64,000 nucleotides of DNA from an uncultured delta proteobacterium. GTDB lineage: Bacteria > Desulfobacterota > Binatia > Binatales > Binataceae. A program made the translations under genes and the position numbers. Location of the stretch: NCBI GenBank assembly GCA_963808235.1, contig CAWEEQ010000001.1:128001-192000 (forward strand). The letters are read 5' to 3'. This document shows, piece after piece, positions 1-64,000 of the stretch. The notes beneath the pieces were generated by a model. That model ran no database searches. It worked only from the letters and a program-made list of their open reading frames with translations, and was not told where the DNA came from. Within the stretch, counting starts at the first letter, position 1. Each line of letters starts with the position of its first letter.

Positions 1-890
1 CTGTCCTCAGCTTTTCCCTTGTCAACGCACAGATCGAAAGCGAAATTAGGCCCTCCGCTGTAAGTCGCGCGATAGCTGGTCAGCATCTCGAGCCAGCGCA
101 TCGGTCGCTGCAAGAACGCGATCGGCGACATCACCACCAAAGGTCTCTGCCGCACGTAGACCGGCAGCAGAACGCCCTGCACGAGACCCATGTCGTGGTA
201 GGTAGGCGACCACATCAATCCACGCTGCGATTCCGCGACCGATTGTGGATCGCTGCGGCAAATCATCGCCAGATACTCGACGATGTTCGAATGAGACAGC
301 ATCACTCCCTTGGGCGTACCGGTGGATCCCGAGGTGTATTGCAGGACGGCAGGCTGATTAGCGGAGAAATTGGGGCGCTTCCATTGCGCGGCGTCCGTGG
401 CCGAGGATGCGTCAGTCGTGATCCAGGGCATCCCTTGCAGCTCGGGCGCGTGTTTGAGAATCGACGGTCGAAGCGCCGTCATCTGCGTCTCGCTGAGGAT
501 CAGCTTCGCGTCAGCGTCTTCGATCATCGAACGCAGGCGGGGGACCGAACGTTCGAGGCGGAACGGATCAGGTGGATATGCGGGAATCGCGATCAGACCC
601 GCGTACAGACAGGCGAAGAAGCCGACCATAAAGTCCAGCCCGGGCGGGTAAATGAGCAGCGCCGCATCGCCCGCGTTTGAGTGTTGCTGAATGACAGCGG
701 CAGCGGACCGAGCCCTGGTGTCGAGTTCCGCGAAGGTCAGCGTTCGTTCGGCCGGCGCGCCGTTCGCGGCGAAATCAAGAAATACGCAAGGGATACTCGA
801 CGGTTCGGTAGAGGCGTGGATGTGCAGCACGTCGACTATATTGGTTTCAAACTGCCAGCAATATTCATCCGCATCGTTGTAAGTATTCAC
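1..890 (-). CDS. Fatty acyl-AMP ligase (FAAL), 5' part; runs off the left edge
   Basis: Not in the ORF track (no stop in window). My translation from GTG at 890 (GGAG RBS upstream): LIYPPGLDFMVGFFACLYAGLIAIPAYPP, LQYTSGSTGTPKG (AMP-binding loop), WSPTYHDMGL, GGPNFAFDLC, all FAAL-type motifs. Confidence 0.9.
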   Translation of the reverse strand, partial: MNTYNDADEYCWQFETNIVDVLHIHASTEPSSIPCVFLDFAANGAPAERTLTFAELDTRARSAAAVIQQHSNAGDAALLIYPPGLDFMVGFFACLYAGLIAIPAYPPDPFRLERSVPRLRSMIEDADAKLILSETQMTALRPSILKHAPELQGMPWITTDASSATDAAQWKRPNFSANQPAVLQYTSGSTGTPKGVMLSHSNIVEYLAMICRSDPQSVAESQRGLMWSPTYHDMGLVQGVLLPVYVRQRPLVVMSPIAFLQRPMRWLEMLTSYRATYSGGPNFAFDLCVDKGKAED

Positions 891-1167
891 TAAGGTGCTC
901 CCTTGTTTTCGGTCGCCACGCAATGGCGTTAGTTCGCTGGCTAACTGCAATGATGGTGCCGAGGGTTCCAAGGGTCGCTTTCGCGCCTCGCCTCTGATCT
1001 CGCGGATGTTTCAGGGGGCGAGGCAAGTTCGGCAACATAACTGGCACCTATGATGACGAATGCTCGCCAGACTTGGCGGATTCTTGCACCTGTTGGCCAT
1101 TGCTCCCGCAGACCGCCATCGCGAAAAAATATCGGCTCACGATGCAATAGCCTCGCTTCGGTGCCGA

Positions 1168-1183
1168 TGGCACGCCGCATGCG
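1168..1183 (+). promoter_or_regulatory. Possible sigma54 (-24/-12) promoter of the rightward cluster genes
   Basis: TGGCACGCCGCATGCG: GG-N10-GC spacing with a perfect TGGCACG, in the divergent intergenic region. Confidence 0.35.
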
Positions 1184-1428
1184 TAGACGAACCGAATATC
1201 ATGGACCCCCGATACGCAAAGTGCGATTCAGCAGGATGCGGCAACCGCGTTGCTGTTTTGCTGTTATCGCTGTCGACGCGAGTCACCAAAGCTATGTGCC
1301 TGGCCTGCTATATCCGGGAGAAGGGCTGGAGAACCATCGGCCTGTTAAAAGAGGCCGGAGGCTCGACGCCCTCGCTCAGTGCTAGTCGCGGATGAGACGC
1401 GCCCGCGCTGTCTGCGAGAGGAGATTCT

Positions 1429-2283
1429 ATGTCGATCGATTTGGAATCCGCGCTTGGTGCTGAGCTCCCTGAGACCTGGAGCGAGTGGGAACCAGATGAT
1501 GTGATTCTCTATCATCTCGGCCTGGGAGCCGGAGTTCCACCGAGCTCGGCGCGCGAACTCTCCTATACATATGAGGCGAATCTGAAGGTTCTGCCGAGTT
1601 TCGCGACCATACCTTTGCATTCCATTCTGGCAGGGCTGCTGGACGCGCCCGGTTTGAAGATCGATCTGAGTAAGCTGCTCTCGTTAGGCCATGATCTGCA
1701 GATTGTTGGCGCCGTGCCTGCGTCGGGCAGAGTGCGCCACACGGGCCGGATCGCTGGCATCTATGATGAAGGATGGGCCGCAGTGGTTGTTCTCGAACTC
1801 GAGACAGAGACATCCGCGGGCGATCTAATCTGGCTCGACCACTTTTCCCTGTTGCTGCGTGATGAAGGAGGCTTTAGCGGAATTCGCGCCCCTATCGGCG
1901 ATGAAGCGATCCCAGCCAGGCCACCTGATTGCGTGGTGGAACTTCCAATCCTCCCGCAGCAGGCGCTGCTCTACAGACTCACGGGCGACAAGAATCCGGT
2001 GCACATCGATCCTGACTTTGCCCGGAACGCCGGACTGCCGCGGCCCATCCTGCACGGTTTGTGTTCATACGGGATGGTCTGCAAGGCGGTCGTCGATGAG
2101 TTGCTGGATGGTGACGCTACGCGCGTGGGGAGATATTCGGCGCGATTTGCCGGGATAGTGTTTCCCGGCGAGACCATCGTGACTTCCTTATGGAAGGAAG
2201 ACGATCGGATCGCGATCAAAGCCGAGGTCAAGGAACGCGGAACACCAGTAATGTCGCACGCGTCGATCGTGTTGCGAAACTGA
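1429..2283 (+). CDS. MaoC-family (R)-specific enoyl-CoA hydratase/dehydratase (double hot-dog)
   Basis: Hydratase-2 motif YRLTGDKNPVHID, PILHGLCSYG, ARFAGIVFPGET; GAGGAG RBS. Confidence 0.88.
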   Translation: MSIDLESALGAELPETWSEWEPDDVILYHLGLGAGVPPSSARELSYTYEANLKVLPSFATIPLHSILAGLLDAPGLKIDLSKLLSLGHDLQIVGAVPASGRVRHTGRIAGIYDEGWAAVVVLELETETSAGDLIWLDHFSLLLRDEGGFSGIRAPIGDEAIPARPPDCVVELPILPQQALLYRLTGDKNPVHIDPDFARNAGLPRPILHGLCSYGMVCKAVVDELLDGDATRVGRYSARFAGIVFPGETIVTSLWKEDDRIAIKAEVKERGTPVMSHASIVLRN

Positions 2284-2429
2284 ATTGTCTTCCTGTGGCA
2301 TATGAGATTCGCCACTTATGGCTGCCACAGAGCAACAAAACTACGGAAGTATGGAACTCAATACCGGCACAAAACGTGCTCAGCAGAACGACTGATACGC
2401 AGCTCGAAAAGTGAGGAAGAAGTTGTCCC

Positions 2430-2804
2430 ATGGCTACTGAATTCGATCGCGCTCGCAACGACACATCCAAATTAACCGCCGGCGCGATCGAGACATGGCT
2501 GATCGCCCAGCTGGCCGAACGGCTGGGCATCGACCAAAACGCGATTGAGCCGACTTGTCCACTCGGAGACTATGGGCTCGATTCGGTCGATGCGGTTGGC
2601 CTGGTCGGAGACCTCGAGCGCTATCTCCATCGCCAGCTTTCTCCCACGCTTACCTACGAGCACGCAACCTTGCGCGTCCTTGCGCACCACCTCGCGGAGA
2701 GTGAGTCGCCGGTTCCGACCTTATACGCGCAACGCCGGGCAAGCTTGCAGCGCGCAGCGATTGCAAGCCGGCGTGGTGCGCCGCGCGTGATGCGGATCAG
2801 TTAG
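2430..2804 (+). CDS. Stand-alone acyl carrier protein, likely FAAL partner, with Arg-rich C-terminal tail
   Basis: YGLDSVDAV phosphopantetheine site; LSPTLTYEHAT; tail AQRRASLQRAAIASRR. Confidence 0.88.
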   Translation: MATEFDRARNDTSKLTAGAIETWLIAQLAERLGIDQNAIEPTCPLGDYGLDSVDAVGLVGDLERYLHRQLSPTLTYEHATLRVLAHHLAESESPVPTLYAQRRASLQRAAIASRRGAPRVMRIS

Positions 2805-2861
2805 GTCATCGAGGGACTTGGAGTATTTGCAGTCCATCGTCACTACACAAGGAGCAGTCTC

Positions 2862-3050
2862 ATGGAGCTAACACAACAAACCAAGACGCTATTCATTAGG
2901 CGCGATGAATCGCATCACCGCTGGACAATGCAAACGTCGGCGGGCTGGCTGGATACTCCTTGGAGCGACGATGCCGATGCCGTGTCGGTCGTTATGTGGC
3001 TCAAGGGCCGCGCCAACGAGTGCATCGAAGTAAGACCTATATATAAGTAA
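2862..3050 (+). CDS. Small hypothetical protein (62 aa, Trp-rich)
   Basis: AAGGAG RBS just upstream; fills the gap between ACP and PKS on the same strand. Confidence 0.5.
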   Translation: MELTQQTKTLFIRRDESHHRWTMQTSAGWLDTPWSDDADAVSVVMWLKGRANECIEVRPIYK

Positions 3051-3175
3051 GGCCACTGTAAGAGCGCGAGTCGTCAAGGTTACAGGCGTCCAGCTCCGTG
3101 CTCACTTCGAGACTGTGACCACAAGCGAGTGACGCGTGGATTGTGTGACATGCAATACGAAACCACGGATTTGCA

Positions 3176-6100
3176 ATGAATTCCAATTGTAGCGGCGAAA
3201 TGTCGAACGCAATAGCGATCATAGCGATGCAGTGCCGGGTGCCGGGCGCGTCCGACGTGCATGCATTCTGGCGCAATCTGCAGGCTGGCACCGAATCGAT
3301 TACTTTCTTCTCCGACGACGAACTAAGAGAGGCGGGCGTTCCCAAGATCCTGCTCGACAATCCCCGCTACGTGAAGGCGAAGCCCTGCATAGACGGGCTC
3401 GACCTGTTCGACGCCGAATTCTTCGGCATCAATGCGCGGGAAGCCGCTCTGATGGATCCGCAGCATCGTATTTTTCTCGAGGCCGCCTACCAGGCGCTGG
3501 AAATCGCTGGTTACGACACTCGGCGTTGGCAGGGACTGACCGGCGTTTTCGCCAGTGTCAACATGAGCCGTTATCTGCTGGCCAATCTGAGCGCGAATCC
3601 GAATACGTTTGGACTCGGCGGATTGTTCGAAGCTATCATTACAAACGACAAGGACTACCTGGCGCCACGGCTGGCCTATCATTTGAATCTTCGCGGCCCG
3701 AGCTTGATGGTTCAAACCGCCTGCTCCGGATCGCTCGTCGCGGTCATAGAAGCGTGCAAGAGCCTGGCTAACTTCGAGTGCGACATGGCGCTGGCCGGTG
3801 GCGTTTCGCTACTTTTGCCGCACCGCGCCGGCTATATGCACCAAGAGGGCGGACTGTTTTCACCCGACGGACATGTCAGGCCCTACGATTCAAGGGCCAA
3901 TGGTACGGTGTTTGGGGACGGCCTCGGCGTCGTCGTCCTGAAGCGCCTTGAAGATGCAATCGCGGATCGTGACAGGGTGCTGTCCGTTGTCCGCGGCTGG
4001 GCCATCAACAACGACGGAGCGAGCCGCGCAGGGTTCACCGCTCCAGGTGTGGCCGGACAGTCGGAAGTGATTGCCGCAGCGCAAGCGATGGCTGGCGTCG
4101 AATCGCGCTCTATAGGCCTTGTCGAGGGACATGGCAGCGGGACGCCGCTGGGCGACGCGATCGAAGTACAAGCGCTCACCAAAGTTTTCGGTGGGAACGC
4201 GGTCGAACGGGGCTCCTGCGCTCTGAGGATCAGTGAAGAGCAACCTCGGTCATCTTTATTCCGCGGCCGGAATCGTTGGACTGATCAAGGCGGTTCTCGC
4301 GCTGCAGCACGGAGCGATTCCACCCACGGCCAACTTCTCTGAATCTAATCCGGCCCTGGGACTTGATCAGAGCTCGTTCTACGTAAACAACCAGTTAGTC
4401 CAATGGCATCGGCATGCGACCCCGCGCAGGGCGGGTGTGAGCTCGTTCGGCTTGGGCGGCACCAACGCTCACGTGGTCCTCGAGGAAGCGCCCACACCCG
4501 AGTGCGGTGACGAATCGCCAAGGAGATGGGAACTGGTTCCCATTTCCGCGCGCACAGAAACTGCGCTCGAGACCGCCACCGAGAATCTCGGCCGTCATCT
4601 GGCGGGCGATTCAAATCTCTGTCTTGCGGACGCGGCGTACACGCTGCAAACGGGCCGGCCGGCTTTCCCGCACCGTCGCGTGCTCGTCACAAGAGACGTA
4701 ACGGAGGCTTCCGAGGTTCTGCTGAATCGGGACAAGGCAAGACTATTCGGCGCCGTTCGCAAGAGCGCCGAGCAGCGGGTCGCTTTCATGTTCTCTGGAG
4801 TTGGCGATCAGTATCCGAGCATGGGGAGCGGTCTCTACGAGGACGAGCCGATCTTCCGCGAAGAATTCGATACTTGCTGTGCGCTGCTGAACTCGCACCT
4901 CGGATTCGATCTTCGAGACGCGATATTCGATCGCCACAGCAAACCGGACGATCAAGCAGGAACGACCAAGCTGGACCTGGTAGCGATGCTCAAGCGCGGC
5001 GGCGCGGATCGGAGCGGCGCCGACCGTCGTCTCGATCAACCCCGCTACTCTCAGCCGGCGGCGTTTGCGATTGACTACGCGCTGGCAAAGCTGTGGATGA
5101 GCTGGGGCATTCAGCCGTCCGCGATGATCGGGCACAGCATAGGGGAATACGTAGCTGCCTGCCTGGCAGGAGTGTTCTCGCTGCGCGACGCAGCGATGCT
5201 GGTGGCGCAGAGGGCTTTGTTGATCGATCAGCTTCCGGGCGGAGCGATGCTCGCAATCATGGCGACCGAAGAGGAGCTCGCCGGAGTTCTTCCGCCGGGG
5301 GTGTCTGTCGCGGCGATTAACGCGCCCCGGCTCTGCGTAGTCTCTGGCAGCGCGGCCGCAATCGATCAATTCGAGCGAGGCGCACATGGGTTCATGTGCC
5401 AGCGCGTTCCAGCGTCGCATGCGTATCACTCACGAATGCTCCTGTCCGCGGCCGAGCGTCTGGCCGAGTTAGTCGGCAAAAGTGAGCTCCATCCGCCGCG
5501 CATTCCTTATATTTCGAATCTCACCGGAACCTGGACTAGTGCTGAACAAGCGTCCGACCCTCGATACTGGGCGGATCACACATGCCAAACGGTACGCTTC
5601 AGCGACGGAATAAACCGGCTGCTCGAAGACCGCGATTGCGCATTGATCGAGGTGGGTGCCGGCCAGGCGCTTACCAGCTTCGGGTTGCAAACCGCGGCAA
5701 CACTTGGCGCGGATATGCCGTTGGTAGTGCCGTCTCTGCGCAATGTTTATCAGCGCGAGGCGGACAGCGCATTCATTCTCACCAGCCTGTCGAAACTATG
5801 GCTGGCGGGAATCGAGATTAATTGGGATGCGCTCGGGCGGCGAGGACAGCGGCGCCGGATTTCTCTTCCCGGGTATCCATTCGAGCGCAAACGGCACTGG
5901 GTCGAAGCGGAGCCGCCGCCTGTGCGATCGACGGAACCGGGCGCGGCGTCAGGCACCGAAGCAGTCGCAGAAAAGCGGCCGCTCGAAGAATGGTTCTACA
6001 CGCCGGCGTGGGTGCAGCGCGATCTGCCGATTTGCACGGACCCGGCCGGTGCAAAGCAATGTTGGATGGTGTTCCTCGATCAGTGTGGGATCGGCGAAAA

Positions 6101-7962
6101 GCTGGTGCAGAGGCTCGAAACGCTTGGGCATAGGGTAGTGAGTGTTCGGCCGGGCCAGAAATTCCGGCGCGAGGCGCCTCGCAAGTACTGCATCGATCCT
6201 GACTCTCAGCCGCATTACGACCTGCTCTTGCAACAGCTCGCCAGCCTTCAGCGCTATCCCGGACGTATAGCGCATTGCTGGTCGATCACATCCGGCGATG
6301 CCGTGCCCACTCTAGAGACATTTGCCAGAGCGCAATCGGCCGGCTTCTCGAGCCTGCTCCGCCTGGCGCGCGCTATGGGGGATCAACGGCCGAAAGGACA
6401 CGTGCGCTTGCTGGCGCTATCCAGTGGACTGCACGACATCCTCGGCGAAGAGCTTCAGCAACCGGAAAAGGCGACACTGCTTGGCGCGAGCGGCGTAATA
6501 GCGAAGGAATATGATTTCCTGGACTGTCGAAGCGTGGACCTCGCGCTTTCCCAGAACCCGCAGTCTGCTGACGGGCGGATCATCAATCAAATCATCTCGG
6601 AGGCAGAAACGGACCGCAACGAGACCGTCGTCGCCTATCGTGGACGGCATCGCTGGGTACGCGAATTCTCTCGGATCCCGGTCGAGGCCGTAGCTGATTC
6701 AACTCTGCTGCGCGAACGTGGTGTGTATCTCATCACCGGTGGATTGGGCGGTATCGGCCTCGGAATCGCTGCGCATCTTGCCAGAAAGTACCATGCCCGT
6801 CTTGCACTGGTTGGCAGAACTGGTCTTCCCCGACGCGAAGATTGGCATCGCTGGCTCGCCGAGCATGACCGCACCGATCCGATCAGCCTTAAGATCGAAA
6901 AGGTTCAGGACCTCGAGGGCTCCGGCGCGGAAGTCGAAGTGATCGCCGCCGACGTTCTCTGATCCGAATGCGATGCGGACAGCAATCACCGCGGTGAACG
7001 AGCGATTTGGGGAAATCAACGGTGTTGTGCATGCGGCCGGCGTCGCGGGTGCCGGACTTGTCCAGCTCAAGACCGATGAAGCCGTCGCGGCTGTGACACG
7101 GCCCAAAGCCATCGGCATACTGGTGCTGGAGTCCGTTCTCGCAGCAGCAAAACTGGACTTCATCGCGCTGTTTTCCTCGGAGCTTGCCATCTGTCCGACC
7201 GTCGGCCAGGCCGACTACTGTGCCGCCAACGCTTTTCTCGATGCATATGCGCACTACAAAAGTGCGCGCGGGAGTGTTCCCGTTTTCTCTATCAACTGGA
7301 GCGCATGGCAGTGGGACGCGTGGCAATCCGGCCAACTCGCGACTCTGGGGGATTTGCAACGCCGCATTAGAGAATTCCGAAGCAAGTTTGGCATTTCGTT
7401 CGACGAAGGTGCCGAGGCATTCGAGCGCATCCTGCACGCCGGTCTTCCCCAGGTCGCCGTGGCAACAGTCGAATTGGGTCGAGCAACCAGTATCTCTCCA
7501 GTCATGAAGGCAAGCGCAACTGTGGAAGCGCACACCTCGGTCTTGGTAGCGCCGGTCGCTCGCCGCTCCCAGACGACCGAGTACGCAGGACCTAGAAGTG
7601 AGCTCGAGCGCAGGCTCGCCGAGTTATGGGCCGAAGGGTTGGGACTGGACCGTGTTGGAATCTACGACAACTTCCTTGAGATCGGTGGTCATTCTTTGCT
7701 GGCCGCGCAAATCATTTCTCGGCTACGCGATGTGTTCGCCGCCGAAATCTCTATGAATGCCTTCTTCGAGCATCCGACAGTAGCCGCCATGGCATCGCTG
7801 CTGGAAACAGCCGGCGGCGATTCGTGTGAGCAGACCGCCTCGCGCATCGAGCCGGCCGCTGATGCCGAAGTGGAACGGCAAGCGGTCGAGGAGATCGACG
7901 GCCTTTCGGACCAGGAGTTGAGTCAGCGTCTCGAAAGTATGCTCGGAGGACAAACCGAATGA
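3176..7962 (+). CDS. Type I PKS module KS-AT-KR-ACP, split into three ORFs (3176-4342, 4233-6962, 6973-7962) by two +1 insertions (positions 4226 and about 6957)
   Basis: KS: MDPQHR, NDKD, TACSGS, EGHGSGT, KSNLGH; AT: GHSIGEY, HAYHS; KR: GGLGGIG, GQADYCAAN; ACP: GGHSL. Removing A4226 restores CALGSVKSNLGH; removing C6957 restores AADVSDPNAMR. Confidence 0.9.
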
Positions 7963-9494
7963 CTCAGCACTCGGATACCAGTCTCGCGAACATGTCAGTC
8001 GAGCAGAAAAGGAATCTGCTGTCTCGGTTGATGGCGCGGAAAGCCGCGTGGGAACGGCGTCTGCCTTTGTCGTTCGCCGAAGAGCGGCTCTGGTATTTGG
8101 ATGCGCTGGAGCCCGGTAACCGGGCCTATGTTATGTCGGCCGCGGCCCAGTTTAGCGGCCAGTTCGACGCATCGGCGTTCGCTCGGGCCGTGAACGACAC
8201 GGTGCGGCGGCACGAATCTCTGCGAACATTCTATCTCACAGGGGAAAATGGGCCCGTGCGTGCAATCGCGTCCACGCTCACCGTCGAAGTACCGGTGATT
8301 GACCTGCGCCAGCTGGAACCCGGCGAACAGCAGCGGGCCATACTGTCCCACGCACTTGATGATTCACTACTCGGCTTCAGTCTTTCCGAGTTGCCGCTCT
8401 TCAGAATCCTGCTGCTGCGGCTCGATGAGAATGTGCACGTAAGTCTCGCGGCGATTCATCATATAATCTTCGATCATTGGTCGACGCAGATTTTCCACCG
8501 CGAGGTGATGGCTCGATACGCCGCCCTATGTTCACGCCAGGAGTGCCGGCTCCCCGAACTCCCTATTCAGCTTTCGGACTTCGCTACCTGGCAGAGAAAA
8601 ACGCTGCGAGGCGATGTTCTACAGAGCCATCTGGACTATTGGCGAACCAAGCTCTCCGGAATTCCCAACCTTGATCTCCCCACTGATCACCCACGACCAT
8701 CAATCAAGACCTACGCCGCCGCAAGCTTCAGCCGAAAGCTAACCGCCGGTCTGGCGGAGGACCTTGCCAGACGCAGCAGCCAGCACGGGGTGACGCTTTT
8801 CATGACCTTGCTGGCTTGCTTCAAGATTCTCCTGCACTACTATTCGCGCCAAGACGACATAGTGGTCGGCATCGACGTCGCCGGGCGCACGCGCTCAGAG
8901 GCGGAGCCCCTGATCGGTTTCTTTGTCAATGAGCTCCCGCTTCGCACCGACCTGTCGGGAAATCCGCAGTTCGAGGAAATGTTGGCTCGGGTTCGTCAGA
9001 CCTGCCTCGAAGCGTATTCGCATCAGGATGCGCCCTTTCATCAGATCGTCAAGCTGTTGCCGCGAGCGCGTGACCTGAGCCGCGCCCCGGTTTTTCAAAT
9101 CAAGCTTGCCCTGGCGCGCCCCGCTATTCCGGAAAGCGCCTTGCCGGATCTATCGGTACAGCCGCTGGAGCTCGTGCCACCGGCTACTGAATTGGACCTG
9201 ACGCTCTTCCTGGAAGATACGCGTGAGGGCTTCATCGCGACGATTCAATATAACCGGGATCTCTTCGACCGCAGCACGATAGCTCTGTTGATGTGCAGAC
9301 TTGAGATGGTGCTTGACGCCGTAGCGCGCGGCTCCCACCAGCGGCTCGATAAATTTATCGAACAGCTGAGTCTCACTACGACCAACGCAAAATCTCAGGT
9401 ACGCACTTTTCTTTCGTCCCGGCCGCATGCGATCTCCGGCAGCCGCAAGGCGGTATCGATTAGTGGAGAATCTGCCCTTCACGTCTCAGGTTGA
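7959..9494 (+). CDS. Stand-alone NRPS condensation domain with N-terminal docking helix
   Basis: LSFAEERLW, RHESLRT, HHIIFDHWS, LDLPTDHPRP, IGFFVNELPLR; ATGA overlap with the PKS stop. Confidence 0.9.
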   Translation: MTQHSDTSLANMSVEQKRNLLSRLMARKAAWERRLPLSFAEERLWYLDALEPGNRAYVMSAAAQFSGQFDASAFARAVNDTVRRHESLRTFYLTGENGPVRAIASTLTVEVPVIDLRQLEPGEQQRAILSHALDDSLLGFSLSELPLFRILLLRLDENVHVSLAAIHHIIFDHWSTQIFHREVMARYAALCSRQECRLPELPIQLSDFATWQRKTLRGDVLQSHLDYWRTKLSGIPNLDLPTDHPRPSIKTYAAASFSRKLTAGLAEDLARRSSQHGVTLFMTLLACFKILLHYYSRQDDIVVGIDVAGRTRSEAEPLIGFFVNELPLRTDLSGNPQFEEMLARVRQTCLEAYSHQDAPFHQIVKLLPRARDLSRAPVFQIKLALARPAIPESALPDLSVQPLELVPPATELDLTLFLEDTREGFIATIQYNRDLFDRSTIALLMCRLEMVLDAVARGSHQRLDKFIEQLSLTTTNAKSQVRTFLSSRPHAISGSRKAVSISGESALHVSG

Positions 9495-9507
9495 CAGGAC
9501 GTTGATC

Positions 9508-12500
9508 ATGGAACAGCTCTTCGAAGATCCATCGCTCGTTGGGAACACAGGCTACGAACTCTCGCCCGAGCAACAACACGTCTGGACGTTGCGATCTCAG
9601 GGCGCCGCAAATGCCGTGCAGTGCCGAATTTTGCTGCGCGGACCGGTCAGGCCGGAATTGATCGCTGACGCGCTGGCGATGCTCGTGAAGCGTCACGAGA
9701 TTCTGCGGACGGTCTTCGTTCAACCGCATGCCGGGAGTGATCCTTTACAGGTGGTGCTTCCCGAACTCGCGCCCGACATCGAGACTGTCAGCTTGCGCGG
9801 TCTGTCATCCGGACACCGTCATGAAGCCGTCTCCGAACTCGCCGCCGGCGAATTTCGCAATGATGACGCGCGGAGAGTGCCGGGACTGCGTGCGTTAGTA
9901 ATCGAGATCGCGCATGACGAGTACGAGTGTGTTCTCACCGTTGATTCCATGTACGCCGACCAACGCACGCTCGACTACCTGATGGCAGAATTTGCGGGCT
10001 GCTACGAATGTTGTGCGCGCGGAGGTGCGCGAACCGGCGACATTATTCAATATGCGGACTTCGCAGCCTGGCATAACGACATTCTCAACAGCGATGCCGC
10101 CGAGGTTGGCAAGGGGTTCTGGAGAGAAAGCGGTTTGGCGGCGGCCACTCATCCCCAGCTGTCGTACGAGAAAGGCACGGTGCGCGGGAACCACCTCTCT
10201 CCGAGGATTGCAACCGTCAATCTCGATCGACGTCTCGTGAGTGAAATCGAAGAAGTATCGCGCACGCTGGATTCCCGGCCCGCCGACTTTGTGATGTTGT
10301 GCTGGCAGACGGTCCTGTTTCGAAATACGCTGCAAAGCCCGGTGGTCGTGTTTGAAAGTTCTGACCAGCGCAGCGAAGGCGCCACCATTGGTCTCTTCAG
10401 CAGATGGCTTCCCATCGACACCCAGCTTTCACAAAGCTCGCGCTTCTCCACCAGCTTGCGAGAGTTGACCGGTCGTATCGATCGGGCGGCGGAATGGAGG
10501 GACTACTACGCAGAAGTCGACTGCGAACGCGGAGGTATCGCGTTCGAGTTCATCGACGAATTTTCCTCGATCGACGCCGCGGGCGTTCGGGTTGCGATCC
10601 GTGATCGCTTCGCGCCGGCGCCACAGTTCAAGCTATGTATGACGTGCTTCCGCCACGAAGATGCTTGGCAATTGGCCCTGCAGTTCGACACAAACGTCTT
10701 CACCACCGAGCAGGCGGAGAGTCTTCTGGCGCAGACCATCGAAGTGCTCCGAACGGCGACCGTGGCTTGCGATTACCTAATCCAGGATCTCGCTCTGATC
10801 GACTCACAAGCCGGCCACAAACTTATCGCGCATCTGAACCAGACTCAGACCGCTTACCCGCGTACGGCATCGCTTCAAGTCTTGTTTGAAACCCAGGCCG
10901 GCCAACAGACTGAGCGGGTCGCGGTGCGTTTCGGGGAGCAAACGCTCACCTACGAGGATCTCAGCGAACGCGGTAATCGCATCGCACTTCGACTCGCGGC
11001 CTTGGGAGCCAAGCCGGGTGACGCGGTCGGGCTCTGCCTCGAGCGCGGGATCGAAATGCCGATCGGCGTGATCGGAATCATAAAAGCCGGATGCGCATAT
11101 GTGCCTATCGATTGCGAATGCCCGCGCGAACGCGCGCATTTGATGGCCCGTGATGCCGGTCTGCGGCTCGTCTTGACCGACGCACGGGGAGCGGAGCTCT
11201 TCTCGAATGTTGAAGGCGTCAAATCTGTCGATATCAGTTTGACTCTGCTCGAGACGCCTAACCTCGGCAATCCGGCGTGCGCAACGGATGGCGACAGCAT
11301 CGCGTACGTCATGTACACGTCGGGATCGACCGGTGTCCCCAAAGGAATAAGCATTCCGCATCGCGGCGTCTCACGCCTGGTTGTCGACACCAACTACGTC
11401 TCTATAAAACCGGGCGATTCTATCGCGCAGGTCGCGAATTGCGCTTTTGACGCCGTAACGTTCGAGATTTGGGGGGCCCTCCTCAACGGCGCTGAATTGG
11501 TGATCATCCCGCGAGAGATCGTGCTCTCGCCGCAGGAATTCGCCGACGCTCTGTCCCGGCGGCCGATTAGAGCGATGTTTCTGACTTCCGCTCTGTTCAA
11601 CCAGGTGGCGCAGACGATTCCACATGCGTTCCACACGGTAGACACTCTCCTGGTCGGCGGAGATGCGCTCAATCCATTGTGGATTCGCAAGGTGCTTTCG
11701 TGCGAGGGGAGGCCGCGTCGCATCCTGAATGGCTATGGCCCGACGGAGAGCACCACCTTCGCTTGCGTGTTCGAGGTGAAAGAGGTTGCACAAGATGCCG
11801 TCGCGATTCCGATCGGAAAGCCAATCGCGAACACCGAGGCGTTCGTGCTCGACCACTGTCTGCGGCCGCTTCCGCCAGGCGTTCCCGGCGATTTGTTCAT
11901 CGCAGGCGACGGCTTAGCGACCGGATACCTGAACGATCCGAAACGAACCGCTTTTTCCTTTTTAGCGAATCCTTATGCCATACCCGGCTCGCGCATGTAC
12001 CGGACCGGCGACATCGCCCGTCTGCGTTTCGATGGGAATTTCGACTTTCTGGGACGCAACGACGATCAAGTCAAAGTACGCGGTTTCAGAATCGAGCTGG
12101 CCGAAATCGAAGCTGCGCTGATTGCGCATCCGCGAGTCGAGTCGGCGGCTGCAATTGTGCGGTCGGACCCTTCAGGCAACAAACGGTTGATCGCATACTA
12201 TGTCGAAACGGCTGGCGCGGAGGCCGCCCTGACCGTCGCCGACTTGCGGGCCTTTCTCTTAACTCGATTACCGGAGTACATGCTGCCAGCAGTTTTTCTC
12301 AGACTCGATACCCTGCCGCTGAACCTCAACGGCAAACTGGATCGAACGAGATTGCCGGAGCCCGCTGAGGTTGAGACAGAGTTCACACGCGCGCCAATTG
12401 CGCCACGCAACTCGGTCGAGCAACAACTGTCGGACATCTGGAGAAAAGTCCTCAACCTGAAAGAAGTCGGGGTGAAGGATAATTTCTTCGAGCTCGGTGG

Positions 12501-13998
12501 AGATTCGATTCTGAGCATACGCGTGGTCACCGAGGCCCGGAAATTGGGCATCGCTTTGACGCCCAAACGCTTTCTGCAATGTCAAACGATTGCCGAATTG
12601 GCTGCGGTCGCATCGTCGGAAGCTGGTTCCGATTATCCCGATTCGGAACCGCTGGCAGGATCGAGCGCGCTGTCCTCTTCTCAGGCATGGCACTTCGATC
12701 AGCCAGGCCCTGACTTTCATCACTACAACATGGCGATTCAATTGCAGGCACGCAGACCGATCGATGTCCATGTGCTCGAAGCAGCGGTGAACGCTTTGTT
12801 CGACTATCACGACGCGCTCCGTCTCCGGTTCCGCATGGGTGCGGAAGGCTGGCAGCAATCCACGGGCGACCGGTCAACGGCCACCCTGCTCACCACGATC
12901 GATTTGAGCCGTCTGGCGGACAGCGAGGCTCGCCAAAAAGCCCTGGACGATGCCACCAGCGAGATCCAGGCGAGTCTCGATCATTCCGACGGCCCGCTGA
13001 CCAGATTTGTCTACTTCGAGCTCGGAAAAGATTCGCCGGGCCGCCTGCTGATAGTCACTCATCACCTCGTAGCTGATGCGGTGTCGTTGCGGATTCTGGT
13101 CGAGGATCTTTTGACTGCTTACGAACAAATTAGTGGAGGCGGGCCGATTGCACTGCCTGCCAAGACCGCATCCTACAGCCGATGGGCCGATTACGTTAAC
13201 CGCCGCGTACGGCAAGGCGCTCTGGATCATGAACTGCAGTACTGGATCGAGGAGCTATCGCAGGCGAATGCGCCGGTTCGAGTTGATCGGAGTATAGATC
13301 CGGTCCAGGTCGACACGGAACAGTGGTCCCGGTCGTTCGTCGAGCGGCTGACTTCGGAAGATACGCGATTCCTTCTTCAGCATGCGCCCACCATTTACAA
13401 ATCGCAGTTCCTCGAGCTGCTGCTGGCTGCATTCGCTCGCTCCTTCGCCCGGTGGAATCGCGATCGCTCGGTCTTTATCGACCTTAGTATTCACGGCCGC
13501 CAGGACTTTGACGAGGAGGCACCCGACATCTCCCGCTCGGTCGGATGGTTCAGCGGGCTAACGCCCCTTCGTCTCAATTCATGCGGCATGGATGACCCCG
13601 GCTGCGACCTGAGCATCGTCAAGCGCCAACTGGCGCGGATGCCCAACGGCGGCATCGGTTACCAGATGATTCGCTATCTCGGCATGGAGTCGGAACAGAC
13701 GCGGGCCCTGCGAGCGCTGCAGGGTCCAAAGGTCTGCTTCGCGTATCTAGGCCAGTTTGATGAAAAGATCCTGGACCAACCCATCTTCGAGCTTGTACGC
13801 GCCAATAACGGACCTGCTCGAAGTGCTCGAAACGCCAGGCGATATACCCTCGAAGTGTTCGTCGGAGTGGTCAATCAACAACTCGAAATCGAGTGCAACT
13901 TCAGCTCGCTGCGCTACGATGACGCGAGCATTCGCGCGCTGCTTGAGGAAATGGCAGGGGCTCTCCGCGCGCTCAAACAGGATTCCAGAACCGCATAG
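9508..13998 (+). CDS. NRPS: degenerate C/interface-like domain - A - T - E
   Basis: N-domain GYELSPEQQHVW, RHEILRT but no HHxxxDG; A: YTSGSTGVPKG, NGYGPTE, YRTGD, NGKLDR; T: GGDSI; E: HHLVADAVSLRILVEDL, SRSVGWF, PNGGIGY, YLGQFD. Confidence 0.92.
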   Translation: MEQLFEDPSLVGNTGYELSPEQQHVWTLRSQGAANAVQCRILLRGPVRPELIADALAMLVKRHEILRTVFVQPHAGSDPLQVVLPELAPDIETVSLRGLSSGHRHEAVSELAAGEFRNDDARRVPGLRALVIEIAHDEYECVLTVDSMYADQRTLDYLMAEFAGCYECCARGGARTGDIIQYADFAAWHNDILNSDAAEVGKGFWRESGLAAATHPQLSYEKGTVRGNHLSPRIATVNLDRRLVSEIEEVSRTLDSRPADFVMLCWQTVLFRNTLQSPVVVFESSDQRSEGATIGLFSRWLPIDTQLSQSSRFSTSLRELTGRIDRAAEWRDYYAEVDCERGGIAFEFIDEFSSIDAAGVRVAIRDRFAPAPQFKLCMTCFRHEDAWQLALQFDTNVFTTEQAESLLAQTIEVLRTATVACDYLIQDLALIDSQAGHKLIAHLNQTQTAYPRTASLQVLFETQAGQQTERVAVRFGEQTLTYEDLSERGNRIALRLAALGAKPGDAVGLCLERGIEMPIGVIGIIKAGCAYVPIDCECPRERAHLMARDAGLRLVLTDARGAELFSNVEGVKSVDISLTLLETPNLGNPACATDGDSIAYVMYTSGSTGVPKGISIPHRGVSRLVVDTNYVSIKPGDSIAQVANCAFDAVTFEIWGALLNGAELVIIPREIVLSPQEFADALSRRPIRAMFLTSALFNQVAQTIPHAFHTVDTLLVGGDALNPLWIRKVLSCEGRPRRILNGYGPTESTTFACVFEVKEVAQDAVAIPIGKPIANTEAFVLDHCLRPLPPGVPGDLFIAGDGLATGYLNDPKRTAFSFLANPYAIPGSRMYRTGDIARLRFDGNFDFLGRNDDQVKVRGFRIELAEIEAALIAHPRVESAAAIVRSDPSGNKRLIAYYVETAGAEAALTVADLRAFLLTRLPEYMLPAVFLRLDTLPLNLNGKLDRTRLPEPAEVETEFTRAPIAPRNSVEQQLSDIWRKVLNLKEVGVKDNFFELGGDSILSIRVVTEARKLGIALTPKRFLQCQTIAELAAVASSEAGSDYPDSEPLAGSSALSSSQAWHFDQPGPDFHHYNMAIQLQARRPIDVHVLEAAVNALFDYHDALRLRFRMGAEGWQQSTGDRSTATLLTTIDLSRLADSEARQKALDDATSEIQASLDHSDGPLTRFVYFELGKDSPGRLLIVTHHLVADAVSLRILVEDLLTAYEQISGGGPIALPAKTASYSRWADYVNRRVRQGALDHELQYWIEELSQANAPVRVDRSIDPVQVDTEQWSRSFVERLTSEDTRFLLQHAPTIYKSQFLELLLAAFARSFARWNRDRSVFIDLSIHGRQDFDEEAPDISRSVGWFSGLTPLRLNSCGMDDPGCDLSIVKRQLARMPNGGIGYQMIRYLGMESEQTRALRALQGPKVCFAYLGQFDEKILDQPIFELVRANNGPARSARNARRYTLEVFVGVVNQQLEIECNFSSLRYDDASIRALLEEMAGALRALKQDSRTA

Positions 13999-14284
13999 CC
14001 GAGATCGCGCCAAGCCGATCTTCTCCGAGCCATCGGCGCGGGGGCATAACGCCACCGCGCCGTTTTTTTCACGCTGCCGCTCAATTGGCGCCATCTGCAG
14101 GACCTGAACAATCCGCCGATATCGGCGAACAGTCGCCGCGGTCCATGTCTCCGATCGGGAATGCGCAAATTATGATCGCTGTAATCTCTGGGCAATTTGC
14201 TCATCCACCCAAGGCAGCTGGGCTGGCAGGCTCTTTGCGATACACCCATCCGAACAGCCACTTGGAAGTGAGGGCCACACCACA

Positions 14285-15136
14285 ATGAAATACGATGTCG
14301 TCGGCGTTCTGGGCGCGGGAGTGATGGGCAGCGGTGTCGCCCAAGCGCTCGCGGAGCATGGACATCGAGTGGTTCTGGTCGACAGCTCCTCCGATGCGTT
14401 GAAGTCTTCGCAGCGGCTGATCGGCAAGAACATCCGGCTCGCCTGCTTGCTGAACAAGGAAGCCCGGCCCACCACCGATGCGATCTACTCGAGGATCAAT
14501 TTCTCGACCCGCTTCGACGCTCTCGCTGAAGCCAGGTTCGTAGTCGAAAACGTTACCGAAAACTGGTTCATCAAAGAGTCGGTCTATCGGCAACTCGATC
14601 GAACTTGCAGCCCGGAAGTGTGTATCGGCGTCAACACCTCCGCGATCTCCATCACCAAGCTCGGTTCGATCACAAACCGGCCTGGGCAGGTGATCGGAAT
14701 GCACTTCATGAATCCTGTGCCAGTAATGCCGACCGTCGAGTTGATTCGCGGCTATCACACTTCCCAGGCAACCATAGAGGCGGCGCAGACGCTGGTCGCG
14801 GATATGGGCAAAGAGTCGATCCTGGTCCAGGACTCACCGGGCTTCGTGACAAATCGGGTAATGATGCTGATGGTCAACGAGGCGATCTTCCTGGTGCAGG
14901 AGGGAGTAGCCACTTCGCAGGAAGTGGATCGGCTCTTCAAGACCTGCTTCGGCCACAAGATGGGGCCGCTAGAAACCGCTGATCTGATCGGCCTCGATAC
15001 CATTCTGTATTCAATCGAAGTCCTGTCCGAGAGCTTCGACGACAGCAAATACCGGCCCTGCACGCTACTCAAGAAGATGGTCAGCGCGGGATTGCTGGGA
15101 CAGAAATCGGGCGAAGGGTTCTATCGCTATAGCTGA
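14285..15136 (+). CDS. 3-hydroxyacyl-CoA dehydrogenase family (FkbK/ZmaG-like, extender-unit biosynthesis)
   Basis: GVLGAGVMG, NTSAISIT, GMHFMNP, SPGFVTNR, CFGHKMGPLETADLIGLDT; adjacent to ACP and ACAD. Confidence 0.88.
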   Translation: MKYDVVGVLGAGVMGSGVAQALAEHGHRVVLVDSSSDALKSSQRLIGKNIRLACLLNKEARPTTDAIYSRINFSTRFDALAEARFVVENVTENWFIKESVYRQLDRTCSPEVCIGVNTSAISITKLGSITNRPGQVIGMHFMNPVPVMPTVELIRGYHTSQATIEAAQTLVADMGKESILVQDSPGFVTNRVMMLMVNEAIFLVQEGVATSQEVDRLFKTCFGHKMGPLETADLIGLDTILYSIEVLSESFDDSKYRPCTLLKKMVSAGLLGQKSGEGFYRYS

Positions 15137-15187
15137 TCTAATTCTAATTCCGGCGCAACCCGGCACTTGCCAACACAGGCGGTCATT

Positions 15188-15448
15188 ATGGAAGCAACTG
15201 ACAAACTCAACGGATTCTTTTCGAAAAGCTTCGCAGGTCGGCAACTTCATCGCGACGACGACATCTTCGCATCGGGCTTCGCCAATTCGATGTTCGCGAT
15301 GCAGCTCGTTAACTTCATCGAGAAGGAGTTTCGGGTCGAGATCGAAAACGAAGATCTGGACCTGGAAAACTTTCGCACGATCGACCGGATCGCGAACCTC
15401 ATCGATCGCAAGCAGACAGCCAGCCGAGTCTCTGGGTCGGCGTCATGA
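15188..15448 (+). CDS. Discrete ACP of the amino/hydroxy/methoxymalonyl-ACP type (FkbJ/ZmaH-like)
   Basis: DIFASGFANSMFAMQLV (NS-type Ppant motif), DLDLENFRTI. Confidence 0.88.
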   Translation: MEATDKLNGFFSKSFAGRQLHRDDDIFASGFANSMFAMQLVNFIEKEFRVEIENEDLDLENFRTIDRIANLIDRKQTASRVSGSAS

Positions 15449-16260
15449 TGGACGGAGTTCAAAGTTCATTCGAACCTCGGCGCGACGAAGCCGCGGTTCA
15501 GCTTGCCAAAGGATCGTGGGCGACGATCGCCGAGCTACGCGGTTCCGCCCGGATGCGACTCTTCTGCTTTCCCTATGCCGGCGGCGGTTCCTGGATCTTC
15601 AATCGATGGAGTGACGGTCTTGGACCATCGTTCCAGATCTGCCCCATCCATCTCCCTGGCCGTGGCATAAGGTTTCTCGAAAGGGCGATGCGCAGGGTCG
15701 ACGAAGTCGCAGTAGCGGCAGCGCGAGCGCTCGCGCCACAAATCAACGCGCCGTTCGCCGTTTTTGGACACAGTTTCGGAGGCTTGGCGGCGTTTGAATT
15801 CGTGCGCGAACTCCGACGGGTGGGCGCGCCACAGCCAGTTGCGTTCGTCGCTTCCGCTTGTTCAGCTCCACAAATCCAGCGCGCGCGGCATGGTCTCCAT
15901 CGCCTTGAAGAAGGTGATTTGCTGGCAGCGCTGAGGCACATGGGCGGCACTCCCGAGCCGATTCTTCGGGACACAGAGTATATGCGGATGGTTCTGCCGA
16001 CTATTCGCGCCGACTTCGAAGCGCTCGAGACTTACGAATACCAGGATGAGCCACCGCTCGATTGTCCAATCACGGTCTTCGGAGGCAAGGACGACCGCGG
16101 GATGACTATCGAACAACTCGCGGGCTGGTCGGATCAGACGACGGCTGGCTTCAGGCTTCGCATTCTGGCCGGCGGACATTTCTTCCTGTCCACTCACGAA
16201 GCCGACCTGATGCCGCTCCTGGCTCGCGAGTTTGACGCTGCGCTATCTGCGGCAACCTGA
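15445..16260 (+). CDS. Type II thioesterase
   Basis: LFCFPYAGG, GHSFGG, IRADF, GGHFFL. Confidence 0.9.
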   Translation: MMDGVQSSFEPRRDEAAVQLAKGSWATIAELRGSARMRLFCFPYAGGGSWIFNRWSDGLGPSFQICPIHLPGRGIRFLERAMRRVDEVAVAAARALAPQINAPFAVFGHSFGGLAAFEFVRELRRVGAPQPVAFVASACSAPQIQRARHGLHRLEEGDLLAALRHMGGTPEPILRDTEYMRMVLPTIRADFEALETYEYQDEPPLDCPITVFGGKDDRGMTIEQLAGWSDQTTAGFRLRILAGGHFFLSTHEADLMPLLAREFDAALSAAT

Positions 16261-16270
16261 GGCAAGCACC

Positions 16271-17419
16271 ATGATGGATTCTACTACTTGCGAGAACGAA
16301 GTCCGTTCGGAAATCAGAGCCTTCGCGGTGGAGAAAGTCGCACCGCTTGCCGAGATCGTGGACCGCGAGCAGCGCATTCCTTCCGAAGTTCTTGATGGAT
16401 TGCGACGCAGATTTCTGGGTTGCGCGCTGCCGCGCGCGGCTGGCGGTGGCGGTATAAGCCCGGTCCTTTACGGGGTCATGAATGAGGAGCTGGGCCGCAT
16501 CAGCGCGTCCGTGCAGGGCGTGCTCAACGTCCACAACATGGCGTCTCAGCCGGTGGCGCGCTGGGGCGATCGCCAATTGAAAAATCGATGGCTGCCGCGG
16601 CTAGCCGGCGGAGAGCTGCTCGCCGCGATCGCGATCACCGAAGCCGCGGTCGGTTCGAATGCTGAGCGAGTGCAGACCACCGCCCGCCCCTCGGGCGATC
16701 ACTATGTTCTGAATGGCGCAAAACGATGGATAACTTGTGGTCAGATTGCCGACGTATTCCTGGTGCTCGCGCGATGTGGTGAGCTCCCGACTGCATTCCT
16801 TGTTCGGCGCGATACACCCGGTCTCGCCGTCGAACCGATCCGCGACATGCTGGGCTGTCGCGGCTACATGCTCGCCGAGTTGACGTTCAGCGATTGCCGC
16901 GTGCCAGCTCAGGATCTGGTTGGAAGGCCGGGTTTTGGTTTCTCGCACGTGATCTCGCACGGCCTCGATGTGGGCCGCTACGGACTCGCTTGGGGGTGCG
17001 TCGGGCTGGCGCAAGGCTGTCTTGACGTCAGTATTGAATATGCGTCCAGACGCGAGCAGTTTGGCTCTCTCATCCGCGATCACCAGTTGATTCAGCGTCT
17101 GATCGCGAACATGTCGGTCGGCGTCAAGGCAGCGCGGCTGCTATGCCGCGAGGCAGGCCGCCTGCGCGCCGACGGCGAGCCCAGCGCGATCGTAGAGACC
17201 ACGACTGCAAAGTACTTCGCTTCGCGGGTATGCGCCGACGCGGCGCGCGACGCGGTCCAGATTCATGGGGCCAACGGCTGCAGCCGGCGGTATGCGGTCG
17301 AACGTTACTTTCGCGATTCAAAGATCATGGAGATCATCGAGGGCACCTCGCAGGTGCTCGAACTGTTAATCGCCACCCATGCTTACACCGATCACGTCGC
17401 AGCCGCGGCGGTCGATTGA
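16271..17419 (+). CDS. Acyl-CoA/ACP dehydrogenase (FkbI/ZmaI-like)
   Basis: AITEAAVGSN, LNGAKRWIT, GRYGLAWGCVG, REQFG, AVQIHGANG, RDSKIMEIIEGT. Confidence 0.88.
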   Translation: MMDSTTCENEVRSEIRAFAVEKVAPLAEIVDREQRIPSEVLDGLRRRFLGCALPRAAGGGGISPVLYGVMNEELGRISASVQGVLNVHNMASQPVARWGDRQLKNRWLPRLAGGELLAAIAITEAAVGSNAERVQTTARPSGDHYVLNGAKRWITCGQIADVFLVLARCGELPTAFLVRRDTPGLAVEPIRDMLGCRGYMLAELTFSDCRVPAQDLVGRPGFGFSHVISHGLDVGRYGLAWGCVGLAQGCLDVSIEYASRREQFGSLIRDHQLIQRLIANMSVGVKAARLLCREAGRLRADGEPSAIVETTTAKYFASRVCADAARDAVQIHGANGCSRRYAVERYFRDSKIMEIIEGTSQVLELLIATHAYTDHVAAAAVD

Positions 17420-17431
17420 GGGATAACACCA

Positions 17432-18631
17432 GTGACGTACACGCAAAGCTATGACATTTCCGGGATGGATTCCGCCCTTGTTGAGCACATCACGAGCACG
17501 ATCCGGATCGGGCGCGAAAGCTTGGACTCGTGGTCAATCGACGAAAACTCGAAGACTCTCTTCATCGAGACGGGCAATCGCCAGGCGCTCGACTATATAG
17601 ACGGTTTCGTCGATCACGTCCGCGGCACGCGCAAGAAGCTGCGCAGCAAAGAGCTTCTCTCCAACTCAGCGCGAGATCTGTATCAGGGAGATATCGATCG
17701 CGACCTCGCGGAATCCGGTGAGGTGTTGGAACTGGACGCAGGCCTGGTCGGATTGCGCGGTACCTTGCTCGGACTGTTCCGGTTCTTCGAAAGCGAGTTC
17801 ATCGCGATAGCTCGCGAGTATCGAGCGCAAGAGCATCACTATCCAGTCATGATTCCGATCCGTATTCTCGAAGAGCTCAAATACTTTGAACATTTCCCGC
17901 AACAGGTAACCTTCTGTTCGCATCTGCCGGAAGACTTGCCGCTCCTCAGCGGTCTCGCCGAAGACGTCCACGCAAATGCGGGATGCTTGTCGGCGGCGCA
18001 GCGCGAGCGCCTTGCTCCGGCCAATCACGCCCTTAAGCCGGCCGTGTGCATCCCATGCTACCGGCAATACCGCGACACAACGTTGCCGCCGGGTGGAATC
18101 GCCGTGACGATGCAGAACCACGTTTACCGCTACGAGGGGGCTAACTTCCGGTCGCTCAGCCGGCTTTGGGACTTCTCGGTGCGAGATATCGTGTTCTTCG
18201 GCGAGGGCGACACCCTGGTTCGTCTGCGACAGGAGGCTGCGTCCCGCGCGATGTCGCTGTGCATAGAGCTCGATCTCGAGGCAAAGATTCAACTGGCCAA
18301 CGATCCTTTCTTTCTCGATCAATCTCGCGACAAACGAATCTATCAGCGCATGGGCGAGGTCAAATACGAACTGGTCTTGCCGCTGCCGCATCGCGGGGGC
18401 GAACTGGCAGTTTCGTCGTTCAACCTCCACCGCGACTTCTACAGCAGCGTTTACAACATTCGCATCGAAGACGGATCCCTGGCCGAGACTGCCTGCATGG
18501 GTTTCGGTGTAGAGCGATGGTTGTACGGTTTCTTGAGCCAGAAGGGACTCGACGCCCGGCGATGGCCGTCGCGAATCAACGATTTTATTCGAAGCAACGC
18601 CGCCGCGAGCGGCTCAGGACCAAACCCATGA
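17432..18631 (+). CDS. Class II aaRS-like (atypical SerRS-related) amino acid:[carrier protein] ligase
   Basis: YFEHFP, LKPAVCIPCY, YRYE (motif 2), RLWDFSVRDIV, ANDPFF, KYELVLPL, SFNLHRDF, TACMGFGVERW (motif 3): collinear with the motifs I recall for Bradyrhizobium/Agrobacterium aa:CP ligases. Confidence 0.82.
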   Translation: MTYTQSYDISGMDSALVEHITSTIRIGRESLDSWSIDENSKTLFIETGNRQALDYIDGFVDHVRGTRKKLRSKELLSNSARDLYQGDIDRDLAESGEVLELDAGLVGLRGTLLGLFRFFESEFIAIAREYRAQEHHYPVMIPIRILEELKYFEHFPQQVTFCSHLPEDLPLLSGLAEDVHANAGCLSAAQRERLAPANHALKPAVCIPCYRQYRDTTLPPGGIAVTMQNHVYRYEGANFRSLSRLWDFSVRDIVFFGEGDTLVRLRQEAASRAMSLCIELDLEAKIQLANDPFFLDQSRDKRIYQRMGEVKYELVLPLPHRGGELAVSSFNLHRDFYSSVYNIRIEDGSLAETACMGFGVERWLYGFLSQKGLDARRWPSRINDFIRSNAAASGSGPNP

Positions 18632-20361
18632 CGCTCCATAACTCAGGTTCCAGGAGTACGAGTTTCATCGACGCCCTGATAACCGGAAGATGCGATTGGT
18701 CGCTCATCACGCCGTTTCCTTCTCAGCCCAGGGAAGACAAAGCGATCGGTGATCAATTTCTTCGTCGGTTTGAATCCGACTTGCGCAGCACGATCGATCC
18801 AAACGCCGGCACCGACGATGAGAAAATCGCGCTTTCGTCAATCGCGGCATTAGCCGACAAAGGCTACCTCGGATTGCGCATACCATTGGAATATGGCGGC
18901 GCTGGCCTGTCTGAGCACAACTACTTCAGGGCGCTGAGCCTCGCGGGAACCTGGTGTTTGTCGACTACCTGCACGCTGCTTGCGCATTCGAGCATCGGAC
19001 TGACCGGACCGCTACTGCTGTTTGGCAGCGAAGAGCAAAAGCGCAAGTTTCTTCCGCTACTGGCGCGCGGCGCACTGTCGGGGTTTGCCTTGACCGAGCC
19101 TGACGCCGGGAACGACTACAGCCGGACCAGGAGCGTGCTTGTGCCGGTTGATGGAGGATACCTTCTGAGCGGCGAGAAGCTCTTCATTACCAACGCACCC
19201 ATAGCCCAGTTTCTCTGCGTATTTGCCAGGTTGGGCAATGCCGTTGATCAATATGCGTTGGTGATCGTGGAGACTGATCGGCCTGGCTTTTCCGTAGTCG
19301 AGCAATGCTCCTTCCTTGGATTGCCCGGCATTCACAACGGCCTCGTCAGATTCGATAACGTGAGAATTCCTCGCGATGCCGTTATCGGCGAGCTAGGACA
19401 CGGGTTCGAGCATCTTCTCGATGCGGCGACCGGCGGCTGGATGACGCTTGCTTCGGTTTCTTCAGGAGTATCGCGCCATTGCTTACGGATATTGCGCGAT
19501 TGGGCCAATCGCCGTGTTCAGTGGGGTAGTCCAATCGGAAAGCATGAGGCGATCCAGAGGATCCTCTCCAAGGCAGCCGCTCACGTTTATGCGATCGATA
19601 ACCTCTCGAGTCTGACCGTGGCTGCCGCTGGAACTATATCTCCCGGGTTCAGAACCCTTGCCCGCATAGCCAAGTACTTCGGCCAGGAACAATGCTGGCT
19701 AATCGTCGACGATTCCTTGCAGGTCTGCGGGGCGCGTGGCTACGAGACGCTGCGCTCGGCCCGCAAGCGCGTAAATGCATGTGCGTCCGACGAGGTGCAG
19801 CATGAAGAGCTGCTGGCGCCTATCGAGAAGGTCTTCCGGGACTTCCGTCTCTTCAGACTCGCCGAGGGATCGAGCCAGACCCTCCCGCTCATGATGTCGC
19901 TCGACCTCTTGTCAGCTACCGCCGCGGAACCGTGTGGCGTTCCGTCGGTAGATCCGACGGTGATCCGCAGAAATCTGCCTCTGCTTAGTGACGAAAATCT
20001 GCGACACGCCGCCTTCGTTGGTACATCCGCCGCGCGACTCGCTCATGAAGTCCGCGCCAGTCTCAACAAATACGGTGCGGAGCTGCAGGCCGAACAGGAA
20101 GTCCTGATTGCCCAAGGCGACATTCTGACCGATCTGGTCGCGATGAGCGCGAGCCTCTCGCATGCGGGCTCCGAACATTCGGATGAACATGTGACAGAGG
20201 CAGAGCAGGAACTCACCGATCGGTTCTGTCTATACGCCGAGCATCGCATAAATCGGAACTTCGATCGAATTCGCAACCATGAGGTGGGAGCATATTCCCC
20301 CATAAGCGAACGCCTTTTGAGTGGCGGACTGGATTGGATGATGCGCGACATCGTCAGTTGA
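18628..20361 (+). CDS. Long acyl-CoA/ACP dehydrogenase, probable lipid-tail desaturase
   Basis: LAHSSIG, FALTEPDAG, LSGEKLFITN, RVQWG.PIGKHE, FRDFRLFRLAEG; ATGA coupling to the upstream gene. Confidence 0.85.
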   Translation: MTLHNSGSRSTSFIDALITGRCDWSLITPFPSQPREDKAIGDQFLRRFESDLRSTIDPNAGTDDEKIALSSIAALADKGYLGLRIPLEYGGAGLSEHNYFRALSLAGTWCLSTTCTLLAHSSIGLTGPLLLFGSEEQKRKFLPLLARGALSGFALTEPDAGNDYSRTRSVLVPVDGGYLLSGEKLFITNAPIAQFLCVFARLGNAVDQYALVIVETDRPGFSVVEQCSFLGLPGIHNGLVRFDNVRIPRDAVIGELGHGFEHLLDAATGGWMTLASVSSGVSRHCLRILRDWANRRVQWGSPIGKHEAIQRILSKAAAHVYAIDNLSSLTVAAAGTISPGFRTLARIAKYFGQEQCWLIVDDSLQVCGARGYETLRSARKRVNACASDEVQHEELLAPIEKVFRDFRLFRLAEGSSQTLPLMMSLDLLSATAAEPCGVPSVDPTVIRRNLPLLSDENLRHAAFVGTSAARLAHEVRASLNKYGAELQAEQEVLIAQGDILTDLVAMSASLSHAGSEHSDEHVTEAEQELTDRFCLYAEHRINRNFDRIRNHEVGAYSPISERLLSGGLDWMMRDIVS

Positions 20362-20547
20362 ACGGGGAATTTCCGCATCAGGGTGCAAAAATACCTGCAA
20401 CTCCAATCGAATTTGAAATTGTGATCTAAACCCAACATCTGGCATGCAGAAATCAAAGCGACGATCCTATCAATTAAACAAACCGGATAGATGGTTGATA
20501 ACCATATGTCCGGTTGCTAAAATTAGTCCTAATAGAGGAGCACTCCC

Positions 20548-21297
20548 ATGATTTCCAATGCAGTAGAATTCGAGCGAGTTTTGCGGACCTATCGGCGCGG
20601 CGAGTTTGAGGTCATAGCGATCAATGAAGTCTCGCTGGTGATTCCTCAGGGTAAATTCGTTGCGATAATGGGTCCGTCGGGCTCCGGCAAAACGTCGATT
20701 CTGAACCTCATCGCCGGAATTGATCAGCCCACTTCCGGGCGTGTCATGGTCTCTGGCAGCGACCTCGGCGCACTGAGCGAGCGTGAGCTTGCACGCTGGC
20801 GGGCGCACAACGTCGGTCTGATTTTCCAGTTCTACAATCTGATTCCGGTACTGACTGCCGGAGAAAATGTAGAGCTGCCGTTGCTTCTTACCGAACTTCC
20901 AAAGTCCGAGCGGCACTCTCACGTCGAGGCTGCGCTGAGGGTCGCGGGGCTCGCCGATCGCATCGATCACTACCCCAGCCAGCTTTCAGGCGGTCAGGAA
21001 CAACGCGTAGCGATAGCGCGCGCACTGATTACGGACGGCGCGATCATCGTCGCAGACGAGCCTACCGGAGACCTCGACGCCAACTCGGCCCACGAGATCC
21101 TCACATTGATGCGTGAGCTGAGCCGTCGTCACAACAAGACCGTAATCATGGTGACACATGACCCACGCGCAGAGCGCTACGTCGACACGGTGTTCCGGAT
21201 GGACAAAGGCGTGCTGGTCAGCATCGAAGATATGGCGCGAGGGCCGCAACCTCGCCCCGAATCGACGGTCGAACTCGCGCACGTCGGCCTTGGCTAG
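20548..21297 (+). CDS. ABC transporter ATP-binding protein (MacB/LolD type)
   Basis: GPSGSGKT, LSGGQEQRVA, ADEPTG, MVTHD. Confidence 0.93.
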   Translation: MISNAVEFERVLRTYRRGEFEVIAINEVSLVIPQGKFVAIMGPSGSGKTSILNLIAGIDQPTSGRVMVSGSDLGALSERELARWRAHNVGLIFQFYNLIPVLTAGENVELPLLLTELPKSERHSHVEAALRVAGLADRIDHYPSQLSGGQEQRVAIARALITDGAIIVADEPTGDLDANSAHEILTLMRELSRRHNKTVIMVTHDPRAERYVDTVFRMDKGVLVSIEDMARGPQPRPESTVELAHVGLG

Positions 21298-21331
21298 GAT
21301 GCGGACGATCTGAATACCGGAGGCAATCTCT

Positions 21332-22471
21332 ATGGATACCCTGTGGTTGATTTTGAAAAACCTCAGACGAAACCGGCGCCGCACGATACTGACGTTGGTT
21401 TCAATCGCGATGTCGTTGTTCATTTTTTCCGCATTGGTGAGTCTGCCGGGAGCAGCGCGCGAGATGCTTGGCGCGACCGCATCATCGCTTCGCGTGACGA
21501 CTCACAGCAACGTCGGCCTGACATATCCGCTTCCCGAGGCGCTCGGACGCAAAATTGCGGCATTGCGACATGTGCAGGCGGTCGCTGCAGTAACCTGGTT
21601 TGGAGGAATATATGATCAGCCCTCCAACCAGTTTCCGAACTTCGCCGTGGATCACGAACAGTTCGGCAAGATTTGGCCGGACTGGGGCGCATCGCGCCAA
21701 TCGCTCTCTGAATTCCAGAAGAATCGCATCGCGTGCCTGGTGGGACCTTCCACGATGCGGCGTTTCCGCTGGCACGTCGGACAGCAAATCATCCTACGCG
21801 GCGTGTTCGTTCCGGCCACGATCACCCTTCAAATCGCGGGAGAGCTTGGTGAGAAGGCGGCTGATTTTCTGATTTTTCGTCGTGACTATCTACAAGAAGT
21901 CCTCGGCCAGCCGCTGTGGGTCAATAACTTCTGGCTCCACGTCGATCGCCCCGAGTCGATTCCGCGGGTGATTGCGGAAGTTGACGAAACGTTTCGCAAT
22001 TCCGAGAATGAAACTCGCAGCGAATCGGAGGCGAGCTTCCTGGGGGGGATCTTTGGCAGCTATCGATCGCTGTTTGCAATCGCCGAGGTTCTCGGCCTGA
22101 TCGTGATCGCTGCGATCGTCCTGGTCGCCGCCAACACCGCCGCCATGTCGATTCGGGAGCGACGGGTCGAGGTCGCAGTGTTGCGCTCTCTCGGCTTCAC
22201 CTCAGACACGGTATTTGTCCTTTTGATCGGCGAGTCGATACTGCTGGGCGCGGCAGGAGGTCTGCTCGGATGCCTTGCATGCTATGGCGTCTTCAAGCTG
22301 ATGGCGGTTGGCGCAGCGGCGCTGGGTCCTATGGCCGTGATCAAAATGCCGCCCTGGGTGCTTGGCCAAAGTCTCACAGTGGCGGTTCTGATTGGCTTGT
22401 TCAGCGCACTGGTTCCGGCCTTCAATGCGTCGCGGCGCAATATCGTAACTGCTTTGCGCGAGGTGGGGTAA
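21332..22471 (+). CDS. ABC transporter permease (MacB/FtsX family)
   Basis: KNLRRNRRRTILT N-terminus, ANTAAMSIRERRVEVAVLRSLGF, C-terminal TM helices. Confidence 0.88.
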   Translation: MDTLWLILKNLRRNRRRTILTLVSIAMSLFIFSALVSLPGAAREMLGATASSLRVTTHSNVGLTYPLPEALGRKIAALRHVQAVAAVTWFGGIYDQPSNQFPNFAVDHEQFGKIWPDWGASRQSLSEFQKNRIACLVGPSTMRRFRWHVGQQIILRGVFVPATITLQIAGELGEKAADFLIFRRDYLQEVLGQPLWVNNFWLHVDRPESIPRVIAEVDETFRNSENETRSESEASFLGGIFGSYRSLFAIAEVLGLIVIAAIVLVAANTAAMSIRERRVEVAVLRSLGFTSDTVFVLLIGESILLGAAGGLLGCLACYGVFKLMAVGAAALGPMAVIKMPPWVLGQSLTVAVLIGLFSALVPAFNASRRNIVTALREVG

Positions 22472-22473
22472 TC

Positions 22474-23637
22474 ATGGCAATTCCAATCCGATACAACATT
22501 CGCAATCTGATGGCGCGGCGCACGTCGACAATCATGACGCTGGGCGGAATCGGGCTGGTGGTCGGAATCTTCACGCTGATGATGGCGATGGTTTCCGGTC
22601 TGCGCAAGGCGATCGTCAGCACTGCCTCGCCTGACAACCTGGTCGTGGTCCGCAAGGGATCGACTACTGAAACGAATTCCACGATCTCGGTCGAACAATT
22701 CAACGCTATGCGTTTTCTGAGAGGGGTACGCCACAACGCTACAGGCGAGCCTCTGGCCTCACCGGAACTAACGATGCAGGTCTTCTTGCAGCGCGTCGGC
22801 GGCGGCAGCGACAACATAGTCGCGCGCGGCGTTCTGCCAATCGCGATGGAAGTTCACGAGGGGATAAAGCTGGTCGCGGGACGCATGTTTCGGCCGGGTC
22901 TCAAGGAGGTCGTCGTCGGCTCGAATCTGCCCGGTCGTTACCAGAACTGCAAATTAGGTTCGACCCTGCGCTTCGGCAGAGATCAATGGAAAGTCGTTGG
23001 CGTATTCGCGGCGCGCGGCAGCTCCTTTGAATCCGAAATATGGTCCGACCTTCATGAACTGATCGCCGACAGCCGGCGGGGCGATTACTATTCCTCGGTC
23101 CGACTGCGTGGCGCGGGCGGCCCCGAACGAGCCGAGCTGATCAGCCGCATCGAGCGCGATCCGAGGATCAGCCTCCACGCCGAAACCGAAACCGACTACT
23201 ACGCTGAGCAATCGGTCGCCGCAAATCAGCTTGCCACGATCGGTCTGATGCTGGCTTTGGTAATGGCGATCGGTGCGGTGTCTGGAGCGATGAACACGAT
23301 GTACGCCGCAGTTGCCGCGCGGGTGCCCGAGATAGGAACGTTGCGCGCGCTGGGCTTTAGCTCGGCGAGCGTGCTGTGCTCATTCCTGTTCGAGTCGATG
23401 CTCCTGGCACTGGCCGGCGGCGTAGTAGGCGTTCTGCTGGCGCTACCGATTAACGGGTTTACCTCAAACTTCACCAATTTTTTCAGTTACTCTACTCTGA
23501 GTTTCAAATTTCAGGTCACGCCGCAGATAGTGCTGGAGGCTATTTTGTTTGCCGCCGTTATGGGCACTCTCGGCGGTCTGCTACCGGCTCGCCAGGCGAT
23601 TCGCAAGCGTCTGATTGAATCGCTCAGGAGAATCTAA
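22474..23637 (+). CDS. ABC transporter permease (MacB/FtsX family)
   Basis: YNIRNLMARR, MNTMYAAVAARVPEIGTLRALGF. Confidence 0.88.
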   Translation: MAIPIRYNIRNLMARRTSTIMTLGGIGLVVGIFTLMMAMVSGLRKAIVSTASPDNLVVVRKGSTTETNSTISVEQFNAMRFLRGVRHNATGEPLASPELTMQVFLQRVGGGSDNIVARGVLPIAMEVHEGIKLVAGRMFRPGLKEVVVGSNLPGRYQNCKLGSTLRFGRDQWKVVGVFAARGSSFESEIWSDLHELIADSRRGDYYSSVRLRGAGGPERAELISRIERDPRISLHAETETDYYAEQSVAANQLATIGLMLALVMAIGAVSGAMNTMYAAVAARVPEIGTLRALGFSSASVLCSFLFESMLLALAGGVVGVLLALPINGFTSNFTNFFSYSTLSFKFQVTPQIVLEAILFAAVMGTLGGLLPARQAIRKRLIESLRRI

Positions 23638-23639
23638 CC

Positions 23640-24869
23640 ATGTCCAGCACACCAGCGATTGAAGCTCGAATAGAAGACCTGAGCCATCTGAGCATCGTCC
23701 GCTCCAAGGCCAGAATTTCCGAGCCGAGGCGCTTTCCACGTAGACTCATATTGGCTGGTGCGCTAGCGGCGGGCAGCGCGGTCCTCTGGTTTGGGGCCGG
23801 TAAGGTGACCGCCGCAAGACCGGTGACCGTTCAGACTGCGCCGGCAGAAGAACTCAGGTCGGATAGTGCCAGCGCGGTGCTCAGCGGTTCGGGATACGTC
23901 GTGACGGATCACAGCTACGTCACCGTCGGAACTTTGATCAGCGGTCAAATAGTCGCAGAGCCAATCGAAGAAGGTCAGCACGTTAAAAGAGGCGACCTGA
24001 TCGCGCAAATTGGCGATTCCGATTACCGCGCCCATCTTGGCGAAGCCAATGCCGATTACGCTCGCGCAGTCGCAGAATCTGCGTTGGCTGATCAGCGCGC
24101 AGAGCGGATGAAGCAGCTCTATAGCGAGGGCGTGACGTCGCGCGATGAATACGATTCGCTAATGAGTTCTCAGCGCGTATCGCACGCGGCGCTTGCGCGA
24201 GCCAAAGCTACGGTCGCCTACGCGGCATCGCAGGTCAGGCAGTGCGCGATACGCTCGCCTCTGAACGGGGTTGTGTTGCGGAAATTCCGCGACCAGGGAA
24301 GTACAATCAACTATAGCGTCGAACTGCAGAGCGAAGGCGGATCAACCGACATCGCGATGCTGGCGGACACCGACAATTTGCGCGTAGAGCTCGACGTGAG
24401 CGAATCCGACATCTCGAAAGTGCATGTGGGTATGCCCGCCAGCATCAGCTTGGACGCTTACCCGGACCGTAGCTTCGAAGCGAAGGTTGTCAAGATCTAT
24501 CCCGAAGCAAACCGGCAGAAAGGAAGCATCAAGGTCGAAGTCCTGCTGTTGCATCCCGACCCCACACTCATCCGCCCTGAGATGAGCGCCAAGGTCAACT
24601 TTCTCGACAAACCCGCCCACACCGGCAGCGACGCGCCCATCGTCACCGTGCCGAAGGCTGCGTTGTTCAAATCTGCGGATGGGGCGCCCTTCGTATGGAT
24701 CGTGAATGATGGCCGTGCGGAAAAGACTCCCGTCGAGACAGGACGCCAGGTCGCCGACAACGTACAGATTCAACACGGGCTTAGCGGTTCAGAAACGGTT
24801 GTCGTCGAGCCAGGGGCGAAACTGGTTGATGGTCAGGCTGTCATCGAAAAAAGCGATACTGGCCAGTGA
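23640..24869 (+). CDS. Efflux periplasmic adaptor (MacA/HlyD-type membrane fusion protein)
   Basis: N-terminal anchor, GQHVKRGDLIAQI, coiled coil, IRSPLNGVV, LIRPEMSA. Confidence 0.88.
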   Translation: MSSTPAIEARIEDLSHLSIVRSKARISEPRRFPRRLILAGALAAGSAVLWFGAGKVTAARPVTVQTAPAEELRSDSASAVLSGSGYVVTDHSYVTVGTLISGQIVAEPIEEGQHVKRGDLIAQIGDSDYRAHLGEANADYARAVAESALADQRAERMKQLYSEGVTSRDEYDSLMSSQRVSHAALARAKATVAYAASQVRQCAIRSPLNGVVLRKFRDQGSTINYSVELQSEGGSTDIAMLADTDNLRVELDVSESDISKVHVGMPASISLDAYPDRSFEAKVVKIYPEANRQKGSIKVEVLLLHPDPTLIRPEMSAKVNFLDKPAHTGSDAPIVTVPKAALFKSADGAPFVWIVNDGRAEKTPVETGRQVADNVQIQHGLSGSETVVVEPGAKLVDGQAVIEKSDTGQ

Positions 24870-24884
24870 TGCGACTGCGAGCGG

Positions 24885-25664
24885 GTGAACGGCATGGGCG
24901 GCCACTGGAAAATCAGTCCAGGAGAAGTTCATCTTTGGGTCGCGGAGACGAATGCTTTCAGCGATCCCGCGCTGCTCCACGCCTGCGCCCCGCTGCTCGA
25001 TGACGATGAACTTGAAACACTGGGCAAACTTCGTGTTCAGAGCAAGCGTAACGAATTCCTCACAGCGCATGCGCTCTTACGTACAACTCTTTCTCACTAC
25101 TCGAATGTAGATCCGCACGACTGGCGCTTTCGTCGCCGCAAATACGGTAAGCCCGAGGTCTCGGCGCCGCCCGTGACCTCGCCGCCACGCTTCAATCTGT
25201 CGCATGCTGACGGGCTGGCAGTCTGTGCAATTGCGTGTGGCCCGGTGGGTGTAGATGTCGAGCAAATTAGTTCCTCTATTCCTGCGGCGGAAATCGCGGA
25301 GCGGTTTTTCACGCCAGAAGAAGCGAAGTCACTAGTTCAACTTGCTGCAGAAGACGCGCTCCAACGATTTTTCGAACTTTGGACTCTCAAGGAAGCGTTT
25401 TCCAAAGCGCTCGGCTGCGGAATCACGATCGGGTTCGATCGATTCCGATTCATCGTTGAAGACGGATCCTACCCGAAGTTTCCTGCGATCCTTGACTGCC
25501 TCCGCCCGCAAGATCCAAGTTCCAAGTGGAATTTCGTCCTCCTGCGCCCGTTCCCATCGCACATCGTGGCACTCGCAACTCAGGGGATCAGTAAGGTGAC
25601 CGTACGTTTGGGTGGTGTGCAATCGACCCTCCGGCACGAACCTGAAGCTGGACAACACATTTGA
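24885..25664 (+). CDS. Sfp-type 4'-phosphopantetheinyl transferase
   Basis: YGKP, FNLSHA, VGVDVE, WTLKEAFSKALG. Confidence 0.92.
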   Translation: MNGMGGHWKISPGEVHLWVAETNAFSDPALLHACAPLLDDDELETLGKLRVQSKRNEFLTAHALLRTTLSHYSNVDPHDWRFRRRKYGKPEVSAPPVTSPPRFNLSHADGLAVCAIACGPVGVDVEQISSSIPAAEIAERFFTPEEAKSLVQLAAEDALQRFFELWTLKEAFSKALGCGITIGFDRFRFIVEDGSYPKFPAILDCLRPQDPSSKWNFVLLRPFPSHIVALATQGISKVTVRLGGVQSTLRHEPEAGQHI

Positions 25665-25686
25665 TACGTCGAAGAGAGATAGTTCG

Positions 25687-26637
25687 ATGAAATCCAATTC
25701 AGCGCCAGGCTTGGCAGGTCTGCTCGGCGAAACTCGTATGTTCGGCGAGGTTGCATCGTTCGCTCTCTACGGTCTCTTCCACCGGGCGCGTCCAAACGAG
25801 CGTCGTCAGGGGCGGGGAATTTTGCTGATACCCGGTTTCGGTGCTGGAGATCTAAGTCTGAGCCTGCTCGGCCATAGACTCGGCGAGCTTGACTACAGAA
25901 TTTTTTTCAGCGGCATTTGGTGCAACGCGGATTACCCGGTTCATACGCTGCCGCGATTGGAAAACGTTCTGCGCGAGGCGAATCGGAGAACCCACGGAAG
26001 GATCGTCATCGTAGGCCACAGCCTCGGTGGTATCTACGCACGTGAGCTTGCCTGTCGGTTTCCCGATCTGGTTGAGCGAGCGATACTGCTGGGTTCTCCC
26101 GTGAAAGCACCACTCGAAGGCTCGAACACATTTCTGAGACCGCTCTTTGAATGGGTGCAAAGGCGATGGGTCGCTAAGTTTGCAGCGGCGTCTGGCCCGA
26201 CGGAAGTTGAGATGAGTCCTGTACCTCCGCGCGTTCCCGAGACACTCATTTACTCGAAGACTGATGGCGTAGTTCAATGGCAGCACTGCGTCGAATCAGG
26301 GCCGCGCGTGGAGGCGGTCGAGGTACCGTCCAGCCACTGTGGGCTTCCGTTCCATCCGGAGGTTTTCGAAATAATCGTCGAGCGGCTCGCGCGACGCTCT
26401 GGGCGCGGCCGTCTTGTCGCGGCCAATTCCGAACTTCCGAAACATCGCCCGTTCCACCGAGTTCGCACCGCTTCAAGGGTGGCGGAACATACTGGCGGCG
26501 GTGAAAGCCGGTCAGAACGAATTCATGGACGTGCTCGCCAAGATGAGACTCCTCGAGGAGTTCGGCCTCTACACCAGCGCAGTCCACGCGTCCGAGGAAA
26601 TAGAGATTCACGCCTTCATCCTGGGAATAGTATCTGA
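25687..26637 (+). CDS. Alpha/beta hydrolase (lipase/esterase-like); C-terminal ~75 aa probably read-through into an unrelated fragment
   Basis: LLIPGFG, VGHSLGG, LGSP, IYSKTDGVV, SHCGL. Confidence 0.78.
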   Translation: MKSNSAPGLAGLLGETRMFGEVASFALYGLFHRARPNERRQGRGILLIPGFGAGDLSLSLLGHRLGELDYRIFFSGIWCNADYPVHTLPRLENVLREANRRTHGRIVIVGHSLGGIYARELACRFPDLVERAILLGSPVKAPLEGSNTFLRPLFEWVQRRWVAKFAAASGPTEVEMSPVPPRVPETLIYSKTDGVVQWQHCVESGPRVEAVEVPSSHCGLPFHPEVFEIIVERLARRSGRGRLVAANSELPKHRPFHRVRTASRVAEHTGGGESRSERIHGRARQDETPRGVRPLHQRSPRVRGNRDSRLHPGNSI

Positions 26638-26718
26638 TGATAGGTGGGAAGAGATTCAGACGAAGTCGTTCCTAACCTACGCCTCACACTGGATAGACGA
26701 CTTCTTCGACAGTCCGGC
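26414..26718 (+). pseudogene. Fragment of an unknown gene containing HWIDDFFD (DDxxD), cut at the tRNA-Ser att-flanking sequence
   Basis: Protein-like reading frame overlapping the hydrolase tail that turns into att/tRNA-derived sequence after DDFFDSP. Confidence 0.3.
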
Positions 26719-26766
26719 GCCGTGTTTTCGAGTTTCCCGCAGAGAACGTGAAAATCGCGGACTGCT

Positions 26767-26805
26767 TGGCGGAGAGGGGGGGATTCGAACCCCCGAGACC
26801 CTTTC
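26767..26805 (-). repeat. att-like direct repeat: exact 39-bp copy of the tRNA-Ser(GGA) 3' end
   Basis: TGGCGGAGAGGGGGGGATTCGAACCCCCGAGACCCTTTC is identical to 33461-33499. Confidence 0.93.
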
Positions 26806-27334
26806 CCGCAGATCGGCCAAATTCATCGGCCAAAGTGGCTGGGTATTTCGCCCAGAAACCAGCAACGCTGCTGGAGAGAAGATCATCGGCGTGTCTTCGC
26901 CCTGGCTCAATATCTCCGGTGCCCAATCGGCGCGCCAGGAATCCATCTCGTGAACATTCCCTGAAGGGTCGCCCGAATTTGGGGAGTTCGAATCTGCCCC
27001 TCTCTGTGCTCAGCCAGCAATCATCAGAACTACGCCGTGACAGGCGTCCAGATCTGCTGTTGATGGCCCGACAGTAGCCCCGCGCTTCGCGCGCTGCTGG
27101 CGCGCCGAAATTCTGTCGTTGGGCTTCGTTCTGCCATTGGATGGTAAAACCTCTCTACCGAAGAAAGCTCGACGCAAGCCTTCCGGAGCGATCTGTTCGA
27201 GGCGAGATGCTAAGGTTAGAGTACGTGAGCCAGAATTCCACCGCCGACCAGACCGCGTCGAAAGCATTGGAAGCTGCGCTACCGCTCAACTCCGAGCTGT
27301 CAGATTAACTCCCGCTGAAATTCGGGGCGGATTC

Positions 27335-27362
27335 ATGTCCGCTTTCGGGCAGAAGCGGACAT
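27335..27362. repeat. Palindrome with a perfect 10-bp stem (REP-like or terminator)
   Basis: ATGTCCGCTT-tcgggcag-AAGCGGACAT. Confidence 0.6.
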
Positions 27363-27563
27363 TGCTGACACAACCTACTGGGCGCTACTTGCAGGCGACC
27401 GCGCAAGGCTATCCTTCAGTTCTTGTTCTGCCTTACTCGCGCATCGTCGATACGATGGCGGGAATACCCACAGTAATGAGGAAGCACGATCAGCGAAATC
27501 ATCCTAGCTACGATCGGGCCCTCTCGGCGCGCGCTCGCGGGGACGACAGCGCGCGCCGGTGCG

Positions 27564-30500
27564 CTAAGGCGTATACCGGTAGAGGCGCTGGCAGTTGGCC
27601 TCGACCCTGCTGGTCTGCCAGTCGACCACACCGCCACAGTTATCCCCGTTCACGAAAAGCGAGCTGGTCCCCGCTAGCGGTACACCCGGGATGTCGTCGT
27701 TGCCGACGTTTGACGGGGAGAGCAGGACGAGCTCTCCGTCGCGATAGGCGAAAGACTTCGCCGTGAGGATCGCATGTACCGGCGAGAGAGCGCCCCGCAT
27801 GAGGAGCCAGCCGGACGCGGCGTCGTATCTCCACCCTTGCGCCGGCCCGGCCGTTCCGAACTCGGTTTGGCTGCTGGCGAGCGCCGGGAACGGTACCTCG
27901 AAGCCCGGGAACGCCGTGTGGCTAGGTGTCGTGGACATGTACGTACACAGATCCGTGCCCGGATTGTACGCCCAGAAGTACTGGACCCCGTCGGCGACCA
28001 ACCGGAAGTCGCCGTAGAGGGAGCACGCCCTCAAGTACTGGGTGGAGGTGCTGCTGATGGGGAAATACTGCACGGTGGGTGAGCTGCCGATCGGATACCC
28101 CTCCCGGATGTACTGGACGCCCCCGCCGCCCGGCCCCTCGTAGACGATCCCGTCGACCACCGTGGCGTTGAACGGCACAAGGTAGTAGGCGCCCTGGTAC
28201 TGGACGATCCGATCGCCCTCGCCCTGGATGTTGGCCAGCGCGTCGCCCGGGCCGATCGGCACCGGCGAGCTCGCGTCAATCTCGTACGCGCCTCCCCCGG
28301 CCGCTGTGAAAAAGAGGTTCCCGTTGATGACGGACGAGTCGCCGCCGCGGCGCTCGGTCGGGTTCCAGACCGGAGCGTCGTCGCCGCCGGGGACGATGTC
28401 CGTGCGGTTGGAGCTGGCTAGGACCGGCGGGTCGCCAGGCGCCCACTTGTAGATCTTACTGTTGCCGTTGACGGTGCCCTTAAAGAAGAGCACCCCTCCG
28501 ACGTTGGTCAGCAGCGAGATCTCATCACTACCGCCGGGCACGAGATTGCTGATGGCGTTCGCGGCGACCAGCGGGCCGTCGCCCACGGTGTGCTCGAAGA
28601 GCTTGTATTGCGGGTTGCCGGCGGAGCCGATGTCGCCGATGAAGTACAGCGTGTTCCCGATCGCGAACATTGGGATGTTGGGCATCTGGAAGTCGGCGTT
28701 GATCTTGACGGTGGCCAGCCCCTCGCCCGGGGCGTGCGAGAAGAGCCCGTACTGCGGGTTCGGGTTTCCAGGCACGGTGTCGGTGCGCGCGCGGAAGTAC
28801 ATCCGGTCGCCGACCTGCGTCAGGGCACTCGGGTACTTCGTGCCCGAGGCAACGTCATCGCCGTCGCTGTCGATGTCGACGGTGTCGAAAACCTGCTGCG
28901 CCGTGGTCGAGCCGGCCGGCAGGACGTAGAGCTCGTGGTTCCCGTACCCGCTCCGTCCGTTGCCTCGCTCGAAGCCGTAATTGGGGAACTTGTCGCTGTG
29001 CAAGTACCCGACGAAGCCCTCGTAGGACAGGAAGTAGACCGCATCGCCCAGCGTCGCGGAGGTGACGACATAGGACATTGGGGCGGTGTTGACGGTGAAC
29101 GCCGGGCTCGCGCTGACGCTCGACGAGACGGGCCACGCTGTCTGGTAGAACTTCAGGCCCTTCGAGGAGTCGCGCCCGTTAAAGTAGAACTGGTCGCCGA
29201 TCAGCCCGACCGGTGTTGAGGGCTCGCTGCACGGACTGCTGCACGTGGCGACGAGGGGCGTCGTCACCGTCGCCAGTCCGCCGGGCGTGTAGGCGTAGAT
29301 CTCGCGCTCTTGTGTGTTGTCGTTGTCGACCGCGGAGAACACCACCGTGCCGTTGATGACGCCGAGGTCGGCGATGTTGCTGATTCCCGCCGAGAGCATG
29401 GTGGGCGCGGCGTCGCCGATGGTCCAGCTCGCGAGCCCCCCGCCGTTGTCGAAGTAGTTCACGTTGTTCAGGAGGATACCGGTGGCGACCTCGATGCCGA
29501 CGGGCGGGGTGCCCGGCGTCGTCGGCGCGGTCACCGGCGGACCTCCCGGCGTATACTGGTAGATCCCGTCCGCGGTGGCGAAGACCAGCTGGCCCGCGTT
29601 GACGCCAAGGAGGTAGAGCCCGTCGGGAGTGACGACGGGCGTCGGAAGGTTCGTGATCGCGCGCGTCTTCCGCATCTGCGGGTTGTACTCGTAGACGTCG
29701 TAGCGCGATCCGTTGTTCGCCACGAAGTAAACGAGCGTGCCGACGCCGATCGGCGCGAAGTAGCCGGGGGCAGGCGTATCATTGCCGAGATTAAAAGGAA
29801 TCGATCCCGTCTGGCCGTTCCCAAACGCAAGGTCGGGCTCGGTCGCGATCTGGTCGGGGATCGGGTTGCACATGTCCTTATTCACGTTCGCGATCGGGCC
29901 AGTCACCATCGGATCTCCGGGCGCGTACTTGTAGATCTTGATGCAGCCCTTGTTCGAAAACGCGTTGAAGTAGATGACGCCGTTGACCACGCGGACGCCC
30001 CCGGCCCACTGGTGGTCCGGGCCGGTCGGGTTCGTGTTCGATCGCTGCTGGACGCCGCCGACCGGGTCGTAGGAGTAGAGCTTGCCGCCCATGCCGTTGC
30101 TCGCGAAAAAGTAGATCTGCCCGTTGAGCGAGATCCCGCCATCGAGCGCGCCGTCGTCGATCACGTTGTTGTTGGTCGGGATCGCGACGAGCTGTTTCCG
30201 CTTGGGCGTGACGAGCGTGGAGATACCGGGCTCGACCGAGAGTGAGTTGGTGCTCACCTGGATGCCGGAGATCGTTGTGCTCGCCGCCCTGACCGCGACC
30301 GTCACCGACTGCGTGGGGCCGGTGACCAGCGCGAGCTCGAAGAGGAAGCCGCCGTCGCGTGACAAGAGCAGCGTCGCCTTCTTGGCCGCGCGGTCGGTGG
30401 TCGTGATGTCGATCGGCTTTGTGCAAGCGACCGGGCTGGTCCCGTTCAACAGCGTGACCTGAAGCTGCGCCGGGACGCCGGATTCAACGATCATGGGATA

Positions 30501-30686
30501 CGTCGCCTCGACCGACGTGACGGTGCACGGCGGGGGCGGGGGGCCCTTGGATTGCACTTCCGTGCCCCCCAGAGCCAGAAACGCCACAAGGCCCAGGAGA
30601 GAGCTTGTCCGAACGAGCCTTCGCATGCTCCCACCCCTAAGAACGGGTTGTCCGCAGTTCTCTTGAGAAGCTTTGCTGGTTCTCAT
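27564..30686 (-). CDS. Large secreted beta-propeller-repeat protein (alternative start 30626)
   Basis: Signal-like LLGLVAFLALGG; repeated blades such as NGQIYFFA..KLYSYDP, NGVIYFNA..IYKYAPGDP, GGVLFFKG..IYKWAPGDP; visibly GC-richer than its neighbours. Confidence 0.8.
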   Translation of the reverse strand: MRTSKASQENCGQPVLRGGSMRRLVRTSSLLGLVAFLALGGTEVQSKGPPPPPCTVTSVEATYPMIVESGVPAQLQVTLLNGTSPVACTKPIDITTTDRAAKKATLLLSRDGGFLFELALVTGPTQSVTVAVRAASTTISGIQVSTNSLSVEPGISTLVTPKRKQLVAIPTNNNVIDDGALDGGISLNGQIYFFASNGMGGKLYSYDPVGGVQQRSNTNPTGPDHQWAGGVRVVNGVIYFNAFSNKGCIKIYKYAPGDPMVTGPIANVNKDMCNPIPDQIATEPDLAFGNGQTGSIPFNLGNDTPAPGYFAPIGVGTLVYFVANNGSRYDVYEYNPQMRKTRAITNLPTPVVTPDGLYLLGVNAGQLVFATADGIYQYTPGGPPVTAPTTPGTPPVGIEVATGILLNNVNYFDNGGGLASWTIGDAAPTMLSAGISNIADLGVINGTVVFSAVDNDNTQEREIYAYTPGGLATVTTPLVATCSSPCSEPSTPVGLIGDQFYFNGRDSSKGLKFYQTAWPVSSSVSASPAFTVNTAPMSYVVTSATLGDAVYFLSYEGFVGYLHSDKFPNYGFERGNGRSGYGNHELYVLPAGSTTAQQVFDTVDIDSDGDDVASGTKYPSALTQVGDRMYFRARTDTVPGNPNPQYGLFSHAPGEGLATVKINADFQMPNIPMFAIGNTLYFIGDIGSAGNPQYKLFEHTVGDGPLVAANAISNLVPGGSDEISLLTNVGGVLFFKGTVNGNSKIYKWAPGDPPVLASSNRTDIVPGGDDAPVWNPTERRGGDSSVINGNLFFTAAGGGAYEIDASSPVPIGPGDALANIQGEGDRIVQYQGAYYLVPFNATVVDGIVYEGPGGGGVQYIREGYPIGSSPTVQYFPISSTSTQYLRACSLYGDFRLVADGVQYFWAYNPGTDLCTYMSTTPSHTAFPGFEVPFPALASSQTEFGTAGPAQGWRYDAASGWLLMRGALSPVHAILTAKSFAYRDGELVLLSPSNVGNDDIPGVPLAGTSSLFVNGDNCGGVVDWQTSRVEANCQRLYRYTP

Positions 30687-30709
30687 GATCGCTGTCCTCT
30701 TTTGTAGGG

Positions 30710-31132
30710 ATGTCTGGGCCGAACCGAACTCACACTCAAGCAGCTGATTTAGTGAATCGTCCAGATAAAGGCAAATCGAGACAGGTCAAACTCCCTTTCA
30801 ATTTTCGAATAGAAATCAGACGACTCTATTCGTTGCTCAACCCCGACTTCGATCCCGAGCCGGTCGCTGTCCGCATCTTCCGGATTCACTACGTCTCGAA
30901 GTGCAAGGCCCCGCGCTGTCTGGAGCGGGCGACGATCGCTGCCGAGAAGGTTGACCGCGCCGGCCGCCACGTGCGGCAGATCGAGCTACGCGATTGGCAC
31001 TGTGAGGTCGTGATCAATCGGGAGCGCGCACGCGAGATGAAGATCGCAGATCAATTTCAAGTCGCTCGACTTAAAGCGGGCGACTTCCTTGAATCGAAGA
31101 AACCAAATTGGGGCAATAATATACTTGACTGA
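30710..31132 (+). CDS. Small hypothetical protein whose last codons are replaced by the IS1595 end
   Basis: Open frame with plausible core (CKAPRC..EKVDRAGRHVRQIEL..HC) running through the TSD; start uncertain. Confidence 0.3.
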   Translation: MSGPNRTHTQAADLVNRPDKGKSRQVKLPFNFRIEIRRLYSLLNPDFDPEPVAVRIFRIHYVSKCKAPRCLERATIAAEKVDRAGRHVRQIELRDWHCEVVINRERAREMKIADQFQVARLKAGDFLESKKPNWGNNILD

Positions 31133-31159
31133 CCACGCTCTGTTTGCTATGTTTGGAGC

Positions 31160-32116
31160 ATGAAGTATCCAAGCACACTCCAGCAAGCGATTCGTTACTT
31201 CACTGATTTCGAGAACTGCCAGCAATTCATGATCGAGATGCGCTGGCCGGATGGCAAGGTCCGCTGCCCGACTTGTAAATCAGAGAAGGTAACCTATCTC
31301 GAAAAAGCGCGCCTCTGGAAATGCTACGCGAAACATCCGCGCGCAAAGTTCTCGCTCAAGGTCGGAACGATCTTCGAGGACTCGCCAATTGGCCTCGATA
31401 AGTGGCTACCCGCGATGTGGCTGATCGCCAACTGCAAGAACGGGATTAGCAGCTACGAAATGGCGCGCGGCCTTGGCGTGACGCAGAAAACCGCGTGGTT
31501 TATGGATCATCGCATCCGGCTCGCGATGCAGAATCGTTCGCTCGATATGTTCGATGGCTCGGAAGTGGAAGCAGACGAAACTTTTATCGGCGGCCTCGCT
31601 CGAAACATGCACAAGGACAAGAAGGCCAAGATCACGGGCACGGGCGGGGCCGGAAAAGCAATCGTGATGGGTCTGCTGGATCGCCACACCGCTAAAGTTC
31701 GCCTGCTCCATGTACCGAACACGCAGGGCGATACGCTCAAGACTCACGTGCGCCGATACGTGCGAGGCGGATCATATGTCTTCACCGATGCGTGGGCCGG
31801 TTATCACGGCCTCGATCAGGATTATGTTCACAACGTTATCGACCATGCCGAAACCTACGTTCGCGGCAACGTGCATACGAACAAAATCGAAAACTTCTGG
31901 AGTCTGCTAAAGCGCGGCCTGAAGGGAACCTATGTCAGCGTCGAGCCGTTTCACTTGTTCCGGTATCTTGATGAGCAGGCGTATCGCTTCAATGAGCGCA
32001 AGGCGAACGATGGCGAGCGTTTCATCGGCGTTGCTAGTTCGGTTCTTGGGCGTCGGCTCACGTATGCGGAGCTGACCGGCAAGACTGAATCGACCGCCGA
32101 ACCCTTACCGGCGTAA
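31160..32116 (+). CDS. IS1595-family (ISXO2-like DDE) transposase
   Basis: Zn ribbon CPTC..WKC, VEADETFIGG, TDAWAGY, VHTNKIENFWS, YLDEQAYRFNER. Confidence 0.93.
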   Translation: MKYPSTLQQAIRYFTDFENCQQFMIEMRWPDGKVRCPTCKSEKVTYLEKARLWKCYAKHPRAKFSLKVGTIFEDSPIGLDKWLPAMWLIANCKNGISSYEMARGLGVTQKTAWFMDHRIRLAMQNRSLDMFDGSEVEADETFIGGLARNMHKDKKAKITGTGGAGKAIVMGLLDRHTAKVRLLHVPNTQGDTLKTHVRRYVRGGSYVFTDAWAGYHGLDQDYVHNVIDHAETYVRGNVHTNKIENFWSLLKRGLKGTYVSVEPFHLFRYLDEQAYRFNERKANDGERFIGVASSVLGRRLTYAELTGKTESTAEPLPA

Positions 32117-32155
32117 GCAGTGGAGGGGACAGCGGCAGCGTGGTAAACTGCTGCC

Positions 32156-32296
32156 ATGAAATCAAAGGTTGAAGATTTAGAATTCAAGCCGCGAGAAGCG
32201 TTCGATAATTTACGAACACTCGGTCGTAAGGTTCTAAGCGTCCCAAAGCCCACGGTTCAGGCCCGCTCCAAAAAGATTAAGAAATCTGACCGGTAG
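32156..32296 (+). CDS. 46-aa basic peptide inside the IS
   Basis: My translation MKSKVEDLEFKPREAFDNLRTLGRKVLSVPKPTVQARSKKIKKSDR, directly after the transposase. Confidence 0.4.
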   Translation: MKSKVEDLEFKPREAFDNLRTLGRKVLSVPKPTVQARSKKIKKSDR

Positions 32297-33203
32297 CAAT
32301 CATCCAAGCGATGGCTTTTTTCATTTCATCTTCCAACGCTTCTTCAGTTAATTGGCAGAATTGAGGACGATCAGCCGTACTCATAAGTGTGAGAAAACTG
32401 CGGTCAACATCGGCCTTTACGTGCCCGAGGCGCACGCCCATAACGCGCCGATAACTCCAAGCGAACAAATCCGCAGCCTGCAATCCTGGAAACGCGAGTT
32501 TTGGCTCAAAAGCGATTGTGCCAAATCGGCAGGATTGCGAAGGCTGATAAAGTTTTTTGAAATCGTCGTAACCCGTTAAGGCGTCATGTTTCCAGTCGTT
32601 GTCCTCGAAAATGAATGCAACCTTTTCCGCTTTGGGCAGCGTTGGCGAAAGATTTTTTACGACTAGATTGAGACAGTCTTTCACCAAAACGTTATAGACA
32701 AGTTTCCAAGGATTCTTTCTGAAATCTGTCGCGTCCTTTCTATCGAAATGGGGCGTGATCAGGCGGGCAGCTACAGCTTGCCAATCCTTAGCTTCGCAAT
32801 ACACTCCGACGTGTACAATTTCTTCGGAGGCCTTCAAAATACCCGCCATCTGATCTGTTAACGCCCGTGCTCTTTTCTTGCTCCACCCTTTAAATTTCTT
32901 TCGGGGTCGCGGTGATGCTTCGGCGTCGGTCGCGTGATACAGAACCGCGCCCGCATCGGTCAAAGCGGTTAGCCACAATTGCTCCAATTCGATCCACGCG
33001 CTAGCGGGGCCAAGCAGTCCAGCCACTACAGCGATCTGCGATTCGGCATCTGTCCCCGCTTCATCAAAAAGCGCTTGTAGATCGAGTACGGCCATCATTC
33101 GCACCCGCGCATTGAACGGATGGAGAAGCTTCGCCAGACGTTCTGATTCAGTTCGACTAGCAGGCTCACGATCAAGGCTCCAACTCCAATATTGGGAGGA
33201 CAT
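32277..33203 (-). CDS. DUF3800-like (RNase H-fold) passenger protein; true start may be ~100 bp downstream (MMAVLDL)
   Basis: FDEAG near the N-terminus, FIFED, GLQAADLFAW; AT-richer than the host. Confidence 0.7.
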   Translation of the reverse strand: MSSQYWSWSLDREPASRTESERLAKLLHPFNARVRMMAVLDLQALFDEAGTDAESQIAVVAGLLGPASAWIELEQLWLTALTDAGAVLYHATDAEASPRPRKKFKGWSKKRARALTDQMAGILKASEEIVHVGVYCEAKDWQAVAARLITPHFDRKDATDFRKNPWKLVYNVLVKDCLNLVVKNLSPTLPKAEKVAFIFEDNDWKHDALTGYDDFKKLYQPSQSCRFGTIAFEPKLAFPGLQAADLFAWSYRRVMGVRLGHVKADVDRSFLTLMSTADRPQFCQLTEEALEDEMKKAIAWMIATGQIS

Positions 33204-33460
33204 GCGCTAGTCCTCCTTTCGACGATCTGCCACAATCGTAGCAGGCTTGGTCAGCCAAGTATATTGTTGCCCAAATTGGGGAACAATGCCGTGAATTCCA
33301 ATATAGGGCAGCGGCTCGATCCTCAAGGGAGATAATTGGGCGGATTTCGACGATTGCTATGCGAATCTGCAATTCTCCGGTGCCCTATGAAGGCAGAAAG
33401 CCCGCCACCGGCCGCATTGTTCTCGCTTTCCCCGCAGAGAATGCGGAATCGGGGACTCGG

Positions 33461-33552
33461 TGGCGGAGAGGGGGGGATTCGAACCCCCGAGACCCTTTCG
33501 AGCCTACACGCGTTCCAGGCGTGCGCCTTAAGCCGGGCTCGGCCACCTCTCC
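33461..33552 (-). tRNA. tRNA-Ser(GGA)
   Basis: GGAGAGG/CCTCTCC acceptor stem plus GCCA, anticodon loop CTGGAAC, long variable arm, GTTCGAATC T-loop. Confidence 0.95.
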
Positions 33553-33697
33553 GCGCGAGACCGCGATTATGCATCACGAAGACCCGCGTCGCCACCGGCA
33601 CGAGTCGCCTGAGCTTGCTTGCCCCTCACTGCCCAGACTAAAGAAGTCATCAGGGAGCCAGTCGCCAAAGACAGCTCACCACGGGGAGAAGTTCTCG

Positions 33698-34699
33698 ATG
33701 CTGTACACGCCGATTTGCGATTATTTTGGAATCAAGTATCCGATTCTACTCGCCGGGATGGGCGGCGTTGCGATGCACAAGCTGGTGGCGGCCGTTTCTA
33801 ACGCCGGCGGACTCGGAGTGATCGGCGCAGCGTCCTTAAGTCCCGCCGATCTGCGCACCGAGATTCGCAAAACTCGCGAGTTGACCGACAAGCCGTTTGC
33901 GGTCGATCTGCTTGCCCCGATTCCCGACATGATGCGCCCGCATGTGCCGGTGATGATCGAAGAAAAAGTCAAAGTATTCGTGGCGGGACTTTCGGTGCCG
34001 CAGGAATTCGTCAAGGTGATGCATGACAACGGGATGAAGATCGTCGTGATGTGCGGCAAAGTCCATCACGGGGTCAAGTCGCAGGACGCCGGCGCCGATG
34101 TGGTCGTTGCGCAAGGGACCGAGGCAGGCGGACATACCGGCGAGATCGGGATGCTGTCGCTGGTGCCGCAGATGATCGACGCGGTCCGGTTGCCGGTGCT
34201 CGCTGCGGGCGGAATTGCCGACGGGCGGCAGATCGCGGCGGCGCTCACCGTTGGCGCGCAGGGGGTCGTGATCGGCACGCGCTTTATCGCGACGCCGGAG
34301 GCGCAGGCGGCGCAGGGTTATCGCGAGGCGATCGTAAAGGCGCATGAGGATTCCACCTTGCGCACCCGCGCGTACACGGGCAAGACCTGCCGGGTGATTC
34401 GCACCGAATATGCGCTCGAGTGGGAGAAGGATCCCTCGAAGATTCAGCCGTTTCCTTTGCAGGCGCAGACTTCGCAGCGCAACGGAGTCATGAATTACAC
34501 CGGGCGGGGCGGCGCTGACGTCGATCCGAATCGCACCTTCATGCCGACCGGGCAGGGAGCGGGACTGATTCATGAGATCAAGCCGGCGGCGGAAGTGTTT
34601 GCCGATCTGCTGCGCGAGACCGAGGATGCGCTGCGCAAGGCGCATCAATTGCTCGCGGGCGATCCGGCGCGGCAGCATTCCGCGGCGCAAACGCGGTGA
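33698..34699 (+). CDS. Nitronate monooxygenase / FabK-like FMN oxidoreductase
   Basis: IKYPILLAGMGG, AAVSNAGGLG, QGTEAGGHTG, AAGGIADGR, GTRF. Confidence 0.88.
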   Translation: MLYTPICDYFGIKYPILLAGMGGVAMHKLVAAVSNAGGLGVIGAASLSPADLRTEIRKTRELTDKPFAVDLLAPIPDMMRPHVPVMIEEKVKVFVAGLSVPQEFVKVMHDNGMKIVVMCGKVHHGVKSQDAGADVVVAQGTEAGGHTGEIGMLSLVPQMIDAVRLPVLAAGGIADGRQIAAALTVGAQGVVIGTRFIATPEAQAAQGYREAIVKAHEDSTLRTRAYTGKTCRVIRTEYALEWEKDPSKIQPFPLQAQTSQRNGVMNYTGRGGADVDPNRTFMPTGQGAGLIHEIKPAAEVFADLLRETEDALRKAHQLLAGDPARQHSAAQTR

Positions 34700-34717
34700 C
34701 GATTCCGCGGTGTGAGA

Positions 34718-35371
34718 TCAGACGCCGCGGGTGACGCCGGGCCAGATCTGCTTGTGCATCTGAAGTTGCATCCGCGCGGGCAAGCGATCTTCGAGTATCC
34801 ATGACGCGAGTGCCGCGGGATCCAATTGCCCGAACACCGGGCTCAGCAAGAGCGCATTGACGCGAGGCGCGAGGTTGTGCGCGGCGATAATGTCGCGCGC
34901 CCATTCGTAGTCAGCGCGATCGGCGACGACGAACTTGATCTCGTCGCGCTGCGTCAGATGGTCGAGGTTGCTCCATAGATTTCGCTCGCATTCGCCGCTG
35001 CCCGGACACTTGAGGTCCATGATCTTGATGACGCGCGGGTCGAGCCGGCCGACATCGATCGCACCCGAGGTCTCGATCATCACGGTCTGGCCGGTCTCGA
35101 GCAGCGCGCCCGTCAGCGGATAGACGCCTTCTTGGAGCAGAGGTTCGCCGCCAGTGACTTCGATCAGATCGCATCGGTAGCCGCGAATTATTTCCGCGAC
35201 CTCGGCCACCGGCATCCGGCGCCCTTCGTAGAATGCGTATTCGGTGTCGCACCATTTGCAGCGCAGATTGCATCCGGTGAGCCGCACGAACACGCAGGGG
35301 CGGCCCGCGTAGGTCGATTCGCCCTGGATGCTGTAAAAGATCTCGTTGATGTGAAGCCGTTCGGAAATCAT
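34718..35371 (-). CDS. queE: 7-carboxy-7-deazaguanine synthase (radical SAM)
   Basis: EIFYSIQGE, FVRLTGCNLRCKWCDT, TGGEPL, QMHKQIW. Confidence 0.9.
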   Translation of the reverse strand: MISERLHINEIFYSIQGESTYAGRPCVFVRLTGCNLRCKWCDTEYAFYEGRRMPVAEVAEIIRGYRCDLIEVTGGEPLLQEGVYPLTGALLETGQTVMIETSGAIDVGRLDPRVIKIMDLKCPGSGECERNLWSNLDHLTQRDEIKFVVADRADYEWARDIIAAHNLAPRVNALLLSPVFGQLDPAALASWILEDRLPARMQLQMHKQIWPGVTRGV

Positions 35372-35519
35372 TTTTCTCGGGAACTATATACTTTACTCCC
35401 CAGCAGGCCTCGTAAAGAGCGCCCAATTTCCGCCAGCCGGTGCAAGGGAACCAGAAGCGGTGGCGCGCGTTCGATGCGCGCCACCGCTCTCTACCGCAAA
35501 AATCGCGTCGCTGCTGCCG

Positions 35520-36854
35520 TTACGGAGCGGCTTTCGCCATTGTATCCGGATCGAAGAAGGCGCGATCCACGGCGCCCATGTTGATATACCAGCACTCCTT
35601 TTCCGGAGTGTTACGACTTGGCAGGTAGCACATCGCCGTCATTCCGGTTTGCACATCGGTGGCTGCCGCACCTACCACGAACGAGCGCTTGAACGGATAG
35701 ATGGCTACCCGCGCATCCGGCACGGGTCGATCGCGATTAGTCAGCCAATAGATGTGGTCCTGCCACAGCTGACCCTGTCGGTCATAGGCGTCCTCATAAA
35801 GCGGAAACCATACTTCGCTGTCTATGTAGAGCACGGTACGCGATTGCAGTGCCTGCGAGTTGTTGATGGAACGCCTGGGGCTCGCTTCCACTATGTACAT
35901 TCGGCGTAACTCCCAGTTCTCCGGACACGCGCTTCCTCCGCCGTCTGTCGGGCAGGTTACTTCCGGCGAATGGGCCGCGTGGACGACGCCAAGCATGTTC
36001 TTCACGCCGAGGAAGCGATAGTTGTACTCCTCCACTTTGGCGTTGAAGCCGGAATAGTGATCCGGATCGAACACCACGATATTCCCACCACCCTCAGTCG
36101 GCAGCCCCGACCCGGTAACTGCGTCGCTCATGATGCCTTCGTTCAGACGGCGCAACCTCCGCGAGCCGGTATTCCATGACCATATGTCATCGGACTTTTT
36201 CGGATCGGCATAGCGGTAGCGCAGAAAGCCGGCGCCACGCATACCTTCGGGCGCCATGATCGGGTAGAGCCCGAACATCCAGTAACGGCCGGTCTTCTTG
36301 AAGTCCGGATCGATCGGCATTGGATCAACCTCGGTCCGTCCGATCTCGTTGTATCCGGCGTAGTGACCTACATCGATCTCATCGAGTACCCGGTAGGGGG
36401 CATTGCGCCCGCTGCGGACATTTTCACACGCGAAGTAACGCAGATCGTAATCATCGGTCTGAAGCGGCCGAAACACGTTGTTCCATATGATCTTGGTCGC
36501 AACCTTCGGATCGTTGGGATCGAGGAATGGGAACGGCTGGCCGGCCACGTAGTTCTGAACCGTGCGCCCGTCTGGCGACAGCCGGACTTGCGAAGAATAT
36601 TTCTCGGTTGCCTCCTGGTAAGGCGGCGGCCAATCGACTCGATCAGTGGGCACGACTTTCATCGCCATCCCCTGCTGGACTTTGTAGAAGACCCCAGGGG
36701 CGACAATGTCCTTGACCTTGTAAGCATTGTCCGGAGTGATAACGTCGCCGGGCTTAACCTGCGCCCAAGCTGGCAGAGCCATCATGAGACTCAGAAGCAA
36801 AGCCGCGAAGGCGCTCACACATTTCTTACTTCTGACAACTTCTACGGAATGCAT
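35520..36854 (-). CDS. DUF1329-family secreted protein
   Basis: Signal peptide, KPGDVITPDN, GQPFP, RRLRR, YDRQGQLW. Confidence 0.78.
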   Translation of the reverse strand: MHSVEVVRSKKCVSAFAALLLSLMMALPAWAQVKPGDVITPDNAYKVKDIVAPGVFYKVQQGMAMKVVPTDRVDWPPPYQEATEKYSSQVRLSPDGRTVQNYVAGQPFPFLDPNDPKVATKIIWNNVFRPLQTDDYDLRYFACENVRSGRNAPYRVLDEIDVGHYAGYNEIGRTEVDPMPIDPDFKKTGRYWMFGLYPIMAPEGMRGAGFLRYRYADPKKSDDIWSWNTGSRRLRRLNEGIMSDAVTGSGLPTEGGGNIVVFDPDHYSGFNAKVEEYNYRFLGVKNMLGVVHAAHSPEVTCPTDGGGSACPENWELRRMYIVEASPRRSINNSQALQSRTVLYIDSEVWFPLYEDAYDRQGQLWQDHIYWLTNRDRPVPDARVAIYPFKRSFVVGAAATDVQTGMTAMCYLPSRNTPEKECWYINMGAVDRAFFDPDTMAKAAP

Positions 36855-37017
36855 AACCTTTGTCCTTTCGCCGCCAGGAGCGCGGCGTGACTTTCACATC
36901 GCAGTTCATTCGCCCGTCTTCCTCATACCGTGATTGAAACCGCCGCCGCGCAATCAAGCACGCGAGGTTTCCGGATCAGGCACGGTGAAGACGTGAACGT
37001 TTGTGTTCGGGACGGGG

Positions 37018-37368
37018 CTAGTTATCTTCGTCGCCGGAGCGGGGCGGGATTCGCCGATGAAACCGACGCTCGCAGGGCCACTGACTGGCTGCCTCTACCT
37101 CGTAGAGAATGAGCCGTTCGGGCGGAGCTTCTTTCGGCTCCTCCGCGTCGCACGACGATGACGCCGTAAAAACGCCAGCGTCCGCGACCGTCTTGCTGCC
37201 CACTTCCTCCACTGCGGTACGAGCGAATCCCTGCGTGTGATTCGCAACCACTGGCACATCTAGAAGAGTGATAGACGAGAAGGCGCGGGTTGTCTGCGCG
37301 ATGGTCAGAAGGCAGACCGAACCAATGAGTAACAGTCTTGCGAGCAAACGATACTGAAATATTCGCAT
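37018..37368 (-). CDS. Hypothetical small secreted/membrane protein
   Basis: Hydrophobic N-terminus; co-oriented between larC and the DUF1329 gene. Confidence 0.35.
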   Translation of the reverse strand: MRIFQYRLLARLLLIGSVCLLTIAQTTRAFSSITLLDVPVVANHTQGFARTAVEEVGSKTVADAGVFTASSSCDAEEPKEAPPERLILYEVEAASQWPCERRFHRRIPPRSGDEDN

Positions 37369-37477
37369 CCCGCTGAAAACTCCTGAGATGCTATCTCGCT
37401 CTTATTATTGAATCGCCCGATTGAGGTCGAGTCAACCTGTGCATGAAATAGCGGGCGCGGTAAAAGGAGAGGGGCGG

Positions 37478-38650
37478 TCATTTTAGTTGAGTGCGCGCGG
37501 CGGCGCGGGCTTCGTCGATTACGACGCGGAGTGGGACGCCGTGCTGAGCGGCGATGCGCCTGCAGTCGTCGTATTCGGGAGAGATGGTTAGCGGCTGGCC
37601 CGAACCGCCGGAGATTTTGACACGGATCTTGCCCCATCGGGTTTCTACTTCCTGGATTTCGCGATGCACTTTGAGCCGGGCGACTGGATGAAAGCGCAGG
37701 CCGATCGTGGAGGTTTCCGCAAAGATGATCTCGGCGAGCGCGTCGCGATTTGTTGGCTCGGCGATCACACTTAGCGTTATCGCGGGGCGGCCTTTTTTCA
37801 TGATGGTGGGTGTCAGGGTTACGTCGCGGGCGCCGGCGGCGAACAGGCGGTCCATCACGTGGTCGTAAATTTGCGGATTCATGTCGTCGATGTTTGCGGA
37901 GATTTCGAGCATCTCGTCGGTGTCGAGCGTGGTGCGAGTGCGGCCGAGCATCAAGCGTAGTACGTTGGGACGATCTTCGAGATCGCGCGTGCCCGCGCCG
38001 TAGCCGATTTTCTCAACTTCGAAATTGAACGGAATTTCCGCGGAGCGCGCGAGCGCGCGGACGACGGCGGCGCCGGTCGGGGTGACCATCTCGGCTGCGC
38101 CGTCGCCGACTTTCACCGCGAATCCGGTGAGCAGCTGCGCAGTCGCAGGCGCCGGGACCGGAATGACGCCGTGCTGCGAGCGCGTGAATCCATGGCCCAT
38201 CGGGAGCGGCGAGACGATCACTTCGCCGACGCCGAGCTGCTCGAGTCCCCACGCGGTGCCGATGATGTCGATGATCGAATCGACGGCGCCGACCTCATGA
38301 AAATGTACGTGGTCGGGCGTGGTGTTGTGAATTTTCGCCTCGGCCTCGGCGAGCACCTCGAAGATCGCGATTGCTGGCTTCTTGACGGTCTCCGCGAGCT
38401 TCGATGAAACGATCATCGCGCGAATCTCGCCGAAGTGGCGCTCGGGCTGCGGCTCGGTCACCTCAACGTCGAACTTGAGCGCCGAAATTCCGCTGGAAAC
38501 TTTGCGCCGGGTCGAAAGCCGGTAGCCTTTGATCGCTACCGTGGTCATCGCGCGCTCGAACTCGGCGAAATCGGCGCCGCAATCGAGGATCGCTCCGACG
38601 ATCATATCGCCGCTGAGGCCTGAGAACGCGTCGAGGTAGGCGGTCTTCAT
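37478..38650 (-). CDS. larC: Nickel pincer cofactor biosynthesis protein LarC
   Basis: DAFSGLSGDM, HFHEVGAVDSI, PVPAPAT, TPTGAA, ANIDDM, MKKGRP, PEYDDC. Confidence 0.93.
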   Translation of the reverse strand: MKTAYLDAFSGLSGDMIVGAILDCGADFAEFERAMTTVAIKGYRLSTRRKVSSGISALKFDVEVTEPQPERHFGEIRAMIVSSKLAETVKKPAIAIFEVLAEAEAKIHNTTPDHVHFHEVGAVDSIIDIIGTAWGLEQLGVGEVIVSPLPMGHGFTRSQHGVIPVPAPATAQLLTGFAVKVGDGAAEMVTPTGAAVVRALARSAEIPFNFEVEKIGYGAGTRDLEDRPNVLRLMLGRTRTTLDTDEMLEISANIDDMNPQIYDHVMDRLFAAGARDVTLTPTIMKKGRPAITLSVIAEPTNRDALAEIIFAETSTIGLRFHPVARLKVHREIQEVETRWGKIRVKISGGSGQPLTISPEYDDCRRIAAQHGVPLRVVIDEARAAARTQLK

Positions 38651-38725
38651 CGTGCATAGTTTAGAGGGAACGCGACGAAAAGAGCAGTGCTCGTCGCGCA
38701 GGCTCTGACAGGCGGTTGAAAAAAG

Positions 38726-39694
38726 TCACTTGCGGCGGTCGCGCCTAAGTTGCGCCATCAGGGTGAACAGCTCGACGATGTTCGACTCGACTTTACCGTC
38801 GGAGAATTCGCGGTAGAGCGACGCGACATTCACGACGATGCGCTCTCCGTCGCCCCAGCTGGAGTAATCGGCCATCGAGATGTCGCGCGCGGCTTCCGAG
38901 ACCGTCATGCCGGCGTCATAGCGGCGGCGCGCCTCGCGCTCGACGTATTCGAAATAGCCCTTCAGTGCGGCGACGCCTTTTTTGTCGGTGATCGGCCCGT
39001 GGCCGGGAACGATGACCTCAACGTCGGAGTCGAGGATGAGCTGGCAGGCCGCGATCCAGTTGCGCACCGGCCCGGCCCATATGATCGGATGGCCCTCGAT
39101 GAACAGAATGTCGCCGGTGTACATGACCCGATCCTCGACGGCCAGCGCGAGCACGTCGCCGCGGGTGTGCGCGGGACCGACTTCGATAAGGCGGACGGTC
39201 TTGCTGCCGACGCGGAGATCGAGGCGGCGCTCGAAGGTCCGAGTCGGCATCGCGACCGTGATACCGTCGAAGTCGAAGGGAGCGAAGATGTCGGCAAAGA
39301 ATTTTCCCGCCTCCCCGAGAGAACTCGAGTTGCGCTTCATCTCGGCGAGCCGGCCGGCGCCGCCGTCGCGAGTCATCTCCTCGGCGCATGCTTTCGACGC
39401 GATGATCTCGGCGCCGTTGACGAGCTCGTTGCCGAAACAGTGATCGCCGTTGGAGTGTGTGTTGACCAGCGTGCCGATCCGAGCGGCGGCGTCAGGCTCC
39501 GCACGGCGCATCGTATCGAGCATCTCGCGAGTGAGCTTCAGATCGAACAGCGTGTCGACCAGTAACGACGCGCCGCCGTCGGCGACCAGGCCCGCGTTGC
39601 TCCAACCCCATCCGCCGTCGGGCTGCAGGTACGCGTAGCATCCGTTGCCGAGCTCGTGCAGGCCCTTGGTGTAATTCCATTTGCGCGTGCTCAT
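38726..39694 (-). CDS. Metallo-beta-lactamase-fold hydrolase
   Basis: NTHSNGDHCFGN, PAHTRGD, TGD, VPGHG. Confidence 0.85.
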   Translation of the reverse strand: MSTRKWNYTKGLHELGNGCYAYLQPDGGWGWSNAGLVADGGASLLVDTLFDLKLTREMLDTMRRAEPDAAARIGTLVNTHSNGDHCFGNELVNGAEIIASKACAEEMTRDGGAGRLAEMKRNSSSLGEAGKFFADIFAPFDFDGITVAMPTRTFERRLDLRVGSKTVRLIEVGPAHTRGDVLALAVEDRVMYTGDILFIEGHPIIWAGPVRNWIAACQLILDSDVEVIVPGHGPITDKKGVAALKGYFEYVEREARRRYDAGMTVSEAARDISMADYSSWGDGERIVVNVASLYREFSDGKVESNIVELFTLMAQLRRDRRK

Positions 39695-39890
39695 TTTGGG
39701 AGACTCCCTCTTTGATCCTCTCGATACCGTCTCGCCTGATTCCTTCCAAAAGTCGATCTGACTTGCAAGCCGAATCCCGCGTCGACCGACGATTCCGCCG
39801 CATCGAAACGCGGTTTTCGTGGCGCAACCTTTACAAGGTAGAAGGGCGCCGATAGAATCAAAAACTCGGCGCTGGGCGGACCAAGGGGCT

Positions 39891-40250
39891 ATGAGGCAAA
39901 GAGACCTCACTCTGTTTCGAAAATTACTCGAAGAACGCAAACGCGAACTTCTGCTTGAAGCGGAGCGTGCCGTCGGCACCATGAACAGCGAGTCGGAAGA
40001 GGCTTACGCGGACCCGACCGATCGAGCGGCGCTGGAATCGGATCGAAACTTCCTGCTTCGGATGCGCGATCGCGAACGCAAGCTGATCACCAAGATCGAT
40101 GAGGCGTTCGAGCGAATCGGCGACGGCTCGTATGGACGATGCGAGGAGTGCGGCGGCGAAATAGGAATCGAGCGGCTGAAGGCGCGCCCCGTGACCACCT
40201 TGTGCATCGGATGCAAGTCGGCGCAGGAAGCGCGCGAGCAGAAGAACTGA
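39891..40250 (+). CDS. dksA: RNA polymerase-binding protein DksA
   Basis: DPTDRA coiled-coil tip, CEECG...RL.ARP..TLCIGCK zinc finger. Confidence 0.92.
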   Translation: MRQRDLTLFRKLLEERKRELLLEAERAVGTMNSESEEAYADPTDRAALESDRNFLLRMRDRERKLITKIDEAFERIGDGSYGRCEECGGEIGIERLKARPVTTLCIGCKSAQEAREQKN

Positions 40251-40289
40251 GCTTCCTCAAATCGGGCCTCAAATCGGAAAAATCTTGGC

Positions 40290-41150
40290 ATGGAAGTAAA
40301 AAAGGCGGTCATCCTCGCGGCCGGGATGGGCACGCGGATGCTCCCGTCGTCGAAGGTCATCCCGAAGGAAATTTTGCCGGTGGTCGATACGCCGGCGATC
40401 CAGGTCGTGGTCGAGGAAGCGGTCGCCTCGGGTATCGAGGAGATCGTGATCGTCGTCAGCCCGGGAAAGACGCTGGTCGTCGATCACTTCGATTGCAACC
40501 TGGAACTCGAGCGTTATCTGCAGGAGCGCGGCAAACACGAAATCCTCGAGCTGATTCGGCGCAGCAACAGTCCCGCCAAGATCACGATCGCGGAACAGAG
40601 TAAGCCGCTCGGACTCGGCCACGCGGTGCTGCAGGCCAGGGAGGCGGTGGGCGATGCGCCGTTTGCCGCGATGCTTCCCGACGACATTTTCGATTGCCCG
40701 CGGCCATGCTTGCGGCAACTGCTCGACGCCGCCGAGACGCGCGACGCGCCGGTGGTCGCGCTGCTCAGAGTCGCGCGCAGCGAGATCTCGAAATACGGGA
40801 TCGCGGATGCGAAAGCGGTCGGCGATCGCACCTACGAACTCCACGGCATGGTCGAGAAGCCGGCCCCCGAAAAAGCGCCGAGCGAATTCGCGATCATGGG
40901 GCGCTACGTGCTCACGCCGGACATCTTCGAGCTGCTGGCTCAGGTGAAGCCGGGCGCGGGCGGCGAGATTCAATTGACCGACGGACTGGTGGCGCTGACC
41001 CGGCGGCGCAAGGTTTATGGATACGAGTTCGAAGGGGTGCGTTACGACCTCGGCGACCGGGTCGGATTCATTTCGGCGCAAGTCGGATTCGGCTTGAAGC
41101 GCCCGGATCTGGCGGACCGGTTGCGAGCGTACTTGAAGTCAGTTGTCTGA
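40290..41150 (+). CDS. galU: UTP--glucose-1-phosphate uridylyltransferase
   Basis: KAVILAAGMGTRMLP..K.IPKE, GLGHAV, MVEKP, GEIQLTD, RYDLG. Confidence 0.92.
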   Translation: MEVKKAVILAAGMGTRMLPSSKVIPKEILPVVDTPAIQVVVEEAVASGIEEIVIVVSPGKTLVVDHFDCNLELERYLQERGKHEILELIRRSNSPAKITIAEQSKPLGLGHAVLQAREAVGDAPFAAMLPDDIFDCPRPCLRQLLDAAETRDAPVVALLRVARSEISKYGIADAKAVGDRTYELHGMVEKPAPEKAPSEFAIMGRYVLTPDIFELLAQVKPGAGGEIQLTDGLVALTRRRKVYGYEFEGVRYDLGDRVGFISAQVGFGLKRPDLADRLRAYLKSVV

Positions 41151-41192
41151 CCATAGTAATTGCAATAGTAAGCGCGTCGCGGTCCTCAGGAT

Positions 41193-41247
41193 GGGGCAGT
41201 AGCTCAACTTGGAGAGCACTACGTTCGCAACGTAGGGGTCGAGGGTT
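41193..41247 (+). pseudogene. Truncated tRNA-Ala(CGC) copy
   Basis: Same 5' acceptor, D and anticodon arms as 41430-41484, but ends at GAGGGTT with no T-loop 3' half or 3' acceptor strand. Confidence 0.85.
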
Positions 41248-41429
41248 TTTTTCAGATGACGTGCAGGTGGCCCGCAGCCGAGACGAATTTTTTGATGAAA
41301 GTGTAGATGGCCCGCAGCCCCGACGGAAAGAAACGGCGGGACCTCGCTGATAGGTTGCGAGCTTACTTGAAGTCGGTTGTCTGACCATAGTAATTGCAAT
41401 AGTAATTGCGTCGCGTCGCGTCTCAGGAT

Positions 41430-41502
41430 GGGGCAGTAGCTCAGCTGGGAGAGCACTACGTTCGCAACGTAGGGGTCGAGGGTTCAAATCCCTTCTGCTC
41501 CA
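41430..41502 (+). tRNA. tRNA-Ala(CGC), CCA not encoded
   Basis: GGGGCAG/CTGCTCC-A acceptor stem with G3:U70, anticodon arm CTACG-TTCGCAA-CGTAG, GGTTCAAATCC. Confidence 0.93.
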
Positions 41503-42012
41503 CTCTTTTTAAGATGACGTGCAGGTGGCTTGCAGCACGTCTGAGTCTCTCGCCTTTGGGCACATCTCGGAGGATCGATCGAAAATCCGCGCGTGTTCGC
41601 GCAATTAGTGATCGCGCGCGGACCGGAGAACGCCCTCAGCGGCACTAATCCGCAGAATCCAGCAAAACCTATCCGGGCGCGATTTTGCTGGGTCCGCGGA
41701 TCATCGCTGAAGATTCGCCTACCGAGATGCGCTGCGCAATTCCGCCGTGACCCGGGCGAACGAGGAGATCTACTTTCACCGAAAATACATCGACGTGACC
41801 GAGCTGCCTGCGCGGAATCGAACACCTTAATGCGAAACCTTCTCGCCTGCCGGGCGAACCATGGACGAATGGAGGCACTCTCTATCTGTCCGGGAGGACA
41901 GGAATCAGTCTTGCGTCGTCGGGAAGAACTGCTCAAGCTTATGCGGAGTTAGTTCGAAGCGTCCGAGGGTTCGAAGGGTGACGCTCTGCCAACTGACCGG
42001 AGTAAATAGAGA

Positions 42013-42408
42013 GTGGACGACAAGGAAATCTTTCGCCGTTACGTGGAAGCGCTGGGTAAGCCGGACTTGTTGACTGCCGTGCTTGCCACTGATTTTGTCG
42101 CTCATGACATTCCTCCGCCGGGCAACCGCGATGCCCTCATCGCGTTCCGAACAGCCGTGATGGCGGCGTTTCCCGATCAGAAGACGACGATTTTGGACCT
42201 CGTAAGCGAAGGCGACCGAGTCGCGGCCCGGATGATCGTCGAGCAGACCCACAACGCGCCATTCATGGGGGTTCCGCCGACCGGCCGGAAGTTGAAGATT
42301 GAAATCTACGAGTTTGCACGGATCGCCAACGGTAAAATCGCGGAACGATGGGTCGCGCTGAGGCCCAGCCTCGCCGAGCTCGTCGAACAGCTTCGCGCCA
42401 GGAAGTAG
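42013..42408 (+). CDS. SnoaL-like ester cyclase (NTF2 fold)
   Basis: AAFPD, EGDRVAAR, THNAPFMGVPPTGR, NGKIAERW. Confidence 0.85.
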   Translation: MDDKEIFRRYVEALGKPDLLTAVLATDFVAHDIPPPGNRDALIAFRTAVMAAFPDQKTTILDLVSEGDRVAARMIVEQTHNAPFMGVPPTGRKLKIEIYEFARIANGKIAERWVALRPSLAELVEQLRARK

Positions 42409-42554
42409 CGCAAGGCAGATTCATCGCCTGCTGATCGAACCCGGCGAACCGATCCGATGCTACCATGGGCCTTTGAGGCCACCGCTCGACCATCGGCAGC
42501 CGATCGCTAGCCCAGAAAGGCTCGTCGTCGACGAAGATCCCAGGCGAACTCAAG

Positions 42555-43688
42555 TTATGCGGCGTCACCCATCATCTCGGCGAAGTTGCCGCTGTAGAAT
42601 TGCTCCTTCGCTTGCTCGCTGACCTGGCGCATCGTCGCTTCGAAGCGTCCGATGGGATCCTTGGTCCCTTCGGGATGAGGATAGTCGGTCGAGAACAGCA
42701 GCATCTCGGGTCCCGAATTCTCGATAATCCATCCGACTGGCTCGTTCGGGAAGGGAGTGAACTTCACTTGGCGGCGCAGATAGTCGGACGCTTTGAGCGG
42801 CAGGTTCAGCGCCGGCTCGGTCTTGCGAAAACTCTGCTGGCAAATATCCAGGCGGCGCAGCAGCGCCGGTAGATACATCGCGCCCTGCTCGATCACGCCG
42901 CCTCGCAGCTTGGGAAACTTTTCGAAGATTCCGTCGAGCACCATGCAGGCCAGGAATTGCTCGGGCGTCTGATGGATCACCATGTAATCTTTCGAGCGGA
43001 CATTTTCGCCGCCGCCGAGCCAGTCGGTGGTCGGCGCGACTCCATTTTCGTTGAACGCACGGCGCAGTGCGCGGCCGCCTCCGCCGATATGCAGCATGAA
43101 CGGAATGCCCCGTTCCTGGAGCATCGCCCACAGCGGATGGAAATCTGGATGCGTAGGCGACTTCGCGCCAGGCATCGAGTTCACCAGAATCGCGCCACAT
43201 CCGGCGTCAAGCGCGGCTTCGGCCTCGGCGCAGGTGCGCTCGCCCCACGGTACCGAGCCGACCGCAATCAGGCGGCGGTCGGCGGAGCAGAAATCCGCGA
43301 TCGCGCGATTCAGTGCGCGCGTACCGCCCCATAAAAGTTCGGCATCGCCACCGAGAAACTGGGAAAATGCGAAGGTCGGGAAGACGAGCTGCCGATCCAC
43401 CCCGATCAGATCGAGTGCGCGACTGCGTTCGGCCGGGTCAAAAGCGCCCAGCGCGAGCCATCCCTTGGCCATCATCACATTCTCTTCGAGCTTGACCGTC
43501 GCTCCCGGGTCGGTGGCGCGCGCCTTAGCCTGCGCGATAAGCTCGGCCGCTTTGGCCCCCGCCCCACCCAGGTAGAGAGGGCGAATTCGCTCGCGAACGC
43601 TGGGGTCGGCGTACTTCGGGAGCCATTCGCTCAGCTCCATGAGGTGACTGTCGGCGTCGTAGAAAGTGCGGCCTTGCGCGTAGGGCAT
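42555..43688 (-). CDS. Amidohydrolase-2 family protein
   Basis: YDADSHLME, QLVFPT, HIGGG, FSTDYPHPEG. Confidence 0.87.
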   Translation of the reverse strand: MPYAQGRTFYDADSHLMELSEWLPKYADPSVRERIRPLYLGGAGAKAAELIAQAKARATDPGATVKLEENVMMAKGWLALGAFDPAERSRALDLIGVDRQLVFPTFAFSQFLGGDAELLWGGTRALNRAIADFCSADRRLIAVGSVPWGERTCAEAEAALDAGCGAILVNSMPGAKSPTHPDFHPLWAMLQERGIPFMLHIGGGGRALRRAFNENGVAPTTDWLGGGENVRSKDYMVIHQTPEQFLACMVLDGIFEKFPKLRGGVIEQGAMYLPALLRRLDICQQSFRKTEPALNLPLKASDYLRRQVKFTPFPNEPVGWIIENSGPEMLLFSTDYPHPEGTKDPIGRFEATMRQVSEQAKEQFYSGNFAEMMGDAA

Positions 43689-44024
43689 CGAGGTTCCTTT
43701 AACTATAGTCCAGAATTTCGCTTTTGACTCTCCAAACACCCGACGATTAGCTCACCACAGAACTCAAGGTCAAGTCGTGGACCGGCTGGCGAACGGCGCA
43801 GCGGCTTATGGCTACTAGAAATCTCAAAATGCAACCGAAAACTCCGGGATTTTTAAGTAGTCGGAGCTTTTAGTAGCGACAGGTAAGGCCACAATGCCAG
43901 GAAGTTGCGCGGGCAATAGTATCCTTTCCTCACGTTGCATCGCTTCTACAGTGCCTCAAACTCGCAGAAGCCCGCGTCGAAGCCTCCGCGTCCTGAAACT
44001 CTCCTTCTGCTAAACAACTCGTCG

Positions 44025-45521
44025 CTAGATCGGCAGCGTGAACGGTGTCCCACAGACGTCAAAGGTCACCGCTGGACGCGAGGGCCAACTCGGATCCTTC
44101 AGGTCCTTGGCCCATTGCTTGATATCGCCCTCGAGCTCCTTGACCTTATCGGGACACTTGGCCGCAACGTTTGTGCTTTCGTTCAGGTCCGACTTCAGGT
44201 TGAACAGCATCGTATATGATCCGTACTCCGTCCCGGTCGATTCCCACAGCTTCCAATCTCCTTTGCGGATCGACATCAGTGGAGTGCGACGCCACATCAG
44301 TTCGTTGTGAGGCACCCCGCTTTTGTCGACCGTCAGATAAGTGATGAGGTTGACGCCGTCGTATACGCGGTCCTTCGGCAGCGTTCCTCCCGCGGCGGCG
44401 ACCGAGGTCGGAAAAATATCCAGCAGCGACACGACCCGATGATCCACCTGATGTGGCTCGATCTTCGCCGGCCATCGAATCATGAACGGCACGCGCACCC
44501 CGCCTTCATAATGCGTCAGCTTTCCGCCGCGCATCGGCTGACAACTGCAGATGCCCGGAATGTAGCCGGCGCATCCGTTATCGGTCACGAAGAAAATCAG
44601 CGTGTTGTTCATCTGCCCGCTATCGGCCACCGCTTTGAGCACTCGGCCCACCGCGTCGTCCAGCGCCGATATCATGCCCGCATAGGTTCTCATGCCCTCA
44701 TCTTTAATTTGCGGGAAGCGATTGTAGTACTTGTCCGTCACCATGAATGGCGCGTGGGTGGCGTTGGGTGCGAGATAAAGAAAGTACGGACGCGAGGCAG
44801 CGCTGTTGCGATGGATATAATCGACGGCACGATCTGCCCAGTACTCCGTCAGGTACTGCGATTCGTTATGCACCACCGTCCGGTTCGGCCCCTCGATAAC
44901 CTGTGACAGAGGCCCTCGCACATGTCGTCGTGGACGCTCGCCGGTGGCATCCGCGTCCGCAGCGCCACGCGGATCCCAGAAATGAACGCCCGGCAAACTC
45001 GGATCGATATAGGCAGTCTCGCCGGGCAGGAACCCAACGAACTCATCGTAACCGCGGTTGGTCGGATAGAATTGATCCTGGTTTCCCAGGTGCCATTTGC
45101 CGATTGCCCCGGTGTGATACCCATTCTTGCGCAGCTCGTCGGCTAGCGTGATCTCGCCGACAGCCAGTCCCAATCCTTGCATCATGTCGCGCAACGCAGG
45201 GCCGCTGTTGAATTCGAAGCCAAAGCGCTCTTGATAACGGCCGGTCTGGAGTCCCGCCCGCGACGGCGCACACACGGGAGCGCTGGCATATCCGTCGGTG
45301 AACTTGATTCCCTCGTTCCCGATAGAATCGATATTCGGGGTATCGATGCGATGAATCCCGTAGGCCGAAATATCCGCGTAGCCCAAATCGTCTGCGAGTA
45401 TCACGATGATGTTTGGCTTCTGACTCGTCGCTGTTTGCGCGGCGCCTCCCCAGCCTCTGCCGCTTCCGACAATCGCGGCGCAGCACAGTGCCAATCCCGC
45501 ACAGATCAACCGGCGCGTCAT
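44025..45521 (-). CDS. Secreted arylsulfatase (Cys-type, formylglycine-dependent)
   Basis: Signal peptide, PNIIVILADDLG, CAPSRAGLQTGR, GKWHLG, TDNG, YEGGVRVP. Confidence 0.93.
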   Translation of the reverse strand: MTRRLICAGLALCCAAIVGSGRGWGGAAQTATSQKPNIIVILADDLGYADISAYGIHRIDTPNIDSIGNEGIKFTDGYASAPVCAPSRAGLQTGRYQERFGFEFNSGPALRDMMQGLGLAVGEITLADELRKNGYHTGAIGKWHLGNQDQFYPTNRGYDEFVGFLPGETAYIDPSLPGVHFWDPRGAADADATGERPRRHVRGPLSQVIEGPNRTVVHNESQYLTEYWADRAVDYIHRNSAASRPYFLYLAPNATHAPFMVTDKYYNRFPQIKDEGMRTYAGMISALDDAVGRVLKAVADSGQMNNTLIFFVTDNGCAGYIPGICSCQPMRGGKLTHYEGGVRVPFMIRWPAKIEPHQVDHRVVSLLDIFPTSVAAAGGTLPKDRVYDGVNLITYLTVDKSGVPHNELMWRRTPLMSIRKGDWKLWESTGTEYGSYTMLFNLKSDLNESTNVAAKCPDKVKELEGDIKQWAKDLKDPSWPSRPAVTFDVCGTPFTLPI

Positions 45522-45795
45522 CCTAAGTTCCCCCGCTCGGCATTATACATCAATTGATCCAAACACTCGCGGCGAATCGAACGGATCACACCTCGCGCCG
45601 GCTGATGCCGAATGGAGTATAGATATCGATGATGTGTACTCAGGCGATTGAAAAGAGGACTTGGGCGCGGGGCTGGGTGGCTTTCTGAAAGATCTGGTTG
45701 CCTTCCTTCGACTTCTCTCTCAACAGGGACAGAATAAGACTAAAGGGCCAACAGGGTTGAAATACTTTTTCAACACCCCCGATAAGGAACAGTCA

Positions 45796-46617
45796 ATGAA
45801 ATCTGGTTTGTCGAGATTCATGCCTCGTGGCTTGTTGGAATGCGGACTTCCGCTCATCGCGATCATCGCCGTGGGATGCGCCAGCGCTTCCATTAGCTCG
45901 CAGAAAAGTTCCGAGCCGATCCGCGCTTCTCGGCCGCAAAGAATCTACGTGCGGAATTTTGCGGTCGTCGCCGAAGACGTCAAAGCGAGTCACGGCCTCA
46001 TCTCAAAAGGCGAACGCGAGTTCTCCAGCACTCCCGAAGAGCAGCGTCAGATGGAGATTGGACACGCCGCCGCCACGGAACTGTCCGGTCGGCTTTCCAA
46101 GGATCTACGAGAACTCGGATTCACCGTCGACACGCAGACCGGCCAGATTCCGGTGGGCGACGTGCTCTTGATCGAAGGCCAATTCGTCAAAGTAGATGAA
46201 GGCGCGGCGGGCCGCCGCGTGATGATCGGCTTCGGCGCGGGGCAATCGACCCTCGACAGCCAGGTGCAGGTCTATCGAATCGTGGGCGGCGATCGCCAGA
46301 AGCTGATGGATTTCACCACCCACGCCGATAGCGGCGAATTGCCGGGCACTATCGTCATGATGGGAGCTGGCGCGGTAGCAACCGGAGGAGCGACGGTCGC
46401 GGGCGCGGCGGCGTCCGGTGCCGTTGCGGGAGGCAAAATATATTTAGGGCGCGTCGACTATCTGGCCGACAAGACTGCCGACCAGGCAAATGCCTACCTC
46501 TCGCAATATTTTGCGAAACAAGGTTGGATCAGCGCCGACAAGGCGCAATCTCAGGAGAGCAACCTCGCAGGCAAACCTCACGAAACCGCAGCGCCCAGCG
46601 GCGCCAACACCCTCTGA
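45796..46617 (+). CDS. DUF4410-like lipoprotein
   Basis: Lipobox IAVGC, IYVRNF, VDEG..RRVMIGFGAG. Confidence 0.7.
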   Translation: MKSGLSRFMPRGLLECGLPLIAIIAVGCASASISSQKSSEPIRASRPQRIYVRNFAVVAEDVKASHGLISKGEREFSSTPEEQRQMEIGHAAATELSGRLSKDLRELGFTVDTQTGQIPVGDVLLIEGQFVKVDEGAAGRRVMIGFGAGQSTLDSQVQVYRIVGGDRQKLMDFTTHADSGELPGTIVMMGAGAVATGGATVAGAAASGAVAGGKIYLGRVDYLADKTADQANAYLSQYFAKQGWISADKAQSQESNLAGKPHETAAPSGANTL

Positions 46618-46701
46618 GTAAGATAAAACCATGGGGAAATTAAGCACTGCGAACTTGTGTTCCTCACGCTCGCCGAAGCGCGCTGCGGCGCTGAGGTTGT
46701 C

Positions 46702-47496
46702 CTATCTTCCCGTGAAGACGGGTTGGCGTTTCTCGAGGAATGCCTTGCGCGCTTCCTTTGCGTCCTCGCTGCTGAAGGCGATGCGAATATTAGACAACTC
46801 ATAGCGGAGTTGCTGTTCCATGTCGCTCGTCTCCAGGGACTTCACCATTCCGCGCTTGAGAAGCCGAAGCGTGATGGGCGACCAGTGGCAGAGTTCCGCG
46901 CAGTAGCGCGCCAAGCGGTCGGCGAATTGCGCGTCATCAACCACTTCTCCGGCCATGCCGAGTGCGACCGCCTCTTCGCCCAGCACTGTCCGGTTCTCCA
47001 TCATGAAACGCATCGCCTGCTCGTAGCCCATAGCTTGCGGCAGGGTGATCGTAAGGCCAGCGTCAGGTGAACCGCCAATTCTCGTATAGCCAGCTATGAG
47101 CCTCGCGCTGCGGCTGATCAGCCGCACGTCGGTTGCCATGGCGAGACCGAGGCCGGCCCCCACGGCCACCCCATTGATGCCTCCGACGACGGGTTTGTCG
47201 CACCGTTTGCGAATCGCCAGGAGGAAATGTCCAACCCAGGAAATATCATCGAGCTGAGCCGATTGTGCGGACAGCGGCGTAGAGCGATCGCCACCGGACA
47301 AATCCAAGCCGGAGCAAAACGCGTCGCCGCTGCCGGTAATCGCGATCACCCAGACTTCGTCGGTCCGCGCCGCATCCTCAACCGCAGCGATCACACCCCA
47401 TGCGAGGGCATTGCTCAACGCATTCTTTTTTTCCGGGCGATTGAGCGTGATGATTCTGACATGGCCCGCATCCGCGATTTTCACGATGTCTGTCAT
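46702..47496 (-). CDS. Enoyl-CoA hydratase/isomerase (crotonase)
   Basis: ITLNRPEKKNAL, AFCSGLDL, GVAVGAG, AFLEKRQPVF. Confidence 0.9.
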   Translation of the reverse strand: MTDIVKIADAGHVRIITLNRPEKKNALSNALAWGVIAAVEDAARTDEVWVIAITGSGDAFCSGLDLSGGDRSTPLSAQSAQLDDISWVGHFLLAIRKRCDKPVVGGINGVAVGAGLGLAMATDVRLISRSARLIAGYTRIGGSPDAGLTITLPQAMGYEQAMRFMMENRTVLGEEAVALGMAGEVVDDAQFADRLARYCAELCHWSPITLRLLKRGMVKSLETSDMEQQLRYELSNIRIAFSSEDAKEARKAFLEKRQPVFTGR

Positions 47497-47932
47497 TTCG
47501 CTTGCCTTTCTATGGTTAAGAGATTTCGATCGCGCTTGCGATTCTGGCTCATCCGCTGCGCTCAGGTCCAACTCCGGAAGACCTCACGGAGAGCGTGCTG
47601 CGCTTTTCCATTCGCTGGTCCCTTGCGCTGGACGATTCGTTGCCGATTTGATGACCCGCGGCGGCTCTCACCCGGCAGACGCGAATGTGAACAACGGGCT
47701 GTCGTCTGGCAGACGAGAAACGGGCAGACAGTTCCAATCTTGTTTGCTCCACCATCCAGTCTCATGGATTTTCTGCTTCTTTAGTCGTCGCCCGCGGACC
47801 TTGATGCCGGTCCTTGCGGCCACCATCGCGCCCCCCGTCTCACTTGTGCGCCAGCGGGCAACGAGATATTTCAAGGCCGCAGATAGTGGAGATTTTTTGG
47901 AGCCCGCAGAAAGAGATCCAAAAGGAAATCCA

Positions 47933-49432
47933 ATGCTGTCCAAACTCAAGATCTGCCCCTTCTCAACTTTCCTCTTACTTTTGTTCGCGGTGTGCGTCGG
48001 TATCGAGTCCGCCGATGCAGGCCAGACCAACGTTGAGTTAGTCATCGACGATTCCGGCAGCATGGCGCAGCATGTCAGCGGCGGACGCAAAATCGACGTC
48101 GCCAAGCAGGTGTTCTCGGGCTTCGTGCAGGACCTGCCCTCCGACGCGCAGGTTGCGGTGCGGACCTACGGCCGCCGGCAGCCATCGAACAAGCGCGACT
48201 GCAGCGACATGGAGCTACTCACGCCGTTCGGACCCAATTCAGCGCAGCGAGTTCTGCCCGGCGTGAATTCGCTACGGCCTAACGGGATGACACCGATTGC
48301 CGCATCGTTGCAGGCGGCAGCCGGCGATTTTGCCGGCAAGGAAGGTCAGAACAATATCATCGTGCTTCTTACCGACGGCGAGGAAGACTGCAACGGCGAT
48401 CCGTGCGCAGCCGCCAAGGCAGCGCACGATGCGGGAGTTCATCTCCAGATCAACGTTATCGGCTTCAACGTCAAGAACACCGAACGTTCGCAGCTCCGAT
48501 GCATCGCGAAGGCCGGCGGTGGCAACTACTACGACGCGCACGATGCGGCCGAGTTGAAGGTCGCGACCTCGGAGGTCAAGCAGACGATCGTCGCGCCGAC
48601 GCCGGCACCGCCGCCTCCATCTCCGAGCGCCACCCCGACTCCTTATGTGAAGGCCGAAGAGCCGCTCGATGGCGATCCGATTCATGGCGGTGACTCCTAC
48701 GCGCAAGCGTTACCGATCCCGGTCGGCAAGCTGTTTCATCTCGATCACCCGCAACCGATGAGCCACTACGACTTCTTCTCGCTGGCAGTACGGGGCGGAC
48801 AGTCGATCGCCGTGACTGTGACCAGGAGCAAGACGCCTGGCACTCAGCCGGGAGCCAAGATAACCGACTCAAACCATCAGACCCTCGCCTATGGGGATGT
48901 CGGGACCGGGAACAAGGTCATCGTGCAGCGCGACTTTGCCGATCAGCAGGACGAAAACTATTACGTCCTGATCGGTTCCGACTACGGCCGCGAGGAGGAG
49001 CGCGACACATTCCAGGTCGATCTCGTTAACAACTACGATGCCGACTCCGATCGCGACGCGGGCGCCGATGAGTCTCGCGCGCTCGAGATCAAGCCTGGAA
49101 CCTACCCGCACAACTACTTAAGCGACGTCGACAAAGTCGATGTATTCAAGTTCAAGGCCGGCGGCGGCAAGAGCTACCAGTTCAAGGCGCGGCCGGCGAA
49201 GGCCGACGGGAGCATCGATCTCTCGGCTGTGAATGACGACGGCGTCGCGCTCGGCAGCGCAAGCTCGCCGAACAAGGGCGCTGTCGCAACGCTCGACGGA
49301 CTCAAGCTGACGAAGGACGGTTACATCTACGTAAAGGTTCAGTTCGGCGAGTGGAGTTCGCATACGGGTCACTACGGAATCGCGCTGGGCGAGGGACAAG
49401 TCGACTCGCCTCATCCGCCGCCCGAGCAATAG
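47933..49432 (+). CDS. Secreted von Willebrand factor A domain protein with Pro-rich linker and C-terminal PPC-like beta domains
   Basis: Signal peptide, MIDAS DDSGSM..T..LLTDGEE, PTPAPPPPSP linker, DVDKVDVFKF. Confidence 0.82.
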   Translation: MLSKLKICPFSTFLLLLFAVCVGIESADAGQTNVELVIDDSGSMAQHVSGGRKIDVAKQVFSGFVQDLPSDAQVAVRTYGRRQPSNKRDCSDMELLTPFGPNSAQRVLPGVNSLRPNGMTPIAASLQAAAGDFAGKEGQNNIIVLLTDGEEDCNGDPCAAAKAAHDAGVHLQINVIGFNVKNTERSQLRCIAKAGGGNYYDAHDAAELKVATSEVKQTIVAPTPAPPPPSPSATPTPYVKAEEPLDGDPIHGGDSYAQALPIPVGKLFHLDHPQPMSHYDFFSLAVRGGQSIAVTVTRSKTPGTQPGAKITDSNHQTLAYGDVGTGNKVIVQRDFADQQDENYYVLIGSDYGREEERDTFQVDLVNNYDADSDRDAGADESRALEIKPGTYPHNYLSDVDKVDVFKFKAGGGKSYQFKARPAKADGSIDLSAVNDDGVALGSASSPNKGAVATLDGLKLTKDGYIYVKVQFGEWSSHTGHYGIALGEGQVDSPHPPPEQ

Positions 49433-49440
49433 GGAGCATC

Positions 49441-52029
49441 GTGCGCCGACGTTGCGCATACGTTCTGGCTGTGCTCATCGCGCTAGCGGTTGTGTTTCCG
49501 GCCGCGGCGCAAACCGATGCCGATCCGTCGCTGTTGCGAGACCTGGCATCGCAGGATCGTGCGCATGCGGCCGACGCGCGTGAGCGCGCGAAAGTCTGGA
49601 GAGACATGGCGGCCAAGTCGAGCGCGCGCGCCGCGACGTTGACCGGATCGTTCAAGGACAGCTGGCAACAGAGCGCCGACGACGACGAGCGATCCGCCAA
49701 GAAGTATGACGACCAGGCGAACCTATGGGAGCAGACGGCCAAAGACCTGGATGCGCGGGCCGACGCGGGCGAGAAGGCGGCCGCAGCAAGGGAGGCAGCG
49801 CCCGTTCCCAGTGTCGCGACGAGTCCTCCTCCGACGACCACCGGTGGAGAGACTGCTCCCTGCGATGAGCTTTCACTAGTCGTTGGCGAATGGACTGATT
49901 CGTCGCGCAACACGACGGTGACGATCGAGCGGGCCAATCCAGGCGCCAGCGACAACGCGCTGGTGCTCAAGGGCAAGCATGGCGACTGGAAGGGAACTTA
50001 CACACCGTCGAACGGGCCGCATCCGGCGCAAGTCGTTTTTCGCCGCAACCCGAGCTGGAAGGAGATGGACCAGGCCGCGCCGCAATGGGCGCGGCAGCAG
50101 GCCGAGGGCAAGCTCGAATGGATCCTGGAACTGAATCTAGACAACGACTTGCCGACTTCGCTCAAGGGCAAGTGGTATCGCGGCCAGGTGAACTGGCAGG
50201 AGAGTGGCCCGCAGACCGCTACGGTCGCCTCGCACGTCGACGACGTGCCGATCGAATACGTCCGTCCCGCCTCGATCGATCTCGCGCTGGATAGTCATCC
50301 GGGTATCCAGGTGGTCACGCGGCGCGGATATCCGTGGCCCGCAGAATCGCTCGATCGCGACCAAGGGTTCTTCGTCGAAGTCATGATGTCTTCTGATGAC
50401 GCGCAGACGCAGGGGCGATCGCTTCCGGTCAAGATAACCGCCCGTCCCGGCGGACAGAGCGTAGTCGTGACGCTAAGCGGCGCGCCGCACAAGGGTCCGA
50501 CGGTGTATACCACCGACGCGTCGATCATTTTCCAGAAGCCGTTTGACATCGCGGGACCGAGCGACCTGGTGTACAGCCCCGCTGACAGTATCAATCTGGA
50601 AAAGTTGAACCTCAAGAGCGGCGACCTCGTGACCGTTTCGCTGGTGCCGCAGACCTGGGGAGACGTATCGACGAGTTTCCACTTCTATGACAGTTGGGTG
50701 CAGCAGGCGATCGCGCGCAATGAAGAAGCCTTCGATGAGCTTTCGGGCGTCTACCAAGTGGCTCTCGCTACATCGAGCGATGCCAGCGCGAGCTCAATTC
50801 TTAGGCGGAAGATTCAGTTCATCGAGGACGCGCGACACATCATCAACGACTACCATCCGAGCGCCGCGAAGGATCAGCTCACCGATCTGCAGCGGTACTA
50901 CGTCGGCAGGTACTACCACGACCTGCTGGTAACCGACACTTACAGCTATCGCCTCGGCGCCGGAACCAGGAACGATGCGCTTTGGCGCTCGGGTCCCTAT
51001 ACCTCCGATCGTTTCGGTATCCAGATGGTTTGTGACGGAGAGCCGACCATGGTTGCCGCTGCTTTGGAGCAGGGTAAGGAAAAGTTCAAAGAAGACTTCA
51101 TGCACGCCGTGCCGGCCGGCTTGGCGCTCGGCCTGTACCATCTCGTCGCTCAATTGACCGGAGGCAACCAGATCTGGGCCGCACTGTACGGGATCAACGA
51201 AGACGGCCAGCCGGTCGACACGACCAATCGAGTGTTCGCCGGCGTGGGCTTCGTGTCGATGGCGGTGTTCTCGGTAGCGAGCAGCAAGTATCTGACCGAT
51301 CTCAGCCCCGAATCGTCGGCTCGCAGCAGTGTTTATGAACCTGATGATCGACCGACCGCGCGCGACTTCGAAATAAATCCCGACAGCGCGGCGACGATTC
51401 GCCAGACGATCGAGGGTGGCACAAAAATAGTGGGGCGGGTCCAGGAGATCGATCAGGGGCTGGCGCAATCCATGTATGGAAGCAACGCCCGCCTCGCTCC
51501 GCTGGACCCCGGCGAACGCCCCATCCTGCAGGTCTCCAATGTCGATTGCTCGATCGAGGTGACTAGCGATCACATTTTCAAGGGAAACGGCCGGAATGTA
51601 CCGGTGGTGAAGCTTCGCCATGATGCGACCGCGGCCGGTCTCGCCGTCCCCCGAAAGGGAATGCTTCCGGAAGGATATGTGTATCTAGTCGAGAAGTTTG
51701 GTGGCCGGGCGACATTCGGCAACATGGATGTTTACACGCTGAAAAAATTGTCCGATGCGGGTTATTTCATCAACATCACGGTCGAGTGGCTCACCACCGG
51801 GTCGCGACATGCTGTCGATTTCAAGGGGTTCGTGCGCGAAGGCGGACAGGAGATGGCGGTTTGGAATGATCCGTACTTTGGGGCCAAGGTGTCGCTCCCG
51901 GTATGCGATTTCAAACGGGTGTTTCTGGTCGAAAAAGGGAAGGGCATTGTGAAGATCTCCGACTTCGGGCAGGCGCAGCCGATTCTAATCAACGGACGCA
52001 CATTTCCGCCCCTGCGCAACAAACCATGA
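49441..52029 (+). CDS. Large secreted protein with pre-toxin-TG-like segment and C-terminal C39/papain-like peptidase domain
   Basis: GTG start with GGGAG RBS, signal peptide; ALYGINEDGQPVDTTNRVFAGVG; PILQVSNVDC...HAVDFKG...WNDPYFG. Confidence 0.65.
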   Translation: MRRRCAYVLAVLIALAVVFPAAAQTDADPSLLRDLASQDRAHAADARERAKVWRDMAAKSSARAATLTGSFKDSWQQSADDDERSAKKYDDQANLWEQTAKDLDARADAGEKAAAAREAAPVPSVATSPPPTTTGGETAPCDELSLVVGEWTDSSRNTTVTIERANPGASDNALVLKGKHGDWKGTYTPSNGPHPAQVVFRRNPSWKEMDQAAPQWARQQAEGKLEWILELNLDNDLPTSLKGKWYRGQVNWQESGPQTATVASHVDDVPIEYVRPASIDLALDSHPGIQVVTRRGYPWPAESLDRDQGFFVEVMMSSDDAQTQGRSLPVKITARPGGQSVVVTLSGAPHKGPTVYTTDASIIFQKPFDIAGPSDLVYSPADSINLEKLNLKSGDLVTVSLVPQTWGDVSTSFHFYDSWVQQAIARNEEAFDELSGVYQVALATSSDASASSILRRKIQFIEDARHIINDYHPSAAKDQLTDLQRYYVGRYYHDLLVTDTYSYRLGAGTRNDALWRSGPYTSDRFGIQMVCDGEPTMVAAALEQGKEKFKEDFMHAVPAGLALGLYHLVAQLTGGNQIWAALYGINEDGQPVDTTNRVFAGVGFVSMAVFSVASSKYLTDLSPESSARSSVYEPDDRPTARDFEINPDSAATIRQTIEGGTKIVGRVQEIDQGLAQSMYGSNARLAPLDPGERPILQVSNVDCSIEVTSDHIFKGNGRNVPVVKLRHDATAAGLAVPRKGMLPEGYVYLVEKFGGRATFGNMDVYTLKKLSDAGYFINITVEWLTTGSRHAVDFKGFVREGGQEMAVWNDPYFGAKVSLPVCDFKRVFLVEKGKGIVKISDFGQAQPILINGRTFPPLRNKP

Positions 52030-53495
52030 CGGCCCCGCTGCGCAAACCTGCTTCGCGTAAGCCGAGGCGGCGGAACATCTCGCGCGAGATTGGTATCGCG
52101 CTTCTGATCGTCGCTGCGGCATCGCCGGTGTCGCACGGGATCGCCGCGCCGTCGCCCACGCCCGCGCCACTTACGAAGCAGGAGCAAGATGCGTTCGCGC
52201 AGCAGGACAAGCTCGCCCCGCAGATTCATCAGCGCGCTACCCAGGAAGTCGCCGAATTTGAATCGCAACTGAATACGCTGGGCTCAACGATACGGCAGGA
52301 ACTGGTGGGAAAGCAGTTCCAAACTGCCGGCGACGATGGCCGCGGCTGTAGCATCGTGGCGCAGGACCCCAGCAATTGCCCACAGAATCCATGTTCTTTC
52401 AGCACGCTCGGCGCGCAAGACTTCGACGCGTGGTGGCAGTTGCGGCTAAAGGACTTCCACGCGATGCAGGCGCTGTTGAACACCGACTTCAGTGCGTGGT
52501 CGGATGAACGTGGCCGATGGCGAACCAAGATCGAGCGGGATGAGAGCAACCCGCAAATTCACGCCCAAGACCTCAAGGTCTGGCTGAAGCGCGCCAACGC
52601 CTTTTACCTCGAGAACTACCAGATAGTTGCGTGGGCCGGGAACTTCGTCTGGGAGATGCACGTCGCCGAGACGACGGGCCTCGGCATCTTTGGCGGTCAG
52701 ACGCTCATCGAGAGTCCGAACGGCAAGGGAGGCTCGAGTTTCAAGGCGGCTGTTCCGGCGTTCGGAGGCGTGCTCCAGCAGACTGCGGTCCAGGGCGACG
52801 TTCAACTCGAATCGCTTTACCAGGAAGTCGCGGCGCGTGGGTGCGACATGATCAAGGCGGTCGACCAGCGGATGAAGATCACGCAGATGTCGCCCGAGCT
52901 TAAGCAGGCCGAGGTCGCCGTCGACAAGACGACTTCGGTCTACCAACAGGTTCGGGTCAAGTGCAGAGACGCCCAGGATGCCAACCGCGACGCATTTCAC
53001 GATCGACTGCTTGCGAGTCGCGATCAGTTAACGCAGGCGCGCGATGCGTTGCGTGCCAAGCTTGGCCAGTGGCGATCGTTCTGCATCACAAGTCACATGT
53101 ACATAGGCGAGGGCGATGCCGCGATATACGAGGTCTATCGCGACGGCAAGGAGGCCTCGCTCGATTCGCTCGGGAGCGGATACCTGGCCTTTTCCGATCC
53201 CGGAGGGTGGGGCGGTCCGCCGGAGGCGCCGACGGTGCACCCGCAAATGAGCAACACACGGGCCGGTGCGCTGCCCACCGGCGTCAGCTTACAGGCGAAC
53301 CCTTCATACAACTGTTACTCGCCAAGCATCGCGTGGCCCACCGGCTTGACATCCGTTGCCTACGACGACAAGACGCCTGTAGCGAAGTTCCCCGACGTTG
53401 AACCGAGGCCGTTCGAATTCGTCGCGAAGCTTCCCGAAACGCCTCAGGTAGTCAAGGGAGCGGCGCCGGGTGCCAGCGACATCGAGTCGCCCTGA
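52026..53495 (+). CDS. Secreted hypothetical protein
   Basis: ATGA coupling to the upstream gene; basic plus hydrophobic N-terminus; helical core with several Cys. Confidence 0.65.
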   Translation: MTAPLRKPASRKPRRRNISREIGIALLIVAAASPVSHGIAAPSPTPAPLTKQEQDAFAQQDKLAPQIHQRATQEVAEFESQLNTLGSTIRQELVGKQFQTAGDDGRGCSIVAQDPSNCPQNPCSFSTLGAQDFDAWWQLRLKDFHAMQALLNTDFSAWSDERGRWRTKIERDESNPQIHAQDLKVWLKRANAFYLENYQIVAWAGNFVWEMHVAETTGLGIFGGQTLIESPNGKGGSSFKAAVPAFGGVLQQTAVQGDVQLESLYQEVAARGCDMIKAVDQRMKITQMSPELKQAEVAVDKTTSVYQQVRVKCRDAQDANRDAFHDRLLASRDQLTQARDALRAKLGQWRSFCITSHMYIGEGDAAIYEVYRDGKEASLDSLGSGYLAFSDPGGWGGPPEAPTVHPQMSNTRAGALPTGVSLQANPSYNCYSPSIAWPTGLTSVAYDDKTPVAKFPDVEPRPFEFVAKLPETPQVVKGAAPGASDIESP

Positions 53496-53526
53496 TCCGC
53501 CTCCGGCGCCGCTCGACGTCTTAGCC

Positions 53527-54279
53527 TTAGTGCAAGCCGCCGGAAGCGCTGATTCGTTCGCCTGTCAGCCACGCCGCATCGTCTGAGGCGAGAAAAACAA
53601 TAACTGGTGCGATTTCTTCCGGCTTGCCAAATCTCGCGGCCAGGGGCGTAGCTGCAGCTCCCGCATTTCCGCCTTCACTGCCGACAAAGCCGCTGTCCCG
53701 GTTGCCCTCCGTATCGACCATCCCCGGAGCTACGACATTGACCCGGATGTTCCGCGGTCCCAGTTCTTTAGCAAACGCCATCGAGATTGAATCAATCGCG
53801 CCCTTGGTGCCTGAATAGAGCGCCGAATTCGGCACCGGGTTGGCGCTTGCGATCGAGCTGATATTGACGATGCTGCCGCCGGTGCGCGGGAAATAATTGA
53901 GCGCCTCCTGGGTCGCGAGAATCGTCCCCAGTACATTTATATCGAACTCGCGATGGAACTCCTTCTCCGTGATCGCTTCAATCGAGTCGAACTGAAAGAC
54001 ACCGGCGTTGTTCACGAGCACGTCGACCGAGCCCAGAGCCTCCTTCGTCTCCTCGAACATCCGCTTTACGTCGGCCGCTTTGGAAACGTCAGCCTGAATC
54101 GCGATCGCCATGCCGCCATCGCGTCTGATCTGCGACACGACGCGCTCCGCTCCTTCTTTGCCCGAGGAATAGTTGACTGCGACTGCCGCTCCTTCGGCCG
54201 CGAGCGCTTTTGCCGCCGCCGCTCCGATTCCCTTCGATGCTCCAGTTACGATTGCCACCTTGCCAGCTAATTTATTCAT
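53527..54279 (-). CDS. Short-chain dehydrogenase/reductase
   Basis: TGASKGIG, NNAG, YSGTK, VNVVAPG. Confidence 0.92.
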   Translation of the reverse strand: MNKLAGKVAIVTGASKGIGAAAAKALAAEGAAVAVNYSSGKEGAERVVSQIRRDGGMAIAIQADVSKAADVKRMFEETKEALGSVDVLVNNAGVFQFDSIEAITEKEFHREFDINVLGTILATQEALNYFPRTGGSIVNISSIASANPVPNSALYSGTKGAIDSISMAFAKELGPRNIRVNVVAPGMVDTEGNRDSGFVGSEGGNAGAAATPLAARFGKPEEIAPVIVFLASDDAAWLTGERISASGGLH

Positions 54280-54326
54280 CTCGATATCTCTCCAGTTCAA
54301 AATTGGATTGATGTTGCACTTGTCCT

Positions 54327-54881
54327 TTACGCGATCCTTCTGTCCGCCCCGGAAGGCATTTCGCTTGAAGCAGCGGCGGATAGAGTCGTTTCCCGATATT
54401 GGGCCAATGAGACTCTCAATAAGTCCTGTTTCAGCAGATAGAAAGACACGGCGAGGAGGACGAAGTCTTTCATTAGAAATGCCACGTTCTCCGTCATTGC
54501 TGGAAAGCCACCGGCAGACGCGGCCCAGCCATCCGGGAAGAACGGAATGATCGTTGTGGTCGACACGAATGAAGCACATCCACCGAGGGCACCAAGAACT
54601 CCAGCCGTCTTGTTCCAGAATCCCCAGAATAGGAGTGCGCCAAACAACCACTCCGAAACCCCCAGGAACCAGGTGGCTCCCCGGATGCCGAAGACGGGGT
54701 ACATCCAGAAAATCAGAGGCCCGTTACTGATGTACGGAACGAGCGCCTGGGCCTCATACTCGAACCACTTCTGATATCCAAAGAAAAGGAATATCAGGAC
54801 CATCGACGCCCGGAGCACGTGATAGTCGATTTCGCTGCGAAGGGTCCCGAACCTGTCGCACAATTTGATGAGATAGTTCAT
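54327..54881 (-). CDS. DUF417 (YkgB/RclC-like) membrane protein
   Basis: FGYQKWFEYEAQAL.PYI.NGP, LGVSEW, FLMKD. Confidence 0.8.
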   Translation of the reverse strand: MNYLIKLCDRFGTLRSEIDYHVLRASMVLIFLFFGYQKWFEYEAQALVPYISNGPLIFWMYPVFGIRGATWFLGVSEWLFGALLFWGFWNKTAGVLGALGGCASFVSTTTIIPFFPDGWAASAGGFPAMTENVAFLMKDFVLLAVSFYLLKQDLLRVSLAQYRETTLSAAASSEMPSGADRRIA

Positions 54882-54902
54882 TGGTTCGCTTCTCCTTGAG
54901 GC

Positions 54903-56291
54903 TCATCGAGCTGGAACTTTAATCAGTAGTTGAGCCAATCCCTCGGACATTGTTGGGTGCGTCAAAATCGCGTCGCGAAGAACCGTGTAAGGCAGGTGGC
55001 CGAGCATCGCGGTTTGCATCGCGACCATCAGCTCGCTCGCTTCGAATCCGAAAGCGGTGAAGCCGAGAATCTCGTCGCTGTCTTTGGCAACCAGCGCCTT
55101 CATGAAGCCGCGCTGCTCGGAAATCGTTTTTGTGCGCAGTATTTCGGCCATCGGCAACTTCGCCATCCGATATTTGATGCCGTCGTGACGCGCTTCGACT
55201 TCGTTCTTTCCGACACGCGCCAGTTCCGGATCGGTGAACATGCAAAAGGGAATCAGGCGATCGCGGTTGGTGCGATTGCCGCCGTTCAGGTTCGTGTGAA
55301 CGATGTTGTAGTCGTCGAGGCCGACGTGTGTGAATTGAGGACTGCCCGCGCAATCGCCCATCGCCCAGATGTTTTCCGCGGTGGTTTCCAGCCGCTCATT
55401 GGTCTTGATGTAACCGTGCTCGTCGAGCTGAACGCCGGTTTTATCCAGACCGATTCCGTCGCTGTTTGCCTTGCGGCCGGTCGCGACCAGAAGATCCGTG
55501 CCCTCGATAGCGCGATCGCCGCGCGAGTCATTGACGTACACTCGAACGCGATCGCCTGAATGTCTTTCGACGCGGCGCGTCGTGGCATCCAGCACGACCT
55601 CGATTCCCTCATCGACAAGCAAGTCCTTGAGGGCTGCCGCGACATCGAGATCTTCCCGGTTCGCGAGTTGAGCGCCGTGCTCGATCACGGTCACATCCGA
55701 ACCGAATCGACGAAACGCCTGCGATAGTTCGAGGCCGACGTACCCGCCACCGAGCACGATCAAATGCCTGGGCAAGCGATCGAGCTCCAGCGCCTCGACA
55801 TGCGTCATTGGCGTAGCCTCGGCCAGGCCGGGCACTTGCGGAATTGCTGCGCGCGAACCGAGGTCGAGAAAGACGCGGTCTCCCTGGATGGTTCTCGTAC
55901 CGCCATCGCGCAGCTCGATCTCCACTGTGCGGGGAGCGACGAATCGCGCAGCGCCATAGATCAATTCCGCGCCGCTGGCCTCGGTGAGCTCCTCGTGTGC
56001 CTTGCGCAGCTCTCGGACCATCGTGCGCTTGCGGCGCTGGACGGCGGTCATGTCGACGCTCAAGGAATCAGTCTTGAGGCCGAACTCGATGCCGCGCCGG
56101 GCCAGGGAGATTACCTTGGCGGACCAGATCAGGTTCTTGCTTGGCAGGCAGGCGACGTTGGGACAGGCGCCACCGAGCAGCCCGCGCTCTACAACTGCCG
56201 TTCGACGACGGCTATCGCGGGTCCATGCGGCAAATTTCCCGGCGATTCCGCTGCCGATAATGAGGTCGTCATACTTCTCAACGCTGGCCAT
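54903..56291 (-). CDS. Pyridine nucleotide-disulfide oxidoreductase (RclA-like)
   Basis: GSGIAG, GGACPNVACLPSK, GGGYVGLE, C-terminal HPTMSE; no terminal Cys-Cys. Confidence 0.85.
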   Translation of the reverse strand: MASVEKYDDLIIGSGIAGKFAAWTRDSRRRTAVVERGLLGGACPNVACLPSKNLIWSAKVISLARRGIEFGLKTDSLSVDMTAVQRRKRTMVRELRKAHEELTEASGAELIYGAARFVAPRTVEIELRDGGTRTIQGDRVFLDLGSRAAIPQVPGLAEATPMTHVEALELDRLPRHLIVLGGGYVGLELSQAFRRFGSDVTVIEHGAQLANREDLDVAAALKDLLVDEGIEVVLDATTRRVERHSGDRVRVYVNDSRGDRAIEGTDLLVATGRKANSDGIGLDKTGVQLDEHGYIKTNERLETTAENIWAMGDCAGSPQFTHVGLDDYNIVHTNLNGGNRTNRDRLIPFCMFTDPELARVGKNEVEARHDGIKYRMAKLPMAEILRTKTISEQRGFMKALVAKDSDEILGFTAFGFEASELMVAMQTAMLGHLPYTVLRDAILTHPTMSEGLAQLLIKVPAR

Positions 56292-56871
56292 TTGATTCGC
56301 CTCCCTGACCGGATCTCTCGCGAGATTCGTGTTGCGGAAAGTCGATTGGGACGCGCGCGATGTGGCTCATGTAATTCTCGAAGATATTCAGCGCGACGTT
56401 GGCGACCGTCTCGACGATTTCGCCGTCGCTCAAACCGACGGCACGAGCGCGCGCGAGATCCGCGTCAGTGAGTTCACCACGCTGAACGACGATGCTGCGC
56501 GCGAGTTTGAGGATGGCATCGGTCCTCGCATTGGTCGCGCTCGCGCGAATCGCATCGTCGATTTCAACTCGACTCAGCCCGATTTTCGTGGCTATAGCTG
56601 TGTGCCCGCTCAAGCAGTAAGCGCAAAGGTTGCTCTCGGCGATGGCGAGCGCGAGTTGCTCGCGAGTTTTTTCGTCCAGGGTTCCGCGAGCAAGCGCCGC
56701 ACTCAAACCCATGAGACCTTCAAGCGCCGCCGGCGCAGTCGCAAAAACGCGAAACAGGTTCGGCACCAGCGCGAATTTCGCTCGTATCTCCGCGAAGAGT
56801 CGCGTGATCGCGCCGGTTGCATGATCGGGATCGAGTGGCTGGATGCGATTCTGGTCTCTGGATGCGCTCAT
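56278..56871 (-). CDS. AhpD/carboxymuconolactone decarboxylase-family peroxidase-like protein
   Basis: VPNLF, REQLALA..NLCAYCLSGH, P.IDFP. Confidence 0.85.
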   Translation of the reverse strand: MSASRDQNRIQPLDPDHATGAITRLFAEIRAKFALVPNLFRVFATAPAALEGLMGLSAALARGTLDEKTREQLALAIAESNLCAYCLSGHTAIATKIGLSRVEIDDAIRASATNARTDAILKLARSIVVQRGELTDADLARARAVGLSDGEIVETVANVALNIFENYMSHIARVPIDFPQHESRERSGQGGESNGQR

Positions 56872-56905
56872 CGTCGCGCCTCTCGGCTGATTGCTCGAGA
56901 TCCAA

Positions 56906-56922
56906 CACAACTCTCGTGCCAA
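56906..56922 (-). promoter_or_regulatory. Probable sigma54 promoter of the AhpD-oxidoreductase operon
   Basis: Minus strand TTGGCACGAGAGTTGTG (TGGCACG-N4-TTGT), ~35 bp upstream of the start; divergent bEBP gene nearby. Confidence 0.6.
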
Positions 56923-56987
56923 GCGGCGCGTTGCCGAAAAGCGCGTCAGAGCGGAGAGTTAAGGGTGGCTAGCGAAAAGCGCTGGAC

Positions 56988-57019
56988 TACGAAGAATCGT
57001 AAAATTACGATTGTTCATA
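56988..57019. promoter_or_regulatory. Candidate enhancer (UAS) palindromes
   Basis: TACGAAGAATCGTA, AATCGTAA-aa-TTACGATT, TACGATTGTTCATA, 70-100 bp upstream of the sigma54 site. Confidence 0.45.
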
Positions 57020-57032
57020 AGGGTCGTGACTG

Positions 57033-57368
57033 ATGTTCCCCGTATTTCCAATATGGTTGGTATTGCTCGTGTTTGGGTTGCCTGCCAGCCTGCTCGGGGT
57101 CGTGGCCGGCGGTGTTGCATGTTTAATTCTGCGGCAGCATTGGAGCGTCAGAGCGGCTGTAATAGATGCAGTGCTCGCTTTTGTGGTCTGGTTTTTTTCT
57201 GCGTGCACGATCGTGGATGTGGATATGGCCCTGGGCACTTTGCAACGCGGTGCAGGGAGCGGTAAGTGGCTAGCCTATACTATCTCGACGGCGAGCGTTG
57301 TGGTGAGGCAGCTCATACCTCGATACTTCACTGTGCGAATCAGTAAGGTCCACCGAAGCATTACTTGA
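57033..57368 (+). CDS. Small membrane protein (about 3 TM)
   Basis: Hydrophobic 111-aa ORF between the UAS and the activator. Confidence 0.4.
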   Translation: MFPVFPIWLVLLVFGLPASLLGVVAGGVACLILRQHWSVRAAVIDAVLAFVVWFFSACTIVDVDMALGTLQRGAGSGKWLAYTISTASVVVRQLIPRYFTVRISKVHRSIT

Positions 57369-57493
57369 TCACTCGTTCTGATCCGTCGAGCATCGATAGA
57401 AGGTAGGTCAGCGATTGTCATACGCATCGGTAAACATTTGCGATCGGCGACCGCCCCGCCGCGAGAGTTTGTGATTGCTCGGACGGTGATGCG

Positions 57494-59452
57494 ATGAAAA
57501 CCGAGTTCCCCGAGAACGAGGCTGAGCGCGTGAACGCGCTTCGGCAGTACCAAATCCTCGACACGCCGCCGGAACCTGCTTTCGACCGTATCGCTGAGAT
57601 GGCGGCGAATTTCTTTCACGTGCCAATGGCTGGCGTGAGTCTGGTCGACGAGGACCGCGTCTGGTTCAAGTCTCGCGTCGGCATTGATCTCCATCAGACA
57701 GCGCGCGACGCCGGGTTATGTTCTTCGGCGATGCTCTCGCAAAACGTCTACCACCTGAGCGACGCTGCCCATGACCAGCGCGCACTCGGCCATTCGTTCG
57801 TTGCAGATCTCGGCATCCGCTTCTATGCGGCTGCTCCGCTGCGGACCAAGGAGAGCCTTAGTCTTGGGACCGTGTGGGTCCTCGACCAAGAGCCGCGCGA
57901 GCTGGCACCGGGAGAGGCGGAAATGCTGCGGACGTTGGCGGCGCTGGCCATGAATCAGATGGAACTGCGACTCTACGCAGACAAGGTCGCCCGCCTGGAA
58001 CGCGCTGAACGAACGATCGGCGAGCAACTGCGTGAGGCGAACCAGCGGCTGGCCCAAAGCGAGGAACAATTCCGTGACCTTTTTGAGGAAGCACCCATCG
58101 CGTACGTCCATCAGGCAGTCGACACCCGTATTTTGCAGGCCAACCGCACGGCAATGCAGATCCTGGGCGTCAAGCCTGACGAGATAGGGGGTTTGCTCGG
58201 GACCTCGTTTTTCCCTGATACGCCCGAAGCTCAGCGTCGCCTGCACGATGCGCTCCCGTTGCTTGCCGCCGGAACCGACGAAAAGGGAGTGGTACTCGAA
58301 CTCCGCCGCAAAGACGACGGCAGGCCGCTGTGGGTGCGGTGGTGGTGCAGGCCGGAGCCGGCAGGCACGTACGCGCGCAGCATGTTCATGGACATCACCG
58401 ACCAGGTGCAGGCGGAACAGCAAAAGGCGCGGCTCGAAGCCCAAAACGCTTACCTGCTCGACGAAATTCGCACCGAACAGAATTTCGGCGACATCATTGG
58501 GGGAAGTTCCGGCCTGAGAAAGGTGATGCAGCAGGTTCAACTCGTTGCGCCGACCGATGCTACCGTCCTGATCACCGGGGAAAGCGGTACGGGAAAAGAG
58601 CTCGTCGCGCGGGCCATCCACGAGCAAGGCGCGCGACGCGAACGCCCTCTGATCAAACTGAACTGCAGCGCGGTGCCTGAAGGTCTTTTCGAGAGCGAGT
58701 TCTTTGGGCACGTAAAAGGGGCGTTTACAGGCGCACTCAAGGACAAGCCCGGCCGCTTTGAACTGGCCGATGGCGGTACGTTATTCCTCGATGAAATCGG
58801 CGAAGTGCCGCTTGCGATGCAAGCCAAGCTGCTCCGCGTGTTGCAGGAACAGGAGCTTGAACGGGTCGGCGACACCCGCACGCGCAAGGTTAATGTGCGG
58901 GTCATCGCCGCATCCAATCGGAACCTAAAGAAGGAGGTCGACGAGGGTCGCTTTCGCCAGGACCTTTTCTATCGGCTCAGCGTTTTCCCTATCGAGGTCC
59001 CGCCGCTCAGACAGCGCCGCGACGACATAGCTCCCCTTGTCGCGAATTTCATCCGCCAAAGCGCGCGCCGGATAAATCGTCCTGAGCCCCAGCTCAGCAA
59101 GGCGGAACTAGATCGACTCGGCTCGTACGACTGGCCCGGTAACGTGCGTGAACTTCAAAACACGGTCGAGCGCGCCATCATCCTGTGGCGCGACGGTCCG
59201 CTCAGCTTCGACCTACCCAGTTCGCCGGCACGCCAAAATACTGAGCAGCAGCCCAAGCCGGCCGCGGACGCCGCGCTCCTTACCCGCGACGAATTAAAGC
59301 GGCAGGAGCGCGCGACAATTGTAAACGCCCTGAAGCAGACCAACGGAAAGGTCTCTGGACCAGGCGGTGCAGCGGAATTGCTGGCCATGAAGCCGTCGAC
59401 CTTGGCGTCGCGCATCTCCTCTTTGGGCATCAGTCGTAGAACGCTCAACTGA
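57494..59452 (+). CDS. Sigma54-dependent transcriptional activator (GAF-PAS-AAA+-HTH)
   Basis: GAF ILDTPPEPAFD..FYAAAPL, PAS, GESGTGKE, GAFTGA, LFLDEI, WPGNVREL, HTH. Confidence 0.93.
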   Translation: MKTEFPENEAERVNALRQYQILDTPPEPAFDRIAEMAANFFHVPMAGVSLVDEDRVWFKSRVGIDLHQTARDAGLCSSAMLSQNVYHLSDAAHDQRALGHSFVADLGIRFYAAAPLRTKESLSLGTVWVLDQEPRELAPGEAEMLRTLAALAMNQMELRLYADKVARLERAERTIGEQLREANQRLAQSEEQFRDLFEEAPIAYVHQAVDTRILQANRTAMQILGVKPDEIGGLLGTSFFPDTPEAQRRLHDALPLLAAGTDEKGVVLELRRKDDGRPLWVRWWCRPEPAGTYARSMFMDITDQVQAEQQKARLEAQNAYLLDEIRTEQNFGDIIGGSSGLRKVMQQVQLVAPTDATVLITGESGTGKELVARAIHEQGARRERPLIKLNCSAVPEGLFESEFFGHVKGAFTGALKDKPGRFELADGGTLFLDEIGEVPLAMQAKLLRVLQEQELERVGDTRTRKVNVRVIAASNRNLKKEVDEGRFRQDLFYRLSVFPIEVPPLRQRRDDIAPLVANFIRQSARRINRPEPQLSKAELDRLGSYDWPGNVRELQNTVERAIILWRDGPLSFDLPSSPARQNTEQQPKPAADAALLTRDELKRQERATIVNALKQTNGKVSGPGGAAELLAMKPSTLASRISSLGISRRTLN

Positions 59453-59496
59453 AGATTCCTATTTCCACAGCAGGTGCACGGACCCGGAGAACGTAG

Positions 59497-60753
59497 ATGG
59501 ATTTACGGACGGCTCATCCGGACCAACCGTGGCTATGGCGCGCCGATTGGGCCGCCGGCGAAATTCACTCGAGTCCAAAGGCAAAAGCGATCTTCTTCGC
59601 TCTGTTGGCGATATTCTGGAACTTCTGCACGTTCTCGGCTCTCGCCAGCCTCCGCGCCAACGTCGATCCGGATCGCGCGAAAATTACCGCCTGGCTGATG
59701 CTGTTCCCGTTGATCGGCATCGGCCTCCTGTTCATCGCGATGCGCGCGTTGCTCCAATGGCGCGTATACGGCGAATCAATCTTCCAGCTTAAATTGGTGC
59801 CCGGAACGATCGGCGGCGCGCTCGAGGGCGTCATTCGATCCTCGCATCCGCTGCCGCCGATGCGAGCGGCGAAGCTCCACCTTTCCTGCATCAATGACGT
59901 GCGCGGCCCTGATGGCAAGACGACCGCTCTCCCCATTTGGAGCGATGAGCTTGAAGTGACTACCGATGGCATCGGCGATATTCCAGTCGCCGTCTACATT
60001 CCACCGGAATGTCGTCCGACCGCGACCGAGCCTCTCGACAATCGCGTAACCTGGAAGCTGATAGTTTCATTTACGGCGAACCCGGTATCCTATCGCGCCG
60101 TATTCGAGGTGCCGATTTTCGAGACCGGCGAGACTTCCGCAAGGGCGTCCGATGCGGACGAATTGCGCGCTCAGCGCGACGCGAGGGTCAATTCTTTTCA
60201 GGCACCGGAGAAATCACGAATCCAGGTCGCCCTCGCCGGCGACGGCTCGACCGAAATTTTCTTCCCGGCGTTTCGGAATCCCGCAGTCGCGCTTGGGCTG
60301 CTTGGCTTTCTCATCCTGTGGATCGGTGTGACAATTGTCATTTTCAAAGACAACGCACCGCTGATTTTCAAGATCGCATGGCCGCTTATGGACGTGTTGA
60401 TCGGGCTCTGGGTGCTGTCGCTGCTGTTTGGCTCGACCAGCGCACACGCCCGCAACGGCGAGATAACGATTGTCTCGCGATTGCTGGGCATACCGATTCG
60501 GAACCGCCGCCTGGCGCTGTCTGAAATCAATGACATCCGAACCGGATCTGGAATGTACACCGGCAATACGGTCTATCGGCGAATTCAAATCCATTGCGCC
60601 GGTAAAGATACCATCAGCTTCGGCGACGGCATCCCTGATTCAATCGAAGCGGACTGGATCGCGTCCATGATCGCCAGAGCCGTCGGCCTGCCGGATAACG
60701 CGAGCGCCCAATACCGAACTCTGAAGGGTGCTGCGCTGCCCGACGGGCGCTAA
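59497..60753 (+). CDS. Hypothetical membrane protein (two TM hairpins separated by a soluble beta domain)
   Basis: GGAG RBS; FFALLAIFWN..LFPLIGIGLL and LGFLILWIG..PLMDVLIG segments. Confidence 0.7.
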   Translation: MDLRTAHPDQPWLWRADWAAGEIHSSPKAKAIFFALLAIFWNFCTFSALASLRANVDPDRAKITAWLMLFPLIGIGLLFIAMRALLQWRVYGESIFQLKLVPGTIGGALEGVIRSSHPLPPMRAAKLHLSCINDVRGPDGKTTALPIWSDELEVTTDGIGDIPVAVYIPPECRPTATEPLDNRVTWKLIVSFTANPVSYRAVFEVPIFETGETSARASDADELRAQRDARVNSFQAPEKSRIQVALAGDGSTEIFFPAFRNPAVALGLLGFLILWIGVTIVIFKDNAPLIFKIAWPLMDVLIGLWVLSLLFGSTSAHARNGEITIVSRLLGIPIRNRRLALSEINDIRTGSGMYTGNTVYRRIQIHCAGKDTISFGDGIPDSIEADWIASMIARAVGLPDNASAQYRTLKGAALPDGR

Positions 60754-60878
60754 ATTCCCAGACAGCTAATCGACGCAGCCCTATCCGGGCGCGATTTGCC
60801 GAGGTCCATCGATCAGCCGTAAATACGCCTGCCGATCGAACCCGGCGAAACCGGCCCGGTTAGAAGCTGCGCGACGAA

Positions 60879-61454
60879 TCAGCTCGCGATCTTTTCCTGG
60901 TACACGAGAATCTCGACCCGCCGATTCTTGCGCCGGCCGATCTTCGTGCCGTTGTCGTCGACCGGCTTGCTCGCGCCGTAGGAAACCACGCGAACCTGAG
61001 TCGGGTCTAGGCCCTTCTGGCCGACCAGATATCCGGCGACGCTGGTAGCGCGCCTCTGTCCGAGCTCGTAGTTGTAGTCCTCATGGCCGACGCTGTCGGT
61101 ATACCCGGCGACCACGAAGACACGCTGCGCCGCCGCCGACTCTGAGCCGGTGCCGGGCGTCGATCCCTCCATATCACCCACGAATTGATCGATCTCGCGC
61201 TTGGCGTTCCCGCTCAAGGCAGCGGATCCGGTCTTGAAGGTCGGCCCGTTGGTCGAATCCAGGACCAACCGCCGCTCAAGGTGGAGATTGTTCATCTGGG
61301 TTTCAAGCTGCTGTTGCTGTCCGGTGATCGGGCGCAGCTGATCGCCAACCCACGAGCGGGTGGCAAGGCAGCCGCTGAGGGTGAGAAGCAAACCGGCCCC
61401 CGCGAAGGCTCTGACCCCGATGCGTACAGCGTTCGATAAATGCGCGATTCTCAC
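60879..61454 (-). CDS. OmpA-family lipoprotein
   Basis: GTG start after AGGAGG; lipobox LSGC; GYTDSVG..YNYELGQRRA, SYG..KP, NRRVEI. Confidence 0.88.
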   Translation of the reverse strand: MRIAHLSNAVRIGVRAFAGAGLLLTLSGCLATRSWVGDQLRPITGQQQQLETQMNNLHLERRLVLDSTNGPTFKTGSAALSGNAKREIDQFVGDMEGSTPGTGSESAAAQRVFVVAGYTDSVGHEDYNYELGQRRATSVAGYLVGQKGLDPTQVRVVSYGASKPVDDNGTKIGRRKNRRVEILVYQEKIAS

Positions 61455-61540
61455 AGTGAATCCTCCTGGTTTAACTGGGATTTCCGTTTTGATTTTCCAA
61501 CCAGTTGATCTTCTTGGTCCGGCAGAAATCCCAGAATCAA

Positions 61541-61661
61541 TTTTACTACTGACGGCTTGGTGAGGCGAGTTCAAATTTGGCTTTACTACGAGTGGCTGGG
61601 TAGGGCGAGTTCATATTTGGCTTTACTACGGATGGCTTGGCGAGGCGGGTTCAAATTTTGG
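61541..61661. repeat. Three tandem ~40-bp direct repeats upstream of the OmpA gene
   Basis: TTTTACTACTGACGGCTTGGTGAGGCGAGTTCAAATTTGG / CTTTACTACGAGTGGCTGGGTAGGGCGAGTTCATATTTGG / CTTTACTACGGATGGCTTGGCGAGGCGGGTTCAAATTTTGG. Confidence 0.88.
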
Positions 61662-61684
61662 CTGCATGCCTCATACTGGTGCGG

Positions 61685-64000
61685 CTAAAGTGGAAGCGGG
61701 CCGATGTTGCCGGCGTGATCTATTGCGCGCACGGCGTAGAAGCTTGTCCCGGGCAGATGCGGCACTAAGATCACTTCATGTGAACCGGAGGTCTGCGGAA
61801 CGGCGGTCACAGGCACGGCCGTTGCCGAACCAACGTTGCTCTGCGTAATCGGATTCGCCGACGCAAATACCTGGTAGGACGCCGCAGTGCCTGATTTCCA
61901 ATCGTCACCGACCGCCGTGAAACTAAGAGTGTCGGTGGCGCCGCCGAGACCTACCGTCAAATCGTTGATTCCAGAAGGCGGCCGCGTGTCGTCACCGTAG
62001 TGACCCGTGTTTCTGTCGTTCTGATGCCAGTGCCACGCTTCATGATTCGCTGAAGCCAGTCCGGGCGTCGTGTAGATGTGGAGTAGACCCTGGCGGGTCG
62101 TCACTGCGACATCGACCGTACCGGCTCCAGTCAGGTCTCCGACCGCCGGCATCGTCAACGAAAATCCTCCCGTCCATCGCGGCCATCCGGACACCGGCTG
62201 CCCGCTGAGGCCGTCGAAAGCGTGCAGCGCCGCCGAGTCAGTCGTGAGCAGGATATCCGGGATCCCATCGCCGGTGACGTCTGCGATTGCGGGCGCGTTG
62301 AAGAAGGCCAGCCCCTGCGTGAGTTGAGTGTATTGCGGCAGATTCGCACCGGTCATCGCGTCCCATACACCGATACCCGAGCGCACCTCGATGCCCTTGC
62401 CCGGAGTCTCCAGGAGCCCGGTTACGATGTCGGTCGTGGCCGAGCCGGGGGCAACCATCTGCGGCGTTGCCGTACCGAGCAGATTGCCGATCGAAGTCGA
62501 CCCCGTGAAATGAACCAGCGGCGACGCCGTTTGCAGCGCGCCGTCAACCGGCAGGTTCGCCGGAATCTCAGGCGTGGCGAGATTGTTGTTCGCGAATTGA
62601 ATCAGGTAGTTGAAACCAAGCTCCGGGCTGGCTATTCCGATCGGACCATCGGGCGAAGTGAACGAGACCGGAGTCTGTACACCGATTGTCACGAAGTCGG
62701 TCGCCGTTCCATATGACTGCGCGGGCGTGGTCAGCTGGACCGGAAAGTTCGGCAACAACTGCCCGGTCGACGAAAATGCGGTTACAAACCCGATCGTCGG
62801 CGTACCCTGCACGGTGTCCTGAAGACCGATGAATACGTCCGGGTGACCGTCGCCGTTTATGTCCACCAACGTCGGCGTGTCGCAGATTTTTGGATCCTGG
62901 GTGAAGTTTCCGCCGCTTGCGGTACTCGGAGGTGTGATGCTGGCCGCGTTGACCGGCCATCCGGGAACCGCGCTGCCGTCGGGACGCCATGCGTAAATCT
63001 TCCCGTCCCACGCGGGCATGATGATATCGAGTTGGTTGGTGCCCTCCAGATCTGCCAGTGCGGCGCCGCCGAAACTACCGGTCGTGGGGTTGTACGAGTA
63101 GGGCGTGTCAGGCACGGGGACCGCTTGGCGCGCGACGCTCCGATCGGTGGCAAGTGGAAAACCCGGGCGCAGGTTGCCGGCGCCGTTCCACGCGTAAGCA
63201 AAACCATCCAGGGTCGTGGCGACGATCTGGAGAGCCCCATTATGGTCGAGGTCGCCCACCGCCAGCGGGGCGGCGATCGGATCGTGCGGCAAGGGAATCT
63301 GTCCCGATGCCCACGACTTGGCCGTGAGATAGTTGTACGGATAGTTCGGATCAACTCCGCGCGCGAGGTTGGTGACCACCGGAAATCCCGGCGCCTCGGT
63401 ACCGTCGGGCCTGATCGCGTGCACACTGCCGTCCGATCCGGCAACGATCGTGTCGAGCACGCCGCGCCCCTCGATATCGGCCATGGTCGCTCCCGACTCG
63501 ATCGAAGTTCCAAGGTCTTTCGGGAATCCTGCCAACTCTGCGCTGTTGTGGCGTAGATGGAATACGCGCCGATCTTCGCCGACCAGTCCGCGATTGTCGG
63601 TCACGACCAATCTGATCGTCACGTCGTACTGCTCGATTGAAAGACGATCCGGAGTCGGCGCAACGTAGTTGCCGCTCCAGAAAGACGACGGAATCTGGCT
63701 CAGATTGAGACTGCTGTTGATCGTCGCTGGCTTGGTTCCATTGCCGTGAGCGATTGTGGTGAAGGCGTTATCGAGCGGCTGCGGTCCAAGTCCATACTGC
63801 AGTTGCCACGTGTATGATTTCGATCGCGTCGCCGCGGCCGCGAACCCTACCCGCAGCGCGCTGGTCACGGTCGGATCAACTTCCTGATACCAGTCGGGCG
63901 CTTGAATGTCCGCAGTGGGCGGAATCAGGTTGGTATGCACCGCCTGCATCGCGCGAAATACATTGGGCCGTCCGTATCCATACTGGATGTTGAACTCCGC
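61685..64000 (-). CDS. C-terminal part of a large secreted FG-GAP-repeat protein, probably with an N-terminal S8 peptidase; runs off the right edge
   Basis: Repeats GDLDHNG, ADLEGTN, DINGDG, ADVTGDG and PGFP/PGWP; frame stays open to the edge with YGYGRPN (subtilase C-terminal-like). Confidence 0.75.
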   Translation of the reverse strand, partial: AEFNIQYGYGRPNVFRAMQAVHTNLIPPTADIQAPDWYQEVDPTVTSALRVGFAAAATRSKSYTWQLQYGLGPQPLDNAFTTIAHGNGTKPATINSSLNLSQIPSSFWSGNYVAPTPDRLSIEQYDVTIRLVVTDNRGLVGEDRRVFHLRHNSAELAGFPKDLGTSIESGATMADIEGRGVLDTIVAGSDGSVHAIRPDGTEAPGFPVVTNLARGVDPNYPYNYLTAKSWASGQIPLPHDPIAAPLAVGDLDHNGALQIVATTLDGFAYAWNGAGNLRPGFPLATDRSVARQAVPVPDTPYSYNPTTGSFGGAALADLEGTNQLDIIMPAWDGKIYAWRPDGSAVPGWPVNAASITPPSTASGGNFTQDPKICDTPTLVDINGDGHPDVFIGLQDTVQGTPTIGFVTAFSSTGQLLPNFPVQLTTPAQSYGTATDFVTIGVQTPVSFTSPDGPIGIASPELGFNYLIQFANNNLATPEIPANLPVDGALQTASPLVHFTGSTSIGNLLGTATPQMVAPGSATTDIVTGLLETPGKGIEVRSGIGVWDAMTGANLPQYTQLTQGLAFFNAPAIADVTGDGIPDILLTTDSAALHAFDGLSGQPVSGWPRWTGGFSLTMPAVGDLTGAGTVDVAVTTRQGLLHIYTTPGLASANHEAWHWHQNDRNTGHYGDDTRPPSGINDLTVGLGGATDTLSFTAVGDDWKSGTAASYQVFASANPITQSNVGSATAVPVTAVPQTSGSHEVILVPHLPGTSFYAVRAIDHAGNIGPLPL

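Follow-up and report, generated by a model that had tools for sequence, protein, structure and literature searches.

A SerRS-like amino acid:[carrier protein] ligase in the loader position of a putative aminomalonyl-ACP extender cassette from an uncultured Binataceae bacterium

Described extender cassettes and the Binataceae cluster

Extender-unit cassettes encoding a 3-hydroxyacyl dehydrogenase (HADH), a dedicated carrier protein (ACP) and an ACAD-like flavoenzyme are already known, and the described examples differ in the enzyme that loads the carrier. In the zwittermicin cluster of a Bacillus cereus plasmid the genes run ZmaG-ZmaH-ZmaI-ZmaJ (dehydrogenase, carrier, flavoenzyme, loader), the proposed chemistry is a double oxidation of seryl-ACP, the loader ZmaJ is an NRPS-type adenylation enzyme and the AT is a free protein, ZmaF. 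Colibactin biosynthesis in Escherichia coli CFT073 uses the same trio in the same order (ClbD-ClbE-ClbF); ClbH, an NRPS, loads serine through its first adenylation domain (A1), and a free AT delivers the unit. In the HADH-ACP-ACAD-FkbH cassettes of Streptomyces albidoflavus and Chroococcidiopsis the loader gene likewise follows the ACAD gene, but the unit carries oxygen, not nitrogen. FkbH is a HAD-family phosphatase/transferase, said in a passage of PMC6395733 to use 1,3-bisphosphoglycerate.

[quoted passage not shown] Bll0957 (PDB 3mey, 4h2s) and its relatives have a class II aaRS fold with a Cys-Glu-Cys zinc site, lack a tRNA-binding domain and have a dedicated small carrier encoded nearby. 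According to the PDB titles and passages of PMC5370406, glycine is the amino acid loaded by Bll0957, for which no pathway is known; the characterised family members covered there and in a table of PMC9437257 load Gly or Ala, not Ser. No published link between an aa:CP ligase and an extender cassette was found in the literature searched.

The Binataceae locus, a polyketide-peptide gene cluster of an uncultured soil bacterium, lies in a 64-kb window (the whole stretch of DNA analysed) of contig CAWEEQ010000001.1 (GCA_963808235.1). The preliminary description of this DNA had reported a co-oriented run of HADH, ACP, type II thioesterase (TEII), ACAD and aaRS-like ligase genes, and all five were recovered on the + strand at the same coordinates (Table 1). 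The loader slot is filled by the SerRS-like ligase, not by FkbH or a serine-specific adenylation domain; this, and not the HADH-ACP-ACAD trio, is what is new. The loader is unrelated to ZmaJ, and the window holds only a cis-AT. The dehydrogenase, carrier and flavoenzyme are 51%, 37% and 39% identical to ZmaG, ZmaH and ZmaI and 53%, 44% and 40% identical to ClbD, ClbE and ClbF, respectively. Their nearest relatives are those of the FkbH-linked cassettes (HADH 57-61%, ACP 47-60%, ACAD 49-50%), although the window cluster is without FkbH.

The best NCBIfam match of the ACP was PRK07081, a carrier accompanying aa:CP ligases (E 7e-8), and its attachment site is of the NS type (G-F-x-N-S-M-F-A-M-Q-L-V). 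A TEII gene within the cassette was seen only in the three Binatia copies (window, L001 and L031).

Table 1. Genes of the cluster, in window coordinates except where record L039 is named
Product	Position	Strand	Matches
Second AMP-binding protein, 627 aa, just outside left end of window	L039:3286-5169	-	PF00501 E 2.5e-71; PF23024 E 1e-10
Free AMP-binding protein, 5' part of gene, FAAL-like, 637 aa in full	1-971	-	L039:5058-6971(-); PF00501 E 4e-65; PF23024 E 4.5e-6
MaoC-type (R)-hydratase/dehydratase	1429-2283	+	PF01575 E 8.5e-30; PF22622 E 1.2e-18
Free-standing carrier protein, probable starter acyl acceptor	2430-2804	+	PF00550 E 1.8e-13 (L039:8430-8804)
PKS module KS-AT-KR-ACP, three ORFs in window as read	3176-7962	+	Pfam domains split across frame breaks
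Condensation-domain protein	7959-9494	+	PF00668 E 6.3e-93
NRPS: C-like, A, PCP, terminal C	9427-13998	+	PF00668; PF00501; PF13193; PF00550
NAD-dependent HADH, counterpart of FkbK/ZmaG/ClbD	14285-15136	+	PF02737 E 1e-52; PF00725 E 1.4e-33
Dedicated ACP, counterpart of FkbJ/ZmaH/ClbE	15167-15448	+	PF00550 E 4e-5
TEII, inserted within cassette	15445-16260	+	PF00975 E 1.9e-47
ACAD-like flavoenzyme, counterpart of FkbI/ZmaE/ZmaI/ClbF	16232-17419	+	three ACAD domains, E 2.5e-43 to 1.9e-21
SerRS-like aa:CP ligase, proposed Ser:ACP ligase, 399 aa	17432-18631	+	profile, PDB and fold comparisons
Long ACAD, ACAD9/VLCAD-type C-terminal domain, start not fixed	18700-20361	+	PF00441; PF02771; PF02770; PF21343
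MacB-type ABC exporter (ATPase, two FtsX permeases) and HlyD-type adaptor	20548-24869	+	syntenic in L031
Sfp-type phosphopantetheinyl transferase	24885-25664	+	PF01648 E 1.5e-20
Alpha/beta hydrolase, possible release enzyme	25612-26637	+	PF00561; PF12697

Fold, zinc site and pocket of the ligase

The ligase gave no Pfam match at 1e-3. It matched the NCBIfam model NF005479 (amino acid--[acyl-carrier-protein] ligase) with E 1.8e-41 and 142.1 bits, not reaching the curated cut-off of 357, and archaeal-type SerRS models with E 6.4e-35, the scores being 120.7 bits for NF002120 (cut-off 611) and 102.1 bits for TIGR00415 (cut-off 489.55). In the PDB, Bll0957 (3mey, E 4.4e-27) and the type-2 SerRS of M. 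kandleri (3w3s, E 9.4e-27) were matched. The matched part, residues 83-388, is a class II aaRS catalytic core like that of archaeal-type SerRS; the SerRS tRNA-binding domain is absent, residues 1-80 form a variable beta-alpha-beta-beta-alpha domain and the N-terminal 90 residues matched nothing in the PDB at E <= 0.001. The predicted structure (pLDDT 88) has the aa:CP-ligase/archaeal-SerRS fold and superposes on Bll0957 with a TM score of 0.86-0.87 (rmsd 3.0), and SerRS structures ranked first in a fold search with this model. The motifs attributed to this protein in the preliminary description (PAVC, YRYE, DPFF, SFNLH and TACMGFGVER) were all present in the translation.

The zinc ligands are C206, E235 and C355, whose counterparts in the Bll0957 alignment lie in PAAC, FRRE and TGC; this Cys-Glu-Cys site was invariant in 61 homologues and in every locus copy compared. 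In the ligase/SerRS family the zinc ion holds the alpha-amino group of the substrate, as in the structures of M. barkeri SerRS and Bll0957. The pocket is lined by G357, a glycine in 32/32 cassette ligases, in a second ligase lineage from Streptomyces plasmids and in SerRS. The corresponding residue is Ala281 in the glycine-specific Bll0957 and also alanine in ligases from other contexts (L042, L048, L050-52). Marsavelski et al. reportedly found in 2014 that an A281G change enables serine activation by Bll0957.

The window ligase differs from Bll0957 also in its extra N-terminal domain, in being always encoded with HADH and an ACAD of the extender type, and in its NF005479 score below the NCBIfam cut-off; the two proteins are 24% identical in the structural alignment. 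Identity is 48-72% inside the group of the window ligase and about 24-30% to Bll0957-like proteins; on sequence grounds this group is a subfamily separate from the Bll0957/NF005479 type. Its predicted function is the transfer of an amino acid onto the phosphopantetheine of a carrier. BtrH-like transferases are encoded next to other aa:CP ligases.

Conservation of the cassette and search for other loaders

The neighbourhood of the ligase gene was compared in 31 orthologue loci, which span Binatota, Acidobacteriota, Myxococcota, Alpha- and Gammaproteobacteria (five or more phyla). The ACAD gene lies immediately upstream of the ligase gene in all 31. The ACP gene was found two or three genes upstream in 28 and the HADH gene in 27, every miss coinciding with a contig end, and the full order HADH-ACP-ACAD-ligase is present in 27/31, the remaining four ending at contig ends. 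Recurring as it does in 31/31 loci, this arrangement goes far beyond what chance would produce. Two Streptomyces plasmids carry a second lineage of the ligase (31% identity), there encoded in the order KS, hydrolase, HADH, ACP, ACAD, ligase, free AT. In 13 proteobacterial loci, which the preliminary description had not foreseen, the cassette occurs with genes for a PLP enzyme, an AsnB-like amidotransferase and a kinase, and no PKS was found within 10 kb; the cassette product is therefore not solely a PKS extender.

The ACAD tree placed the 31 ligase-linked ACADs in one clade (98/99), nested in an extender-ACAD clade of 37 rows (100/99) that also holds ZmaE, ZmaI, ClbF and three FkbH-linked ACADs; two further ACADs of the source genome fell outside. 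Since the ACADs of the proven aminomalonyl cassettes do not group together, the ACAD tree cannot separate amino from hydroxy units. The AT and HADH trees gave no resolved groupings, and by path length in the poorly resolved AT tree the nearest AT to that of the window came from an FkbH cluster. The window AT carries the motifs GHSIG and (F)MCQ-RVPAS-HAYH. The unusual (H/R)AYH form of the latter was found in 7/7 ligase-linked cis-ATs, and Tyr in the third position recurred in just one of 12 other ATs, the aminomalonyl AT ClbG (VPYH). An ordinary HAFH motif is present in the free ATs of the Streptomyces ligase clusters. The rule that ACP-using ATs have no basic residue does not hold for the malonyl-CoA ATs ClbB and ClbI either.

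Other enzymes that could load the ACP were then sought. No FkbH was found in the cluster, in the 20 kb left of the window or in any of the 31 loci, and 34 records totalling 637,946 bases contained no FkbH-like match; in the source genome FkbH is present on another contig only. ZmaJ and ClbH-A1 share, in the same alignment, the code DVWHFSLIDK, which occurs in 0/18 AMP-binding domains from ligase-linked clusters. The adenylation domain within the window NRPS has the code DAFFLGGTFK, different from the serine code. The earlier statement that the window holds neither FkbH nor a free A domain is correct for FkbH only, as the left edge holds the 5' part of a free AMP-binding gene. Both AMP-binding proteins at this edge carry PF23024, a FAAL-type C-terminal domain, and their specificity codes are not serine-like; the left flank revealed neither of the competing loaders that the preliminary description had named as evidence against its proposal.

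Proposed route to aminomalonyl-ACP and alternative substrates

We consider it probable (about 0.6) that HADH, ACP, ACAD and ligase form an ACP-linked extender-unit cassette whose loader is a zinc-dependent, SerRS-derived ligase, neither FkbH nor an adenylation domain, and which converts Ser to aminomalonyl-ACP. For the KS-AT-KR-ACP module, the product most likely supplied is aminomalonyl-ACP formed by oxidation of seryl-ACP. The third priming route put forward in the preliminary description is well supported as a hypothesis by the occupied loader slot in all 31 loci, the extender clade of the ACADs and the failure to find FkbH or a serine A domain in the loci searched. On the other hand, the window HADH, ACP and ACAD are nearer to the FkbH-linked proteins than to those of the proven aminomalonyl cassettes (51-53%, 37-44% and 39-40%), and the terminal C domain of the window NRPS, which has no partner, could use an aminoacyl-ACP.

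The latter point leads to another reading, in which the loaded aminoacyl-ACP is a peptide building block: the carrier would be a free thiolation domain, and its amino acid, oxidised or not, would be taken by a C domain or other transferase. The terminal C without downstream A-PCP, the extra C-domain protein, the 13 proteobacterial loci with PLP enzyme, AsnB-like amidotransferase and kinase genes but no nearby PKS, and the BtrH-like transferases adjoining other aa:CP ligases are consistent with it. However, all five further PKS-linked loci that were inspected encode a complete C-A-PCP-TE NRPS (5/5), which ends in TE and so has no spare C domain to use the carrier; a free AT gene directly follows the ligase gene in the two Streptomyces clusters, and the ACAD belongs to the extender-unit clade. 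Use as a peptide building block is unlikely on this evidence. Slightly less likely is that the ligase loads Gly or Ala, as the Bradyrhizobium and Agrobacterium enzymes do, and that the dehydrogenases carry out other chemistry on the tethered residue or act on another substrate. These are the sole substrates reported for characterised family members in the parts of PMC5370406 and PMC9437257 cited above, but neither offers a 3-hydroxyacyl dehydrogenase anything to oxidise, the pocket residue 357 is Gly as in SerRS and not Ala as in Bll0957 and its paralogues, and the trio resembles serine- or glycerate-processing cassettes (37-61% identity).

Given that FkbH-linked cassettes are nearest for HADH, ACP and ACAD, and an FkbH-cluster AT by path length, the ligase might instead be an ATP-dependent replacement of FkbH that loads a hydroxy acid such as glycerate, leading to hydroxymalonyl-ACP. 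This is improbable: the zinc that contacts the alpha-amino group has an invariant ligand triad, and we know of no aaRS-type enzyme of the aa:CP ligase/SerRS family that activates a hydroxy acid. Least probable is a tRNA-charging or self-resistance SerRS copy merely located in the cluster. The archaeal-type SerRS match and the top rank of SerRS structures in the fold search would fit such a copy, but at 399 aa the protein is shorter than the SerRS chains (477-527 aa), its match is limited to the catalytic core at a score far under the SerRS cut-off, and residues 1-90 gave no PDB match at E <= 0.001. Moreover, it aligns without gaps to Bll0957 across the segment in which an engineered variant of Bll0957 (4h2w) departs from the wild type, and it is invariably linked to the carrier cassette.

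In the proposed aminomalonyl-ACP pathway, holo-ACP would be made by the Sfp-type phosphopantetheinyl transferase, and the ligase would form seryl-AMP and transfer serine to the thiol of the adjacent ACP, the presumed acceptor. The NAD-dependent dehydrogenase would then oxidise the serine hydroxyl to an aldehyde, and further oxidation to the acid by the ACAD-like flavoenzyme would yield aminomalonyl-ACP. The AT of the single PKS module would transfer the unit to the module ACP, the KS would couple it to a fatty-acyl starter supplied by the FAAL-type ligases and the free carrier, and the KR would yield a 2-amino-3-hydroxyacyl chain, which the condensation domains may join to a Val/Ile-like residue. 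TEII would remove mis-loaded groups from the carriers, and the product would be exported by the MacB/HlyD pump.

If this is correct, the aa:CP ligase family, without one since 2010, would acquire its first physiological role. We lean, a little less firmly than for the cassette itself, towards a tRNA-synthetase-derived Ser:ACP ligase as a third, independently evolved way of priming extender units that arose at least twice, once in the window family and once in the Streptomyces plasmid lineage, and occurs in five or more phyla, the proteobacterial cassette feeding a PKS-independent pathway with the PLP enzyme, amidotransferase and kinase.

Two single-base breaks, near 4225 and 6955, interrupt the PKS reading frame; at each of them one base is missing from the short-read contigs of two runs, and removal of both extra bases gives one 1594-aa frame (3176-7962). 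The long ACAD downstream of the ligase gene probably tailors the acyl chain; among the loci it was found only in L031 (71% identity). A gene 42% identical to the MaoC-type gene follows the ligase gene in L025, and a TetR gene lies beyond the second AMP-binding gene.

The cluster in the window

The cassette noted in the preliminary description, with genes for HADH, ACP, ACAD and a SerRS-like amino acid:[carrier protein] ligase, was confirmed, and sequence comparison supports its interpretation as a ligase-primed extender-unit cassette. The comparison also supports what is new here, an aminomalonyl- or hydroxymalonyl-ACP cassette whose loader, unlike those of the proven cassettes, appears to be derived from an aminoacyl-tRNA synthetase and is non-homologous to FkbH and to ZmaJ, the serine-loading adenylation domain of zwittermicin. 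In the openly accessible main texts searched no SerRS-like ligase was found linked to aminomalonyl or any other extender unit, and aminomalonyl-ACP was described only for zwittermicin and colibactin; guadinomine is a further case. Aminomalonyl-ACP gives a free amine on the polyketide backbone. If the interpretation is true, the ligase would offer genome mining a new handle on amine-bearing polyketides of Myxococcota, Acidobacteriota, Binatota and Streptomyces, and engineering a compact NRPS-independent serine loader; amino acid:[carrier protein] ligases would also gain an assigned pathway.

Genes of the cluster, as assigned by Pfam and NCBIfam profile matches
Feature	Position in window	Strand	Evidence
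Two free AMP-binding genes, FAAL-type C-terminal domain PF23024	left of MaoC gene, one spans window edge	-	Pfam
MaoC hydratase	1429-2283	+	Pfam/NCBIfam
Free carrier protein	2430-2804	+	Pfam/NCBIfam
PKS module KS-AT-KR-ACP	3176-7962	+	Pfam/NCBIfam
Condensation protein	7959-9494	+	Pfam/NCBIfam
NRPS: C-like, A, PCP, C	9427-13998	+	Pfam/NCBIfam
HADH	14285-15136	+	Pfam/NCBIfam
ACP	15167-15448	+	Pfam/NCBIfam
TEII	15445-16260	+	Pfam/NCBIfam
ACAD	16232-17419	+	Pfam/NCBIfam
Ligase	17432-18631	+	NCBIfam
Long ACAD	about 18700-20361	+	Pfam/NCBIfam
MacB-type ABC pump with HlyD adaptor	20548-24869	+	Pfam/NCBIfam
Sfp-type PPTase	24885-25664	+	Pfam/NCBIfam
Alpha/beta hydrolase	25612-26637	+	Pfam/NCBIfam

The window, C1:128001-192000, is part of a 4.59 Mb genome in four contigs, and the nearest named relatives of the ligase are from Binatia metagenome bins. 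Further left of the two AMP-binding genes lie a TetR gene and a biotin carboxylase, and the left border of the cluster is therefore in view; no FkbH was found up to this border. The NRPS is preceded by an extra condensation protein, as in two loci with ligase orthologues (L001 and L025), and at least in the window it ends in a condensation domain. The alpha/beta hydrolase is a candidate release enzyme. Just right of the cluster are a 1040-aa ORF (27564-30686, minus strand) and a 215-aa ORF (27119-27766), neither with a Pfam match at 1e-3.

As assembled, the PKS is divided into three ORFs, with breaks inside both the KS C-terminal domain and the KR domain (Pfam). Among public short-read contigs over 4000-7200, a single contig of run X2 (depth 3.2) lacked one base at 4225 and a single contig of run X1 (depth 2.4) lacked one at 6955; no further indels were reported in this interval. 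Removal of the bases at 4225 and 6955 restored a single 1594-aa frame spanning the whole module. Since the only two reported indels coincide with the two frame breaks, despite the low depth, the breaks are probably assembly errors and the PKS gene intact rather than dead.

Family and fold of the ligase

The 399-aa ligase had no Pfam match at 1e-3. It matched the NCBIfam model NF005479 ('amino acid--[acyl-carrier-protein] ligase') with E 1.8e-41 and 142 bits, under the cut-off of 357, as well as archaeal-type SerRS models of NCBIfam. The PDB matches were Bll0957, the characterised glycine-specific amino acid:[carrier protein] ligase (E 4.4e-27), and Methanopyrus kandleri SerRS (E 9.4e-27). An AlphaFold model built with 61 homologues in the alignment (pLDDT 88.1, pTM 0.86) ranked archaeal-type SerRS and Bll0957 entries at the top in Foldseek, with TM 0.86-0.87 and rmsd 3.0 to the Bll0957 chains; structure prediction thus bore out the SerRS-like ligase fold proposed from the sequence. 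C206, E235 and C355, a zinc triad invariant among the 61 homologues, correspond in the alignment to Cys, Glu and Cys of the PAAC, FRRE and TGC motifs of Bll0957. The alignment of the two proteins is gap-free over residues 273-388, including the segment where 4h2w, by its PDB title a carrier-protein complex of the engineered ligase, departs from the wild type.

Residues 1-80 (window 17432-17670) form a poorly conserved beta-alpha-beta-beta-alpha unit ahead of the catalytic core. This N-terminal domain is of generic fold, and a model of residues 1-90 (pLDDT 68) had no PDB match at E <= 0.001; in several orthologue loci it is unmatched, query coverage starting at 57-89 in L007, L009, L010, L015, L020, L025 and L028-30. 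Nothing similar to the large tRNA-binding domain of SerRS was found in the ligase. A complex prediction with two ligase copies and the ACP scored 0.01 and carries no weight for or against their pairing.

At least 212 proteins matched the ligase at E <= 1e-3 in a word-indexed search with 8000 scored candidates; among the matches listed, 119 besides the window's own protein shared 48-72% identity with it and were mostly of 370-400 aa. In the excerpts consulted, PMC9437257 and PMC5370406 treat amino acid:[carrier protein] ligases only in terms of the reaction seen in vitro, and PMC2922099 gives glycan-type neighbourhoods for the classical members. A second paralogue in the window genome (contig C4, L040:7202-10291; 28% identity, 446 aa) adjoins an 81-aa carrier, a GNAT and an MBOAT acyltransferase in a polysaccharide locus with a Wzz-type kinase, a Wza-type exporter, a GT4 and a methyltransferase.

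Relatives of the cassette and other possible loaders

A scan with one genome per species gave 36 ligase loci, 31 (L001-L031) at 47-72% identity and five from Paenibacillus at 27-29%, against which the window's proteins were used as tblastn queries. The co-occurrence of the ligase with HADH-ACP-ACAD genes where FkbH is absent, suggested as a check in the preliminary description, was observed in the 31 loci: the ACAD gene is directly upstream of the ligase gene in 31/31, the ACP was seen in 28 (L005, L010 and L020 start inside the ACAD) and the HADH in 27 (L002 too starts too late). TEII lies within the cassette in three Binatia copies only, and the long ACAD was found in the window and L031 only. 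Ten loci have a whole or partial KS-AT-KR-ACP module (L001, L003, L006, L008, L012, L014, L016, L018, L025 and L031), three have only NRPS genes within reach (L007, L009 and L015), and five (L002, L004, L005, L010 and L020) are too short or show neither PKS or NRPS genes nor the genes typical of the remaining thirteen, proteobacterial loci. The cassette-type ligase was absent from 24 other genomes of the window's genus, in which the best score was 230.7 bits, about that of the window genome's second paralogue, compared with 605.7 for the window's ligase. The cluster is therefore patchy within the genus, as expected for a transferred biosynthetic cluster.

The zwittermicin cluster, the colibactin region of E. 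coli CFT073 and two FkbH cassettes were used as references. The loader follows the ACAD in both the zwittermicin (ZmaG-ZmaH-ZmaI-ZmaJ) and the FkbH (HADH-ACP-ACAD-FkbH) order, the same slot as that of the window's ligase; the colibactin order is ClbD-ClbE-ClbF, then ClbG and ClbH. Only two substrates of the cassette are given in a review-type analysis (PMC6395733), L-serine via ZmaJ and 1,3-bisphosphoglycerate via FkbH. The window HADH is 57-61% identical to FkbH-linked homologues, 53% to ClbD and 51% to ZmaG; for the ACP the values are 47-60% (FkbH-linked), 44% (ClbE), 37% (ZmaH) and 47% (ZmaD), and for the ACAD 49-50% (FkbH-linked), 40% (ClbF), 39% (ZmaI) and 41% (ZmaE). A maximum-likelihood tree built from 40 ACADs groups the 31 ligase-linked sequences in one clade (support 98/99) nested in a clade (100/99) with ZmaE, ZmaI, ClbF and three FkbH-linked ACADs, and two housekeeping ACADs of the window genome fall outside it. 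By this placement the cassette genuinely belongs among the extender-unit cassettes. With ZmaI and ClbF in separate places, the tree does not distinguish amino from hydroxy types. The basal forks of the AT and HADH trees are unresolved, one housekeeping paralogue lying within the same polytomy in the latter, and neither tree indicates the extender used.

A plasmid search with the ligase revealed two Streptomyces plasmids (L043:6163-14333 and L053:1731-10105) with a gene run of KS, alpha/beta hydrolase, HADH, ACP, ACAD, ligase homologue and free AT, followed by condensation, carrier and adenylation genes. The homologues, annotated 'hypothetical protein', are of 397-399 aa, and the L043 copy shows 31% identity over 84% of the query. 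The free AT directly after the loader is the arrangement of zwittermicin and colibactin (ZmaF, ClbG). The ligase-linked ACAD of Streptomyces NBC_00557 has a long branch and falls outside the extender clade. As judged by sequence, the Streptomyces plasmid ligases represent an independent second lineage in the same slot. The adenylation code of the window's NRPS, DAFFLGGTFK, which we take to be Val/Ile-like, is shared by the L043 NRPS in all ten residues, and this identity hints at related products of the two clusters in two distant phyla. In contrast to the window, the ligase-like gene of an Alkalihalophilus plasmid (L042, 10776-17746) has its own ACP and a BtrH-type protein; this BtrH-type/ligase-like/ACP run is directly ahead of HADH-ACP-ACAD-FkbH-AT, and two kinds of loader are present in one cluster.

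The preliminary description had allowed that an FkbH or a serine-specific A domain left of the window could load the cassette ACP in place of the ligase. Neither was found: three FkbH proteins as tblastn queries gave no match in 34 records (31 loci, window and left flank; 637,946 bases), and the serine code DVWHFSLIDK, present in both ZmaJ and the colibactin domain ClbH-A1, occurred in 0/18 AMP-binding domains from ligase-linked clusters in the same alignment. The statement that the window itself has no FkbH therefore stood, but not its counterpart for free A domains, since a FAAL-type AMP-binding gene crosses the window edge. FkbH (TIGR01686) matched once in the genome (contig C4, 2.19 Mb). 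This protein may act in trans on the window's cassette; as the cassette's loader it was rejected because it is on a different contig and no FkbH is present within 10 kb in the 31 orthologue loci. Seven loci (L003, L006, L008, L012, L014, L016 and L018) have in common an unusual adenylation code, DVRHFA(L/I)LAK, for which 2,3-diaminopropionate is a possible substrate because L012 and L016 also carry SbnA/SbnB-like genes.

The amino acid loaded and the use of the unit

We infer serine as the substrate of the ligase, and this is the weakest link of the interpretation. In its favour, the HADH step would require a hydroxyl on the carrier-bound residue, the ACAD belongs to the clade that turns the resulting aldehyde into the malonyl carboxylate, and the ligase shares both its fold and its zinc site with a serine-activating enzyme. 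A Gly lies two residues past the second zinc Cys (C-x-G-F-G) in 32/32 cassette ligases and in the Streptomyces one, and M. kandleri SerRS has Gly there too (C-A-G-L-G). Ala is found at this position (C-V/I-A-F-G) in Bll0957, the L042 ligase and the Bll0957-like paralogues of related Binatia (L048, L050-52). An A281G change at this position in glycine-specific Bll0957 reportedly results in activation of serine and alanine. The Paenibacillus ligases and the C4 paralogue, which lie in other contexts, have Gly there as well, and the residue is therefore compatible with serine but no proof of it.

The NRPS of five other PKS-linked loci has the form C-A-PCP-TE, with no spare condensation domain, and the PKS is therefore the only visible consumer of the aminoacyl-ACP unit. 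The seven readable ligase-linked cis-ATs share the motif (H/R)AYH, whereas other cis-ATs have HAFH, and Tyr at the third motif position occurs in just one of 12 other ATs, the aminomalonyl AT ClbG (VPYH). HAFH is also the motif of the free ATs in the Streptomyces ligase clusters, and the AT tree leaves its basal forks unresolved; the (H/R)AYH motif is no more than suggestive. The AT motifs of ZmaA, ZmaF and ZmaK are given in PMC4207774, together with an 'RXR' rule for ATs that use ACP-bound units. In the ligase-linked ATs the first residue is not basic, but the same holds for ClbB (QHR) and ClbI (INK), which use malonyl-CoA, and the rule was therefore dropped as evidence.

Thirteen loci with the cassette (L011, L013, L017, L019, L021-L024 and L026-L030; e.g. 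L028:3671-11017) are proteobacterial, from Azospirillum, Sphingomonas, Allosphingosinicella, Methylobacterium, Rhodobacterales, Phaeobacter and one gammaproteobacterium, and have no PKS within 10 kb. Their gene content indicates at least one PKS-independent use of the cassette product, which tempers the term 'extender' for the whole family but leaves it standing for the window. Immediately upstream of their HADH gene these loci have a PLP-dependent enzyme, an AsnB-like glutamine amidotransferase and a small P-loop kinase; one idea is that the pathway amidates the free carboxylate of aminomalonyl-ACP. SbnA/SbnB-like genes are often found near the proteobacterial cassettes.
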